A stretch of 60,989 nt of DNA, filler included, from Stramenopiles sp. TOSAG23-2 (GCA_900128395.1; 4 parts of 4 records of this genome joined end to end with filler, not necessarily neighbours in it); one strand, 5' to 3'. Positions 1-60,989 are shown, counted from the first letter of the whole stretch. The notes: generated by a model not told the origin, from the sequence alone. Made by a program: numbers and translations.

Positions 1-215
1 ACGTTAGGGTATGGAAAATACCAAAAAAAGCTCCATATAGCGAGTACACAGCATGGTATAATGGCACATAAGATAGTTCAACAGCTTTAATACAATACGA
101 TTTTTTTCTTTATAATTTTATTTTACTACACCCGTAAGTACAAAGTGATAGGAAACATGGAAAAACTGCCAAATGGCACAGTATCACAACTCTGTATAGG
201 TGCAATTTTCCACCA

Positions 216-255
216 GGCGGGCTGGGCGGGCTGGGCGGGCTGGGCGGGCAGGGGG
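216..255. repeat. GC-rich 9-bp tandem repeat (GGGCGGGCT)x~4 with G-quadruplex potential
   Basis: Sequence ggcgggctgggcgggctgggcgggctgggcgggcaggggg in otherwise very AT-rich DNA. Confidence 0.9.
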
Positions 256-1670
256 TATTCCTATAGTAGTCTAGCTATTCGATTTTGCTGATAAAAGATA
301 AAAGATAAAAGTGAGTCCGATTTTTAACCTTAAAATATAGAAGGTGAATAGCATTACGTCATTTAGGGCGTAATAGCACTACGAAGGTACATTAAAAATA
401 TCGATATAGTAAGGCTTATACTTGGTAGATTACATAATATTTAAGGATATTCGATTCCATCCCAAAGACCATAAAAATGATAATATAGAACCAATGTGAA
501 AATGAATGACCAAAGACAAATGAGAGAATCGAGTAATAAAATCTATTTATAATCTATGTTTATTTGGGAAAATTATAAAAATTATTAAGATTACACAGTA
601 CAGGTAGAGATCGAGTAAGAAAGCCTTAACGTATTCTCCCCCCTTTTTTTACGGTTAATCCTATTGGGAAATTTTTATTAATTATTTATAAGTAGTTGTA
701 CATGTGTGTGTGATGAACAATATTTTAATGATATAAATAACACTACACAGAATTGAAAAAAGTTCAAACAACATCTCTCCAATATACCTTAATAAATCCA
801 CCGACAACTCTCGTCTTCCCAATTCTACCAATAGGTTAAACTTAAACACAAAAAAACACTTCGTTTTTTTCGCGTGCTATAACCATCATAAATCTTTTAC
901 TGGATCTAAATTGAATTTCATCCTAATAAAACCTATTAGTATGGGAATATCATATGTTTAATTTTTTAAAACCAAGAGTGCGATTGGAGAGAAGTTTGAT
1001 GCTATTTTCATGCTATTTTACATAACATCCAAACTCAGTCACCATCAGTTTGTATATCTTGTGTGCCATTTTCTGCGATTGTATCAAAATGGATATTCAA
1101 TAAACATATACATTATAAATTCTATAATATAATTATACTTCTTACTATACTACATAACACACATCATCATAATATTAAATTATACCATTCTTCTGCTATT
1201 TAGAGTATATAGGAGTACCTATTAACTATTAACATTATTTGATAGCAAATAATTATACTATTCTTACGATTTATTCTCGAATAATTTCAATAATGGATAA
1301 ACAGTTCAAATATTTAATGTATTCTGGTGTAAAATTTGCAAAAAAAACACAAAAAAACTCTAGTAAAAAGATAATTGAACGTAAGCAATGCGTGCAAACC
1401 GTCTAAATATACAGGAATACATTTCAATAATAATAATATTACCATCCTCGCCTTCCTTCCCGTCGTAGGAATTTATTATATATAATAATTTGAAGAATTA
1501 CAGGTATAAGAAATTCTTAATACCTAAGATTCAAATAAATATATAAAAAAGTTAATTATTTTTTTTATAATTAACTGTGTAAATTTTGTATATTATATAT
1601 AAGTTAGTTCCGGTTTATTCAGAATATAAATTAAAATAATAAATATAGACAAAGGATATACGGTATAAAT

Positions 1671-4600
1671 ATGGTGAAAAAAAGACGATTGAATGAATCA
1701 AATTTACCTGCTAAAAAAAGAGCTTTAATTAGTAGGAGGGATTCAGATGATTTCGGTTCAACAAATGATGATGATAACAATAATAATGATAATAATAGTA
1801 ACAATAACTCCAATAGCGATAGTCCACCAAATGGGCGAGCATTGATTTCACAACGTGTCTCCGTATTATGGGATGATGATGGGAAATGGTATAGCGGTAT
1901 TATTACAGATTTTCGCAACGCTCATGGTAAGCGGGAACATCAAATTGTATATGATGTTGATAATGGCGCTGTGATGCGCTCTGTACCACAAGCGCAAGGA
2001 CTTTTAGCCAACGGGACTACAACCCACGAATGGCTAGTTTTTGAACCCGAAGCAAACTCGAAAGAACCAAAAATAACGTGGAGATTAATCCAAGACGATT
2101 CAGTTTCTGATAATGGCAACAAAGATAATGCCAGCAGTAGAGGTGGAAGAAAAGGTCCTGGGCCAAATGCAAAAGGGTCCAGTGAACCACCACCTAATAG
2201 TAGTGATGGTACAAATGCAAATAGTAGATTAGGAAATATGAATAATAATATGGATAATAATAATATGGATAATAATAATAATAATAATAATATGGATAAT
2301 AATAATGATAAGGATAACAATAATAATAGTAATAATAGCGGCAGTATGAATAGATCTGGCATTGATGAAAGTAGCAGCAGCATCAGTAGCTTAAATTCTT
2401 CGCAAGTTGATGGAAAACCTCGTCTACTTAGTAAAGGACTAATTGGGGCGGGTCTGCAAGATTTCGACGACACATTTATGGATGTAGATAATAGCTTCAC
2501 TGCCTTAGAGGATATGGGAGGAAATGATAATGAATTTGCAAGCCTAATTGATGAAATTGAAGGGGGTAAGCCCACAAGTACGAATAAGAACAATCTAAGT
2601 GGTAGCAGTGCTATGGGACAACGGCAAACATCAAGGCGCGATTTAGATAATGGTGGAAATGGTACAGAGCAATGGGGAAGTTTATTTTTACCTTTTGATG
2701 TTCAGCAAGATGAGGAAGAGAATAGCATGCCTGATGCGGCTGGATTTGGTGGTAGTTTTAACCATATTTTTGAAGACAATTATAGTAATTCAGACAAAGA
2801 TGATGAAGATGATAATGATAGTGAGGAATATGATGAGTTTGAATCAACAGCAGCGAATGCTGCACAAAGCAACAAAGGGAATTTGGATTGGAGAGATGCC
2901 CAAGCCAGTAAAGGCAAAGGGAACGATTCAAAAAATAAACGAAAATCAAAAAAAGGCAGTTATGGATCAAGTAATGATAAATCTTCATCATCTACTTCTA
3001 GTGGCACAGGAACCACTTCAAACAACAGCAGCAGCAGCAGTAATAATAATAACGATAATAATAGTAGTAGTAGCGTACCCACGTCAACTGGAAGTAGTGG
3101 TAGACCATCGAAAAAAGCACGATCAACGCCAAAAGAACCAGATCATTTCACCTTGACCAGTAAAGAAATGAGTATTTTATGGTTAAAAGAACATGGTTTG
3201 AAAAAGCCTATTGTCGTAACCGATGCAAAAGGTCTTGATTTTAAACTTCCTGATCCAAATATGTCGGTATCAGAATTTTGTAAAAAGCTTGGAAGCAATA
3301 TTATGATGTCCAGCTTGCGTGTAAAGGCACAAAGCGAGATTACAGTCAAAATGGAAGATTGGGCACAACATTTTGCTATAAAGAACAGACCGAAGAATGA
3401 CCCATCCGAGTTAAGGGTCCCAACTTTAGTAATAGGTGATAGCGAGCTCGGAGAGGACGTTGATATACCAAATGTTTTAAAAGCCTTTGATTGGATGTAT
3501 ATGTGTTTAAAAATAGGAAATGATCAAGTCAATGAAGAATGCGATGGAATTATGAATATTGGTGAGACACCTGGATTAAATAAAAACTGGGATGCTAGAA
3601 GACATGTAATATCTGCAAATAAAGACAAACCAGAGACGTATATGGAAAATCTGAATTTATTAAAAGGTGAAGGAGATGACAACGATATCTTTAGTAGTAG
3701 TAGTAGTAGTAGTACGACAATTACCACCACCACAACAACTACGACTACTACTACAACTGAAATAGACAATAATTTAATTGGTAGCATGTTAGTAAATCCA
3801 GGGATTGATAGCGAGAAAAACACTACAACAGATAATGTAAAACAAACAAATAGTATAGATCTATTAAAAATAGATACTGGAAGTAGTAATCTCTCGTGGA
3901 TTTCAGGAAAAAATACAACGCCAACTTCATCAACTGATGCCTTAAACAATAATGCAAAACTGGCAAAGAACGCTGCTGGAAATAAGAAAAAACCCGAACT
4001 TGGTAATGGCGAAGGTGATGAAAATGGACCTGGAAAACCTGAACTAATCTTTCCATATAAGCCAACCATTTTGTGCCAAATGCGTACTGAAGGTACGTAT
4101 AGCGATTTTCACATAGAGGACAAAGGCGGTGCGGCATGGTATTATGCTCATCAAGGCGAGACGTGGATATATTTCATACCTCCATCCAGAGAAAATTTGA
4201 AAAAATATGAAGGTTGGTTTACATCTGAGAATCAAACAGAAGTTTTCTTTGGTGATTTAGTATCCGATTGCTTTAAACTGAAACTGGATAAAGGCAATTT
4301 AGTGATTATACCAAGTGGATGGATACATGCGATGTACGCGCGTACAAATTCCATATTGATCGGTGGCAATTTTGCAAATACGTTGAGCTTAACAACGCAA
4401 TTAAGAGTCCATGCAATTGAAACATCGTGTGGACTGTCACCACCTAATTTTAAAAATATTTTTTGGTACATAGGATTATATTACAAAACAGCTTTAGGTG
4501 AATGTGCAATTCGTAAGCGTCAATTTAGGCGTAGGCGAGGACAAATCGAGCGGGAAGGAACAAAATTAAGTAAGATTAAAGACTTGCGCGCGAAATTGAA

Positions 4601-6860
4601 ATTAGACCATACAGTAAAATTAAAGCGGGCACGTGTAGTAGCGGAGCAAAAGACTAAAATATTAATTGGTATGGGCGGAAAACCATCCGAGCCAAAACCA
4701 TTACCACCATTAGGAAAAGGCAAAGGGAAAGGTCGTGGGGCGAAAGGTAAAGGAAAAGGGGCAAAAGGAAAGAAAGGCGCTGTAAAAGGTGGAACAGAAA
4801 TCGTAGAACCTGAAATACCCAAACCAATTCTTCCACCAAAAATCTTAACGCCGTTGGAAAAAGCACTGAAAGAAGCGGATGATGCAATCGCTCACAGAGA
4901 TAGTTTACAACGTGAGATTGATGATGCGGAAGAGCAACATAAAACGGCTATGGAAAGGGAAACCGAATTAAAGAAGAAGCAAGCAGTTGAATTGCAAGAG
5001 ATGCAACGTGGGCAGTTGTCTATCAATGAATTGCGGGAATTGATGAAGATGGAGCAATATTTACGTGATACGATGGGCCCAGAGCATGCGTGGAAAGTTA
5101 TTCATCCTCCTCCACAACCAACACCCGAGGATGACCAGTTAAGTGCAGCAAATGCATCAAAATTAAAAAGTGATATACGCCGTGCAAATGAGGCAAGAGC
5201 TGCTGGTATTGCTGCTGGAACAGACGGAATGGAAGGCATACATGCTGGCGAAAGTGATACTACCTTTATAAAATTTCATCACAGGCCACTTCCAAAAGAA
5301 GTTAGACTAGATAAATACAACGACGCGATACCATCGGTAATCAAAAACCCATTGCTATTGCTAGATGAACTCGATCGATTGTTTTGGTTCCAACGTGCTC
5401 ATGCATGTGCAAAAGGTGGTATTCCATGTTATGCAGAAGATTTTGCTGAATTAGATGATGATGACGCAATTGCAAAAAAATATGATCCTAAAAATCCCAA
5501 ATATTCGTTCCTTTGGGATAAACTTGGTCGCCCACCAGGCATCGGTAAGCGTGGTGTTGATATGAAAAATTTATGTAAATGCCATTTGAAAAAATGCTTA
5601 GTCTGCCGAAACTGCGAGAAACGCCATTGTTGGTGTCCAGGCGGGCCATTGGATCCACATGCACCACCAGTGCCTAAGAAAAAGCCGAAACCAAAGAAAA
5701 AACCACCGCCAGTGGTTAAACCTCCACCTGCACCAAAACCACTAAGAAAAGGCCCTGTTCTAATAAAAACACCAAAACCAAAATTGACAACAGAGCAAGA
5801 GCAAGCATTGGTGAGAATGAAATGGAGACGTAGATTGGCGTTGGATACTGTTAAAGGTACAGCCGCTGCGAAAGAAGCAGAGGATATGGCTAAATGGGTT
5901 AAAGATGAGGATGGTAATATGCGATTTGAAGGGCTTGAGGGCGCTGCGTTGGCACCAGTTGTAATGCCACCTATTATTGCTAGTAGTAGTAGTTCTAATT
6001 CTACAAAAAATGTTGCAAAACACACATCTAAAGCAGTAAAAGCAGCAAAAAAAACTTCAAAAAGCAAAATTCATTTAAATTCTCTTTCTGCATCCGATTT
6101 AAAGAAAATTGCACATCGTGCGTCTTGTCATCGCTGTGGTAATTTGCGTAAAAAAACAATGAAATGCGATCGATGTCCACACGTATTTTGTCAAAAATGT
6201 GGCGAAAAGATGATTGAAGAGCATGGAGACAAGACATTTAAAGATGGCTGCCCAGTTTGTAATGAACTTTGTTGTTGTGGTGTAAATCGTAGTGTCAATT
6301 GTGTCAGAAAATTCCATTGTTACAAAAAATGTCCTGCAATGAAAAAATTAGGACGCCGCGGTGCGAAAGCCGGTGCAAAAGCCGGTGCAAAAGCCGGTGC
6401 GAAAGCCGGTGCGAAAGGCGATAAAAGCGGCTCTAAAGATTCAAATGACGCAAAGAAAAAGCAAACGGACGTAAAAGGTAGCTCTAAAGGTGCAAATGAC
6501 GGTAAGAAAAAACAGTCGGATTTAGAAAAATTGAAAAAAGCTATTGCTGAGGAAGATAGAAGAAAAGCTGCGGAAGCGGAAGCAAAAGCAAAAGCAAAAG
6601 CAGCTGCTGCAAGAGAAGCTGTTATAAGAAGAGAAGCTGTTATAAGAAGAGAAGCTGTTATAAGAAGAGAAGCTATTGCGAAAGAAGCAGCCGATAAAGA
6701 AGCTGCCGATAAAGAAGCGGCCGATAAAGAAGCAGCCGATAAAGAAGCTGCCGATAAAGAAGCGGCCGATAAAGAAGCAGCCGATAAAGAAGCTCTCTCT
6801 TCAACAACAACAAAGAACGATGCTACTAAAGCAACCCCAGTTCCTACAGTTTCAAGTTGA
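1671..6860 (+). CDS. JmjC-domain chromatin protein (KDM2/KDM7-like) with N-terminal Tudor-like segment and C-terminal Cys-rich zf-4CXXC_R1/RING-like finger
   Basis: 1729-aa ORF. GLKKPIVV..GL..KLP; YSDFHIEDKGGAAWY and IIPSGWIHAMY...LIGGNF (JmjC HxE..H); RVSVLWDDDGKWYSGIITDF (Tudor-like); SCHRCGNLRKK..C..C..FC..C..CPVC..CCC. Confidence 0.85.
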   Translation: MVKKRRLNESNLPAKKRALISRRDSDDFGSTNDDDNNNNDNNSNNNSNSDSPPNGRALISQRVSVLWDDDGKWYSGIITDFRNAHGKREHQIVYDVDNGAVMRSVPQAQGLLANGTTTHEWLVFEPEANSKEPKITWRLIQDDSVSDNGNKDNASSRGGRKGPGPNAKGSSEPPPNSSDGTNANSRLGNMNNNMDNNNMDNNNNNNNMDNNNDKDNNNNSNNSGSMNRSGIDESSSSISSLNSSQVDGKPRLLSKGLIGAGLQDFDDTFMDVDNSFTALEDMGGNDNEFASLIDEIEGGKPTSTNKNNLSGSSAMGQRQTSRRDLDNGGNGTEQWGSLFLPFDVQQDEEENSMPDAAGFGGSFNHIFEDNYSNSDKDDEDDNDSEEYDEFESTAANAAQSNKGNLDWRDAQASKGKGNDSKNKRKSKKGSYGSSNDKSSSSTSSGTGTTSNNSSSSSNNNNDNNSSSSVPTSTGSSGRPSKKARSTPKEPDHFTLTSKEMSILWLKEHGLKKPIVVTDAKGLDFKLPDPNMSVSEFCKKLGSNIMMSSLRVKAQSEITVKMEDWAQHFAIKNRPKNDPSELRVPTLVIGDSELGEDVDIPNVLKAFDWMYMCLKIGNDQVNEECDGIMNIGETPGLNKNWDARRHVISANKDKPETYMENLNLLKGEGDDNDIFSSSSSSSTTITTTTTTTTTTTTEIDNNLIGSMLVNPGIDSEKNTTTDNVKQTNSIDLLKIDTGSSNLSWISGKNTTPTSSTDALNNNAKLAKNAAGNKKKPELGNGEGDENGPGKPELIFPYKPTILCQMRTEGTYSDFHIEDKGGAAWYYAHQGETWIYFIPPSRENLKKYEGWFTSENQTEVFFGDLVSDCFKLKLDKGNLVIIPSGWIHAMYARTNSILIGGNFANTLSLTTQLRVHAIETSCGLSPPNFKNIFWYIGLYYKTALGECAIRKRQFRRRRGQIEREGTKLSKIKDLRAKLKLDHTVKLKRARVVAEQKTKILIGMGGKPSEPKPLPPLGKGKGKGRGAKGKGKGAKGKKGAVKGGTEIVEPEIPKPILPPKILTPLEKALKEADDAIAHRDSLQREIDDAEEQHKTAMERETELKKKQAVELQEMQRGQLSINELRELMKMEQYLRDTMGPEHAWKVIHPPPQPTPEDDQLSAANASKLKSDIRRANEARAAGIAAGTDGMEGIHAGESDTTFIKFHHRPLPKEVRLDKYNDAIPSVIKNPLLLLDELDRLFWFQRAHACAKGGIPCYAEDFAELDDDDAIAKKYDPKNPKYSFLWDKLGRPPGIGKRGVDMKNLCKCHLKKCLVCRNCEKRHCWCPGGPLDPHAPPVPKKKPKPKKKPPPVVKPPPAPKPLRKGPVLIKTPKPKLTTEQEQALVRMKWRRRLALDTVKGTAAAKEAEDMAKWVKDEDGNMRFEGLEGAALAPVVMPPIIASSSSSNSTKNVAKHTSKAVKAAKKTSKSKIHLNSLSASDLKKIAHRASCHRCGNLRKKTMKCDRCPHVFCQKCGEKMIEEHGDKTFKDGCPVCNELCCCGVNRSVNCVRKFHCYKKCPAMKKLGRRGAKAGAKAGAKAGAKAGAKGDKSGSKDSNDAKKKQTDVKGSSKGANDGKKKQSDLEKLKKAIAEEDRRKAAEAEAKAKAKAAAAREAVIRREAVIRREAVIRREAIAKEAADKEAADKEAADKEAADKEAADKEAADKEAADKEALSSTTTKNDATKATPVPTVSS
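6612..6793 (+). repeat. Coding minisatellites: 18-bp REAVIR x3 and 15-bp ADKEA x7
   Basis: agagaagctgttataaga and gccgataaagaagc(a/t/g) tandem units at the end of the JmjC ORF. Confidence 0.9.
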
Positions 6861-7211
6861 ACTAAATGAGGGCGTACGATCGTACATTATCACAATAATA
6901 CATGTAATGATTACAAAGCTTCGTATACTACGCTTAAATACGGCCGCGGATTAAAAAAACATTTTTGTAAAAACGTACGAGTATTATTTTATGTGTGTGT
7001 GGTGCGCGTGTGTTTAAATGTTTTAAATATATATATATAAAATTTAAAAAAAAATGTATGATGCATACACTCCGTATTTTTTGAAAAATTATAAAATCTT
7101 TGATTATGCATATTTTTTCTCTTGTGCCTACGCCGATAAAGAAGCTCTCTCTTCAACAACAACAAAGAACGATGCTACTAAAGCAACCCCAGTTCCTACA
7201 GTTTCAAGTTG
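6780..7211. repeat. 80-bp exact direct repeat (6780-6859 and 7132-7211) forming the C-termini of two convergent genes
   Basis: gccgataaagaagctctctcttcaacaac...cagtttcaagttg occurs twice, 352 bp apart. Confidence 0.95.
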
Positions 7212-10200
7212 CTCTGCTTCTTCCATCATTTGTTTTTGTTTTAATGATTCGATGAGTTCACGATGCTTTCTTTCCGCATCTTCTTTCTCTTTTGCTATCA
7301 TTGCAGCTTCATATCGTCTTTTTCTCTCTGTTGCATCTAGATAAAATGCATCAGTATCAGCCACATGTTTCATCAATGATTTAATATCATCTGAATTGCA
7401 ATCTTTCAATTGATCATAATTACCAACAATAACTAATAAATCCTTTGCCCTGGTTAAAGATACATTTAACCTTCGCGCATCTGATAAAAAACCAACTGAC
7501 TTTTGTGTACGAACAAAGCTTAATATGATTACATCCGCTTCTGATCCTTGAAATGCATCTACGGTGATTACTAGTCTTCTTGCATCTCCATAACTATATC
7601 CTTTTTTTCTATGTAATTTATTCCGTATTAAATTCACTTGAGCACTATAATATGTTATAACTTTGACTTGAATATTCTTATTTAATTTTTGTATTTCTGA
7701 CATAATTTGAATGACACGTTCTGCTTCTTCTTCATTTTTATGACTGCCAGTATGATCTCTCACTTCTTTTCCTTTGTTGCAATTGAAAAATGTTAAAGGT
7801 TGATATCCATCTGGAAATTTCCAATTTCTTTTTTTATCTACAACAGAATTTGCATTACGTAATAAATTATTGTAATATTGTTTAGATGGCCATTTAGATA
7901 TTTTTGGATGCATGCGATATTGCGTATCTAACATATGATACTTTGCATCTCGTATATCCATTAATCGTGACATAAGACTACGATCAAACTTCTTGCTTAT
8001 TGCATTCTGTGATTGTACAATTGCTGATAATTGCCTCGGGTCACCGACTAAAATGATTTTAGTCGGTCGTAAAGACATTGCAATCAATGTCTCTACTTCC
8101 AACGCTTGAGATGCTTCATCACAAATTAAAATATCAACTTTTCTAGTTTGTCGTATAGAATGCCGACCACAACACGCTAACGTTAAAAATAAAAATTGCG
8201 TTGAGTTTAAAAGAATACCTTCAATATTTTGTTCATCCCCCAAAACATCTTCTAACGTATTTTCCATACTACACATTAAAATATGTACATCTTGTGGCAA
8301 GGAACTGATTTTATAATTTCTCATTGGATTACAGTTCGATTTATCTTTTATAAAATCTTCTAACTTTTTCAAAATAGATTGAAACACATGTACTTGATTA
8401 TCTAATTTTACAATTTGTATACCAATATCAAAGAATTTTTTACCTTTACTAGAGATTTCAAGTACTTTTTGTAATAATTTTTCTTCATCAAGATTCTCTT
8501 GTAATGATATATCTTCCAACTCTTCAGTAAGTTTTTGTAACTGTTGATATTGTTCTCGAAACTTCTTTGATGCATAATGAACAAAAAATTCTTGTAAATT
8601 TTTAGGAATACTTTCATCCACTCCAATTAATGAAATATTTAATTTTGACCGTTCATTCCCTTTAAACTTGTTTACAAATTGTTCCATAGCAACATGAACA
8701 GCTTTATTTGTACTTGCACAAATACCAACACGAAGGCCTGACTTGTACAACTGCTCCAATAAAACACTAATGGTATAGGTTTTCCCTGTTCCTGGTGGAC
8801 CTTGCAGTAGAACTAATGAATTCGCTTTATCTAACCCAAAGTTAACAGCAGAATTTTGAGAGGTATTTAATGTTGCAAAATGCAACTCATCATCATTATC
8901 TTCATCATCTGAATCGTCATCATTATCACTCATGAGAATGAGATTTATAGTCTTACCATTATTATTGCTGTTGTTATTTACAGAGGCTTCTACTTCATTG
9001 TTTCGATTATTATTTTGTTCCTTTTTACCACTTTCTGTTTTTATAAAAACAACTTCTGCTTCATCATCGTCGCTATCGTCAAATTTAGTATGAACACCAT
9101 TCCTCCAGCCTAAAATTTGATTGGTATATTTACCTAAACTTGGAGCATGACGACAAACATCATTCATTCGTTTTAAGTTTAAAACAGATGTTATCGGTTC
9201 AAAATAAACAGGAGTTCCTTGAAAATTGAAGTTTTTATCTTCAAAAAAATAATATGCACATTCACATGATTCAAATGTCAATTTATGCCTTCCATTTCTT
9301 TCATCACCGGAACATGCTGCTAAAAACATTTTATTATTGCAATGTATCAGTACAATACATTGTGCACGTGCTGTATCTTTATACAATCGATCATCATTGT
9401 TTGGTACATGAGTTATCTTGAATATCAAATTTACCTTTGTAGGAATTGTTTTCCTATGATCTTTTAAATTGTTTCCAAAAGAAGAAGATCCACCATTGTT
9501 GTTGTTGTTATTATTATTATGATTACCATACGATGGAAAATATCTTCCTTCAATTGTTTTCCTTTGAAAACGTTTTCGTTGATTGCTTGAATAAAAACGA
9601 TTGTTGTTGTTGTTATTATTATTATTGTTATTGTTTTTTCTTTTATTTCCCCATCTATTTTTATTATTATTATTTCCCCAACCATTATTATTATTATTAT
9701 TATTATTTCCCCATCCAGTCTTGTTATTATTTCCCCATCCATTGTTGTTGTTGTTATTTTTGTTATCGTTGGAAGAATGATGATTATTATCATTATTATT
9801 AACATGAGCACTTCCACCATCATTTCCATCTTCAAAAAAAGGACTTTCCTCAAGTTTTTTTTTGACTAAATAACATGCTTCATGTAAAGTAAAACGTAGA
9901 TGAAGTTTATAATATTCTGAAACACTCAAAAATTGTTCTGGAATCGTTGGACATTGTGGTATTTCAAGTGTTTTTAAATTACAAATGCATGTCCGTCTGT
10001 TCATATATTCCTTATTTTTCGCTACATTTCCACTTAATGCTTTATGACTTGTCAATACATTTGTAATTTCACTAAAAAAGGTACCTCCTTTTTTCACTTT
10101 ATTCCGTTTTGATCTTCCCCCACCATGATGATAATGATTATTATTATTACGATCTGATAAGCGTTTCATGATGACATGAAAATGTAAACCACCATCACCG

Positions 10201-10214
10201 CAACCCTTTACCAT
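7128..10214 (-). CDS. Superfamily 1 UPF1/SEN1-like (DNA2/NAM7) helicase
   Basis: Motifs LLQGPPGTGKT, DEASQA, LVGDPRQL, LDTQYRMHPKI, TVDAFQGSEAD, RRLNVSLTRAK; first ATG at 10214. Confidence 0.92.
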   Translation of the reverse strand: MVKGCGDGGLHFHVIMKRLSDRNNNNHYHHGGGRSKRNKVKKGGTFFSEITNVLTSHKALSGNVAKNKEYMNRRTCICNLKTLEIPQCPTIPEQFLSVSEYYKLHLRFTLHEACYLVKKKLEESPFFEDGNDGGSAHVNNNDNNHHSSNDNKNNNNNNGWGNNNKTGWGNNNNNNNNGWGNNNNKNRWGNKRKNNNNNNNNNNNNRFYSSNQRKRFQRKTIEGRYFPSYGNHNNNNNNNNGGSSSFGNNLKDHRKTIPTKVNLIFKITHVPNNDDRLYKDTARAQCIVLIHCNNKMFLAACSGDERNGRHKLTFESCECAYYFFEDKNFNFQGTPVYFEPITSVLNLKRMNDVCRHAPSLGKYTNQILGWRNGVHTKFDDSDDDEAEVVFIKTESGKKEQNNNRNNEVEASVNNNSNNNGKTINLILMSDNDDDSDDEDNDDELHFATLNTSQNSAVNFGLDKANSLVLLQGPPGTGKTYTISVLLEQLYKSGLRVGICASTNKAVHVAMEQFVNKFKGNERSKLNISLIGVDESIPKNLQEFFVHYASKKFREQYQQLQKLTEELEDISLQENLDEEKLLQKVLEISSKGKKFFDIGIQIVKLDNQVHVFQSILKKLEDFIKDKSNCNPMRNYKISSLPQDVHILMCSMENTLEDVLGDEQNIEGILLNSTQFLFLTLACCGRHSIRQTRKVDILICDEASQALEVETLIAMSLRPTKIILVGDPRQLSAIVQSQNAISKKFDRSLMSRLMDIRDAKYHMLDTQYRMHPKISKWPSKQYYNNLLRNANSVVDKKRNWKFPDGYQPLTFFNCNKGKEVRDHTGSHKNEEEAERVIQIMSEIQKLNKNIQVKVITYYSAQVNLIRNKLHRKKGYSYGDARRLVITVDAFQGSEADVIILSFVRTQKSVGFLSDARRLNVSLTRAKDLLVIVGNYDQLKDCNSDDIKSLMKHVADTDAFYLDATERKRRYEAAMIAKEKEDAERKHRELIESLKQKQMMEEAEQLETVGTGVALVASFFVVVEERASLSA

Positions 10215-11016
10215 TTCTATCCTCCGATCTCGCGAAGAATGTATACAAAGTATTATATTAATTAGCAAAATTCAATTTTAATAATTTATTAATAAATTTT
10301 AATTTTTTTTTTTTTTATTATTTTTTTTTTTTTTGTCGTCGTCGAAACCTGGTTGTTTAAGGTATTTGGGGACCAATCCACAATGTAAATGTACACTCAT
10401 ACAAATGCTATTTCTATGTTGTTTTTGCCATAGCTCGCCCGAAATCCAACGAGCAAGGGGCTGTAGTGGTAGCATATGGTGTCATTGCATCATTTATTTT
10501 TTAAGTCATTTGTCGTCTGTTTTGTGCCTGTACATACAGTACAATACAGTAGCTACTAGTACGTAAGCCTTGTACCTTGTAATCTTGTAATCTGTAATTC
10601 CCCTTAAAATAAAGCTTAAAAATTAAAAAATTAAAAATGGGAAAACAACAGGAAACACACAGAGGAAATAAAACGTTTGATAGGAGGAGATAGGAGCGTA
10701 GAATACAATTTAGCAGTATAGCATATACACAGCATTAAATTAGGTACAGATCTCGCCTCTCTCTAGCGATACGTTACAAAAAAGTTACAACATTTTATAA
10801 ATGCATCTAGGCAAAGCATTTAATATATATTGTGTAGAGAGGAGGGAGTGTGTATAAGAAAGAAATATATTGATATCAACAAAATATAAAAAATAATACC
10901 ACGTCAACTAAATGCTATAATACATACATACGTATACATACATACATATATATATATAGATAGATATAATTAGTACGAACGGGAGAAAAAAAAGTTACAG
11001 GGAAAAAAAAAAAAGC

Positions 11017-14001
11017 ATGGACGGTGTAAATATCAGCTTTAATATGTTGGAATTGGTGAATGATGAAGAGGAGGAAGGAATGGTTCACCATAACCGCAGT
11101 CAAACGGGCGTGAAATATGTATCAAATGATAATAATAGTAACAATAATAATGTAAATAATTATGATAATAATAACAATGGACCAGAACAAGGATCAATAG
11201 ATAATGATCATAATAATGATAATAATAATAATAATAATAATAATAATAGTATAAATGTTGTTGATAGTAGGGAACTGTTAGAGTTTGATAATAGTAAAAG
11301 TGCAAGTCGTACTCAAAATGGTTCTATGATAATACCATCCGTGAAATCACACGTTTTACGAAAACCAAAAAATGGTGGTTCAAGAGTAAACTTATACGGA
11401 AACGGCTCGAATGATTGGTCTGCTTTTAAAAAACGCGCCGAAAGCCTGTTGCTAGGGGAAGAGGAAGAACGCTTTGCAAAGGATGGCGCAATTTTTGATT
11501 TAACCGAAATTAATGATAAAGGTCGACGATATAATAATAATAACAACAACAACAACGTAGAAGGTGGAAGTCAACTTGACAATAACAATATGAACCAAAA
11601 AGATAATTTTTTCGATGAAGAACTGGAAGATATTATGAAACCACCACCACCATTAGGATCTTTGTCAAGAATGGGGCGTGGAATGTCACAAAAAAAAAGA
11701 AAAAGTGGAAAAGACAATAGGAAAAATAGAAATAAATCATTAGATCAAATAAAAAATGTCAAAGTTGGTAGGAAAGGTGGTACAGCAGCAAAAATTAGGG
11801 AAATGGACGTTGTAAAATTTATTTGTATGCGGGAATCTTTAGTTGCTCGTTTAAAAGCTGTGACCAGATCATTACGTACGATGGCTCAAAAAATTCGTAT
11901 GTCACGAATTCAAGAAGGTGATCCATTGGATATAAAAATGGAATCAAAATTATTGAGCCAGCAAGAGCTATTTAAGGAATTAGTTTCAAGTTTACGTAAA
12001 GCATCAGTTGCAGTTGTTGAAAGTGTCCAAGAGTGGAGAAAAACAATTAAAATGGAGGAAAAATCAAGGGGCGAATCTATATATTCAGTCGTGACATTTG
12101 AATGGCAAAAAATGAATTATTTAATTAAAATGAATCGTGATTTAATCTTTTTAAGAATGAAAAAAAATGTAAATATATTAAATACTGCAAAATTTAAAAG
12201 TATGACAGGAAAAGAACGCGTAATAGAATTACGAAAAGATGATCCTCGAGATACAATAGCTTTGTGGTGTGGATTAGATCCATTAACAAATCCTTTACTA
12301 ATGTTACCACCTGGTCATAGTATTGTACAACGATTAAAAGAGGAAAAAGATATATGGGAAGTAGAACTAAATCAAGCGTTGCATGATGAGGCAGAAGAGA
12401 TCGCAGCAGAATATATGAAACAACGAGCAAAGGCACAGCAAAAGTTTGGGGGTGGAAGAGGTGTTTTAACAGTTGATGATGATGATGACGAAGAAGAAAA
12501 AGTAGTGGATCCTAACAACAACGATAACAATGGCGAAGAAGAGGGAATGGAGACTAAAGGTGATGGTGCATTAGAATTAGAAAATGATCCCTTGTTAGAA
12601 GAAGATTCTGAATTAGACGCGGAAGGACATCATATCCATCCTATTGAAGAGAGAGAACCGTGGAGATGGTTTGCGTTAGAATTAGCACCAAATGAAGTTT
12701 CATTGATTCCAGCAGTTGATCAAAGGATTTATGATCGTGTCATTAGTGCACATAATGTAATATTAAATGAACGAAATATTGAAGCTCAAGTACAAAATCA
12801 AAGGCGCAAGTTAATGGAAATAGATGATACATATGATGCAATTACATCCATTGCTGATAATGGGGGGGTAAACAATATCTTGCAATATGTCAGGGAAGAA
12901 CCACCTGCTGGTAAAAACGCAGGGAAGGAACTGCAATCTCGACAACAAGAAAGAAATTTACGCAAACTCATACCAGGAATGGCAAAACCTATTAACCCGG
13001 ATAACATTGATGATCCGCAGCCATCAGCTCCAGCAATGAAGCCAAATCGATCAAAGATGATCGAACGTTTAAACGAATTAATAGAAGACGAAGGTGTATT
13101 GCACACTGGTTATGATCAAGAAAACAGTTCGATATTTGGATCCTCATTAAAACGGCGTAGTGGTATGACGGAATCACGACGATATGTAAGATGGCAAGCT
13201 CGAGCAGCTAGGAAGATACAAGCCCGTGTACGTGGTATGCTTGCAAGAAAAGTTGGCGGTCGCGTTGACTTATTGAATATTAAAAGAAGTGAAAAACGTA
13301 ATAAAAGTGCCATTGATATACAGCGAATTGCACGTGGCATGCTTGGAAGATTGTATTTTGAAGAATACCGGATTGCAAATACAAGACAAATGACTGATGA
13401 GGAAGCTGCTGTTAAGGTTCAAGCTGGTTTACGTGCAATGTGGGCCCGCAAGTATGTTGATGTTATACGTACATACGAGAAAACGATGAAAATGATGGCC
13501 GAGGAAGAAGAGAAAAAAGAGGAAGAAAGACGAAAGCAAGAAAGGGCAAGAATGTTTGGTGGATTATTGACCGTAGATGATACTAGTGATAGTATGGCAA
13601 ATGGAATGGATACGGGTCCCAGTTTAAACAGTAATAATAATTTTAATAATGAATTAGGAATGCTTAATGAAGAGTCAAATGAGGAACAAGCAACTTTTTC
13701 TAGCACCGATGGTCCAAATGGAAGTGATTATCTAGATGATGATGATGCCGAAGGACAAATACAAGAACACATTTACTCACCTGATGAGTTCGATCAAATG
13801 GATGCTGCTGTTACGATCCAAGCACAAGTCCGTGGTTTTGTTGAGCGTAAACGTGGTATAATAATGGAATCTAGGAAAAGCCAAGAAGAGTTAAATGTGC
13901 CCAAAGAATTCTTAGAAGAAACTGTAGAGGAAGAAAAAATAGCAAAGGCAGACGAAGAACAGCTTCAGCAACCTAGATTACTTTTAAGTGAAGAGAGTTG
14001 A
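11017..14001 (+). CDS. IQ-motif (calmodulin-binding) coiled-coil protein
   Basis: 994-aa ORF with IQARVRGMLARK, IQRIARGMLGR, VQAGLRAMWARK, IQAQVRGFVERK. Confidence 0.8.
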   Translation: MDGVNISFNMLELVNDEEEEGMVHHNRSQTGVKYVSNDNNSNNNNVNNYDNNNNGPEQGSIDNDHNNDNNNNNNNNNSINVVDSRELLEFDNSKSASRTQNGSMIIPSVKSHVLRKPKNGGSRVNLYGNGSNDWSAFKKRAESLLLGEEEERFAKDGAIFDLTEINDKGRRYNNNNNNNNVEGGSQLDNNNMNQKDNFFDEELEDIMKPPPPLGSLSRMGRGMSQKKRKSGKDNRKNRNKSLDQIKNVKVGRKGGTAAKIREMDVVKFICMRESLVARLKAVTRSLRTMAQKIRMSRIQEGDPLDIKMESKLLSQQELFKELVSSLRKASVAVVESVQEWRKTIKMEEKSRGESIYSVVTFEWQKMNYLIKMNRDLIFLRMKKNVNILNTAKFKSMTGKERVIELRKDDPRDTIALWCGLDPLTNPLLMLPPGHSIVQRLKEEKDIWEVELNQALHDEAEEIAAEYMKQRAKAQQKFGGGRGVLTVDDDDDEEEKVVDPNNNDNNGEEEGMETKGDGALELENDPLLEEDSELDAEGHHIHPIEEREPWRWFALELAPNEVSLIPAVDQRIYDRVISAHNVILNERNIEAQVQNQRRKLMEIDDTYDAITSIADNGGVNNILQYVREEPPAGKNAGKELQSRQQERNLRKLIPGMAKPINPDNIDDPQPSAPAMKPNRSKMIERLNELIEDEGVLHTGYDQENSSIFGSSLKRRSGMTESRRYVRWQARAARKIQARVRGMLARKVGGRVDLLNIKRSEKRNKSAIDIQRIARGMLGRLYFEEYRIANTRQMTDEEAAVKVQAGLRAMWARKYVDVIRTYEKTMKMMAEEEEKKEEERRKQERARMFGGLLTVDDTSDSMANGMDTGPSLNSNNNFNNELGMLNEESNEEQATFSSTDGPNGSDYLDDDDAEGQIQEHIYSPDEFDQMDAAVTIQAQVRGFVERKRGIIMESRKSQEELNVPKEFLEETVEEEKIAKADEEQLQQPRLLLSEES

Positions 14002-14186
14002 GGGAAAGAGAGAGAGAGAGAAAATTACGAGAATTTTGTAATATTTTTTAATATTTAGAGGAAGAAAAAATAGCAAAGGCAGACGAAGAACAGCTTCAGC
14101 AACCTAGATTCTTTTAAGTGAAGAGAGTTGAGAGAAAGAGAGAGAGAGAGAAAATTACGAGAATTTTGTAATATTTTTTAATATTT
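13925..14186. repeat. ~131-bp tandem duplication spanning the IQ-gene stop codon
   Basis: tagaggaagaaaaaatagc...aatattt twice; copies differ by a 1-nt indel and one substitution. Confidence 0.9.
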
Positions 14187-14284
14187 TTTACGCCGTATAA
14201 GATTAAAAATTACAAAAGTATTTTTTTTATTTTACGAAGAGGAAGTAACTTTTTTTAAAAGATCTATGTGTTACGTATATATAT

Positions 14285-14421
14285 TTTTTAATCACGATCG
14301 TACCCTAATAAAGAACGATCTACTATGCTTGTAGTTAATTTCACTGACGACATTTTTAATCACGATCGTACCCTAATAAAGAACGATCTACTATGCTTGT
14401 AGTTAATTTCAATGAAGACAT
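14285..14421. repeat. ~68-bp tandem duplication spanning the stop codon of the minus-strand gene ending at 14356
   Basis: tttttaatcacgatcgtaccctaataaagaacgatctactatgcttgtagttaatttca twice; two mismatches in the distal part. Confidence 0.9.
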
Positions 14422-15207
14422 TCGAGTTCCTTTCAAAGTAATTCGAGATTTAGGATTTTTACCGCCCCTTAATGGGGACAATCGTCTTCCACTTTTTGGA
14501 GACAACGATTTGGCCACTAATGTCGGTGTCGTTTTAATAAATGCTTGGTATCCAGGCTTTTTCGATTTTGTCTTTAATCCTGGACTCCCCCATTTATCGA
14601 CTCTAATTGCGAGTTCAAACTCATCACCTTGTTGTGTCTTCAACCGTTTTTCTAAAACAGATACAAATTCTTTTCCAGTAGGAAGTTCGTCATCGATTGT
14701 CGTGATACATGTCCTATCAATATCTACATCATCGCGATCGTATACAATTGAAGTATTGGACACAGAAATTTCTCCATTTTGTCCGATTACACCTGATACT
14801 GCACTTGGCATTTTCATAATCCCACTTTGCAACATATGCAATGGTATGATACTTAATGATTCAAAATCTTCTCCAGTTTCAACAGGTGGAGGGGGCTTAT
14901 CATCCCTGGGGGAGAATTTTCTCCGCCGTCTGGAACTGGTCTTATTATTGATAATTTCTCTTTCTGCCTTTTCATACTTTATGTTGTTATTATTGATAAT
15001 TTCTCTTTGTGCCTTTTCATACCTGCCTAGACTTCTTCTTTTTGATTGTTTCTTTTGCATTATCAGGGGCTTATCATCCCTGGGGGAGAATTTTCTCCGC
15101 CGTCTGGAACTGGTCTTATTATTGATAATTTCTCTTTCTGCCTTTTCATACTTTATGTTGTTATTATTGATAATTTCTCTTTGTGCCTTTTCATACCTGC
15201 CTAGACT
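14356..15207 (-). CDS. 3' part of hypothetical protein, 5'-truncated by contig end, with a 58-aa internal repeat
   Basis: Frame open from the gap to the stop at 14356; 174-bp period repeat (14892 vs 15066); no recognisable domain. Confidence 0.6.
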   Translation of the reverse strand, partial: SLGRYEKAQREIINNNNIKYEKAEREIINNKTSSRRRRKFSPRDDKPLIMQKKQSKRRSLGRYEKAQREIINNNNIKYEKAEREIINNKTSSRRRRKFSPRDDKPPPPVETGEDFESLSIIPLHMLQSGIMKMPSAVSGVIGQNGEISVSNTSIVYDRDDVDIDRTCITTIDDELPTGKEFVSVLEKRLKTQQGDEFELAIRVDKWGSPGLKTKSKKPGYQAFIKTTPTLVAKSLSPKSGRRLSPLRGGKNPKSRITLKGTRMSSLKLTTSIVDRSLLGYDRD

Positions 15208-15307
15208 NNNNNNNNNNNNNNNNNNNNNNNNNNNNNNNNNNNNNNNNNNNNTTAATTAATTAANNNNNNNNNNNNNNNNNNNNNNNNNNNNNNNNNNNNN
15301 NNNNNNN
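15208..15307. other. Artificial contig linker (N44-TTAATTAATTAA-N44)
   Basis: 100-nt block with a central all-frame stop cassette; identical at three places. Confidence 0.98.
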
Positions 15308-18300
15308 AGAATCAAACAAGCAACATTAGATCGAGCATTATTAATATACAAACGTATAGCAAAATTAGCTGAAAATGAGAATGATAATGTTGCATTTAAA
15401 GCATTTCAAGGTATTTTAAAAATTGTAAAAGAAGGTAGATGTCCATCAATAAATGCAATAGATGATACATTAGGTAATGCACCATATGCAATAAAAGAAC
15501 GATCAATGCATAAAAATTATATTGAACATATACCTATTTATCCAACAGTATTATATGATTTAACTGCGCGTTTTATCAATGCAATTGCACCACGTTTGCA
15601 TATATTAATTGCACGTGGAAAAGCATTACCATTAAATACACAATATGTAGTCATTGAAACCATCTCATATATATTACGATTTTTATTAGATATGGGTGTA
15701 CGTATACGTTCCGATGAACCATCAAGATATGAATCACCAATTGATTGGAGTATATCCTATGTACAAACAATTGTATTGCCATTATTAAATGTAAATATAA
15801 ATAACATGCCTAGTGCTGTACTTGCATCGTCTAATGCTATTTGGAATATATGTTGTTCTAAATTGATGAAATTAAAACGTGTGGAATGGTATCCACATGT
15901 TGTAAATAATTTAATCAAGATGATATTGCAAAAAGATGCAAATTTTCCATATCAAGTTTGTAATAATAATAATAATACAAATTCTTCGTTGTTTACAACT
16001 CCAACTGGATTCCCATATCATATAGGAGAAATGATTGATCGTATTGTATGTTGTGCTGAATATATGCCAAAATCAGAATGGTATGTGAAAGTACCATCAA
16101 TTATTCGTGTTATTGGTAGTATAATCCATGTAAAAAAGCGTCTTGTGATGTTACAACATGTAGTAGATTTAATTATTATCGATATGATGAAGGATAATAA
16201 CGAAAAAAATACAACCATGAATATATTAACTATATGTTTTCAACAAGATTCATGGTTAAATGCATTAATATATTCACCATTATTACATTTATACAATAAT
16301 ACAAGAAATAATACAATGTATAACAACAATAACAACAACAACACGGCAACACCATATTATTTTCGAGAAGAAATTATTTTGTCAATTTTATTATCATGGT
16401 GTAAATACAATGGTATATACAATAATAAAAAAGACAAACAACAAAATGGAAAATTAAAACAAAAACCAATACGAGTTATACAATCTGTATCAACCGCATT
16501 TCAATTATTAGATCAATTTTATATATGTTTATCATATAATATACACACTAACAATAGTAATAACGCAAATAAAAAGATTGGCGAATCTTTACGTTCCGCT
16601 TTAATATCTCACGTATATTTAGATGTCTTTGAAATATGCTTAAAGCATATTATTACAACAAATGATAATAATCCTGATTATGAAACATTTATTGAGAAAT
16701 TTTATAGTAATTTCTTAGCAGAAATATTAGAGATAAAAATACAAGAAGAAGAAGACGACAACGAAAATAATAATAATAATAATAATGGTAATAACTATAC
16801 TGATTATGAAACATTTATTGAGAAATTTTATAGTAATTTCTTAGCAGAAATATTAGAGATAAAAATACAAGAAGAAGAAGACGACAACGAAAATAATAAT
16901 AATAATAATAATGGTAATAACTATATGTCATTACCATATCATTTAAAATTAAATATACAAATTCATGGAATGATTCTTATCTTGAAATATATTAATGTCT
17001 TCATTGATTACAATAATATTCATGATAATGATATCATGGGTAATGCAAATAAAGAAAAACGTGGACAACTTGAACAAGCTATTATTCGTATTTTAAATAT
17101 TATTGTAACAATTACAAATAAAATTGGCAATAATGATGATTATACCACCACCACCAAAAACAACAACAACAACAATAACCATCAACGAATGAAATATTTT
17201 TCAAATGATCATCTTATTAGTAATATGTATATTTTCATTCCTACATTATTGAAATTTATGAAAAAAGCATTGTTAAAATCGCGTGAGAAACAAACCATTG
17301 GAACTCCATTAGGATCGCCAATACATCATAATATGATGGGAAATGTAAATATGATTGAAAATATAAATGATTCGATACATAAAGTTATCTATCAACTTGA
17401 AGAATCCAATCGAGTTACAAATAATACTCATAATACCGATGATATTGATGATTTAATGTTGAACGAAGGGACACTTCCAACGCATACATTATCACAAATG
17501 TTAAAAAATTTAATTAATAATACATCCACTATATTGCTTGGAGCGACTGGTAGTACTTCAGAAAGTACAAATGATATTATAGGTATATTAATTAATGAAG
17601 ATGATGTTACTACAACAGGAAATAGATTAGATGGAAATAATCAACAAACAGATAAACAGCATTCAATGATTGGCACTGGTACATTTTATGATCAAATTAC
17701 TGAATGTGCATATGATTTAAAGTTGACTCTATGCGATGATTGTAATAATAATAATAACAATAATAATAATAATAATACCTTGTCTATACACAGTGGTATC
17801 TTGAAATATTTGTTTCAACTTCAAGATCATATTCAAACGTTTCATGAGGAAGATTCTCATACGATGGAATATAATGATAATCTTACCTTTCGAAAACATT
17901 ACATTGGCGATGTAAAAGAAAACGATGAAAGTATTTTACAAGATATTATGAAAAAAAATACAATGATAGAGAAAGAGAATGTATTGAAAGCAAGTTGGAT
18001 ATCATCATCTAAATCATTATTTTTAACAAATTATTATAAAAATACGCAGAAAAAAAAGGACGATCCATCACCACCTCCTGGATTAAATATTGACGAGGAC
18101 ATCGATTATAAAACATTAAATGGTAGTAGCGATCCGTTAATGATCAGCATGAAACATCAATATTTTCCATTATCAAAACGTTTAACTGTTTCAGTCCGTA
18201 TAATTAGTATGATGAATTTTCCATGTTATGGTCCAGTTCATGTACGATTAGCATTATCAAATACTAGAGTATTAACGTTATCCCCTACAGGTATTCAACA

Positions 18301-19585
18301 TACATTTGAAGGGACATTATTGCCACGAACGGTATTACAATGGGATACAGTATTTTATGTAAGTGCATTCGATGATGTTACTGTGACTCCATTAGTAAAG
18401 TTGGCATATGTACAAACCAGTGATCCATCAACACGTGATGATGCTAAAAAAAGTAATAAAATGGATAAAGACAAAGATGGAAAAGATGTAGATTTAGATA
18501 ACATGCCTGAGGAGTATTATTATGATAGTGAAATGGAAGATATGGAAGAAGATAATAATAACAATACGACAAATAATAATAATGATGATAATCATGAAAA
18601 TGTGCAACAATATGTTACAATTTTATGTGAGAAATATGACATATCAAAATGTGATTTCATAACAAGAGGACCAAATTGGATTAAACATTCTGTTGATTCA
18701 TTTACATCACTTTGGATACGTTTAAATCATGTTTTTTTCTCATATGGAGAAGCACATGTACATACAGAACGAACCAAAACACCAGAAGAAATATTAACAT
18801 TATTAGCATGTTGTTCACGTAAATATTTTCGATATCTTGGTATAATACCAGTTGGTCATAATATGATTGGTGGTGGATTTATAGGTACCACATGTGATAA
18901 CCATTGGCTTTGCTTTACAGTAACAATTGTAAAAGATCTTTCGTTTGATCAAACAAATAGTAATCATAATAATAATAATACTAGCAACAATGTAGTGCCA
19001 TTTTCATCGATTCAAACTGAAATGATGAATAAAACATTTTCAAAATCACATTTACAACATGTAAACGATACAAAAATATTTAATAAAAATAAAGAAGAAA
19101 AGGTAAAAAAAACAAATAATAATAATAATATGGTTAATACAAATGAAAATATTAAAATATGGAAAGCGCAATTTGAATTTCGTTCAGATAGTAATCATAT
19201 TTTAAAGCGTTTAAAAGGTGAAAAATTGTTTCATAATGATAATGGATATTCATTTTCAACGTTTCTTGATAGGATTAGTCATGGGTTGTTTCAAGGATCT
19301 TTGCAACAGCAACAGCAACGTAGTGATGTTCTTGGTGGAAATGCTAATAATAATAATGATGATGAGATATTTGCATCCTTATTGGAAAGAAAAGATGAAT
19401 TAATATTTGAAGTAGATCGTGTAAATAAATTAACAAAACATGATTGTTACAATGGTAATAATGACAATAATGAATTGTTCAATAGTGAAATGTTAGATCA
19501 AGCAATGGTTGGTGAGGAAGGGAATGATGAACGTGATATGGATGATTTATTATTTGTCGTTGGTGAGTTTCATAAGACCATGTAA
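15308..19585 (+). CDS. TPLATE-like beta-adaptin-related subunit (TSET complex), 5'-truncated
   Basis: Frame open from contig start (RIKQATLDRALL...DNVAFKAF). Appendage signature TLNGSSDPLMISMKH..RLTVSVRI and ILCEKYDI..DFI..SVDSFTSLW resemble TPLATE TLTGSSDPCYVEAYH / LRCQPYKIP..FRLW; the fold is shared with beta-COP. Confidence 0.65.
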   Translation, partial: RIKQATLDRALLIYKRIAKLAENENDNVAFKAFQGILKIVKEGRCPSINAIDDTLGNAPYAIKERSMHKNYIEHIPIYPTVLYDLTARFINAIAPRLHILIARGKALPLNTQYVVIETISYILRFLLDMGVRIRSDEPSRYESPIDWSISYVQTIVLPLLNVNINNMPSAVLASSNAIWNICCSKLMKLKRVEWYPHVVNNLIKMILQKDANFPYQVCNNNNNTNSSLFTTPTGFPYHIGEMIDRIVCCAEYMPKSEWYVKVPSIIRVIGSIIHVKKRLVMLQHVVDLIIIDMMKDNNEKNTTMNILTICFQQDSWLNALIYSPLLHLYNNTRNNTMYNNNNNNNTATPYYFREEIILSILLSWCKYNGIYNNKKDKQQNGKLKQKPIRVIQSVSTAFQLLDQFYICLSYNIHTNNSNNANKKIGESLRSALISHVYLDVFEICLKHIITTNDNNPDYETFIEKFYSNFLAEILEIKIQEEEDDNENNNNNNNGNNYTDYETFIEKFYSNFLAEILEIKIQEEEDDNENNNNNNNGNNYMSLPYHLKLNIQIHGMILILKYINVFIDYNNIHDNDIMGNANKEKRGQLEQAIIRILNIIVTITNKIGNNDDYTTTTKNNNNNNNHQRMKYFSNDHLISNMYIFIPTLLKFMKKALLKSREKQTIGTPLGSPIHHNMMGNVNMIENINDSIHKVIYQLEESNRVTNNTHNTDDIDDLMLNEGTLPTHTLSQMLKNLINNTSTILLGATGSTSESTNDIIGILINEDDVTTTGNRLDGNNQQTDKQHSMIGTGTFYDQITECAYDLKLTLCDDCNNNNNNNNNNNTLSIHSGILKYLFQLQDHIQTFHEEDSHTMEYNDNLTFRKHYIGDVKENDESILQDIMKKNTMIEKENVLKASWISSSKSLFLTNYYKNTQKKKDDPSPPPGLNIDEDIDYKTLNGSSDPLMISMKHQYFPLSKRLTVSVRIISMMNFPCYGPVHVRLALSNTRVLTLSPTGIQHTFEGTLLPRTVLQWDTVFYVSAFDDVTVTPLVKLAYVQTSDPSTRDDAKKSNKMDKDKDGKDVDLDNMPEEYYYDSEMEDMEEDNNNNTTNNNNDDNHENVQQYVTILCEKYDISKCDFITRGPNWIKHSVDSFTSLWIRLNHVFFSYGEAHVHTERTKTPEEILTLLACCSRKYFRYLGIIPVGHNMIGGGFIGTTCDNHWLCFTVTIVKDLSFDQTNSNHNNNNTSNNVVPFSSIQTEMMNKTFSKSHLQHVNDTKIFNKNKEEKVKKTNNNNNMVNTNENIKIWKAQFEFRSDSNHILKRLKGEKLFHNDNGYSFSTFLDRISHGLFQGSLQQQQQRSDVLGGNANNNNDDEIFASLLERKDELIFEVDRVNKLTKHDCYNGNNDNNELFNSEMLDQAMVGEEGNDERDMDDLLFVVGEFHKTM
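16674..16925 (+). repeat. In-frame 126-bp (42-aa) exact tandem duplication
   Basis: DYETFIEKFYSNFLAEILEIKIQEEEDDNENNNNNNNGNNY repeated; identical nucleotide copies at 16674 and 16800. Confidence 0.92.
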
Positions 19586-20731
19586 GACGTAGACGATGAA
19601 AGTACTAGTGCGGAAAGTGTGCGCAATGTGAGTCCATGTTTATGTATTGCAATGAGTTTTTTTTTTTGGTGTGAAAGGCGATATGAAAAGAAGGATAGGG
19701 AGTGTACGCAATGTGAGTCCATATTTATGTAATGCACACAAGCAACGTTTGTTTTTTTTTTTGGTGAAAGGGAGATGATATTGAGAGGTGATGGTACTAT
19801 AAGTTACTCGGTCAAGCTTCACACTATAAATGGTAATGTCTCGTCTTCTACGTCTTGCTTCTCTCTCCTTTTTAAAAAATGCAGCACAAGGGGCGAAGTG
19901 CGAAGTGGCGTAAATCTTACGAGTAGTAAGAATATTACGATAGTTATTTAGTCCTTTCATTCAGTTTTCCGAGTTCCGAGTACAATTATTACTTTTATTA
20001 GTGTAGTTTACATGCTGTTTTACTCGTACGTACCTGTTTTTCCTGCATTTACCTTTTTATACGATTGTTTCCTCTACTGTTTTTTGCTTTTTGCTTTTAC
20101 TACGAACTCCCTTCGTATTATTGTACTTACTTTAAATAAATGTAATATGTGTGTGAGTCACCTCTCGTCACCTTCTGGTTTTTGGGGCATAAAAATAACT
20201 GGTTAGCATAGGAATATCACCTCTGTGCCCCGCGGCGTGAAAACACTGAAAAATCATAAAAAATCAACTAAAAATCGGTATTTATTGATGATATTACATC
20301 ACTTGTTGTTGTAAATGTCAACCAATACGTATATACATTGAAAAGACACGTTCATATACATCGTAGTGTTCTTCCTCATATTTTGTTTAGAATCTTATAG
20401 ATAGTTGACCAAGTGCAATTGTTTTTTTTTTGTTTTTTATGATAGTAATTTTTTAGAAAATAAACACATCATATTAAAACATTTTGTTAATAATAGTAAA
20501 ATTAGCATAAAATAAGTGGGTTGGAAAGGTTAGTCACACTTTATATATTAGTTTTTATATAGATAGATTTCACAACAATATATAGATTAACATCTTCATT
20601 GTAATATATATATACATACATAGATACACACACTTACACACGTACAATAGATCATCGAATAGAAATACGATATAGATCATTTTGATATACATAATACTTT
20701 CATTTTTGTCATTATATTATACTTAAATATT

Positions 20732-20947
20732 ATGGGTAATTGCAGTACAAGAGAAGATAAAGGTAGTGGTGGAAAAGGTGGTAGTAGTAGTAGTAGTAAT
20801 ATTAAAAATAACCATGTAAGCCAGCAAAAAGATGCATTTGGTGGAAAAAGTGGGGAACAATCTTTAGGATTCAAACCACCTATTGTATTAAAGGTGTCTG
20901 AAATCGTGCGTCCCGATAATTATAGAATCAAAAGTAATAAAGCATAA
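20732..20947 (+). CDS. Small putative N-myristoylated/palmitoylated protein (71 aa)
   Basis: Starts MGNCST (G2, C4); coding-like composition after an AT-rich leader. Confidence 0.5.
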   Translation: MGNCSTREDKGSGGKGGSSSSSNIKNNHVSQQKDAFGGKSGEQSLGFKPPIVLKVSEIVRPDNYRIKSNKA

Positions 20948-21276
20948 AACAATTATATACGCGATGTGTATATATATAAACGTCATATAATTAGACAAAG
21001 ATTAATTGAACGATGATGGAAGTGAAGGAGTGGGAGGACAACCCTGGATACACTTGTACCACTTTTGAGTAAAAAATATAAATTAGACAAAAAGAGAGAG
21101 TAGCCGTAACGACAATAATCAGTTATAAAATCTAATATACATCACTTTTTACAACTCCCAAAAGATATATTTTGAAATTTGTTTATAATTGTTTAAAACA
21201 CGTATGAAACCGTAAAGCGTATCGCCCTTCGCTTCACCCTCTCACCACCTCATATGATTACAACATTATTATACAC

Positions 21277-23181
21277 CTACTCACGGCATTGCCAATAGAT
21301 CTTCTGTCTAAATTGAAATGGGCGTAATAAACGATGTTGTACTAATGTTTCAAGCAACAATTCCACCATAGGACGTTTTAAATGTGGTACATGTTTTAAT
21401 ATTTGTTCCAAGGACATGGCACCTGCGATACGATCAGTGGATGTTGTTTTCTTTTGATTACTAATACTTGCAAAGGAACTATATACTTCTGTAATACTAA
21501 TTGCACCTTTTCCAGTTTGAAAGGTAGATGGAAATAATGATAAATCAAAATCAGGTGCTGGTGTACCATCATCAATAGATTCTTCCAATGCTAATGCCAT
21601 TGCTTCAATATCTAAATCAGGTAATGGAGACGATTGAATACTACTTGTATTGCCATAATCATCGATATTAAAACTAGATAGGTTACTATCATCATTGTTA
21701 TTGGATGTATTATTATTATTATCTTGGTCTTGATTATTATTACTAATAATGTCATTACCAATACTAGTAATACTATTCCGTCGACTACTTGATTGTGAAC
21801 CTGTTGCTATTCGATGTGATAATGGAGTTCCAAAATTAAATGGTGATGCAGTGATATTCATACTATTATTCATATTCCTTATTGATGTCATCATTAATGA
21901 TGAAACATTGCTTGAATCGTTGTTATTATTATTATTATCATCAGTACTAGTATCAACAATATTACTTAGATTTAAATTAATACTAATATTCGACATATTA
22001 TTGCTACTACTACCAGTATTGTTATTGTCAATGGCATCATCTTCTTCATCTTCCTCCTCCTTGTTAGTATTACGACTATTTTTTTTACCAGCACCAGCAC
22101 TTGGTGACGATGCAATTAAATTATTATTATTAGACGTATCACTATCAATTGGTGTTGCAGAATATTTTCCTATTAATGGTGAATTCAATCCAGGTGTTTT
22201 TGGTGAATTTAATGATGATGTATTCAATGATGTATTATTATTGTTATTGTTTTTACGTATGGAAGACGGAGACGTTGATAATTGTTGTATTGCACTATTG
22301 TTTGTACGATTTGTTTCTGCGGAGGAAGAACTTTCCCATCTTCTATCATTTAATCCTTTTATCAATGGTGTTTTAATTGAACTTTGTAATTTTCGTATAG
22401 CACTCCAACGTGTTTCACTTTGATTGGAAGAACTTACTTCACTACCACCATGATGTGGCGTTGACATAATAATACTATTATTGTTTATTAAAATAGTTGT
22501 TTTTGTTTTAATACCACTTAAGGATGGTGTTGCATCGTCATCGTCGTCAGTCATCATGTTTGTATCTGTTATGTTGTTAGTTGTTTGTCCCGTGTTGTAT
22601 AGATAAATAAGAGAAAACTTACTTGATTTATGTTTAATAAGTGGTGTTTGCATCTTATTACTATCGATATTATTATTTGAACTATCACTCATCATAGAGT
22701 CATTATTATTATTGTTATTGCTACTACTATTTGATGAAGATTGACGATGACGTAAGAAATGTGTTGTTTTTGGTGGTGACATATTCATGGAAAAGTTCAA
22801 TCCAGCATTGGAAAATGTAGATGTATTTAAATCATCGTTCTCATTTCTTGGTGTTGTCTTCAATTTCTTTGCACTTGATTCATTATCCATGGATGTAGAA
22901 GAGGATGAACGTTTCTTATTATTATTATTACTACTTCCAGCACCATCATGGTCATCATCATTTTTTTTCAAATCACTTGTATCATTATTAAAACTATGAA
23001 AAAAACGTTTCCAAATTTTCAAACCACTATGTACATCATTTATGTTCTTACCAAACTCTTGTACTTTTGATAGTAATTCCATTGATGCTTCATGTGCTTC
23101 TGAGAAATTATCATCGATTTTTTGCAAGGTATTTGTAATTTTTTGATCCAATATATCTACTTCATCGTTAATGGTACTCAT
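21277..23181 (-). CDS. ASK1: DASH/Dam1 kinetochore complex subunit Ask1-like
   Basis: N-terminal LDQKITNTLQKIDDNFSEAH...WKRFF matches the Ask1 pattern (LEQEITLxLQEIDxNFS..FWKQFF); long S/T/N-rich disordered middle; ATG at 23181. Confidence 0.8.
   Translation of the reverse strand: MSTINDEVDILDQKITNTLQKIDDNFSEAHEASMELLSKVQEFGKNINDVHSGLKIWKRFFHSFNNDTSDLKKNDDDHDGAGSSNNNNKKRSSSSTSMDNESSAKKLKTTPRNENDDLNTSTFSNAGLNFSMNMSPPKTTHFLRHRQSSSNSSSNNNNNNDSMMSDSSNNNIDSNKMQTPLIKHKSSKFSLIYLYNTGQTTNNITDTNMMTDDDDDATPSLSGIKTKTTILINNNSIIMSTPHHGGSEVSSSNQSETRWSAIRKLQSSIKTPLIKGLNDRRWESSSSAETNRTNNSAIQQLSTSPSSIRKNNNNNNTSLNTSSLNSPKTPGLNSPLIGKYSATPIDSDTSNNNNLIASSPSAGAGKKNSRNTNKEEEDEEDDAIDNNNTGSSSNNMSNISINLNLSNIVDTSTDDNNNNNNDSSNVSSLMMTSIRNMNNSMNITASPFNFGTPLSHRIATGSQSSSRRNSITSIGNDIISNNNQDQDNNNNTSNNNDDSNLSSFNIDDYGNTSSIQSSPLPDLDIEAMALALEESIDDGTPAPDFDLSLFPSTFQTGKGAISITEVYSSFASISNQKKTTSTDRIAGAMSLEQILKHVPHLKRPMVELLLETLVQHRLLRPFQFRQKIYWQCRE
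22566..22622 (-). other. Probable 57-nt in-frame spliceosomal intron in Ask1
   Basis: Minus strand reads GTAAGT...ACTAAC...ACAG; 57 nt, no stop codon. Confidence 0.7.
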
Positions 23182-23493
23182 GTTTGAACAAAACAAAAAA
23201 AAATTCAAATATATTTTTTAATTTTTTAAAAAAATTGAGGTGAAATTAAAATGTTGAATTACAAAAAAAAAAATATGTATCGAAAAACTTTTTATAAAAT
23301 ATGTTTCAATGCTTGTGGTGGTTATTATATATTTAAATTAGATACGTATACCTTGTAACTCGATGTATTATATTATATATATATATATACAAATCGAAAA
23401 AACATTTTGTGATACACACATACTATATATATATATAGGTATATATATTTTGAATTTTTTATGATAAAATATGCATTTTGTTGACCCTTTTCG

Positions 23494-23762
23494 GTATTCT
23501 AATTTCCCTTTCAAGTATAATTATGTGTCATTCGATAGGAAAAATGAAGATTTTAAGTATTTTTTTGTGTTTTAAGTATTTTAGTAGTTTTTGTTTTTTA
23601 CAGTATTCTAATTTCCACTTCCAAGTATAATTTATGTGTCATTCGATAGGGTAAAATGAGATTTTTTATTTTTTTTAAGTGTTTTAAGTATTTTGTGCGT
23701 TTTTGTTTTTTATAGTATTCTAATTTCCACTTTCAAGTATAATTTATGTGTCATTCGATAGC
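23494..23762. repeat. ~110-bp tandem repeat, ~2.5 copies, in a divergent intergenic region
   Basis: Core gtattctaatttcc(a)ctt(t/c)caagtataatt(t)atgtgtcattcgatag at ~23494, ~23603, ~23715; the T-rich linkers are similar to each other. Confidence 0.9.
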
Positions 23763-24086
23763 TGGATAGCGTGGAAATCGATCGTGTGTCCAATCTTCTT
23801 CTAATTTTGCACATTTCAACCAAATATATATATATATATATAAAAAGATAGAACAAATATAAGAAAATCAAAGATCACTTCTTTGCATCAATTTTTACCC
23901 GTCATTCATTAAACACGGCCATAAATTCTGTGTAGGAAAAGCGTTCATACCATATACACGTGTATGTTTTATTTAAAAAAAAAATTTTTATCATTTTTAA
24001 AAATTTTAATTAATTAATTAAATTCCTAAAAAAAAAAAAAACTCAATAAAATAATTCAACCCCAATTATATACACCAAAAAAAAAC

Positions 24087-24799
24087 ATGTCACGCGCCAT
24101 TTTAAACATATTAAAACGAAATACTACTGCTAATACATCCCCATCCTCCTCCAATATATGGAATGTCAATACAACCGAACCTGGGCCATTAAAAAATGTA
24201 CGTGTAGTTGATGTATGTGAAGTTATATCTGGTCCATATACATCTGGTTTACTAGCTGATTTAGGTGCAGATGTTATTAAAATTGAAAAAACAAATGGAG
24301 TTGGTGATTCCTTCCGACTTTCACAACCGCGTGGTCCAAAAGTCAATGATGAAAGTTCACCACATCATAATGAAACCATTGGTATGGCATTTGCAATCGC
24401 AAATCGTGGAAAACGTTCAATAGCATTGAATTTACAAGAGAAAAAAGGTATAGACATATTAAAACAAATTGTAAAAGATGCAGACGTCTTTGTACAAAAT
24501 TGGAGACCAGGTGTAGCTGGACGTCTTGGTGTTAACTATGATGAATTAAAAAAAATCAATCCAAAATTAATTTATCTATCAATATCTGGATATGGTCAAA
24601 CTGGTCCATATGTTAAAAAGAAAGTATATGATTCCGTGATACAAGCACAAATTGGCATGGCAAATATTAATGGGACTGGTAATGGACAAAATGAACCACG
24701 TGCACCACAATTATTACCAAATGCCGTGATCGATAAAACTACATCACATACTGCAGTACATGCAATCCTTGCAGCTTTATACGCACGGGATGCATCAGG

Positions 24800-24838
<39 letters not shown>

Positions 24839-25493
24839 TGCATCCAATGAAGGTCAACATATTGAATTATCCATGATGGATGCTGGTTTATCCTATATAT
24901 ATCCAGATTCATATTCAAAATATTGGACGGATGAAAATATATCCCATGAAAGTAATATTGCAATGGTCTTTGATATTTGGGAAATGATTGATGGTGCAGC
25001 AACTGTAGTTGCATTATGGGGAGAACCTGAATTCGATCGTTTAATAACAAAGTTTCCATATTTACAAGAGATTAAAGATAATCCAAAATTTAGTGATAGA
25101 CGTAAACGTTTAAGTAATAAACCAGAATTTACAAAAGAATGGAATCGTATTGCAGTTCATGAAAATAAAATTAATGTGGAAGATTTTTTAAATGCATGCG
25201 AAGAATTATCCATACCAGCTGGTAAAGTAAGTGGACCACAAGATATCTTTGATGATCCACAAATGAAACATATGAATAGTTTAGTGAAATCACAAAACAA
25301 TTTATATGGTGAAACAATTCAACCACGTCCACCATATATCTTTTCGAAAACGAAATTATCGAAAAAAATCAAATCAACACCAATGTATGGAGAACATAGT
25401 ATTGAAATATTGGAACGTTTAGGATATAGCCCATCTGAAATTGAAATGTTAAAACGGGATAAAGTATTTGCAAAAGGTATACCAAAAGATTAG
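24087..25493 (+). CDS. CoA-transferase family III (CaiB/BaiF), possibly mitochondrial
   Basis: GPLKNVRVVD..ISGP..LADLGADVIKIE, NRGKRSIALNL, ADVFVQNWRPG, SISGYGQTGPY, catalytic Asp in YDSVIQA, GQHIELSM; basic N-terminal presequence-like segment. Confidence 0.93.
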
Positions 25494-26281
25494 TTTTTTA
25501 CATACATTGGATGTTAGTGCCTTGCGTCCAGCAAAGAAGAAGTAGTGTAGAAATATTTTTGTAGTAATTAAATGTTTTATCCACAAGGGATGATGTTGCA
25601 AAGAGAGCTAGACGTCTCAGATGTTTAATTAGTGTCGTTCACACAGGTGGACATGTGTGAGAAAGAGTGTTATTAAAACATATTATGACTTTCGTAGAAT
25701 TTTTACACCACACCATCTCGTAAATGTGTTGAACGTTTTTCGTCTCGGTTCGGCAGAAATATTAAAAATTCATACTTTTCTAAATTCACTGAAATATCGA
25801 GAGTGCACTAAAAAATGTCACTCCTCCATAAATCTGACATCAAAACTTCATTACAGACGCTTTTGTCAAACCGGAAACACATCGAGACGTATAATATATT
25901 TATAATCCAAGATCATTTCAAAACAGGAGACATTCCTCAGGACGAGACGTTTCTTAATTTGCCTCTTCTTTCACTAGTGTTCGGCACACATACCTTTTTT
26001 TTTCACGTTTTTTCACCATTTTTTCCCTTCAAAAGGGGTTTTTTTTTTATTGAAATTTGTTGATTTTTTAGCTAGCCGTTGGTAAACATATACATATATA
26101 TTATATATACATATATATACACACACACATGACATACACATGACATAGAAAATATACAAACCAATCATAAACATATAGACAATAAAAAAAAAACAAGAAC
26201 AGAACAAGTCAAACTGTAGACAAACATAATTTTCTTTTACATATACATATATACATACATTCTCTTCATAATATATATAAA

Positions 26282-26701
26282 TTATACAATAAATATTATA
26301 TATATTACATATGTCACATCGTTCATCACCGAAACGTAAAATACATCCAAATCCACTTGGTGGTGCAGTATGGATTGCAGAGAAAGGGCGACTAGATAAT
26401 AATAATTAGCACTTTCTAATGCTTCTTTTAAATATGTAATATTTTCATGTTTCACGATTTGCAATGCTTCTGCTTCCCATTTCACTTCCACTAATTCTTC
26501 TGGTGAACATTTGCTCTTATCAATGATTTTCACGGCCCATATTTTGTCCTCTTTATCCGTTGCTTCAAAGACAGTAGCATAACTACCTTCTCCTAATTTT
26601 TTCCCTAATTTATATTTTGAAACTAATACATTATCTGAACGAAATGGTTCAGTGCCACCTGAATCATTTCCAACTTTACTTGATGATGATCCACAACCCA
26701 T
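26282..26701 (-). pseudogene. Truncated CAMK-group protein kinase (N-lobe only) with MGCG acylation motif
   Basis: YKLGKKLGEGSYATV, WAVKIIDK, alphaC Glu, HENITYL..YYYLV, then similarity stops; no HRD/DFG found downstream. Confidence 0.7.
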
Positions 26702-27907
26702 TGTTTTATATTATATATCGTCGTGTGTTGTTTTTGTTGTTGGTGTGGTATGATGGCTTTGTGTCGTCGTGTATTGGGAAGTATTATATATAGAAATGTG
26801 TGTGTGTGTGTCCAAAAAAATAATAAAAAAATATTATATTTGAAATCTCGAAATGAATATATATATAGTATCTGTCAAAACTATTATAGCTTACAACTAT
26901 ATCGTGGGATTTTTTAAATACTAAACAAGTTTATGATATGGATTGTTTGATTAAAGAAAGGATGTTTTGTTTTGCATTCAACGATCTGCATTGCATCTCT
27001 CTCACACACACATTCTATGTATTTTTATGTATAAAATATGTCCATCAAAATGGCTTTCAGGTGATGGAGTTTGTAAAAAAATAACACTACACACTATGGG
27101 AAACATATTTTTTGATGAGTTTATTTACGAATTTTGGCAGTTTCTCGTTTCGTTTTACCTTTTGGTTGAGTTTACGAAGACACAGCATTACAGTTACTTT
27201 TTACATGGACACAGCATTATCAGTATATAACCCTACTATGTAACATGAGATTACACCAACTTTTTTTCACAAACAAACATTTTCGATATTTTCATAAACA
27301 CAGCATTGATTTATATATAGACTCGATAGCTCGATAGCTCGATAGTGGATAGTGGTCTCTATATGTCTCTATTAGTAAAAGTAATAAGTACCCATTTTGC
27401 CAATTTGTTTTTACAAGATGACAGTGTTTTTATTTTACAGCCTTTCTGGCTTTCTTGTAAAAGTTTGCATGTAAGGAAATAACACTATTTATAATGGAAG
27501 AAAGGAAGAGAGTATTTGGATAATATTAATAGATGTGAGGCAAGGTGCGATCTTATAGTTTCAATAGTATTAGTAAATATCCGATTTGGTGATATTTATA
27601 GTGTGTTAAAATTAGTATGTAATAGAATGAAATATAATGATCTTTGTAAAGATGTTTATTCTTCTATTTATGCAAAAAAGGAAAAAGCGACCTCAATTTT
27701 AATTATGATATCTTCCTTTATTTTCATTAGCAGTAGTTGGCTGGTTGGTGCGTTGATTCAAGCGCTCAACATTTTTTATAATAATATTAATATATATTAT
27801 TACTGTACGTATACCTGGTATAGCATATACCTACACAGCCTAAACAGGTATAATACAAGCAAACACGTACAAAAAAACAAAACGAAAACGAACCTAAAAC
27901 AGATACT

Positions 27908-29971
27908 ATGGCGCGGACAAAGCAAACTGCAAGACGTTCTACTGGTGGGAGATGCCCAAAATATCTTTTACCAACTAGAACAACACCAATACAATCAGTA
28001 TCAAGTGAGGAGGTCATTCAGGTGCGTGAGCTATTTGTCGCCAATATACAGGAACTACGAAGTATGTATCATCATACGTTTGAAAAATTATGCGGGAAAG
28101 TGTTTCAAACACAATATGGGGGAAACATAAAGGTATCAAATGTTGGAGCTGACAATGGGGTAGATGTTATCTTACAGAAAGAAGATTTGATTAATGGCTA
28201 TACAAAGCTAGTTATACAGTGCAAGCGATATGCTAAAGGAAATAATATTAGCATTAGTGCACTTGATAGGCATATGCAAGTGATTAGAAACGAAGGAGGG
28301 ACCAAAGGTTTTTTTGTCACTACCTCTGATTATGCAAAGGGGGAAGCACAGAAAAAAATTAGAGACTACAGACACAAAATGACATGCTGGAATGGAGAGC
28401 AATTTTTTCATATATTATCTTCTCAACAATGGTGGAAAAATGAAAACAATCGCCGTCGGAATCTTGCAGGTAGTAGTAGTAGTAGCAGTAGCAGTAGTAA
28501 TTCAAATATAAATCGTTTGAACCAATTACAGGCGAAGCTTGCCACGGTACAAACTGCCCCCCCAAACGAAAAGAAGCGCAGGAAGCGCAAACGTGAAATC
28601 GAGATAGACAAGCTCAACACTGAAATAAGTCAAGTAAAGAAACGAATTCGTATCAACAACGAAAAAGATGCTGAAATAGAGAGAAAACGTAGAGAAGCAA
28701 TACGTAAACAAGCTGAAATTGACAAAATGAACAATATATTATCAAACGAAGATACATCTGCCATTAACGATAGAGTATTAGAACAAATGAAAGATGTTTT
28801 ATCAGAAATACATAACAATTGTATTGATTTCAGCCGTAAAGACTTGGGCAATGGTGGTGTAGAAATATTAATTAAACTTTTAAAGGGTTTAAATATACCA
28901 ATTAGAAAACTAACTTTAGTTGGTAATTCTATAAACGATGAGCCAGGATTTCTTGAAATTGCAGATTTCATTAGTGAATGTACAACTATTACAGAATTGG
29001 TTTTAAATAATAATACTATATCAGATAGCTATGACATATTTATCGAGATGTTGGAGGAAAATACTTCGTTGGAATATGTTAACATGGGAAAAAGTTGGTT
29101 TGATGAATTTACAGATAAAATTATTCAAGATAATGATTGTAAACTTTTCATGAGAGAACACATGTTAAAACATAAATATGGTGTTAATTACAATTTACAA
29201 TTAATTTGTAAAAAAGGTAACTTAAATGATGTCAAATTTATAATAGAAACATTAGATGATTATAATGTGAATGATACTGACGATGATGGAAATACTGGAT
29301 TGTATTATGCTGCATACAATCAACATGAAGATGTTGTAAGATATTTACTGTCGAAAGGTGGTCAACAGAGTGATGTTGATAATGGAAAAAGTCGGAAAAA
29401 AGAAGAAGAAGAGGAGATAATTAGTTCAATAAGGGAATTAAGGAATAAATATTATGCAGAATTTCCACGCGGTACGCCAATAGTATGTGCATGTGAAAAA
29501 GGACGTTTTGAGGATGTGAAATTATTGATTACAGGCTATAATGATGTGAATGGTAGTAATGGTAATAATAATAATAATATGACATTGAAAGAATACGTGA
29601 ATCAAGTCGGTAAAGATAGTGAAGGTATTGAATGGACACCTTTAATGGCAGCTGCATGGGAAGAACAGTTCCAAATAGTTAAATATTTGATTGAACAATG
29701 TGAAGCTGATCCTAATATTGCAGATAGTGATGGATCGAATGCATTACATTCTGCAGCAGGTAATAACAAAAAGGATACGAAGTTGATTGAGTTATTATTA
29801 ACTAATATGCCTCTTACTAGCATTAATAAGAAGGGCGGGTTCGGGCAAACTCCCCTGGACTGGGCATATCTTAATAATAGTCCAATTCAACAAAAGATCA
29901 TTGATCTTATACGTTCAAAAGGTGGAAAACGTGAAGAGAAGATAGAGAGTAGTGAAGATGATGATTATTAA
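27908..29971 (+). CDS. Histone H3-tail mimic + Mrr-like restriction endonuclease + NLS/coiled coil + LRR + ankyrin-repeat protein
   Basis: MARTKQTARRSTGGRCPK; FEKLC..GADNGVDVI..VIQCKRY..GFFVTTSDY..WNGEQF (Mrr_cat); KKRRKRKR; LxxLxLxxNxI repeats; ankyrin repeats GNTGLYYAA, TPIVCAC, TPLMAAA, NALHSAA, TPLDWA. Confidence 0.88.
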   Translation: MARTKQTARRSTGGRCPKYLLPTRTTPIQSVSSEEVIQVRELFVANIQELRSMYHHTFEKLCGKVFQTQYGGNIKVSNVGADNGVDVILQKEDLINGYTKLVIQCKRYAKGNNISISALDRHMQVIRNEGGTKGFFVTTSDYAKGEAQKKIRDYRHKMTCWNGEQFFHILSSQQWWKNENNRRRNLAGSSSSSSSSSNSNINRLNQLQAKLATVQTAPPNEKKRRKRKREIEIDKLNTEISQVKKRIRINNEKDAEIERKRREAIRKQAEIDKMNNILSNEDTSAINDRVLEQMKDVLSEIHNNCIDFSRKDLGNGGVEILIKLLKGLNIPIRKLTLVGNSINDEPGFLEIADFISECTTITELVLNNNTISDSYDIFIEMLEENTSLEYVNMGKSWFDEFTDKIIQDNDCKLFMREHMLKHKYGVNYNLQLICKKGNLNDVKFIIETLDDYNVNDTDDDGNTGLYYAAYNQHEDVVRYLLSKGGQQSDVDNGKSRKKEEEEEIISSIRELRNKYYAEFPRGTPIVCACEKGRFEDVKLLITGYNDVNGSNGNNNNNMTLKEYVNQVGKDSEGIEWTPLMAAAWEEQFQIVKYLIEQCEADPNIADSDGSNALHSAAGNNKKDTKLIELLLTNMPLTSINKKGGFGQTPLDWAYLNNSPIQQKIIDLIRSKGGKREEKIESSEDDDY

Positions 29972-30415
29972 AATATATTAAACTGTAATAGTATGTACCT
30001 GCTATTTTTTTACAAAGTTAATGAATGAATAATTGATGAAAGAGGTGTAATTTCATAGAAAGAAGAAACTCTCCATTTACATTTAAAAGAAAATATATTT
30101 ATTATCATATACGCGATCGTGTACAACCAGAAGACAACGAGGAAAAACAATTTCCAGCTTTTATTATTTTTTTTTACTATTATATATATTTTTTATAATA
30201 ATTTATAATTTATAATTTTGCAAAATAAATTTAACATTTATTACGGGGATTTTATTATAAAGCAATTATTATTATTCGAAAACATTATAATAATAATAAT
30301 TGGTAACAAGTGTTTATAAGTTTTGATAATATATATATATATATATCCAAAGAACAAATTACAACAAATTACAACAAGAAAAAACATATATCAAAAAATA
30401 CAAATCTTAGTGACG

Positions 30416-30479
30416 ATGTCAAGGAAATCTTACCGTGAAGATGATTTATTTACAAAGTTACCCACAACTACGATTACAG
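30416..30479 (+). CDS. Possible 5' end of a gene cut by the contig end (MSRKSYREDDLFTKLPTT...)
   Basis: ATG after an A-rich leader; frame open to the gap. Confidence 0.35.
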
Positions 30480-30579
30480 NNNNNNNNNNNNNNNNNNNNN
30501 NNNNNNNNNNNNNNNNNNNNNNNTTAATTAATTAANNNNNNNNNNNNNNNNNNNNNNNNNNNNNNNNNNNNNNNNNNNN
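30480..30579. other. Artificial contig linker
   Basis: N-TTAATTAATTAA-N, 100 nt. Confidence 0.98.
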
Positions 30580-31110
30580 GGATGGGCTTGACCTATATTT
30601 TTTTGTATTGAGGTCATATCTTTATATATTTAGAAGAGCAGGTACAAACGTTTATGCAGACTGTAATGACAGAGTTGGTCGATCATTAAGAAAGTTGTTT
30701 GCATTACATCGGTTTTCAAAACGTGAAAGTTCTTTGTGTTTTTAAAATAATATAGTGTACTAACTAATTTTTGTAATTCAGTAGTAGTGTTTGTTCTTTA
30801 AACCCTAAAACCCTTGGATTACTGTTATTGGAATTTGGAAATTTTCAATTCATATTCAATATATAATATAAGGTATTTATTAGCATATACTCATCAGAAT
30901 AAACAAAAAGTAACACTCTATCCAGGCCCAGCAGGCTATCTGGCTATATATCTCGCACACATTTTGGCATTTTGGTGCCCACTTAAACAAAATACTAAAC
31001 GTTTTTGGTGGTGGTGTGGTGGTACATACATTTTTGTGCATTGTAAATATATATGATGTATATTTCAGATATATCTTGCAACAACTACTAGTCTATATAT
31101 CTTATTATCC

Positions 31111-31287
31111 TCAGACAAGATTTAATAATATTATTGAATTATCATAAAGTTTTTGTAAATTGTGTAACAAATTCATTTCTTCCTTGTCATCGTCATCATT
31201 AATAGGCATACTTAGCAGGACATCAAATTTTTCATTTGCCTCTTGAAATTCATTTTCAAGTCCAGCGAAGGTGTCATTCATGTTCAT
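31111..31287 (-). CDS. Small acidic ORF or gene fragment (58 aa)
   Basis: Read manually: MNMNDTFAGLENEFQEANEKFDVLLSMPINDDDDKEEMNLLHNLQKLYDNSIILLNLV*; not in the supplied ORF track. Confidence 0.4.
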   Translation of the reverse strand: MNMNDTFAGLENEFQEANEKFDVLLSMPINDDDDKEEMNLLHNLQKLYDNSIILLNLV

Positions 31288-31713
31288 ATGTTTTTAATAA
31301 TAAATTTTAGTAATAAAAATTTTATAAATAGAATAATTCTTCCACTCAATTTATTCTATATTCAATGTTTCTTATTTATCGTGTATGTATTATTTTAAAA
31401 TATATAAGTGCAGATGAGAAATACTATTAGTGATCGTGCAGTCGTCATCATTTTGTTCATCGTAATGCGCGTAGTATATATTTGGTGACTTTAATTCAAT
31501 TATAAAAGATAAAATCATTTAAATTTGGATTAATACATAAATAGAAATAAATTGCACAATTCAAATAATAAAATGTTAATGTGCACATCATCATAAAAAT
31601 TTATGTATTTTTAAGAAACGGGCAACAAAACCTTAAATTAGAAGATGGCCCACACAGCTGGCTATACTGGGAGCTACCAGCCCAGCCAGCTATGATACTT
31701 TTTATTTACTAGA

Positions 31714-31749
31714 TAGAGCTAGCCCAGCTAGCTAGCTGGGCTAGCTCTA
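31714..31749. repeat. Perfect 36-bp palindrome
   Basis: tagagctagcccagctag|ctagctgggctagctcta. Confidence 0.95.
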
Positions 31750-31818
31750 GTCACAACTAATAAGACTTACTCTGTTGTCTATTATACTACTTTCTATTTT
31801 CATTCTACTACCATTAAT

Positions 31819-32012
31819 TATACTCAGTAAATATAAGTTTATGAAATCACTCTCAATCATGCAAATGGGCCAATAATGCACCACAACGCTTGACAATATC
31901 TTCAAATGCATCATGTATACTCAGTAAATATAAGTTTATGAAATCACTCTCAATCATGCAAATGGGCCAATAATGCACCACAACGATTGACAATATCTTC
32001 AAATGCATCATG
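31819..32012. repeat. 97-bp tandem duplication spanning the stop codon of the SH3/GTPase gene
   Basis: Units 31819-31915 and 31916-32012, one mismatch. Confidence 0.93.
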
Positions 32013-35000
32013 CACCTTCGTGCCTGTCTTTGCAGAGACAGAGAAATAATTTGTATCATCGTTTAAATTTGCTTTTACCCAACTTCGTACGTGTTCGGGT
32101 ACTGATGGGCTAGATTTGTTTTTGTCATCAATTTTCGTTTTCACAATTGTTAATTTTCCACTCCAAAATGTAAACAAGTTTAGCCATTCCTCATGATCCA
32201 TATTATCGTCATCAAATGTATATATGACACCATAAACAGTGTCTTTTATCTTTGAAAATTTCTTTGGATCATCTATTTCTTCCACTATTATTTTGTATTT
32301 ATCTTCATCGCTAATTTTGACAATTTTTGAATATTCTGATTTTGATCCCAAGACCATATTTGGATCAGAAACAAAGGTATTGTATAAATATCTAACAAAG
32401 AAATTAGTCTTTCCAGATCCTTTTTGTCCTAATATGATTATTTTTATCAGACTTTTACAGTCTTCAAGCTCTGCATCATGGTCTGGCTTAGTTAATTCTA
32501 CCGCACGTTCGACTCGATTTGATTGTATTTTTGATATTATCTTGAAGGCTTTTTTATACCACAAACTTAGTTTCCATTCTGTTAACCATGTTTGTGATTC
32601 TTTTTCAAAAGCTAAGGCGGACAGCGAGAAAAAAGTATCAATAATTTTTAACAGTAATTTCATTGGTTTATGTTCTTTCATTCCTGGTAGATACTCCTCA
32701 CCTTCCTTCGTTAAATCCTGCACAATGTCCCACCGATTCTCACACAATGCACATAAACAAGCACGTTGATAGCATCGAGCCACTGATAGCTTTGCTTCGT
32801 CTATACCATCGTCATTAACCAATTTTTGATGTAACGCTCTTAACCATAATTCAGCGGTCAATATAAATTGCTTTCTTGCACTACCATATGAATTTTTTCC
32901 ATCTATATTTAAAAAAGCGGTCAATGATGCTAACCTGTCTTTTACAAATCCCAACTGAGAAAATGTTTTATTCAATGGTAAGATATCTAACAATTCCACC
33001 GATCGTGTGAAGTGTTTAACTGCAAATTCATACCATACAGTAGGATTTTCCCCGCTCATTTCAGCTTCCACTTCGCAACTTTTTCCTTTTCTCATAGCAA
33101 CTTGAGCTACTTCCATAACACTTGCATGCTCGTTGAAATTAATATGATCTTTTCCTTCGTCATCTTTCCACCATCGGATAATATCTCGCGGTGACTCTCC
33201 ACGCAGCTTTTCATTTTCTGGCTGTACTTTTCCATTTTTATATTTTGAAGATGAATTTGCTTTCAGGCAGCATGACATATATGATAATAAACGTGTTGAA
33301 AATCTTCTTGCAAGGAATATAATTAGAATAAACAAGACTGCAAAAATTGTTTGTAAAACTGCAGTTTCTGGTGTTGTTGAGCCGCAAAAACTAGTTGGGG
33401 ATGCTAAACAACTTATATTTATTACAATGAACAACAATCCAACATAAAATGTACCTACGACGACATCCATGTGAAATTTCTTTTTCGACATCATACCAGT
33501 AACGTCATGTCCTCTTTCTTTTGCCCTTTGCAACATTGGTTGTAATTTTTCGTTTGCATTTCTTGCTTGAATGGTGTTCATATGGACTATTTCTCCTTTT
33601 GCTTTTCTAGAACTTGAAGATGTTGATATCTCGGACCACTCAGTTAATTTAGTTAAACGGAAATATAATAAGTCAAGCATTCCTTGAGAAAATAAATTAT
33701 CAGATTCTTTGTTTGAATTCAACACCCTTGCTTTTTTTAATAACTTTTCAAGATCATTTCTTTCCATTACATTGTAACAAATTGCAGACGGGTTTGCTGG
33801 ATTTAACATCTTTCGCAGGGACCAAAGTTTCAAAAGATTTCTGTTGTGCACCCAAATGTCGTGCCAAAATATATACCACATTTCTGCGGCCGGATCACCT
33901 TGCAAATGACCAATTCTGGCGTATATATAATCAAATGCTTCTACATTGTCTTCATATATTTTCAAAATTCCAGGAGATTCCACATTCCACTTCTTTAGCC
34001 AATTAATTATTTCACTTCTACTCATTCCTGGCACATTAAATATTTCCCACCAAAAGGATGTCGGCAGCGTTTTTTCATTTTTCACAGTCTGATCGTATAA
34101 GCTTTTTCGTTGTTCATATATTAAGGTTTTAACATCATATTCAAGCATTCCAATATCTTCATCTCCAACAATTTTTCCACTTGTGACAATACAATGATCT
34201 TCGTCTTCCATTGGACTAAAATCTTTATCAACTCCTAGATCATCTAATTTTATCGATGTTGGTCGATCATGGACAGTATATTCCCGTGACTTATATTCAC
34301 AGCGTCCAAATCCATCTGCATAGTTCATAGTGACGTCAAAACCTGGATTTCCATAGATATCCAATGATCCATCGCTTGCTTTAATTACAAGCCTTCCTTC
34401 TTCAAATTCTAGATCCATGTCTATATCTTTCATCATGCCTCCCTTCACCTTAACTGGTTCATACCTGCCTTCCTTATATGGGAAATGTACTTTAATCTTC
34501 GAATTTTTTGCCAGTGCCCTTAATGTCAAACGCGTTTCTTTGCGAATAGCAGCAATAGATGATTTATTTTGTTCGGCTATTTTTAAAATACTTTTACCAT
34601 CAAAAAGTGTAACTTTTTCGCCGGAATCATAATACAATACACAAGTAAATGGAAATGGCAACGTTTCTAATTTACAAAAGCAATTTTTAACTACATGGTC
34701 TTTATCAGATTCATCATCTGGATCATACCAGCAATCAACACCTTCACATGTAGACATTAAATATTGGCGTGCTTCTAAAATACCAGGATGCGCTATTTCT
34801 TGTTTAAAATGATCAACAATTCTACTAATGCCGTGAGTGGCTACTAAATCCTGCATTTCAGTCCATCGTTTGGAAATTTCGCTTCCGGAATATTCTCTAA
34901 GTATTATCTCCCAGAATGGGTGCCAAAGTCGATGTTTTATCTCCATGCCAACATCCCACGATTTTATAACGTCTACAAAGCCAATTTTATGTACTGTAGA

Positions 35001-36725
35001 GCTTGTATCCTCGAATTGAAACACATTTCGAAAGTTTTTAAAAAGCAAATTTATTTTGCCTATTAACAATAGATTTATGATTGCATAGCAAAATAATAAA
35101 GCTAATATTGTTAACAATAATGAATCTGCGTACACTTTAGAACCATCCGTAACGTAACCCTCAGATTGTACAGTGACTGTTGATAATAGCCATATTGTTA
35201 AGGCACTGTAAAGATTTACCCTATTTGTTTGAATCGATGTATACGGGCCTGGAAAAATCAAGTATATCATACTATAAAAGCTTTGTCCATAAAAATACAT
35301 TCTTATTGGATTATCTTTCGTGCTATACAATAAAAATATTGCAACAGCTTTAAATCCAAAATGATATACACGTGTGTACCGACGTTCTCTTTTAAATGGT
35401 GCATATAGAAATCTAAATGGACTTTTTACATGTTCCTCATTATGATGCAACAGATCATAAAATTTTACATCAGCGTGGCTTTCTAAATGTTGCCCTTTTC
35501 CAAAAATTTCATCACTGTCATGTATTACTGGCGTGTATTTGTTAATCATTAAGATCATAAACATCATATTTAACAGCAAAGGAAACCAACAAATTGGCAA
35601 TATTATATATTTCAAGACATCAAAATCTACACCTAGCGTTGAAACATCTCCCAATATCATAGCTGAACGACAAGACGGTAAATATAGAATGTAAAGAACT
35701 ACTAGTTGGAGCTTCCAACCAAGTTTGGAGAAACACCCGTGATCATGGACGTTATTGCCATTGGTGCTTGATACATTTTCTTTAGCCGCTACAATTTCAT
35801 TGTTGCGAACCCCATTTTCCATATTTGACATGTTTTGCTTATTGAGCTTTTTACTGTTCTGGCTATTTTTCTTGTTAATTTTTTTCTTCTTTTTGCATTT
35901 TTTGAATATACCTATATGTTTGGATGCCCAGATGTAGAAAAGGTAAAAAGAAAACCATTGATAGAGGATAAGAACGCCTCCAACAAGGCACCAAAGGATT
36001 TCAAAATCAAATATGCTTCCAAAATCTAACACAGTAAGAGAAAATATATAACCAAGTGATGTGGAGAACCTTGTAAACGAAGGGTAATGCGATGCATTGC
36101 TTGTTGCAATTCCACATATAGCTCCTAAAAGTTGGCAAAAGTCTATGATCGTAACTATATGTTCCGTAGATAAGTGCTCACAAATACTTTTAGTAGGAGC
36201 ATGGATTTTTTCATATTGTGAATCAGTTAATTTCATCCATTTTTTTATTACCTTTTTATCTATTGTCGACAAAGAACTTGCATCAGTGGCTTTAATTTCA
36301 TTAGTGGTTATGTTGGAATTGTTATTAGCATCTATCACTTTTGTATCTTCTTCCACTTCTGCTAACTCTGATGTTGCATTTTTTTTATCAGTGCTTTCGT
36401 CATTATTTTTCTCAGTATTTTTGGGGGTAGAATCTTCCTTGGCCACAGACGTTGTATTTTTACCTTTAATTTCTACCGTCTTGTCCTCCTCTTTCTCACT
36501 AGTTGAAGTGACTTCTGGAGTAACTTTGGCCTGAGCTTCAGATTTTGTAGGAATCTCCTTTAGTATTTCCATATAATTTGCTTGTACTAAGCCTTCTTTG
36601 CCGTCGATAGAACATTTATACCAAAAATCATTAACCTTCTCTACAAGCTTAACAATTGCATCCTTTTCAACATCTAGTTCAGCATCCTTCTGTGCTTGGA
36701 ACGTAAACTTTAGTCTGGCAGACAT
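31950..36725 (-). CDS. Multidomain membrane protein: SH3, multiple TM helices, SNAP-like helical region, C-terminal Ras/Rab-like GTPase
   Basis: ARLKFTFQAQKDAELDV..WY..GKEGLVQANY (SH3); many hydrophobic segments; IIILGQKGSGKT, TKID, SVSAKTG (G1/G4/G5). Confidence 0.8.
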   Translation of the reverse strand: MSARLKFTFQAQKDAELDVEKDAIVKLVEKVNDFWYKCSIDGKEGLVQANYMEILKEIPTKSEAQAKVTPEVTSTSEKEEDKTVEIKGKNTTSVAKEDSTPKNTEKNNDESTDKKNATSELAEVEEDTKVIDANNNSNITTNEIKATDASSLSTIDKKVIKKWMKLTDSQYEKIHAPTKSICEHLSTEHIVTIIDFCQLLGAICGIATSNASHYPSFTRFSTSLGYIFSLTVLDFGSIFDFEILWCLVGGVLILYQWFSFYLFYIWASKHIGIFKKCKKKKKINKKNSQNSKKLNKQNMSNMENGVRNNEIVAAKENVSSTNGNNVHDHGCFSKLGWKLQLVVLYILYLPSCRSAMILGDVSTLGVDFDVLKYIILPICWFPLLLNMMFMILMINKYTPVIHDSDEIFGKGQHLESHADVKFYDLLHHNEEHVKSPFRFLYAPFKRERRYTRVYHFGFKAVAIFLLYSTKDNPIRMYFYGQSFYSMIYLIFPGPYTSIQTNRVNLYSALTIWLLSTVTVQSEGYVTDGSKVYADSLLLTILALLFCYAIINLLLIGKINLLFKNFRNVFQFEDTSSTVHKIGFVDVIKSWDVGMEIKHRLWHPFWEIILREYSGSEISKRWTEMQDLVATHGISRIVDHFKQEIAHPGILEARQYLMSTCEGVDCWYDPDDESDKDHVVKNCFCKLETLPFPFTCVLYYDSGEKVTLFDGKSILKIAEQNKSSIAAIRKETRLTLRALAKNSKIKVHFPYKEGRYEPVKVKGGMMKDIDMDLEFEEGRLVIKASDGSLDIYGNPGFDVTMNYADGFGRCEYKSREYTVHDRPTSIKLDDLGVDKDFSPMEDEDHCIVTSGKIVGDEDIGMLEYDVKTLIYEQRKSLYDQTVKNEKTLPTSFWWEIFNVPGMSRSEIINWLKKWNVESPGILKIYEDNVEAFDYIYARIGHLQGDPAAEMWYIFWHDIWVHNRNLLKLWSLRKMLNPANPSAICYNVMERNDLEKLLKKARVLNSNKESDNLFSQGMLDLLYFRLTKLTEWSEISTSSSSRKAKGEIVHMNTIQARNANEKLQPMLQRAKERGHDVTGMMSKKKFHMDVVVGTFYVGLLFIVINISCLASPTSFCGSTTPETAVLQTIFAVLFILIIFLARRFSTRLLSYMSCCLKANSSSKYKNGKVQPENEKLRGESPRDIIRWWKDDEGKDHINFNEHASVMEVAQVAMRKGKSCEVEAEMSGENPTVWYEFAVKHFTRSVELLDILPLNKTFSQLGFVKDRLASLTAFLNIDGKNSYGSARKQFILTAELWLRALHQKLVNDDGIDEAKLSVARCYQRACLCALCENRWDIVQDLTKEGEEYLPGMKEHKPMKLLLKIIDTFFSLSALAFEKESQTWLTEWKLSLWYKKAFKIISKIQSNRVERAVELTKPDHDAELEDCKSLIKIIILGQKGSGKTNFFVRYLYNTFVSDPNMVLGSKSEYSKIVKISDEDKYKIIVEEIDDPKKFSKIKDTVYGVIYTFDDDNMDHEEWLNLFTFWSGKLTIVKTKIDDKNKSSPSVPEHVRSWVKANLNDDTNYFSVSAKTGTKVHDAFEDIVNRCGALLAHLHD

Positions 36726-37227
36726 TCTATCTGAAATTAAACGTCTTTTTACACTTTTATCACTTATTGCTGAAACTTGCGTACAAAATATATGACACTT
36801 TCAAAAGTCGTTCTTTGCAACCGTAGATCTTCTTCAATAATACAGCTACAGACCTGATATTATAGTATAAAATACAAGACTTATTATAATTATATATTAA
36901 TTAATATTTATTATTTTTTTTTATGCTATTATTATTGCTAGCTATTATATTACCTGGTATTGCTATAGACTATTAAATATTATACCTATCTAAATAGTAT
37001 AATATTATTACTAAAAATACTGTTGGTAAATATACACTAACACACTAACACAAAATACTAGTTGTTAGTACTGCAATATTTTTTACTTTTCAGCAACATT
37101 TTTCACTTTTTCAGGATTAAGGATTTAGATTATTAATATAATAGCATTATTATATTTATATCGATAATACAGTAGGTCGGTATTACCAGTTTTAGTTTAC
37201 CAGTTTACCAGGTTCCATAATAATACT

Positions 37228-37310
37228 GACTTTTCCTTTGGAAAAGTCCAGGACACAGGACACAGGACACAGGACACAGGACACAGGACACAGGACACAG
37301 GACACAGGAC
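37228..37310. repeat. 9-bp-stem hairpin followed by (CAGGACA)x~9 microsatellite
   Basis: gacttttcc-ttt-ggaaaagtc at 37228-37248, then caggaca units 37249-37310. Confidence 0.92.
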
Positions 37311-37554
37311 CTATACGTAGACTAGACGACTAGTCTACCACCTGTGCTGTGGTGGTAGGTTACTTGGTACACAAAAAAATGAAAAAATGTATTAAAATAT
37401 TATTTGTATAATATGTAGTCTCCTCGCTGGCTCGTATTGTATTATACGTCGTACGTGTATAATACATGGATATTCAACAATATATAACAGTAGTACGAAT
37501 GATAAATATTTTCAAAAATTGATTTTGTTCCGACTAAAAACGTTGTTCAAAAAA

Positions 37555-38742
37555 ATGGCTCAGGGTAAAGTACCGACCACGGCACATTTAGCCAAGTTAG
37601 AAGATTTGCTGCGTGTTGTTAAAGGTATAGAACAAGAAGCTTATGATATCACATCTGTTTTACCTTCAAAAAACAATGCCGTACTAAATGGTAAATTAGT
37701 AACGCTAAAACAAATGGAAGTAACGTCAGCTACAATCAATAATGACAAAAGCATAGACATCAACACACTTGCAGAAAAAAGTGTCTTACTATATGGAGTT
37801 GGTGGCTTAGTAATGAATGTTGCAGAATCGTTATGCTCCATAGGTATTAACAATTTGATTGTAGTTGGAAAGAGAAGTATCATTAAGCGTGATGACTTTA
37901 TAAGCATAGGATATAAAGACAGCTACGAGCAATGGACGAAAGTGCGAGCGACAATAAATCGTTTAATGGATTTAAATGCTAATGCTAATATAGAAGGGTG
38001 TGATTTGTCCGTTGAAAGTTCTGGAGGTATTTCTATGTTAAAGTATGCTTTGGTAAATCGGACTTTATTCAGTTCAGTAGATATTATATCAAATGACGAT
38101 TTGAGCAATAGATCGGAAAAAGAAGAAGTGCTTCGCTGTTATTACACCAGTAATCATAACAACAAATCAAATAGGAAAAAAAATGGAAAAAATCCAGACA
38201 ATACTACTAGATTAAAGAAAGAAACATTTTATAGAAAAATGGTAGTACAATTATCGACACCTCCCAAGGCAGTATCATACAAGAAACAAAACAATTTGAC
38301 GGATTTAAATTCAAAAAAATGTGTTGACATTTTAATTGCGGCTGTTACAAATAGAAAGGAGGCTCTAATATTGAACAATATATGCTTAGAATTAGGCATT
38401 ACTTTAATTGTCACTTCTACAGGCATGTTACATGGTGATGTTACTATTGTACGTCCAGTACAATCTCCCTGTTTAAATTGCAGTGATAATTATACTAAAT
38501 TTATTCCTATTAGGGGCACGAATAATAATTTAGCAGTGTCGATTCCGTCAATACAATATGTTATATCCGGTATAATTATCAATAATTGTATTCAAATATT
38601 GTTAAATTTAAAAGGAAAAAGTAAAACTCAATTTCTTGAACATTTTAATTACCAGTTTAGTACTTCTAACATAATTTCCACTTATCATGATGAAAAAGAC
38701 AAACATTGCCGAAATGATAGATGTAGGAACGGTAATACTTGA
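37555..38742 (+). CDS. Divergent ThiF/E1-like protein, UBA5-related
   Basis: SVLLYGVGGLV..AESL..IGI; TKV.A...L..LN; DILIAAVTN....LNNICLELG; G.V.IVRP.QSPCLNC; C-terminal CRNDRC; first ATG at 37555. Confidence 0.7.
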   Translation: MAQGKVPTTAHLAKLEDLLRVVKGIEQEAYDITSVLPSKNNAVLNGKLVTLKQMEVTSATINNDKSIDINTLAEKSVLLYGVGGLVMNVAESLCSIGINNLIVVGKRSIIKRDDFISIGYKDSYEQWTKVRATINRLMDLNANANIEGCDLSVESSGGISMLKYALVNRTLFSSVDIISNDDLSNRSEKEEVLRCYYTSNHNNKSNRKKNGKNPDNTTRLKKETFYRKMVVQLSTPPKAVSYKKQNNLTDLNSKKCVDILIAAVTNRKEALILNNICLELGITLIVTSTGMLHGDVTIVRPVQSPCLNCSDNYTKFIPIRGTNNNLAVSIPSIQYVISGIIINNCIQILLNLKGKSKTQFLEHFNYQFSTSNIISTYHDEKDKHCRNDRCRNGNT

Positions 38743-38808
38743 GAGTAAAAATATTGTAATTTATATCTCTATATATATATATGTACTACTACAAATATCG
38801 TGTAATAT

Positions 38809-38832
38809 ACGCTTCGTATTGATACGAAGCGT
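38809..38832. repeat. Perfect 11-bp inverted repeat downstream of the UBA5-like gene
   Basis: acgcttcgtat-tg-atacgaagcgt. Confidence 0.85.
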
Positions 38833-39157
38833 TAATTTACGAAGTAGGTCGTAAAATGTACAAGTATTATTTTAATACGCCGTATATAATTTTATGAGAA
38901 TATCAACACCCTATCATAGTTGGAGATAGACATTACTGCCTCAGCTACGAGGTTTTGTATTCTTTTGAAGAGTAAGAATTAATCAGCAGCAGTATGAGTA
39001 AATTAAAAAATAAAATCATGTTTAATAAAATATACATACTCTTCGTATAATAATTATTTATATTTTATATATACTCGCATATATATACATATATAGAGAG
39101 AGATTAATATCTGGCTGAAACAGAAATATCATATTTAGAACAAATAATAATCAATCT

Positions 39158-40513
39158 TTAATAATCGCTACCTGGCATACCTTGGTCACCACCACCATCT
39201 ACGATATCAAATGGATCATCATCTTCCGCATTCCCTTCTAGATTTGTATCTTCTTCTTTAGTATCTTCCTCTTTTGTAGAAGATGGTGTTATAACGTTTG
39301 GACTTAGTTCCATTACTTTTTTTTTCACGGGTGTCGTATTTGATGTAGATATTTCATTGCTCTTGATAACATTGCGATTGTTCGGGCTCTTCTCTTTAGA
39401 GTTTTGTTTGGTAGACTTGGTTTTTTTAACGTTTGTTCCTCCTGTAGATGACGATGATGTGAATGATAACATTTTTTCTAAAAATCCTGTTTCTGTAAGT
39501 TTACTTACAACGCGATGTTCTAGTTCAGCATCAGATAAATCAATATCTCGTTTATTCCACAAGTCCTGTGTAAACTTTACTATGGCTTTTTTATCATGAA
39601 TTGATAGCTTTTCTTTACGAATTTCACTTATCAAAGCATTGATACGAAAACTACAACGTACGTATTGCTGCTTGCTAAACTTTTTAAATTTATTGTTAAA
39701 TTTTTTCATAAGTAATTTTTGATTACTTTTGTTTGCACCTTTCTTTTTCGTTTTAGAGTGTACAGTGGTTTTTGAAGTTATTTCATCTGGTGCTATGCAC
39801 TCATCCCCACCTGCTTCATCAAATGTGATTCCATAATTGACACTCGCAGTAGAGTCTAGTCTTTCCCGTTGTACCGCTTGCATCGAAGATCCGATTTCTA
39901 TATCTGATTCTTCTGTATCTTCGTCTGACGTGTCTGAAATGATTGTAGTACCAATTTCGATATCGCTTTCATCATCCTCACTTGATTCTGTTAATATACC
40001 AACACCGATAACTTCATCTCCAGAAATATCCTCATCACTTGGCATTGCTTGATCCCCGCCTCCAAAATTTTGCATGTTGAAAATATCTTCTTGTTTCATT
40101 TGATTACGACTTTTCTGTATTTTTTGTCGTAACCCTTTTACTTTTCCTTTTCTCTTTTTCCTCTTCTTTTTCTTTTCTTTATTACTATTATTTCTTGCTT
40201 GATTGTGCATTGTTGGAAGTTGTTGATGACGTAGTTGTTGTTGTAACTGCGGCTGTTGGAAAAGAATTGGTTGTTGCTGTAATTGCTGCAGTTGATATGG
40301 TTGAGGTTGTAATTGCTGTTGCTGTGGATAATAATTGGCATTTTGCATCTGATTGTTGTATTGTCCACCACCTCCAAACATTGGTTGCTGCGGTGATTGT
40401 TGCATAAATGGTTGCTGTTGATTAAATCCGGCAATACCAGTTCCAATATTATTACCAATTGTACTTGGCCATCTTCGATTTCTTGGTGGGCTAGCGCTCA
40501 TTGGAGAAAACAT
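39158..40513 (-). CDS. Hypothetical low-complexity protein (Q-rich, basic NLS-like, acidic)
   Basis: 451-aa ORF; no recognisable domain. Confidence 0.65.
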   Translation of the reverse strand: MFSPMSASPPRNRRWPSTIGNNIGTGIAGFNQQQPFMQQSPQQPMFGGGGQYNNQMQNANYYPQQQQLQPQPYQLQQLQQQPILFQQPQLQQQLRHQQLPTMHNQARNNSNKEKKKKRKKRKGKVKGLRQKIQKSRNQMKQEDIFNMQNFGGGDQAMPSDEDISGDEVIGVGILTESSEDDESDIEIGTTIISDTSDEDTEESDIEIGSSMQAVQRERLDSTASVNYGITFDEAGGDECIAPDEITSKTTVHSKTKKKGANKSNQKLLMKKFNNKFKKFSKQQYVRCSFRINALISEIRKEKLSIHDKKAIVKFTQDLWNKRDIDLSDAELEHRVVSKLTETGFLEKMLSFTSSSSTGGTNVKKTKSTKQNSKEKSPNNRNVIKSNEISTSNTTPVKKKVMELSPNVITPSSTKEEDTKEEDTNLEGNAEDDDPFDIVDGGGDQGMPGSDY

Positions 40514-41294
40514 GTTGTTGTCGTTTATAGTTATTTTTATTCGTAATAAGAGAGCTATAAGTTAGTCTAGATTACTACTTTTTCTTAATCCTTGCAAATA
40601 TAATAGAATAGAAAATATATATAGCCTATGCAAATATAGAATATATATACACTCGTATATACGGTAGCAGCCATGGTTTATCGGATATATTTGATTGATT
40701 ATTCCGCTAGCCTGGCTAGTAACTATGCAACACTGAGTTCAATATAATATCAGGCCAGCCCAGCCCAGCCAGCCAGCAGGGTTCGCACAAAAAAGGCTGA
40801 GAGCCTAGCCAGCTGGGCCAGCTAGCAGGCCTTAAAATACGCTACCAGGCGGCTACCAGCTATTATACGCTCCGAAAGCTCTATTAGTCCTTAATAATTC
40901 GGTGGCAAATATCAAAATCTGTAGAGAGTGTAGAGTTAGCTAGAAGAGGACAGTACAGTAGATCTAGCTGGCCAGGCTGGCCCAGCTGGCGGGTACTAGG
41001 ACGACAACCAGACAACCTCCCTCCCCTCTCCTCCTGCGTGCAAACTGGCAAACCAGCAAACGCACAAACCGTTAGAAAATAATAAAACAAATCAAACTAA
41101 AAAAATGAAAACGTACAATAAAAAATATCAATGATATGTAAAAATAATATATATGGCATAAATAAAAAGCTTGACATTGTATATTTTAATTGCATATATA
41201 TCAAATTGTATATATAGCACAAAGGTCCATTCTGCTAAATATTGGTTTTCATTAAACGAATAAACGAACATAGTTGGAAGATTTTAGTAATATC

Positions 41295-44200
41295 ATGCCA
41301 CATCCTAGCACTTCTTTACGAAATGCACAAAAAATGGATAAACAAGCTGCTACTGCTTTAGCCGCTTTAGAAAAATTACGCTTGGAAGAGGAGATGGAAT
41401 TATTGGAAGCTCAAAGAGCGGAGGAAGTTGGATCTTTAAAAGTTGCATTGGAAAAATTGCGAATTATTACGTATAAGCAAAAATTTGATTGGAAGGAAAC
41501 TTTATTAGTACAACAGACAGAAGAAAACACAGATGATAGGAATGTAACGGACGAACAGTTTGTTGAAGCTTTACATATTGCAAACGAAGATGCAAGTGAT
41601 AAAGTGACAGTAGGAGAATTTGAAATATTGTTGCGAAAATTTTGCGATTACAAGGGAGATGTTAGAATTGCACACTTTCTTCGAGCGTTGAATATAGGAC
41701 CACCAACTGACCATGCAGATCCAGAATTGATGTTTGATGAATTACCCCAACCATATAAACTAATAGTGGAAGTTCTAGAAGAAGATATACTTGATGCCGC
41801 TTGGGATATTATCGATCAAAAATATCAATTATCAGCCGGTAATACAGCTTTAGATGAAGACAACAAAGATGGAGAGGAAATACAAAAAATAGCAATGGCA
41901 ATGAGTACACCCTGCTTTCCTCTGGTTGATGGGAAAATTGGCGACACCCCAACTTGTGTAAATCATTCAAAAGATGGTAATCTTTGCCTAATAGGTTATG
42001 TTGATGGTTCGGTTAAATTAGTGGAAAATGTTGGATGCCAAATGATTGGAACACATTCAGCATTTCCCGATTCACATGGTGGTATCACTAGCTTATCTGA
42101 AATTGTTGACTCTGAAAATTTTAAAGTATCTGGAGGAGCACCAAAATTAGTTGCTGTTGGTGCTTCTCAACTAACCAAGGAGGCATTTGCATTAGCTGCA
42201 AATGGCAGTGGTGAGGAAGAGGAAGATAAGAAAGGTGGGAAAAGCAAGAAAGATAAAAAAAAGGGAAAAGATGCATCAGATGAGGAAGAGGGAAATGGTG
42301 ATTTCCCGGGTGGTTTTGTACATGTATACGAAATTTGGGAAAGCGAACCAATGTTTACTTTGGTTGCAACATTATCGGTGGATAGGGAGGTTGATTCAGT
42401 TGTTTTGTCGCCTGCAGCTAGATTTTTGTCTGTCTCCTTAGTTGATGGGTCTGTCCAAGTTTATTCTATACCTAATAGGCCTCTACCATTAGAAGATGTT
42501 TCCCCTGAATTGTCTGGGATTGGTCAAATGGAACCTGTAGTAGAAGAGCAGGAAATGACAGAAATGGGAGAAGAGGGAAAAGAAGGAAACAACCTTCCAT
42601 TCAGATATTCAAGAGAAAAAGTTAGTTTAGAACGTCCTGCGTTAAAAATTATTTTAACTGCAGAAGATCGAAGAGGCGTTTTGAAACCAATAAAAAGTGT
42701 AGCAGAAGCCAAAATTATTGCTTTGCATGCAGCAGAAAATTTAAAACATGAAAGCCTTGAGGAAAAGAGTGTACAAGTAGAAGGGGGGGGGGAAGGTGGG
42801 AAAAAATCAAGACCGTCGAGTAAAAATTCATCTAGATCATCTAGTAAAAATGGAATGACTCCATCTGAAGATGACAATCAAACGGAAGATAAAAGCGTCG
42901 ATCCGTGTGGGATTGTCACTTTTATTCAAACACCTGTTTCTGTAAAAAAAATAAGTAGGTCAGAGAAATTTTTAACAACTGGACTTTTTGTGTGGTGGCC
43001 AGGAAGCAATCATTTAAAACGCTATTATTTGGATGGTAAAGTTGTAAATGGGGCAAAGGAAATCGATAATGAAGAAGGAGATGAAATCAAACAGAAAAAA
43101 AATCATAAGGTTTTGCATTCTGAATGGTTGTTTGCAACGGCTATTACAGCAACTTGCATAGATGTTTCTTGTTCAATTATGGTAGTCGGGCTCGCAGATG
43201 GTAGTGTTATAGTTTGGGACGTACATACTGGTAGGCGACGTACACAATTCAGAAGACATACGGGTCTCGTAGGAAATCGAGCTGCAGTAAGTGCCCTAGC
43301 AGTTTGGGGGCAGCGATACGTTGTATCTGGTGCCATGGATGGTAGTGTACAAGTGAACGATATGTTGAATGGCGATGTCGAAACAATATGTAGAAAAATA
43401 ATGTCAGGAGTAGGTAAATCATCGGTTGCTAGATTGAATAATCTGGATCCTGAATTTCAATTAGTGTCAATGCGAGAGAAGGATGGGTCATCAACAGTTT
43501 TGAATTTAAGTTGCTTATCAGACATACCAATAGCAGTTGCAGTATGTGAAGATAAAGATGGTATTGTAACATTGCGTCTGTATGATCTTCCTAGCGGGAC
43601 ATTTATGGGAGTCTTGGACCCACGTCGTAATGGTGATGTTGATGTTGAATCATGTAATTGGATGTTTGGTAAACTAGTACCTGATTCATTCGATGAAAAT
43701 GCAAATGTTTTAGATGCAAGGCCTCAAGGAGATGCTAGTAGAAGCGGGAGAATAAACATGAAGAAGATATCAAGTAACGGAGTCTCCGTTAAAAGTGGAA
43801 ATAAAGTACTTGGTCCTCGTCAAATCTTTGCAACTGCTAAAGGAGATAGTATTTTTGTGATTTGTTCTGATAGAAAAGAGGCAGAAATAGCCAAAAATTT
43901 TGTACCACAACCATCAAAATTGGAGGTGAATGAGGAAAATGAGTCTGACAACAATATTGAAAATGAGTCAGCGCCAGTAGTCACTTATCAAATGAATATT
44001 TATCAGGATTGGAAATTAATTTGCGATGCATATCCAGCAATAGCAACCACATGCCAAAATGGTACGGATGTAGCTCAAAATGCTAAACGGCTGTTCATGA
44101 TTACTACGGCAGAGCAACGGTCGGATCCTAAAGCTGACTTGGAAGCATTCTTACTTGGACCACCAGGGCTGCATCCAAAGCCGTATGGTAATGCTGTTCC

Positions 44201-44663
44201 TACACAAAGTGCAGGAACAAATGCTGCTTTGTCCATCCGGTCGGGAAAGTCATCTAGGACGCACATAAGCAAAACTTCAAATCGAAGTCAAATTATATCT
44301 CGTCATGCTCCACCGGCCCCGCAGTCATCATCTGGTTTCGGAGATTCTCAACTTTCTAGAGGGGGGCTTGACAGAAGAGCAAGTAGGCAAACAAGAAGTA
44401 AAGCTTATTCAGGAACAGCCGGAGAAAATAGTACAGTCTCACTTAAATCACGAAAAGATAATGTCCTTATATCTGCTGCAATTGGTTCGCTGCCTTTAGA
44501 AGCTAATGCGGAAAATTTCAACTTGCTTGAACCGAAAGTCAAAGATGGTGAAAACCTCCTGAAACTGTTTTTGAACATGAAAAATGCTACTCGAGAGCGG
44601 AGGAATCGACGAGTAAAGAAGCGAAGTCAAGAATTGCTTAAGTTTTGTACACCAGAGTTATAA
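41295..44663 (+). CDS. WDR93: WD40 protein, WDR93-like, with N-terminal EF-hand-like region
   Basis: FDELPQPYKLI..VL...ILDAAWDII matches the WDR93 N-terminal LPQPY motif; WD repeats GLADGSVIVWD, VSGAMDGSVQV; ATG at 41295. Confidence 0.7.
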   Translation: MPHPSTSLRNAQKMDKQAATALAALEKLRLEEEMELLEAQRAEEVGSLKVALEKLRIITYKQKFDWKETLLVQQTEENTDDRNVTDEQFVEALHIANEDASDKVTVGEFEILLRKFCDYKGDVRIAHFLRALNIGPPTDHADPELMFDELPQPYKLIVEVLEEDILDAAWDIIDQKYQLSAGNTALDEDNKDGEEIQKIAMAMSTPCFPLVDGKIGDTPTCVNHSKDGNLCLIGYVDGSVKLVENVGCQMIGTHSAFPDSHGGITSLSEIVDSENFKVSGGAPKLVAVGASQLTKEAFALAANGSGEEEEDKKGGKSKKDKKKGKDASDEEEGNGDFPGGFVHVYEIWESEPMFTLVATLSVDREVDSVVLSPAARFLSVSLVDGSVQVYSIPNRPLPLEDVSPELSGIGQMEPVVEEQEMTEMGEEGKEGNNLPFRYSREKVSLERPALKIILTAEDRRGVLKPIKSVAEAKIIALHAAENLKHESLEEKSVQVEGGGEGGKKSRPSSKNSSRSSSKNGMTPSEDDNQTEDKSVDPCGIVTFIQTPVSVKKISRSEKFLTTGLFVWWPGSNHLKRYYLDGKVVNGAKEIDNEEGDEIKQKKNHKVLHSEWLFATAITATCIDVSCSIMVVGLADGSVIVWDVHTGRRRTQFRRHTGLVGNRAAVSALAVWGQRYVVSGAMDGSVQVNDMLNGDVETICRKIMSGVGKSSVARLNNLDPEFQLVSMREKDGSSTVLNLSCLSDIPIAVAVCEDKDGIVTLRLYDLPSGTFMGVLDPRRNGDVDVESCNWMFGKLVPDSFDENANVLDARPQGDASRSGRINMKKISSNGVSVKSGNKVLGPRQIFATAKGDSIFVICSDRKEAEIAKNFVPQPSKLEVNEENESDNNIENESAPVVTYQMNIYQDWKLICDAYPAIATTCQNGTDVAQNAKRLFMITTAEQRSDPKADLEAFLLGPPGLHPKPYGNAVPTQSAGTNAALSIRSGKSSRTHISKTSNRSQIISRHAPPAPQSSSGFGDSQLSRGGLDRRASRQTRSKAYSGTAGENSTVSLKSRKDNVLISAAIGSLPLEANAENFNLLEPKVKDGENLLKLFLNMKNATRERRNRRVKKRSQELLKFCTPEL

Positions 44664-44842
44664 AAAATATCATTCGCGTCATGTTAAAATACATACATCA
44701 TATATATATTATAAATAAATAAGTTTATACCTTCGTAAAAATATTTTAAAAAAATATATATAAATTTAACTTTTTTGTACGTATATGTGCGCATAATACT
44801 ATATCATATCAAAATATTTAAAAAAAACAAAATTTTATTCCC

Positions 44843-45740
44843 CTATTTTACCACTTTTCTTGTTTTCTCATTATCTTTAGCAGCTGGTAATAAGATTTCT
44901 TTGATGTATCGATTGATTCGACTTGGTACCACTTCATACGGATTTGGACGGAGAAACATAGCAATTGCCGCTAATGCCTCGATAAACTCCGAATACACCA
45001 TTTCTGATCCATCATCATCATCTTCATCTTCGTCCAACTCGGCTTCTTCTTGTTGAACAAACGCAAAAATTGTCCTTACTGCACGTTGACTAAGTATAGG
45101 GCCAGTTAATTTCATTTCCATGCAAAAAGATACTAATTCCTTACAGTTCATAGTATCCATTGCTAAAGCTGCATCTCCATCATCGTCATCTGCAGCGTAA
45201 ACTAGATAAATCTTTTTCAAATTGCGCCTGTGTTTATGATACACTGCTTGCACTTCATCGCCAGCCAAGCGCTCTCTAAACACGTCGCAGTCAACACTAC
45301 AGGCGTTAGGTAGCATATCTTCATTCATTAAACGTTCTAATCGTTTATCTAACGCACCCCCTGTCTTCTTCGAATACCTCCATGAAGATGTACGAACGAG
45401 ACTTTCTGTCCATTCCGTTGACTCCATTTCTCCATCATCCGCCTCTGCCCTATCTTTCGCGTCTAAAGTATAGTCGATGTTACATGCTTGAAAAATTAAA
45501 TCTACACGCACTGATGGCATAGCTTTCCTATCTTTTTGAAATTTACATTCCCTAACAAATTTCCACCACTCTGCATGATCCATAGTATTAGCATCACCAG
45601 CCTCCGCTGCTGCGTAATATTGAAATATTCTTTTCAAGTCACGAATTCGATGTTTAAACATTTCTTGCCATGATTTAATAATTTCTTCCTGTTCCTCTTC
45701 TTCCATAATTTTAGCCCTTTTAAAAACACTATTTACTAGC
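44843..45740 (-). CDS. 3' part of an EF-hand-like repeat protein, 5'-truncated
   Basis: Two repeats LK.IF..YAA...M...E...F..E.K....IF...E.....EF.E.L; frame open to the contig end. Confidence 0.7.
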
Positions 45741-45840
45741 NNNNNNNNNNNNNNNNNNNNNNNNNNNNNNNNNNNNNNNNNNNNTTAATTAATTAANNNN
45801 NNNNNNNNNNNNNNNNNNNNNNNNNNNNNNNNNNNNNNNN
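45741..45840. other. Artificial contig linker
   Basis: N-TTAATTAATTAA-N, 100 nt. Confidence 0.98.
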
Positions 45841-46231
45841 TAATATAATTATTTGTGCGTTGTGATATGTGAATTAATTGATATATATTGATATATATTG
45901 ATATTTATTGATTCATTTCCTATTTTTTAATTCAGTTAAAATACCTTAATATATATGTTGAGATTTTACACCTATCCAAAAATCTGGTGAATTCCAGAAA
46001 CAGCGCTTGTATGACTTAAACTATCTAGAGTAATGTGTCAAAAGGCTTATAAGCTTATTATTTGCTGATGTACACATCCATAAATTCAATAAATATATCG
46101 TTATATATATATATACGACGTATATATGTACTGTATATATATCTGTCATATTAAAATAAGAACAAGACATTTCTTTATACAATTTATTATCGTTCATTTA
46201 CTTTATTTCGATAATTCATACGAGGCGTAAA

Positions 46232-47697
46232 ATGAACTATTCTAAAATCAATCATTTATTTTGTATTACGTTGCAAATAATATCATTGCTACAATGTATT
46301 ATTATAATCAAAACATATTCTTGGCCAATTGGATTTGGAGGAAATGCAAGACGAACATCACAAGTAATACCAACAGATACATTGCCTTCCTCAACAATAC
46401 ATGAACCTTATGAGATTTGGAAAAAAGAGACAGGTAGTCGTATTGAATCATCTATCACCATAATAATAATATATTAGAATACAATGCAAAATTACTTGAT
46501 GATAGAACTTCAGAAGATCAAGGGGAGTATTTAACTGCGCGCCCTGTAAATACGTTAACAATTGATAATAAATTGCATTTAAAATTTGATATTGAACCGC
46601 CAAAAGAAATGAAAAATAAATTTTCATTAAAACAATCAACATTAACAAAGGCAAAATTAATATTTAATATCCATACATGTGATGCTATAAGTGAATTAGC
46701 AGAAGCATTTATCGTCGGAACAATTTCTCCACTAATTCATGTGAAAGGATCAAATCATATATTTGCGCAAACTTCAGCCATGAATAAATTAAATACTAGA
46801 GGTAATACCTTTGAATTGGATTTCACAATAGCATTAAGACCATATATATATGAAGATAGCAGATTGCAAGAATCGAAAAATAATAATTTTCATGTAAATA
46901 TTGAAATTTCATTTCACAATATTACAATAGGGCAAATGTCGTACATTCAGTTTTATAGTAGTAAATTTAAAAAAGGTTCTCAAATGAAGCCATGTTTATC
47001 ATTGCAATTTACCACAGAAACATTTCATGGAATTTACCCACGTATAGTTCCAAATAATTTTTCTACAAATATTAATGTGAATGGAATATTCAATTTAAAT
47101 GATTCCTATGTTTGCGGAATAGCATCATATCAGCCACATCAGTTCAACCTTACAAGCATGTTATTTACATTGCCACAAAAATCATATAATAAAACATATC
47201 TCGTATGTGAAATCCCAGCAATTAGAGTTAACTTGAAAATGTGCTCTATAAAAGACGATAGAGACAATTGGAATAGATGTTATAGTGATTATATTGTATA
47301 CATAATGCGTGAAGTAAATGTCGGTGTTGATCCAAATGGCCCAGAAAAAACTACGAAATCATTTGTCCCAATTGTATATTCAGGTCCAATGAACCATAGA
47401 ATTATACAAGTAACAGATTATAGAAATTTAAAACATTTTCTTCGTAGCAATTTGGAATGGAACTCACAGAGCGAACGAAAAGGTGGATATCATGGGTGGA
47501 ACGGCAATGATCATCGATATTTCGGTAAAAATTATGATCCGAATGATTTTGGTATTTATCGAAGTGGTAGAAATTATCAATGGAATCCAAATTGGGAAAG
47601 AGATTATTATTATCGTGACCCAAATATATTTCAACGCTATCATGGAACAGATACAATTAGTGAAAAAGAAATATTAGCTAGAGGTTTTAGTGTATGA
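46232..47697 (+). CDS. Putative secreted protein in two frames, joined by a possible 44-nt intron (46434-46477) or a frameshift
   Basis: Signal-peptide-like ORF 46232-46477; second frame open 46447-47697; removing GTAGTC...TTAG joins them in frame. Confidence 0.5.
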
Positions 47698-48171
47698 TAT
47701 GCTTCGTACATGATGATGTGCGACGATACAAATCCAAATGGTGCACCAGGATAGGGAAAGTAGATGTTTACGTGTCGTAATGCACTACGATTCGTACGAA
47801 AGTGTAGATTTTAAAAATTATGAAAAAATAATATATTTTTTTAGCACAACACATATTTTATATTTGAGAGAAGAGAGACACACACATAATTAATTGTAAA
47901 AATAAAATATTTTTTTACGTATTACGAGTTAAATAAATACTCTCTGGAAAGAGTTAGATTACTCGTATATTTTTACGTACATCATGCATATCATAAAATT
48001 TTTATTTTTTTAAAAGCACTTTTTATAATCTTGATAAAAGAGATAATAATATCATATACAAATAGTTTTTACAGCGCGCAGTGTTTTCGTACGAACGTAC
48101 GCGCTCGTATTTTTTTAATATTCGTATATTTTTAACAAAGTTGTTCAGTAAAAAACTATCTCCTCTTTTGT

Positions 48172-50373
48172 TTAACCTGTTGTTTTAGTTATAATACTCG
48201 CAATAGATATACCAAGTGCCTGTAAAGGTGAACATGGGTAACGAACATCCATTGTAAATTCACGATTTTCAACCCGTCCAAAACGTACATAAACATCATC
48301 TAACGAATGTGATGAGACTAATAAATAATTTTTAGACGATGCCATTGTAACACGGCCATCAAAATCAAGAGTATATGCACCAATAGCTTCATCAAAATGT
48401 GGTTTCTTATTTTCATAAAAGGACAAATGATCGAATTTTCCAGATTTCCATTGACTTAACATTTCATCTTTAGGATGCATCGGCTTCCAAGGTGCTTGTA
48501 TTTCCTCTCCATCGTCCACTTTTTCGTTTTTGGGTATCATTTCTGGCAGCAAAACTGTCATATGACGGGGACAATCTTTTGTATTGGTTATTTGAATGGC
48601 ACCAAGTTGGATCCTGTCACCAGAATATGGATCATTTTTCACTTTTCGCTTTAACTTGTTTTCCGTAATAATATTATATTGCAATACCTTACCTGTTTGG
48701 ATTTGCTCCACTTTACCAATTGTTTCATTATCACATTTAATTTTATAACCTTTTTTACCTCCAGAACCTAATAAATTTGTTTTTTTCTTTGCAGTCATTA
48801 CTAAATCACCAAAAGCTTCGACATCGTAATCCAAGATGACAAACAATTCATTTTGTTTATGATCCCCTATCACACGGAAATATACCATACCTAATTCATC
48901 TGGAACAGGATTCTTCAGAAATTGTATAAAATCGAAATCTGGACTTTGAAAGTATTTTCTTAATTTTCGAGGCATTTCACTTCCATCATCACCTTCTGCA
49001 GGCTGTGGTTTACCTTTGGCTCTTAATTCATCTTTTTCTTGCTGCTTCATTTTATTCAACATATTTTCCAATTCTTCTTCATCTTCACCTGCAATATCTT
49101 CAATAATTTTTTCTTTTATAAATGCATTGCCTTTGATCAAATCTTTAGCACCACTATTACCGTCCAAAGATTCTTTTTCAACAAATTTAGCAACGCGGCG
49201 AGTCATGTGATCACACGATTCAGCAAAAAACATTAACATATGAAGCTCTTCATCCGATAGAGCTCTACTTTTCATAATTTCAGATACACTATCATGATGT
49301 TTCATCGCACGAGCGACGTGATCGATGATGCTCATTTTTTTACTACTACTACTACTACTACTTTTCTTTTTCCGTTTAGCTTTTTTCTCTTTTTTCTTCT
49401 CACTTCCTACAACTGGTATATCCACTTCCTCATCGCTAGAAAAATAATCTTTTTTATTTCGTCTTGGTGTTTTCGATGGAATTTTTCCATTTTCATCATC
49501 ATCATCCCCACTACCATAATTAGCAGCACCAGGTGCTGCTTTCCTAATACTCGACATTAAATCATGCATATCAATTGGGACAACATTATGCGATTCATCT
49601 TCATCGCTACTAGCAGAGCGGTATACCAATTCATGCGGTTTTGGTTTATTATGACTATTGCTACTGAACTTATTCCGCGACTTTGATATACTATCTGAAT
49701 CAAGTACTACGCTAGGTCTACCAAAATCTTTCCCTCCATCCAATACATCCCCTTCATTGTCATCGTCAAAAGTTTTTTTATTTGTAGATTCTGGAGTGCG
49801 AATGGATGAAGACTTTGATGATTTCGTTGTTGAAGATGTTTTTTTCTTTTTATCTTTTTTCTTTTTCTGTTCTTTTTTACTGCTAGTATTACTAGACACG
49901 CCTAAATTATTTCGATTTCGCCGTGCTCCTATATCCAAGAAACTTCCCCCAACTATATTGTCATCATGAACTTCCGCATCCTCGTCATCTTCCATCATAA
50001 ACAATCCAGGGCTTTTCGGTTTTGATTTATTTTTTTTACGTAATTCATCTATTTTAGACGCTTTGGATGATTTTTTCTTTTTACTTTTTTTGATACCATC
50101 TCCTGGTTTATCCGTCGTTTCCTCAGATTTTTTACCTTCATATATATCATCTGCAATCTCCTCTTTTTTTTCCGAACTTGAAGAATCTTTTTTTGAATTA
50201 CTTTTTTTATTACTATTTTTCTTATTGTTTTTATTATTATTACTATCCTCCTGGTTTTTTTTACCTTCATCAATTATTTCATGTTCCTCCGGTGGTGGTT
50301 TTGGTCTTGATGGTGGTCTAGGTGTGCTCTTCGGCGTCCCTTTCCCCCTAACAATTTTTTTCTTCGTACTCAT
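48172..50373 (-). CDS. Tubby-domain protein (TULP-like)
   Basis: PRHMTVLLP, NKKPHFDE...YTLDFDGRVTMASSKNY, FGRV....FTMDVRYPCSPLQALGI. Confidence 0.92.
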   Translation of the reverse strand: MSTKKKIVRGKGTPKSTPRPPSRPKPPPEEHEIIDEGKKNQEDSNNNKNNKKNSNKKSNSKKDSSSSEKKEEIADDIYEGKKSEETTDKPGDGIKKSKKKKSSKASKIDELRKKNKSKPKSPGLFMMEDDEDAEVHDDNIVGGSFLDIGARRNRNNLGVSSNTSSKKEQKKKKDKKKKTSSTTKSSKSSSIRTPESTNKKTFDDDNEGDVLDGGKDFGRPSVVLDSDSISKSRNKFSSNSHNKPKPHELVYRSASSDEDESHNVVPIDMHDLMSSIRKAAPGAANYGSGDDDDENGKIPSKTPRRNKKDYFSSDEEVDIPVVGSEKKKEKKAKRKKKSSSSSSSKKMSIIDHVARAMKHHDSVSEIMKSRALSDEELHMLMFFAESCDHMTRRVAKFVEKESLDGNSGAKDLIKGNAFIKEKIIEDIAGEDEEELENMLNKMKQQEKDELRAKGKPQPAEGDDGSEMPRKLRKYFQSPDFDFIQFLKNPVPDELGMVYFRVIGDHKQNELFVILDYDVEAFGDLVMTAKKKTNLLGSGGKKGYKIKCDNETIGKVEQIQTGKVLQYNIITENKLKRKVKNDPYSGDRIQLGAIQITNTKDCPRHMTVLLPEMIPKNEKVDDGEEIQAPWKPMHPKDEMLSQWKSGKFDHLSFYENKKPHFDEAIGAYTLDFDGRVTMASSKNYLLVSSHSLDDVYVRFGRVENREFTMDVRYPCSPLQALGISIASIITKTTG

Positions 50374-51006
50374 ACCAAATGTAATGTTGTAATTTGAAAT
50401 GTTGTATTGGTGTTATGTGATATGGATGTTGTATTTACCATTGTATTTTATATATATCTATCATCCATTTACCATTCATATATCTATATGTTAATAATGC
50501 ACTTATTATTTATTTTTACAGCACATCATTATTTGGTTAATTAATTTAATAAAGAAAAAAGCCGACTATAATTCCAATAATAATCAAACAAATACAAATT
50601 TTATTAGTCTTCTATACCATGTATTTTTTGTCGGCCCCTATTTAAATTTTATTGACTGTTTCACCTCAGCATATCAGCATATCATCATTGTCATGTCATA
50701 GCTGGATATACCAGGCCTTAGGGCAGGTAAATAGTACCAAGTATAGAATTTGAAAATATAATACTGCAGTACTGCAGTATTATAGTATACAATTAGAATA
50801 TAATAGAGAGCTATTAATACCTGGTACTTGTAACTAACTTTTGTAAATAATTATAATATTATTATTATCAATGCACGTTGCCAATCAAAAAGATACGCAT
50901 AACAGAAAATACAATCATACATTTTTCTCTACACACACTCATATATATATATATGCCTATACAGATAATCTGGACGACAACACACACACACACACACACA
51001 CACACA

Positions 51007-52914
51007 ATGTATGAAGTACAATTGGAGAAAACATTTTCTCAACAACTTCAAGTTCCGAAACTAACTGTGCCAGATTTAAACCAAACTATTGAATGTTTTT
51101 TACAATCTGTAAGACCATTTATTCATAATTCAAAGGATGACAAAAGAATTAAAAAATTAGCAACTGAGTTAGCATCAAACCCTTCGATACTTGCGCGGCA
51201 AGAATTTTTAAGAATGTTAGCAGCTGATACAGATACAAATTGGTTATCAAGTGGTGGTAAAAACGATATTTGGATCAGAGCAGCATATCATAGTTGGGTG
51301 GACTTGCCATTACCTTGTAATTCCAACGTTTGTGGGTGGATGTTTTTGGAAAAAGAGTGGGAATTGGAGCCTACATTTAGTGCAGCTGCAACTGTTATGG
51401 CATATTTAACGTATAAAATTGATTTAGATAATGGGAATGTACCAATCAATCGTGCCAGAGATGGCAAACCAGAAGATATGTTTCAATATTCTAGAATATT
51501 TGGAATGACAAGAGTACCATCAACTACATGTGATTATTTTGTACAAGATCGAAATTCAAAGCATATTGTAGTGTTTTGTTGTAATACTCCATATAAAATA
51601 AATGTGTTAAGTGAAAATAATAATATATTGATGGATATTGGATCGTTACGAAATATATTTCAGTACATTATATTAGATACAAAAAATCAAAGCCACAATG
51701 CTAAATTCGGAGCCTTGACTGGAATGGAAAGAAGCAAATGGGCAAAGGTGCGGGAACAATGGATAAAAAATGATCCAGAGAAAAAAGATGCTTTGCATTG
51801 GATTGAAAGTGCAATTACTGTATTAAACTTGGATGTATTAGGAAATAAAGAATTTGAAGATTTTACTTCTTTAACAAGGAGATTTTTACATTATAATAAT
51901 GAAAATAGATGGTTTGACAAGTCATTTCAAATAATTGTAAATCCTGCTGGACAGGTTGGTGTTAATGTTGAACATAGTTGGGCTGAAGCTTCTGTCTTAT
52001 TACAAATACATAGCACTATTGTATATCAGTATGTCGCAAATGAATATAAAAAACGAAGAAATTTGAGGAATGATGATGGTGAATTATTAAAAGTTGATGA
52101 TCTTCTAAATAAATATGTTCATCGATTAGATGCCATGAAAACATTTAGTCCGGAAACAATAGAGCAAATTGATTATGCTGTTGGATTATTAAATGAAATT
52201 AATAACAATAGTGATTTGGCAATAATTCCTGCATATGAATATCCTGCCACGACGCTGAAACAAGTTGGTGTGTCTCCAGATAGCATTTTACAGCTTGCCA
52301 TACAATTGGGATATTATCGAATGCATAAAAAAACTGCTGCAACTTATGAAACTGTAGTCTTGACGGCATTTCGAAATGGTAGGACAGGTACTTGTAGAAC
52401 AGTTTGCACAGAGACTGTAGAGTTTTGCAAAGCAATGGTACATGGTAACAAAAAGAAAATAGATTTGCAAAATGATTTTAAGAAAGCTGCTAAAGCTCAT
52501 ATCAGCTATGTTATTAAAGCATCAAATGGAAAAGGCTGTGATCGTCATATGCTTGCTCTTCGTTTCCCACTAGACCATTTAGGAGAAGGAGTTCCTGGGC
52601 CTGGAATATCCGAATTATGGTCTGATCCATTATTCAATCAATCACAATCTTGGATGTTAAGCACTTCGAATAATTCCTACCTTTTAAATGGATGTGGTTG
52701 TTTCGGTTCTGTTAATCCACTTGGTTATGGCGTTGGTTATTTATCTGCAAGTACAGCTTCATACTTTGCTATTGAATGTAAGAATGAAACAAAAGATACA
52801 AGCAGCATTATATTAGCACGTTATTGTATTGAAGCTTTAGAAGATATCCATAATTTATTCGATGTTATGCCAGTTACAGTGAAAGAACCCTGGGTAGCAA
52901 ATGCCAAGTTGTAA
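51007..52914 (+). CDS. Carnitine/choline acyltransferase, probably peroxisomal (PTS1 -AKL)
   Basis: PKLTVPDL, NRWFDKS, catalytic EHSWAE, ATYE, FRNGRT, GCDRH, LSTS, GYGVGY; ATG at 51007 after a CA repeat. Confidence 0.92.
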   Translation: MYEVQLEKTFSQQLQVPKLTVPDLNQTIECFLQSVRPFIHNSKDDKRIKKLATELASNPSILARQEFLRMLAADTDTNWLSSGGKNDIWIRAAYHSWVDLPLPCNSNVCGWMFLEKEWELEPTFSAAATVMAYLTYKIDLDNGNVPINRARDGKPEDMFQYSRIFGMTRVPSTTCDYFVQDRNSKHIVVFCCNTPYKINVLSENNNILMDIGSLRNIFQYIILDTKNQSHNAKFGALTGMERSKWAKVREQWIKNDPEKKDALHWIESAITVLNLDVLGNKEFEDFTSLTRRFLHYNNENRWFDKSFQIIVNPAGQVGVNVEHSWAEASVLLQIHSTIVYQYVANEYKKRRNLRNDDGELLKVDDLLNKYVHRLDAMKTFSPETIEQIDYAVGLLNEINNNSDLAIIPAYEYPATTLKQVGVSPDSILQLAIQLGYYRMHKKTAATYETVVLTAFRNGRTGTCRTVCTETVEFCKAMVHGNKKKIDLQNDFKKAAKAHISYVIKASNGKGCDRHMLALRFPLDHLGEGVPGPGISELWSDPLFNQSQSWMLSTSNNSYLLNGCGCFGSVNPLGYGVGYLSASTASYFAIECKNETKDTSSIILARYCIEALEDIHNLFDVMPVTVKEPWVANAKL

Positions 52915-53108
52915 AAAAAAATTCTCATTTTGTACACATATTTAATTCGTACAAAAGAGTAATTTAAGAACATATAATATTCCGTATTTAATTCAAAATA
53001 TACTTTTCGTATGCATACGAACCCATATATCATTATTTTTAATAATATACGAGTCGTATATACTCTAGAACTTTGTAATAATTAATAATAATGATATTTT
53101 TAAAAAGC

Positions 53109-54842
53109 TTACTCCCACAAGCACAAATACCCACGTTTATCTACAGTAGCAACTTGAACGCCATCAACTCTCCAACCACATCCATGTACTGCACTGCTAT
53201 GCTTTTTCAAATTTCGTAAAACTTTACCACTATTCATATCCCATATATGTACAATTCCAGTACCGGATCCTGAAGCACAGAGGTTAGAATCGGGACTTAT
53301 ACATGCGCTTGCAAAATTTGCAGCCACACGAAAATTTTGATCTCCCATTTCCTTCACATTTTCAAAACTCAACGTATTGAATAACCGTAATTTATTATCT
53401 CTACAAGATGTTAATAAAATACTGGAATTCATGGACGAGGATATACTAGAAAATTCAACATGCGACACGGGCAATTTATGAATATCACAAATTTCATGAG
53501 ATCGACTCCCGTTACGCATATCCCATATACGAACAGTACCATCTTGATGCGCACTTGCCAAAGTGACTTGATCTGGCCCAAGATCCACACTATTACAAAC
53601 TGAAGAACATTGTATGGTACGTATGACAAATCCACTTTTCATATCCCAAACTTTGATGGTTCGATCGGATGATCCAGAAATTCCATATTTACAATCAACG
53701 CTTAATTTAACAGAAATAACTTTTCCACGATGGCCTTTTAATGTATGACGAATGCGTTGGGTCCGTACATCCCAAATTCTAGCAGCGGTATCAGTGCTAC
53801 CACCTATTACGGCCGATCCAATCCAATCAACATCCAATACTGGGCTACGATCGCTTCCATGTAACAATCCAATAGGTTTTTTCAAGGAATAACTAGACCA
53901 TAGTTTAATGAGTCCATCCGACCCGCAAGTAGCGAGTGATCTACCATCGTCACTGTATACTACAGAATAAATTTCAGCGCCTTCATGTGCACATGTAGTA
54001 TGGACAGCAGTTGAAGGGGGTGTAGAAACCATCGGCATATAATTATTATTTCGAGTATATCCTGAAGTTGAACTAGTTTTTAAATTACTATTGGCACTGC
54101 TACTTCTTTGTCGTTGTAAGGATGACGATGGGCTGTTTCCATAACTATTACTACGTGCTTTACCAAGTAAACCTGCATTATCCCTTACTTTTTCATACAA
54201 TTGGTTCATATCATTCGCTTCAGCTGCCATTTTAGCCTTTTCTTCTATTATTCGTTGGATCAATTGATCATTTTCAGTTTTAACTTTTTTATTTTCATCG
54301 AGTAGTTTTGTATTTTCTGCTCTTAATCGAATTAATTCCTCACGAAAAGTATTTACTTCTTTATCTTTTGCTTTTAAATCATTTGTTAATGTTTGAATGG
54401 TATCATTCGCTGCATTATACGATTTTGACTTTTGAATCAGTGCAAGTTGGGTGTTTTCTAATTGTTTTCTTATACCATCTGTGGAAGATGCTAGCTCTAT
54501 TTGCGATGCAACTTTTTCAAAATGTTTTTCAGATTCACGCGTCAACGCTTCTTGTAGCTCATAAATTTTTTCTTTTAATTTCATTATTTCAGCTGAGTTC
54601 GGTGGACTAGGGCTATTTACATTACTATGCCTATCATTTAGAGCCAAATTGTTCCCAGTATGCTGGATATAAATTAACTCTTTTCTCTTTTGGTCAAGTT
54701 CATTTTCAATTTTAATCGTAAAAGCATTTAAATTATCATACGTGTTTACAAAATCTAGATAACAATTAGTTTCAACATTATTACGTTTTTTTAAGTTTAA
54801 TATCCATTTTTCAATGCAGTCATCCTTTATCTTTGCAGTCAT
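53109..54842 (-). CDS. ATG16: Autophagy protein ATG16 (coiled coil + WD40, ATG16L1-type)
   Basis: N-terminal LKKRN..E ATG5-binding-like helix; coiled coil EN.QLIQR...KAK.A..AN..N; WD40 HTLKGH.GKV, SGSSDRTIKVWD, SAHQDG.VR.WD.R. Confidence 0.88.
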   Translation of the reverse strand: MTAKIKDDCIEKWILNLKKRNNVETNCYLDFVNTYDNLNAFTIKIENELDQKRKELIYIQHTGNNLALNDRHSNVNSPSPPNSAEIMKLKEKIYELQEALTRESEKHFEKVASQIELASSTDGIRKQLENTQLALIQKSKSYNAANDTIQTLTNDLKAKDKEVNTFREELIRLRAENTKLLDENKKVKTENDQLIQRIIEEKAKMAAEANDMNQLYEKVRDNAGLLGKARSNSYGNSPSSSLQRQRSSSANSNLKTSSTSGYTRNNNYMPMVSTPPSTAVHTTCAHEGAEIYSVVYSDDGRSLATCGSDGLIKLWSSYSLKKPIGLLHGSDRSPVLDVDWIGSAVIGGSTDTAARIWDVRTQRIRHTLKGHRGKVISVKLSVDCKYGISGSSDRTIKVWDMKSGFVIRTIQCSSVCNSVDLGPDQVTLASAHQDGTVRIWDMRNGSRSHEICDIHKLPVSHVEFSSISSSMNSSILLTSCRDNKLRLFNTLSFENVKEMGDQNFRVAANFASACISPDSNLCASGSGTGIVHIWDMNSGKVLRNLKKHSSAVHGCGWRVDGVQVATVDKRGYLCLWE

Positions 54843-55349
54843 CTTAAGAAAAATTTCAAACTTTTTTATTTCTTCTATAGATTATCTTTTCCGTGTTTCA
54901 GTATGTAAAATGTTGTTATGTACAAAACAAAAAGGAAAATAATAACTGATATGAATATAGATAATGGCGTATAATATGTATTAAAAGTTATATCTAGATT
55001 TAGATCTACTATGTGTGATTTGTAATATTACAACAATATTACTATATAATTTATTTTTTTTACTTTAGGTGCTTATTATTTATTAAGCTCTTATTATTAT
55101 TAGATGATCTATTTTATTATTCGAATTATATATAGTCTGCACGTCTAACTCTGGCTAAAATGCACTAATAATATAAATAGAATTTAAATTTTATTATTAT
55201 AAATAGTACAAGTAAAAGTTAAATATGAAAAGAAAAAGAAATTTTTGTTGAGAACAAAAAGGAAATAATCATCAATTAAAATCCCATTCACAATCCCCCG
55301 ACTCCTAGTCGAACAATATATATTCTTAATATAAACTGTATATAACGCC

Positions 55350-58300
55350 ATGAATAATAATCAAAACGTTACGGAGCAAGAATCAATACAAATTTTATCA
55401 CAAGTTGATCAGGCAGTAAATGTGTTATATAATTCGACTGGATATGTTGAAGACTCTCAACGAAAAGATATTGAGCGTCAACTAAATAGCTTCAAACAAA
55501 TGCCAAACTCGTGGGTACACAGTTTATATTTTTTGAACCATTCAAAGAATAATTATACGCTGTTTTATGCATGTTCAATATTAGAAAATATGTTACAAAC
55601 ACAATGGAATAATGTCGAGGAAGGGAAAAGGATGCATTTACGAGAAGTTGTCTTTACATTTTTATTAGGACGTAATCCACCACATTTTGTATTGACTAAA
55701 TTAATTAAAATATTAGTTGATATCGGCAAACTTGATTGGCCGGAGCGATATCCGGATTTTTTAAAGCATATCTTGCATACAATATCAAATGAAAAGTACC
55801 AGCATTTTGGCGTTTTATTGTTGAAAATTTTGATAGAAGAATTTACTACAAATAATTCTCGTCAATCTGTCCCGGTAACTGGGAATAGACAACGTCAAAT
55901 TTTATCAAGTTTTTTACAAAATATTCCGGTAATTATTGAAACTATGACCACTACGCTTTTAAATTTATATGGAAAATTACAACATGCATCATCCTCTGGC
56001 AATAATAATATTGCCAATCAAATATCATCACAATGTGGAGTACTATTTGAATCGTACCAAATATTAATACCTCTTTTTACAACGCAAGATATGAATAATT
56101 TAGGAGTACAACTTTACAGTAATAAATTTTTAGAAGTATCATTTCAAATTATTGAAAATTTTCCATTATTGCAATGTAGTGCTGGTGCGATATGTACCAT
56201 GAATAGCCTGTTAGCCAATAAATTAATAACACCTGCCATCCAGAACAATATCTTCATTATTATACAACAGCTATTAACCATTATACAGCGATTGTGTGAA
56301 CAGCAGAATGATATGCGTGCTTTACTTGAAGAAAAAAATGAACATTATTTTCAACATGTAAATTCTTTTTTTGAATGTCTTTTCAATGATCATATAAAAC
56401 GTTTGGAAAACAATGCTTCCTTTCCAATGAAAGCGCTTTTAACATTGTTGTTGGAATATAGTATGAAGCAGCCAAATGTATCATGCTTCTTAAATACGTT
56501 GTTTATATGGGAAATATTTACTGATTATATACGAGATATGAACGATGCTGCAGCGGTAGTTGGTGGTAGCAATTTCAAAAATAATAGCGAACTGTATCAT
56601 CAATGCTTAATGCAATTTTCATCCAATTTACTGGAGCGAACATTATTTGTACGGAACCATAATAATTTATTTCAATCATTGGATACTGATTCTTTTGGTG
56701 CACTTGAACATTGGGTACCTGATACAAAAAATGAAGAAGCCGATTCTGCTGATATAGGATCCAAAAAAACCTCATCATACGCACAAAATTACAGTTACAA
56801 CACAGATAATTCAAAATTAAGAACCGCAGAGCTGGTATTGAATTCACATTCTGAAGTTGATATATATCTTGGAGTAAATGTTACGTTATTGAGAAATTTA
56901 GTGGTTATTGAAAAAGTCGGTAGTCATTTAATACCTGGATTAGTAACCTACCTGTCAGAAGCAATTAATATGTGCAAGCCGTTATTACAACCATCATCGT
57001 CATCTTATAATAGCAACAACAACAATTTTCAAGTACAAGGTGCATTGCATGATTTAAGTACTATTGTTTATACCTTTACTGCCGGAATCTACTGTTTAAA
57101 TGTGTCCTTTGTTTCATCTCTTGATGTTGGTTTCAATATTTTAAAAACCCTTGTAGAGTTAGGGTTAAATATTGATCGAAATAGACTGTTTACACGCGGG
57201 CATCATATTTCAAAAGTTTTAATAAGTATATTAGAATGCATAACATTATTTTCGCATTGGTTGAAAACATTAATAGAAAGCCCAGATGTGGATAGTAGCA
57301 ATACCTCAGTAAATATAAAGCAATATAAAGATTCATTGCCACCAATTTTACATGCGTTAGCGGAACTGTTTTCCTGCGGTATTGATACTACTATAGCACC
57401 TGCACCAATACCAATTTTACGTGCCCATTTAAAACTGTTTGAAGCATTGGTTATAAATACCAATTTAACGCCTGAGATATCACCAATGTTATTTAAATGT
57501 TATCAAAATATATGGTACTTAACAGAAGGTTTGCCATTGGAAGTTAAAGTAGAAGTGGCAGTTGTTGTATCAAATTCGATTTTAATTAATTGTAATTACG
57601 TAAAAACTTTAAGTAACAACAATAATAACAGCATGAGTGAAGAGCAAAATTTATTGGTGTCATATGGCACTGTTGTAGCATCTGTCATTGGAAAAATTGG
57701 ATCGGCTGCAGCTGAAGCTAGATCAAAACATTCGATCGATAGATTACATATGGTACGTGTCCGACAATCGTTGTCACAACTTACTGGCATATGCAATTCA
57801 ATGGTAGGAAGACAACCCAAAGAACGACAAGTCGTAGCTGCAGTTATTAAACCAGTGATGTCTAATGCAGGGGAAATTTTAAATATTTGCTTGAAACAAC
57901 AACACATGCAGCAAAATAATAACAATGATCCAAATTTTACTAGAAATCGTGCAAATAGTTTGAGACATAAATTGGCATCGAATATTGCAACTGCGAAAGA
58001 CATTTTGATATTTTTCAACAGTGCTGTTAATGGTCTGAGGAGGGAACTTGGTGTCGAAACTTTATCAACTATTATCAATGGGATCATGGAATTATTCAAA
58101 TCCACCGCAAATGCAGCGGCATCGAATATGACGGGTGTTATAGGCGGCGGCGCTGGTGTTGTAAATGATGGTAGCATGGTTAATCAATTGCATATTGGTT
58201 TGCAAACAAAAAATAAAACTATGATACTTTTAGTGAAAAGTTTGCTATCGTTTTTAGCAACCGTATTAGAGGAACCACATAAAGCATTGCGTTCATTGCA

Positions 58301-58925
58301 CAGTCCAATTTATAATCTAGTCTATGGCACAATTGTTCCAGTTGTATTTTCTTCCAATGAAATTGTTGATGTTAGTTTAGAGCATGAAATATTTGCGTTT
58401 ATTCGCACGGCGTTAATATGCCAATGGCGTACATTTGTTAAATCAAACCGTAATGGTGGTACATTTAAAAGTGATGACAAGAAAAATGTCATGTCATTGT
58501 CGTTTAAAGTTTTGATAGATTCATTTAAAAGAAAGGATCAAATTCCTGAAAATTTTCAATACAATCTTCAAACTTTTATCAAATTAAATGAACAGCAAAC
58601 ATTATTTACTACTATGGTCTTTGAAAATTTCATTTCGAAAGAATTGTCAATACATTTAATTCAAGTCCTTGTTAATGGGACACATGATTTGTTAACTGAA
58701 CCTATTATAGACGTGTTGCACCGTATAGCTATTGTTAATTATCAACGATTTGCAAATGATATATTATTATATTTGATTGGAGAGACGGAAAAAGTATTAA
58801 ATAGTAATCATCAGGGTGATATACAAGAATTAAAGAAAAGTTTTTTCGTCGATAATAAACCACCAGATTTATTATCATTCAAATCTAACATTTTAAATTT
58901 TGTTTGGTTGAGGAGGAAATTGTGA
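55350..58925 (+). CDS. XPO6: Importin-beta family exportin, exportin-6-like
   Basis: IERQLNSF......W...LYFL..S.N.Y...Y....LEN.....W; KL..ILVDIGKLDWP..YPDF; C-terminal H.LL.E.I...L..IA.V.Y. Confidence 0.72.
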   Translation: MNNNQNVTEQESIQILSQVDQAVNVLYNSTGYVEDSQRKDIERQLNSFKQMPNSWVHSLYFLNHSKNNYTLFYACSILENMLQTQWNNVEEGKRMHLREVVFTFLLGRNPPHFVLTKLIKILVDIGKLDWPERYPDFLKHILHTISNEKYQHFGVLLLKILIEEFTTNNSRQSVPVTGNRQRQILSSFLQNIPVIIETMTTTLLNLYGKLQHASSSGNNNIANQISSQCGVLFESYQILIPLFTTQDMNNLGVQLYSNKFLEVSFQIIENFPLLQCSAGAICTMNSLLANKLITPAIQNNIFIIIQQLLTIIQRLCEQQNDMRALLEEKNEHYFQHVNSFFECLFNDHIKRLENNASFPMKALLTLLLEYSMKQPNVSCFLNTLFIWEIFTDYIRDMNDAAAVVGGSNFKNNSELYHQCLMQFSSNLLERTLFVRNHNNLFQSLDTDSFGALEHWVPDTKNEEADSADIGSKKTSSYAQNYSYNTDNSKLRTAELVLNSHSEVDIYLGVNVTLLRNLVVIEKVGSHLIPGLVTYLSEAINMCKPLLQPSSSSYNSNNNNFQVQGALHDLSTIVYTFTAGIYCLNVSFVSSLDVGFNILKTLVELGLNIDRNRLFTRGHHISKVLISILECITLFSHWLKTLIESPDVDSSNTSVNIKQYKDSLPPILHALAELFSCGIDTTIAPAPIPILRAHLKLFEALVINTNLTPEISPMLFKCYQNIWYLTEGLPLEVKVEVAVVVSNSILINCNYVKTLSNNNNNSMSEEQNLLVSYGTVVASVIGKIGSAAAEARSKHSIDRLHMVRVRQSLSQLTGICNSMVGRQPKERQVVAAVIKPVMSNAGEILNICLKQQHMQQNNNNDPNFTRNRANSLRHKLASNIATAKDILIFFNSAVNGLRRELGVETLSTIINGIMELFKSTANAAASNMTGVIGGGAGVVNDGSMVNQLHIGLQTKNKTMILLVKSLLSFLATVLEEPHKALRSLHSPIYNLVYGTIVPVVFSSNEIVDVSLEHEIFAFIRTALICQWRTFVKSNRNGGTFKSDDKKNVMSLSFKVLIDSFKRKDQIPENFQYNLQTFIKLNEQQTLFTTMVFENFISKELSIHLIQVLVNGTHDLLTEPIIDVLHRIAIVNYQRFANDILLYLIGETEKVLNSNHQGDIQELKKSFFVDNKPPDLLSFKSNILNFVWLRRKL

Positions 58926-59161
58926 AATACGTACGTATTAAAATGAAGAAATTATGTACGACGCACACTATCATATAAAGATGTTTTAAAAAATATACAC
59001 TGTGTACGAGATATTATGAAAACTCCCCTTTTTAATTTAAAATATATTACACCCAAAGGAACACAAATCTCTACGAACTATTTTTCTTCTCTCTTTCTTT
59101 TTTTCCCCTAAAAAATATCAAACACCTAACCATAATATTATATATATTATATTTATCATAT

Positions 59162-59917
59162 CTATACTTTACTCATAGTGTACAAATCAATAGATTGAAT
59201 TAAATCGTCACGTCCATCTGCATTCATATGATCTTCCAAATCATCTTGGCATACTTTTTCATCTTCAACGATCATGGAAATACGTAATTTTTTAATACCA
59301 AATGCAACTGGTAAAAATTTATGTTCTTGTCCCCAACATACAATACCATCACGTGTAGTTGCTTTCAATGCTTTTGCTAATGCTTCCAAGTCAGTTTCTG
59401 TATCAAATGGTTTCACATCAAATACAAACATAGTTTTCTCTGGGCCTTTTTTCTTTGCTTTTTCTGCTTTCATTTTCATACGTGCTTGCAATTCTTTATC
59501 TGCAGCGATTTTTCTTGCGATGGTATCAGCAATGTCTTCACCCTCATCATCATCACCAAACAAATCATCAACATCATCACTATCGTCGTCGTCAAATAAG
59601 TCATCAACGTCATCAATGTCTTTTTTTGCTTTTTTAGCTGGTTTTTTTGCTGCTGGTGCTGCTGGTGCTTCTGTTGCTTGTCCCCAACTTGCTCTTTCTT
59701 CTGCAGAATATGACAAAACGTGCTTTGCCCAACGGAATACATTTGGGGATGATTTATCGTTGAAAAATCCACCAAGTGCTGCTAATACTTGATTATCAAG
59801 TGGTGCAGGTGTAAACCCAGTGCAAAAGCAACGACTTGCTAACCATCCATTTAATCTTTTTTGACCACTTGTTTTATCTAATTGATCAAGTGGAACGAAA
59901 CCTTTTGGAACTGCCAT
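59162..59917 (-). CDS. EEF1B: Translation elongation factor 1-beta (eEF1B)
   Basis: LNGWLASR..., RWAKH, DDVDDLFGDDD, FDVKPFDTETDL, PVAFGIKKL, IQSID. Confidence 0.95.
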   Translation of the reverse strand: MAVPKGFVPLDQLDKTSGQKRLNGWLASRCFCTGFTPAPLDNQVLAALGGFFNDKSSPNVFRWAKHVLSYSAEERASWGQATEAPAAPAAKKPAKKAKKDIDDVDDLFDDDDSDDVDDLFGDDDEGEDIADTIARKIAADKELQARMKMKAEKAKKKGPEKTMFVFDVKPFDTETDLEALAKALKATTRDGIVCWGQEHKFLPVAFGIKKLRISMIVEDEKVCQDDLEDHMNADGRDDLIQSIDLYTMSKV

Positions 59918-60681
59918 GATTATGTAGTTATTATGTAATTGTTTTTGTTTTTATAATTGAATTTTATTATAATTTGTTGTTTGTTTTGTAAATTAAATGT
60001 ATGTGTGGTATCATCTTCTACAGTATGTATATATGTATCTCTGTATTCTATTATATATTTACAATGTATTACTATTGAAAAAAGTGTGAAAACCAAAGAA
60101 GGTGAATTTTGCACTATTTTTTTTGTGGCTCTGGGCACCTGATTTAGAAGAATTGTCCAATTTACAGTAGCTATAGCTAGCTAATTAGATTACAGTATAA
60201 GTACATGGTAGTCTACAGTACGATGGTATAGCATGGTATTATCTTCTCCCTGGAAATATATGTGAGGGCGATACAGCGATGATGTAGTATGTTCTTACTG
60301 TGTACTACCATGGTGGTAGTCTAAAGAGTATAACCATAGCTCTACATAAGAAGGAGAGAAGAGGAGAAAAGGTTATCAGGGTCATATATATGGACACAGC
60401 ACTGTAAACATCTCAGCCAGTGAATTCCATTTTTACCTCCTTTCCATCCTAATACTATTTCTATCCTAATGGAAAATCCAAGAACAAGACACACACACAG
60501 TGTATTATATACATATTACAATAAGATAAAAATATACAATATATATATATAGATATAAAGAACAACTACAAGAGATATTTTATATATATACATTAAACAC
60601 AAGGTTAAAACGATTATAACGCAATTTATTACCGACGTTCTAGTCTCCGAGTAAACTAACAACACAAAAACAAAATACATA

Positions 60682-60989
60682 ATGGCAGCTTTTAAATTAG
60701 GTGAAGTCACCGGTGAAACCAAAGACGAAATGGTTACCACATATGCAGCTTTGATCTTGCACGATGCAGAAAAAGAAGTTACCCCTGAAAACATCAACAC
60801 TTTAGTTGCTGCATCAGGAAACTCTGTTGAACCATACTGGCCAACACTTTTCGCTAAATTGTTAAAAACATTTGAAATGAAAGATCTTTTATTGTCTGGA
60901 GGTGGCGGCGGCGGCGGCGGCGGTGGTGCTGGCGGTAAAGGAGCAGCAGCTGAAGAAGAAGAAGAGGAAGAAGAAGAGGAGGAGGAAGA
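60682..60989 (+). CDS. RPLP1: 60S acidic ribosomal protein P1, 3'-truncated
   Basis: Read manually: MAAFKLGEVTGETKDEMVTTYAALILHDAEKEVTPENINTLVAASGNSVEPYWPTLFAKLL...GGGG..AAAEEEEE. Confidence 0.95.
   Translation, partial: MAAFKLGEVTGETKDEMVTTYAALILHDAEKEVTPENINTLVAASGNSVEPYWPTLFAKLLKTFEMKDLLLSGGGGGGGGGGAGGKGAAAEEEEEEEEEEEE

Follow-up and report, generated by a model that had tools for sequence, protein, structure and literature searches.

The gene considered here is a single unbroken ORF of 687 aa at 27908-29971 on the plus strand, as the preliminary description of this DNA had claimed. It encodes a chimera in which residues 1-13 of histone H3 are copied at the very start (with a K9R change), the likeness fading by residue 24, and are followed by an Mrr_cat domain, a poly-serine and helical segment, probable leucine-rich repeats (LRRs) and ankyrin repeats (Table 1). 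The window, that is the whole stretch of DNA analysed, comprises 60,989 bases in four pieces of ~15.2 kb each, separated by spacers of the form N44-TTAATTAATTAA-N44 at 15208-15307, 30480-30579 and 45741-45840. These N spacers mark all junctions between pieces and none lies inside the gene, whose true genomic context is 15308-30479 only, with the end of the gene 508 nt short of the end of that piece. The DNA has ~33% GC and an open frame of 687 codons is not expected by chance. The tRNA and Rfam scans of the window returned no match, a BLAST of the gene against the window found no second copy, and a search for repeats that might mark the ends of a mobile element near the gene gave AT-rich low-complexity matches only. 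Another piece of the window carries a carnitine acyltransferase, the best matches of which stand at 99% and 48%, followed by animals at 29%.

Table 1. Features of the 687-aa gene and its leader, in window coordinates.
Feature	Position	Strand	Basis
Short 5' leader	27883..27907	+	RNA contigs begin at 27883 (X9) and 27896 (X4)
H3-like tail (aa 1-24)	27908..27979	+	PDB matches, identity counts
Linker (aa 25-37)	27980..28018	+	Low confidence; not common to paralogue P0007
Mrr_cat PD-(D/E)xK nuclease domain (aa 38-192; Pfam 50-169)	28019..28483	+	Pfam, alignments, AF2, Foldseek
Poly-serine low-complexity linker (aa 188-200)	28469..28507	+	Sequence; spanned by RNA
Long helical, probably coiled-coil segment (aa 197-305)	28496..28822	+	AF2 helices; likeness to P0007
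About three probable RNI-type leucine-rich repeats (aa 305-396)	28820..29095	+	In-register BLASTP with P0006
Ankyrin block 1 (aa 427-501)	29186..29410	+	Pfam Ank_4, Ank_3, Ank_5, Ank_KRIT1; PDB ankyrins
Ankyrin block 2 (aa ~520-675; Pfam 576-666)	29465..29932	+	Ank_2 over 579-666; Ank 576-606

Part of the stretch is contained in 20 of the 22 runs listed (11 of the 20 being RNA; 13 studies). Contigs from polyA or oligo-dT RNA of marine samples are colinear with the gene from 12-25 nt 5' of the ATG through the tail and into the nuclease domain. The joint between tail and nuclease domain is bridged by X4 record 8 (27896-28163, 0 differences), X9 record 24 (27883-28160) and X6 record 16 (27932-28370), all RNA; with DNA run X3, which carries the joint as well, these runs come from different studies, and the same junction occurs in three further database sequences from other sources. 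The remaining domain borders are tiled by further RNA contigs with no intron joints, and RNA contig X4 record 11 (28331-28545) crosses the poly-serine linker. Upstream, at 27300-27819, RNA depth falls to zero in three RNA runs while the DNA run X3 continues. The leader contains no ATG, and the start context has A at -3 and G at +4. Given that there is an in-frame stop at 27851, upstream of the ATG, and that the first Met downstream of it, at aa 53, falls within the part of the protein that is conserved in relatives from aa 37 on, the start codon is forced and translation starting downstream of the tail is ruled out. The gene is real, transcribed and intron-less, and comes from an uncultured marine protist.

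Domain architecture and the H3-like N-terminus

After the initiator Met, the protein is identical to histone H3 at 15/24 positions, and this identity is unevenly distributed: residues 2-14, starting at the very N-terminus, match at 12/13 positions and the following stretch at 3/11 (Fisher p 0.002). A PDB sequence search with aa 1-200 returned 130 sequences at E<=10, the best 60 of which are all histone H3, aligned N-terminus to N-terminus with E values of 0.0011-0.0052; the H3 alignments cover the query from 1-23 up to 1-39 and then stop. The chance of ARTKQTAR.STGG arising at a fixed position, given the amino-acid composition of the window, is ~6e-16. Judged on sequence, the tail is homologous to H3 and is not a chance match. 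The likeness to H3 that had been described for aa 1-18 therefore stands, whereas its extent does not, since it reaches about aa 24. K4 is kept among the H3 tail lysines; the positions of K9, K14 and K23 are occupied by Arg and that of K18 by Tyr. The M-A-R-T-K at the forced start follows the iMet-Z-R-X-K mimicry rule of Chen et al. 2021, in which Z stands for a small residue that allows the Met to be removed. Model confidence is low behind the tail (pLDDT <50 at aa 20-33) and homology to P0007 begins at aa 37. A donor H3 gene was sought at the DNA level in 80 metagenome loci, the best matches of 35/45 nt and 50/75 nt being no better than codon-degenerate H3 genes give generally.

The domain that follows matches Pfam PF04471 (Mrr_cat) over aa 50-169 with E 1.4e-18 and 67.5 bits against a cutoff of 21, in agreement with the Mrr_cat-like region placed earlier at aa ~50-170. 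The AlphaFold2 (AF2) model of aa 1-200 has a pLDDT of 84.7, exceeding 90 across most of the nuclease domain, and in it aa 38-192 adopt the PD-(D/E)xK fold; Foldseek gave seven matches at E<=0.001, including MspJI (5.9e-7), AspBHI (9.3e-6), AF1548 (1y88; 6.6e-4) and FokI (8e-4), and placed Avs4 at rank 36 with E 0.015. The catalytic residues E59, D82/D86 and Q104-x-K106 are present. D82 and D86 do not vary across 47 aligned sequences, in which E59 and K106 are conserved to at least 90%, and in the family itself E59, D82, D86, Q104 and K106 are invariant in 7/7 sequences; D86 and K106, the two residues singled out earlier, are thus genuine family positions. The PADLOC models of type IV methyl-directed REases are matched over their full length by the nearest prokaryote-type relatives and by the 687-aa protein only through the catalytic domain, its PADLOC matches all lying in the nuclease or ankyrin regions. 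The 15 Pfam families at E<=1 include no histone family, as expected from the earlier claim that a histone fold is absent, no SRA-type DNA-modification sensor domain, no NTPase (NACHT, NB-ARC or other STAND) and no Mrr_N, a domain that the bacterial relative P0013 does have (E 2.1e-12).

AF2 helices in the full-length model span aa 197-215, 223-279 and 288-305, with pLDDT of about 70-88 at 201-260; identity with P0007 in this segment is 49%. The basic cluster noted previously, KKRRKRKR (aa 222-229, nt 28571-28594), is found again within the long helix predicted at aa 197-279, in a segment that is probably the coiled coil noted with it; by inspection only, the cluster is read as a putative nuclear localisation signal. 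The RNI-like LRRs reported at ~305-396 form a short part that is weak in Pfam, remaining below its thresholds (LRR_4 E 0.056, LRR_6 E 0.26); in BLASTP, however, aa 301-401 align in phase with the LRR_6 repeats of P0006, at several registers (E 2e-4). Two ankyrin blocks had also been described, and Pfam delimits them at 427-501 and 576-666, with Ank_2 at E 2.1e-27 (95.9 bits against 27.3) and Ank at 77 bits against 21.1; PDB ankyrin matches reach down to E 5e-18. The first repeat of the second block, at ~aa 524, is assigned by eye only, and an acidic C-terminal end follows this block. The full-length AF2 model, built on a 7-row alignment, has a pLDDT of 46.1 and a pTM of 0.28 and is unusable for the LRR/ankyrin half. 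A complex prediction of two copies of aa 36-300, run without controls, scored 0.27 and 0.30 against a mark of 0.32.

Relatives and searches for the architecture

The alignments place the gene in a tiny eukaryotic family that combines Mrr_cat, a helical (coiled-coil) segment and RNI-LRRs. P0006 carries Mrr_cat (E 5.3e-25) and LRR_6 (E 8.8e-42), P0007 carries Mrr_cat (E 8.3e-20), and the 687-aa protein (P0001) aligns to P0007 with 49% identity over aa 37-332 (E 2e-85). The H3-like tail is missing from the family members P0006, P0007 and P0008 and therefore aa 1-36 have been added or replaced in one lineage.

The view that this architecture had not been described before holds in both the full-length search and the exhaustive search with aa 1-200. 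Of 8000 candidates scored in the former, 3 matched at E<=0.001, none with the same architecture, and this search is swamped by ankyrin proteins. The latter, against 1.84 billion representatives, gave 1567 matches at E<=0.001, among which the tail occurs only in P0005 and two cluster mates. A word-indexed search with the same residues found only P0005 among 53 candidates and missed P0007. In the metagenome scan with aa 1-200, ordinary H3 genes matched via the pattern MARTKQTA dominate the output, and the 80 loci kept from 590 matched stretches include no Mrr relative. Among viral contigs, aa 40-200 found 3 loci at 29% identity and no close relative, and aa 1-50 found 41 loci, nearly all of them ordinary H3 genes, with no Mrr; a single non-histone ORF, L100, is among the 41. 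Starts resembling the H3 tail also head the non-histone environmental ORFs L031, with a VWA domain (E 1.2e-11), and L044, with LRR_6 (E 1.3e-6), and these cases, together with L100, suggest that H3 tails have been grafted repeatedly. The ESM Atlas returned no usable match to aa 1-430, and no paper linking an H3-tail copy with an Mrr-type nuclease was found in the literature searched. The architecture is new; its parts are known.

Possible roles of the tail

The explanation preferred here, which is put forward tentatively, is that the protein is a nuclear, repeat-regulated candidate endonuclease carrying a K4-centred mimic of the H3 N-terminus. Given that the residue after the initiator Met is Ala, the Met would be removed, exposing A1-R2-T3-K4, the free end that H3K4-centred readers need. 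The basic cluster would carry the protein into the nucleus. Since Mrr_cat occurs here without the Mrr_N DNA-sensor domain, it would be expected to behave as a cleavage module of the FokI/MspJI type that needs self-association, plausibly via the helical segment, and the LRR and ankyrin repeats may form the ligand-binding or regulatory part. Such a logic would resemble that of an NLR- or Avs-type immune protein minus the NTPase switch, and the analogy is a loose one because there is no NTPase. The tail retains K4, R2, T3, T6, R8 and S10, every other modifiable lysine having been lost. It may dock to machinery that binds H3(1-8), such as PHD-type readers, K4 methyltransferases and RBBP4/NuRD-type binders, or alternatively the ankyrins of the same protein may bind it in cis. 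The rapid and mainly non-synonymous change seen in the N-terminal part would fit a gene of conflict or immunity. An extension of this scheme, which must be regarded as improbable, is that the tail and the ankyrin/LRR repeats work as a pair and couple a restriction-type nuclease to the state of the histone-tail machinery, the tail being either a cis lock or an integrated decoy; the protein would then be a eukaryotic, NTPase-less nuclease of immunity or genome surveillance, reading chromatin by means of histone mimicry. In the cis-lock version, an ankyrin-held tail would be displaced by real H3 tails, by their readers or by a viral factor that targets the tail.

The chief rival explanation treats the tail as a relic of recent origin that is now drifting: the 5' end of an H3 gene, start codon included, would have been captured and have supplied ~24 new first codons, an origin judged somewhat unlikely. 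The same holds for the corresponding view that the recipient was a pre-existing Mrr_cat/helix/LRR gene, the product of which would work like its tail-less paralogues, with the H3 likeness functionless. Such captures do happen, as the H3-tail starts on L031, L044 and L100 indicate, and the absence of the tail from P0006, P0007 and P0008, with the homology of P0007 beginning only at aa 37, is what this rival would predict. Variation points in the same direction. In relatives that are more than 90% identical, P0155 and DNA run X3 read AQTKQTARC (R2Q, and R-to-C at the K9 position, R10C), P0156 is without R2-T3, and K18R and Y19H are also found. Known readers need R2 and a free A1-R2-T3-K4 end, and some alleles would therefore be poor mimics. 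Across four sequences 5/24 positions vary in the tail against ~6/160 in the nuclease domain, which makes the tail the least constrained and most variable part of the N-terminal 200 aa, and all four X3 differences in codons 1-24 are non-synonymous. Between the window and environmental contigs, 27908-28371 has 8 non-synonymous and 2 synonymous sites, a ratio that is also expected under near-neutral drift and that rests on small counts. A cluster in X6 record 20 at 28982-29023, which has 9 extra letters and resembles a diverged paralogue, was left out of the substitution count.

The tail-less relatives and the changes at reader-critical residues in such close relatives weaken the case for a core role of the tail. 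Nevertheless, three points run against a functionless tail. First, if a single block was captured, the contrast between 12/13 and 3/11 identities argues for constraint on its first half. Second, the four known alleles all still open with a recognisable H3-like K-Q-T-A-R...S-T-G-G string. Third, the recurrent grafts onto repeat proteins in environmental loci suggest that the tail is a usable module.

A further rival holds that Mrr_cat is not an active nuclease and would instead serve as a DNA- or protein-binding adaptor, the protein then being a chromatin scaffold. An adaptor role has been proposed for NACHT-associated inactive REase domains, and both the H3-like tail and the abundance of protein-binding repeats would be in keeping with a scaffold. 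There is also a weak Pfam match to NA-iREase1 (E 1.3e-5, 25.6 bits against a cutoff of 27). This match is uninformative on inactivity, since genuine Mrr_cat proteins match NA-iREase1 equally or more strongly than the 687-aa protein does. Given that the catalytic positions are all present and invariant in the family, the adaptor role is fairly improbable.

A different use of the tail, raised in the preliminary description and quite improbable, would be as bait in an integrated-decoy immune receptor, drawing factors with which viruses or parasites bind, modify or clip the H3 tails of their host. The further step, that engagement of the bait would be sensed by the LRR/ankyrin part and the nuclease released on invader or host DNA, is held to be equally improbable. 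The combination of an effector nuclease, repeat sensors and a host-protein mimic would suit such a receptor, the fold neighbour Avs4 is a nuclease effector, and the N-terminal change is fast and mostly non-synonymous. Furthermore, a histone-fold motif is present in 32/41 H3-type starts from IMG/VR loci, so environmental giant-virus contigs carry H3 genes of their own, which points to virus-chromatin interplay in such habitats. Against this, there is no NTPase switch, the viral contigs yielded only the 3 distant loci mentioned above, and in certain alleles the bait has been lost through variation, an outcome that an arms race could likewise bring about.

A faulty single-cell assembly or a dead gene is highly improbable: the window combines four contigs of a fragmentary assembly, yet the marked junctions all lie outside the gene, the tail-nuclease joint recurs in X3, three RNA runs and three further database sequences, and the long open frame at this GC content argues against a dead gene.

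Comparison with known systems

To our knowledge, histone mimicry has mostly been seen in viruses and in a handful of human proteins, as motifs of 4-5 residues. The present case is a free-living marine eukaryote in which a 13-residue copy of the H3 tail, aligned at the start, heads a restriction-type nuclease that looks catalytically intact. Should the tail be in use, this would be the first DNA-cutting enzyme wired to the network of histone-tail readers and writers, and a new way for a eukaryote to aim or restrain a nuclease in chromatin, whether defensive or selfish. If it is coupled to that machinery as outlined above, the protein would exemplify a larger and so far undescribed class of repeat proteins, tagged with H3 tails, that protists and giant viruses would share. 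The Mrr_cat, helix and RNI-LRR family would in addition extend the set of bacterial-type immune parts reused by eukaryotes. These claims can be checked in vitro without culturing the organism.

The bacterial Mrr and type IV REases, together with MspJI, AspBHI and FokI, belong to the same Mrr_cat family, have the D...(Q/E)xK pattern and include the closest solved folds. The 687-aa protein differs from them in having neither Mrr_N nor an SRA-type sensor among its 15 Pfam families at E<=1, in the N-terminal rather than C-terminal position of a nuclease domain fused to eukaryote-type repeats, and in being the product of a eukaryotic, nuclear-encoded gene with polyA RNA support. Bacterial NLR/STAND proteins such as Avs4 and bNACHT, reportedly the subject of work by Kibby et al. 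and Kaur et al. 2021, are said to carry Mrr-like or REase N-terminal domains. In these as in the 687-aa protein, a REase-fold effector stands at the N-terminus and repeat sensor domains come after it, whereas the NTPase that is central there is replaced here by a helical segment, with no NACHT or NB-ARC found.

Among histone mimics, influenza NS1 (ARSK), G9a (ARTK) and SetDB1 are described, in excerpts of PMC6028506 and 10.1101/2025.01.21.634156, as using readers and writers through short H3-like motifs. As presented in those excerpts, the motifs are of 4-5 residues, K9- or K27-centred and mostly internal or C-terminal, whereas the copy in the 687-aa protein is N-terminal and K4-centred, with Arg at the K9 position. 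A parallel in arrangement is provided by the H3 N-terminal mimicry proteins (H3TMs), VRK1, BCL11B and PCLAF among them, for which an excerpt of Chen et al. 2021 (PMC8166343) gives an extreme N-terminus of iMet-(small residue)-R-x-K; once the Met has been removed, PHD/Tudor readers or NuRD can be offered an end that resembles H3, A/S-R-x-K. The 687-aa protein is like these in its iMet-small-R-x-K start, from which comparable binding is predicted. It differs, as far as that excerpt goes, in the length of the likeness, which is ~4-5 residues in common with H3 for the H3TMs against 12/13, fading by residue 24, in the present protein, and in its carrier, which is a transcription factor or kinase there and, in this protist, a PD-(D/E)xK nuclease with LRR and ankyrin repeats.

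The H3-like tail and the nuclease domain

The gene at 27908-29971 (+) is one open frame of 687 codons in the ORF scan of the window, as the preliminary description had it, and its protein begins with a histone-H3-like tail. With aa 1-200 as query, the best 60 of the 130 PDB sequences at E<=10 are all histone H3 (E 0.0011-0.0052), aligned N-terminus on N-terminus. Of the 24 residues behind the initiator Met, 15 are identical to H3, distributed as 12/13 in the first part versus 3/11 in the next (Fisher p 0.002). The chance probability of ARTKQTAR.STGG at a fixed position is ~6e-16 given the amino-acid usage of the window, so the resemblance reflects homology or strong convergence rather than chance. 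The tail keeps K4 and has Arg at the K9, K14 and K23 positions and Tyr at the K18 position; neither Pfam profiles nor the PDB sequence search with aa 1-200 found a histone fold in the protein, in line with what had been described.

Where an Mrr_cat-like domain had been proposed at aa ~50-170, Pfam places Mrr_cat over aa 50-169 (E 1.4e-18; Mrr_cat_2 E 4.5e-7) and detects neither an Mrr_N sensor domain nor an NTPase domain in the protein. Aligned with the shorter matches of an exhaustive search (47 sequences), D82 and D86 are invariant and E59 and K106 at least 90% conserved; among the seven closest sequences, E59, D82, D86, Q104 and K106 never vary. The AlphaFold2 model of aa 1-200 (pLDDT 84.7) is disordered over aa 1-33 and confident over aa 38-192, and its PD-(D/E)xK fold is borne out by Foldseek against the PDB, with seven matches at E<=0.001, the top ones being MspJI (5.9e-7), AspBHI (9.3e-6), AF1548/1y88 (6.6e-4) and FokI (8e-4); lower-ranked matches include BamHI, Card1 and Avs4.

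Transcription and start site

Part of the gene stretch is present in 20 of the 22 listed public runs (11 RNA runs; 13 studies), and every habitat label given for those runs is marine, seawater or plankton. The detailed comparison took in an independent DNA run, X3, along with the RNA runs X4 (oligo-dT), X6 (polyA) and X9. In each RNA run a contig passes from the tail into the nuclease domain (X4 record 8, 27896-28163, 0 differences; X9 record 24, 27883-28160; X6 record 16, 27932-28370), which answers the concern of a chimeric assembly. The poly-Ser run, the helix, the LRR part and the first ankyrin block are spanned by other RNA contigs, such that 27883-29452 is covered in the RNA runs without joints. 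As a silent-stretch control, RNA depth is zero over 27300-27819 in all three RNA runs while X3 DNA continues, a hint that the transcript starts 12-25 nt before the ATG; this evidence consists of contigs, not reads, and contigs do not fix transcript ends or expression levels. Given that an in-frame stop lies upstream at 27851, that 27883-27907 holds no ATG, and that the next Met (aa 53) falls inside the region conserved with relatives (aa 37 onward), the H3-like start is the sole workable one, and a start downstream of the tail is not sustained. P0005, a close relative, lacks V-R (aa 39-40) through an in-frame 6-nt indel at window 28025-28030, at a GTGCGT resembling a splice donor; RNA contigs run straight through it.

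Relatives, repeats and genomic setting

When aa 1-200 were searched exhaustively with HMMER, 1.84 billion representatives yielded 1567 matches at E<=0.001, of which 11 reach E<=1e-10 and 3 reach E<=1e-30. The same tail is found in P0005 (93% identity). It is absent from P0006 (976 aa: Mrr_cat, a long helical part, then ~14 RNI LRRs), from P0007 (49% identity along aa 37-332, E 2e-85) and from the fragment P0008. All other matches are proteins of prokaryotic type whose Mrr_cat domain is C-terminal; along their entire length they fit PADLOC type IV methyl-directed REase models. The three tails of the P0005 cluster read MARTKQTARR.., MAQTKQTARC.. and MA--KQTARR.., and the X3 DNA run has the Q/C tail allele plus K18R and Y19H. 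Over 27908-28371 the compared contigs show 8 non-synonymous and 2 synonymous variable sites relative to the window, a count that omits the indel-rich X6 record 20. The few relatives, the tail-less members and the allelic changes point to a tiny family with a tail added in this lineage, less constrained than any other part of the first 200 residues.

Behind the nuclease domain, the basic KKRRKRKR segment and helix are seen in the sequence and the AlphaFold model, and Pfam confirms the two ankyrin blocks. The RNI-like LRRs stand in part: they are in register with the LRR_6 array of P0006 (E 2e-4) and stay below the Pfam threshold. At 28982-29023 the RNA contig X6 record 20 has a substitution cluster and 9 inserted letters relative to the window, and probably stems from a diverged LRR-segment paralogue, not from an allele. 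The second ankyrin block (29380-30003) has a summed contig depth of hundreds to ~13,800 in marine runs, versus ~2-15 elsewhere in the gene. At its edges many contigs part from the window sequence (loose ends 29458, 29549-29586, 29937), and the segment is common to many other loci or organisms at >=90% DNA likeness, which points to an ankyrin cassette that is shuffled or present in many copies.

The gene-bearing DNA has ~33% GC. Since the window is concatenated from four pieces of ~15.2 kb, separated by N44-TTAATTAATTAA-N44 spacers at 15208-15307, 30480-30579 and 45741-45840, genes across a spacer are not demonstrated as neighbours, and the real neighbourhood of the gene is 15308-30479 only. 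Adjacency to the SH3...Ras ORF at 31950-36725, beyond a spacer, is not demonstrable; a 97-nt tandem duplication (96% identical, 31812-32005) overlaps the 3' end of the 1591-aa SH3...Ras/Roc ORF (minus strand). Upstream of the gene lies an intergenic short tandem CTCGATAG/TGGATAG repeat (27320-27352). The Ask1-domain ORF may help in placing the organism; the carnitine acyltransferase matches at 99%, then 48%, then animals at 29%.

Several environmental contigs carry non-histone ORFs with H3-type starts, independent cases being L031, L044, L023, L030 and L100, in which intron read-through or chimeric contigs are possible. The L016 ORF presumably continues, judged by eye, into an H2B-type histone fold.

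Features of the protein, the window and the environmental contigs
Feature	Position	Strand	Remarks
Poly-Ser run	aa 188-200
Long helix with KKRRKRKR	aa 197-279		pLDDT ~70-88 within poor full-length model (pLDDT 46.1)
RNI-type LRRs, ~three	after helix
Ankyrin blocks, two	C-terminal end		Pfam and PDB matches
1359-aa ORF	within 15308-30479
DASH-complex Ask1-domain ORF	21280-23208	-	E 6.5e-11; same piece as gene
CoA-transferase gene	within 15308-30479
Short ORF	26282-26701	-	kinase fragment as judged by eye
Upf1-like helicase, ATG16, Tubby, exportin, carnitine acyltransferase	other three pieces		ordinary eukaryotic genes
L031	13-900	+	H3-type tail, then VWA domain (VWA_2 E 1.2e-11)
L044 (MARTKQTARVTC...)	2-1468	-	H3-type tail, RNI-type LRR (LRR_6 E 1.3e-6)
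L023	161-1144	+	H3-type tail; no Pfam family
L030	130-1065	+	H3-type tail; no Pfam family
L001	2282-2476	+	H3-type tail; no Pfam family
L100	3001-3435	+	H3-type tail; no Pfam family; giant-virus-labelled contig
L016	232-555	+	108-aa ORF starting with H3 tail

Proposed mechanism and known systems

The earlier interpretation is partly supported: it holds for the architecture, the fold, the start site and expression, but gating of the nuclease, a decoy role and dependence on DNA modification are conjecture. As a tentative mechanism, which we put at somewhat under an even chance as a whole, removal of Met would expose A-R-T-K, the basic cluster would direct nuclear import, and the sensor-less Mrr_cat would act as a FokI/MspJI-type cleavage module needing self-association, plausibly via the helix. 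The LRR and ankyrin repeats would bind a ligand or regulator, and the tail, cut down to a K4-centred H3(1-13) module, would dock either to binders of H3(1-8) or to repeats of the same protein.

The main rival, unlikely but to be taken seriously, is that the 5' part of an H3 gene was captured recently as the tail and is now drifting; differences between alleles at R2 and at the K9 position favour it, as do the paralogues lacking a tail, whereas the 12/13 versus 3/11 contrast in H3 identity does not. That the Mrr_cat domain is an inactive adaptor is improbable: the protein's NA-iREase1 Pfam match is below threshold and is no sign of inactivity, because bona fide Mrr_cat proteins score higher on that family. 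A decoy receptor is slightly less probable again, and an artefactual gene highly improbable. Whether the tail has a function at all is in doubt.

The gene joins two known kinds, an Mrr-type nuclease and a mimic of the H3 N-terminus, a combination of which no description was found in the literature searched. Its catalytic domain is a member of the Mrr_cat family; by domain content the protein does not qualify as a type IV Mrr enzyme (no Mrr_N detected) or as an NLR/STAND protein (no NTPase detected). An Mrr-type domain in a eukaryote is by itself not new, since the available text of Steczkiewicz et al. (2012, PMC3424549) lists the Mrr_cat/DUF2034 group in eukaryotes. The protein start obeys the iM-Z-R-X-K rule of the H3 N-terminal mimicry proteins (H3TMs; Chen et al. 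2021, PMC8166343); however, far more of H3 is copied here than in the H3TMs as the available text of that paper describes them.
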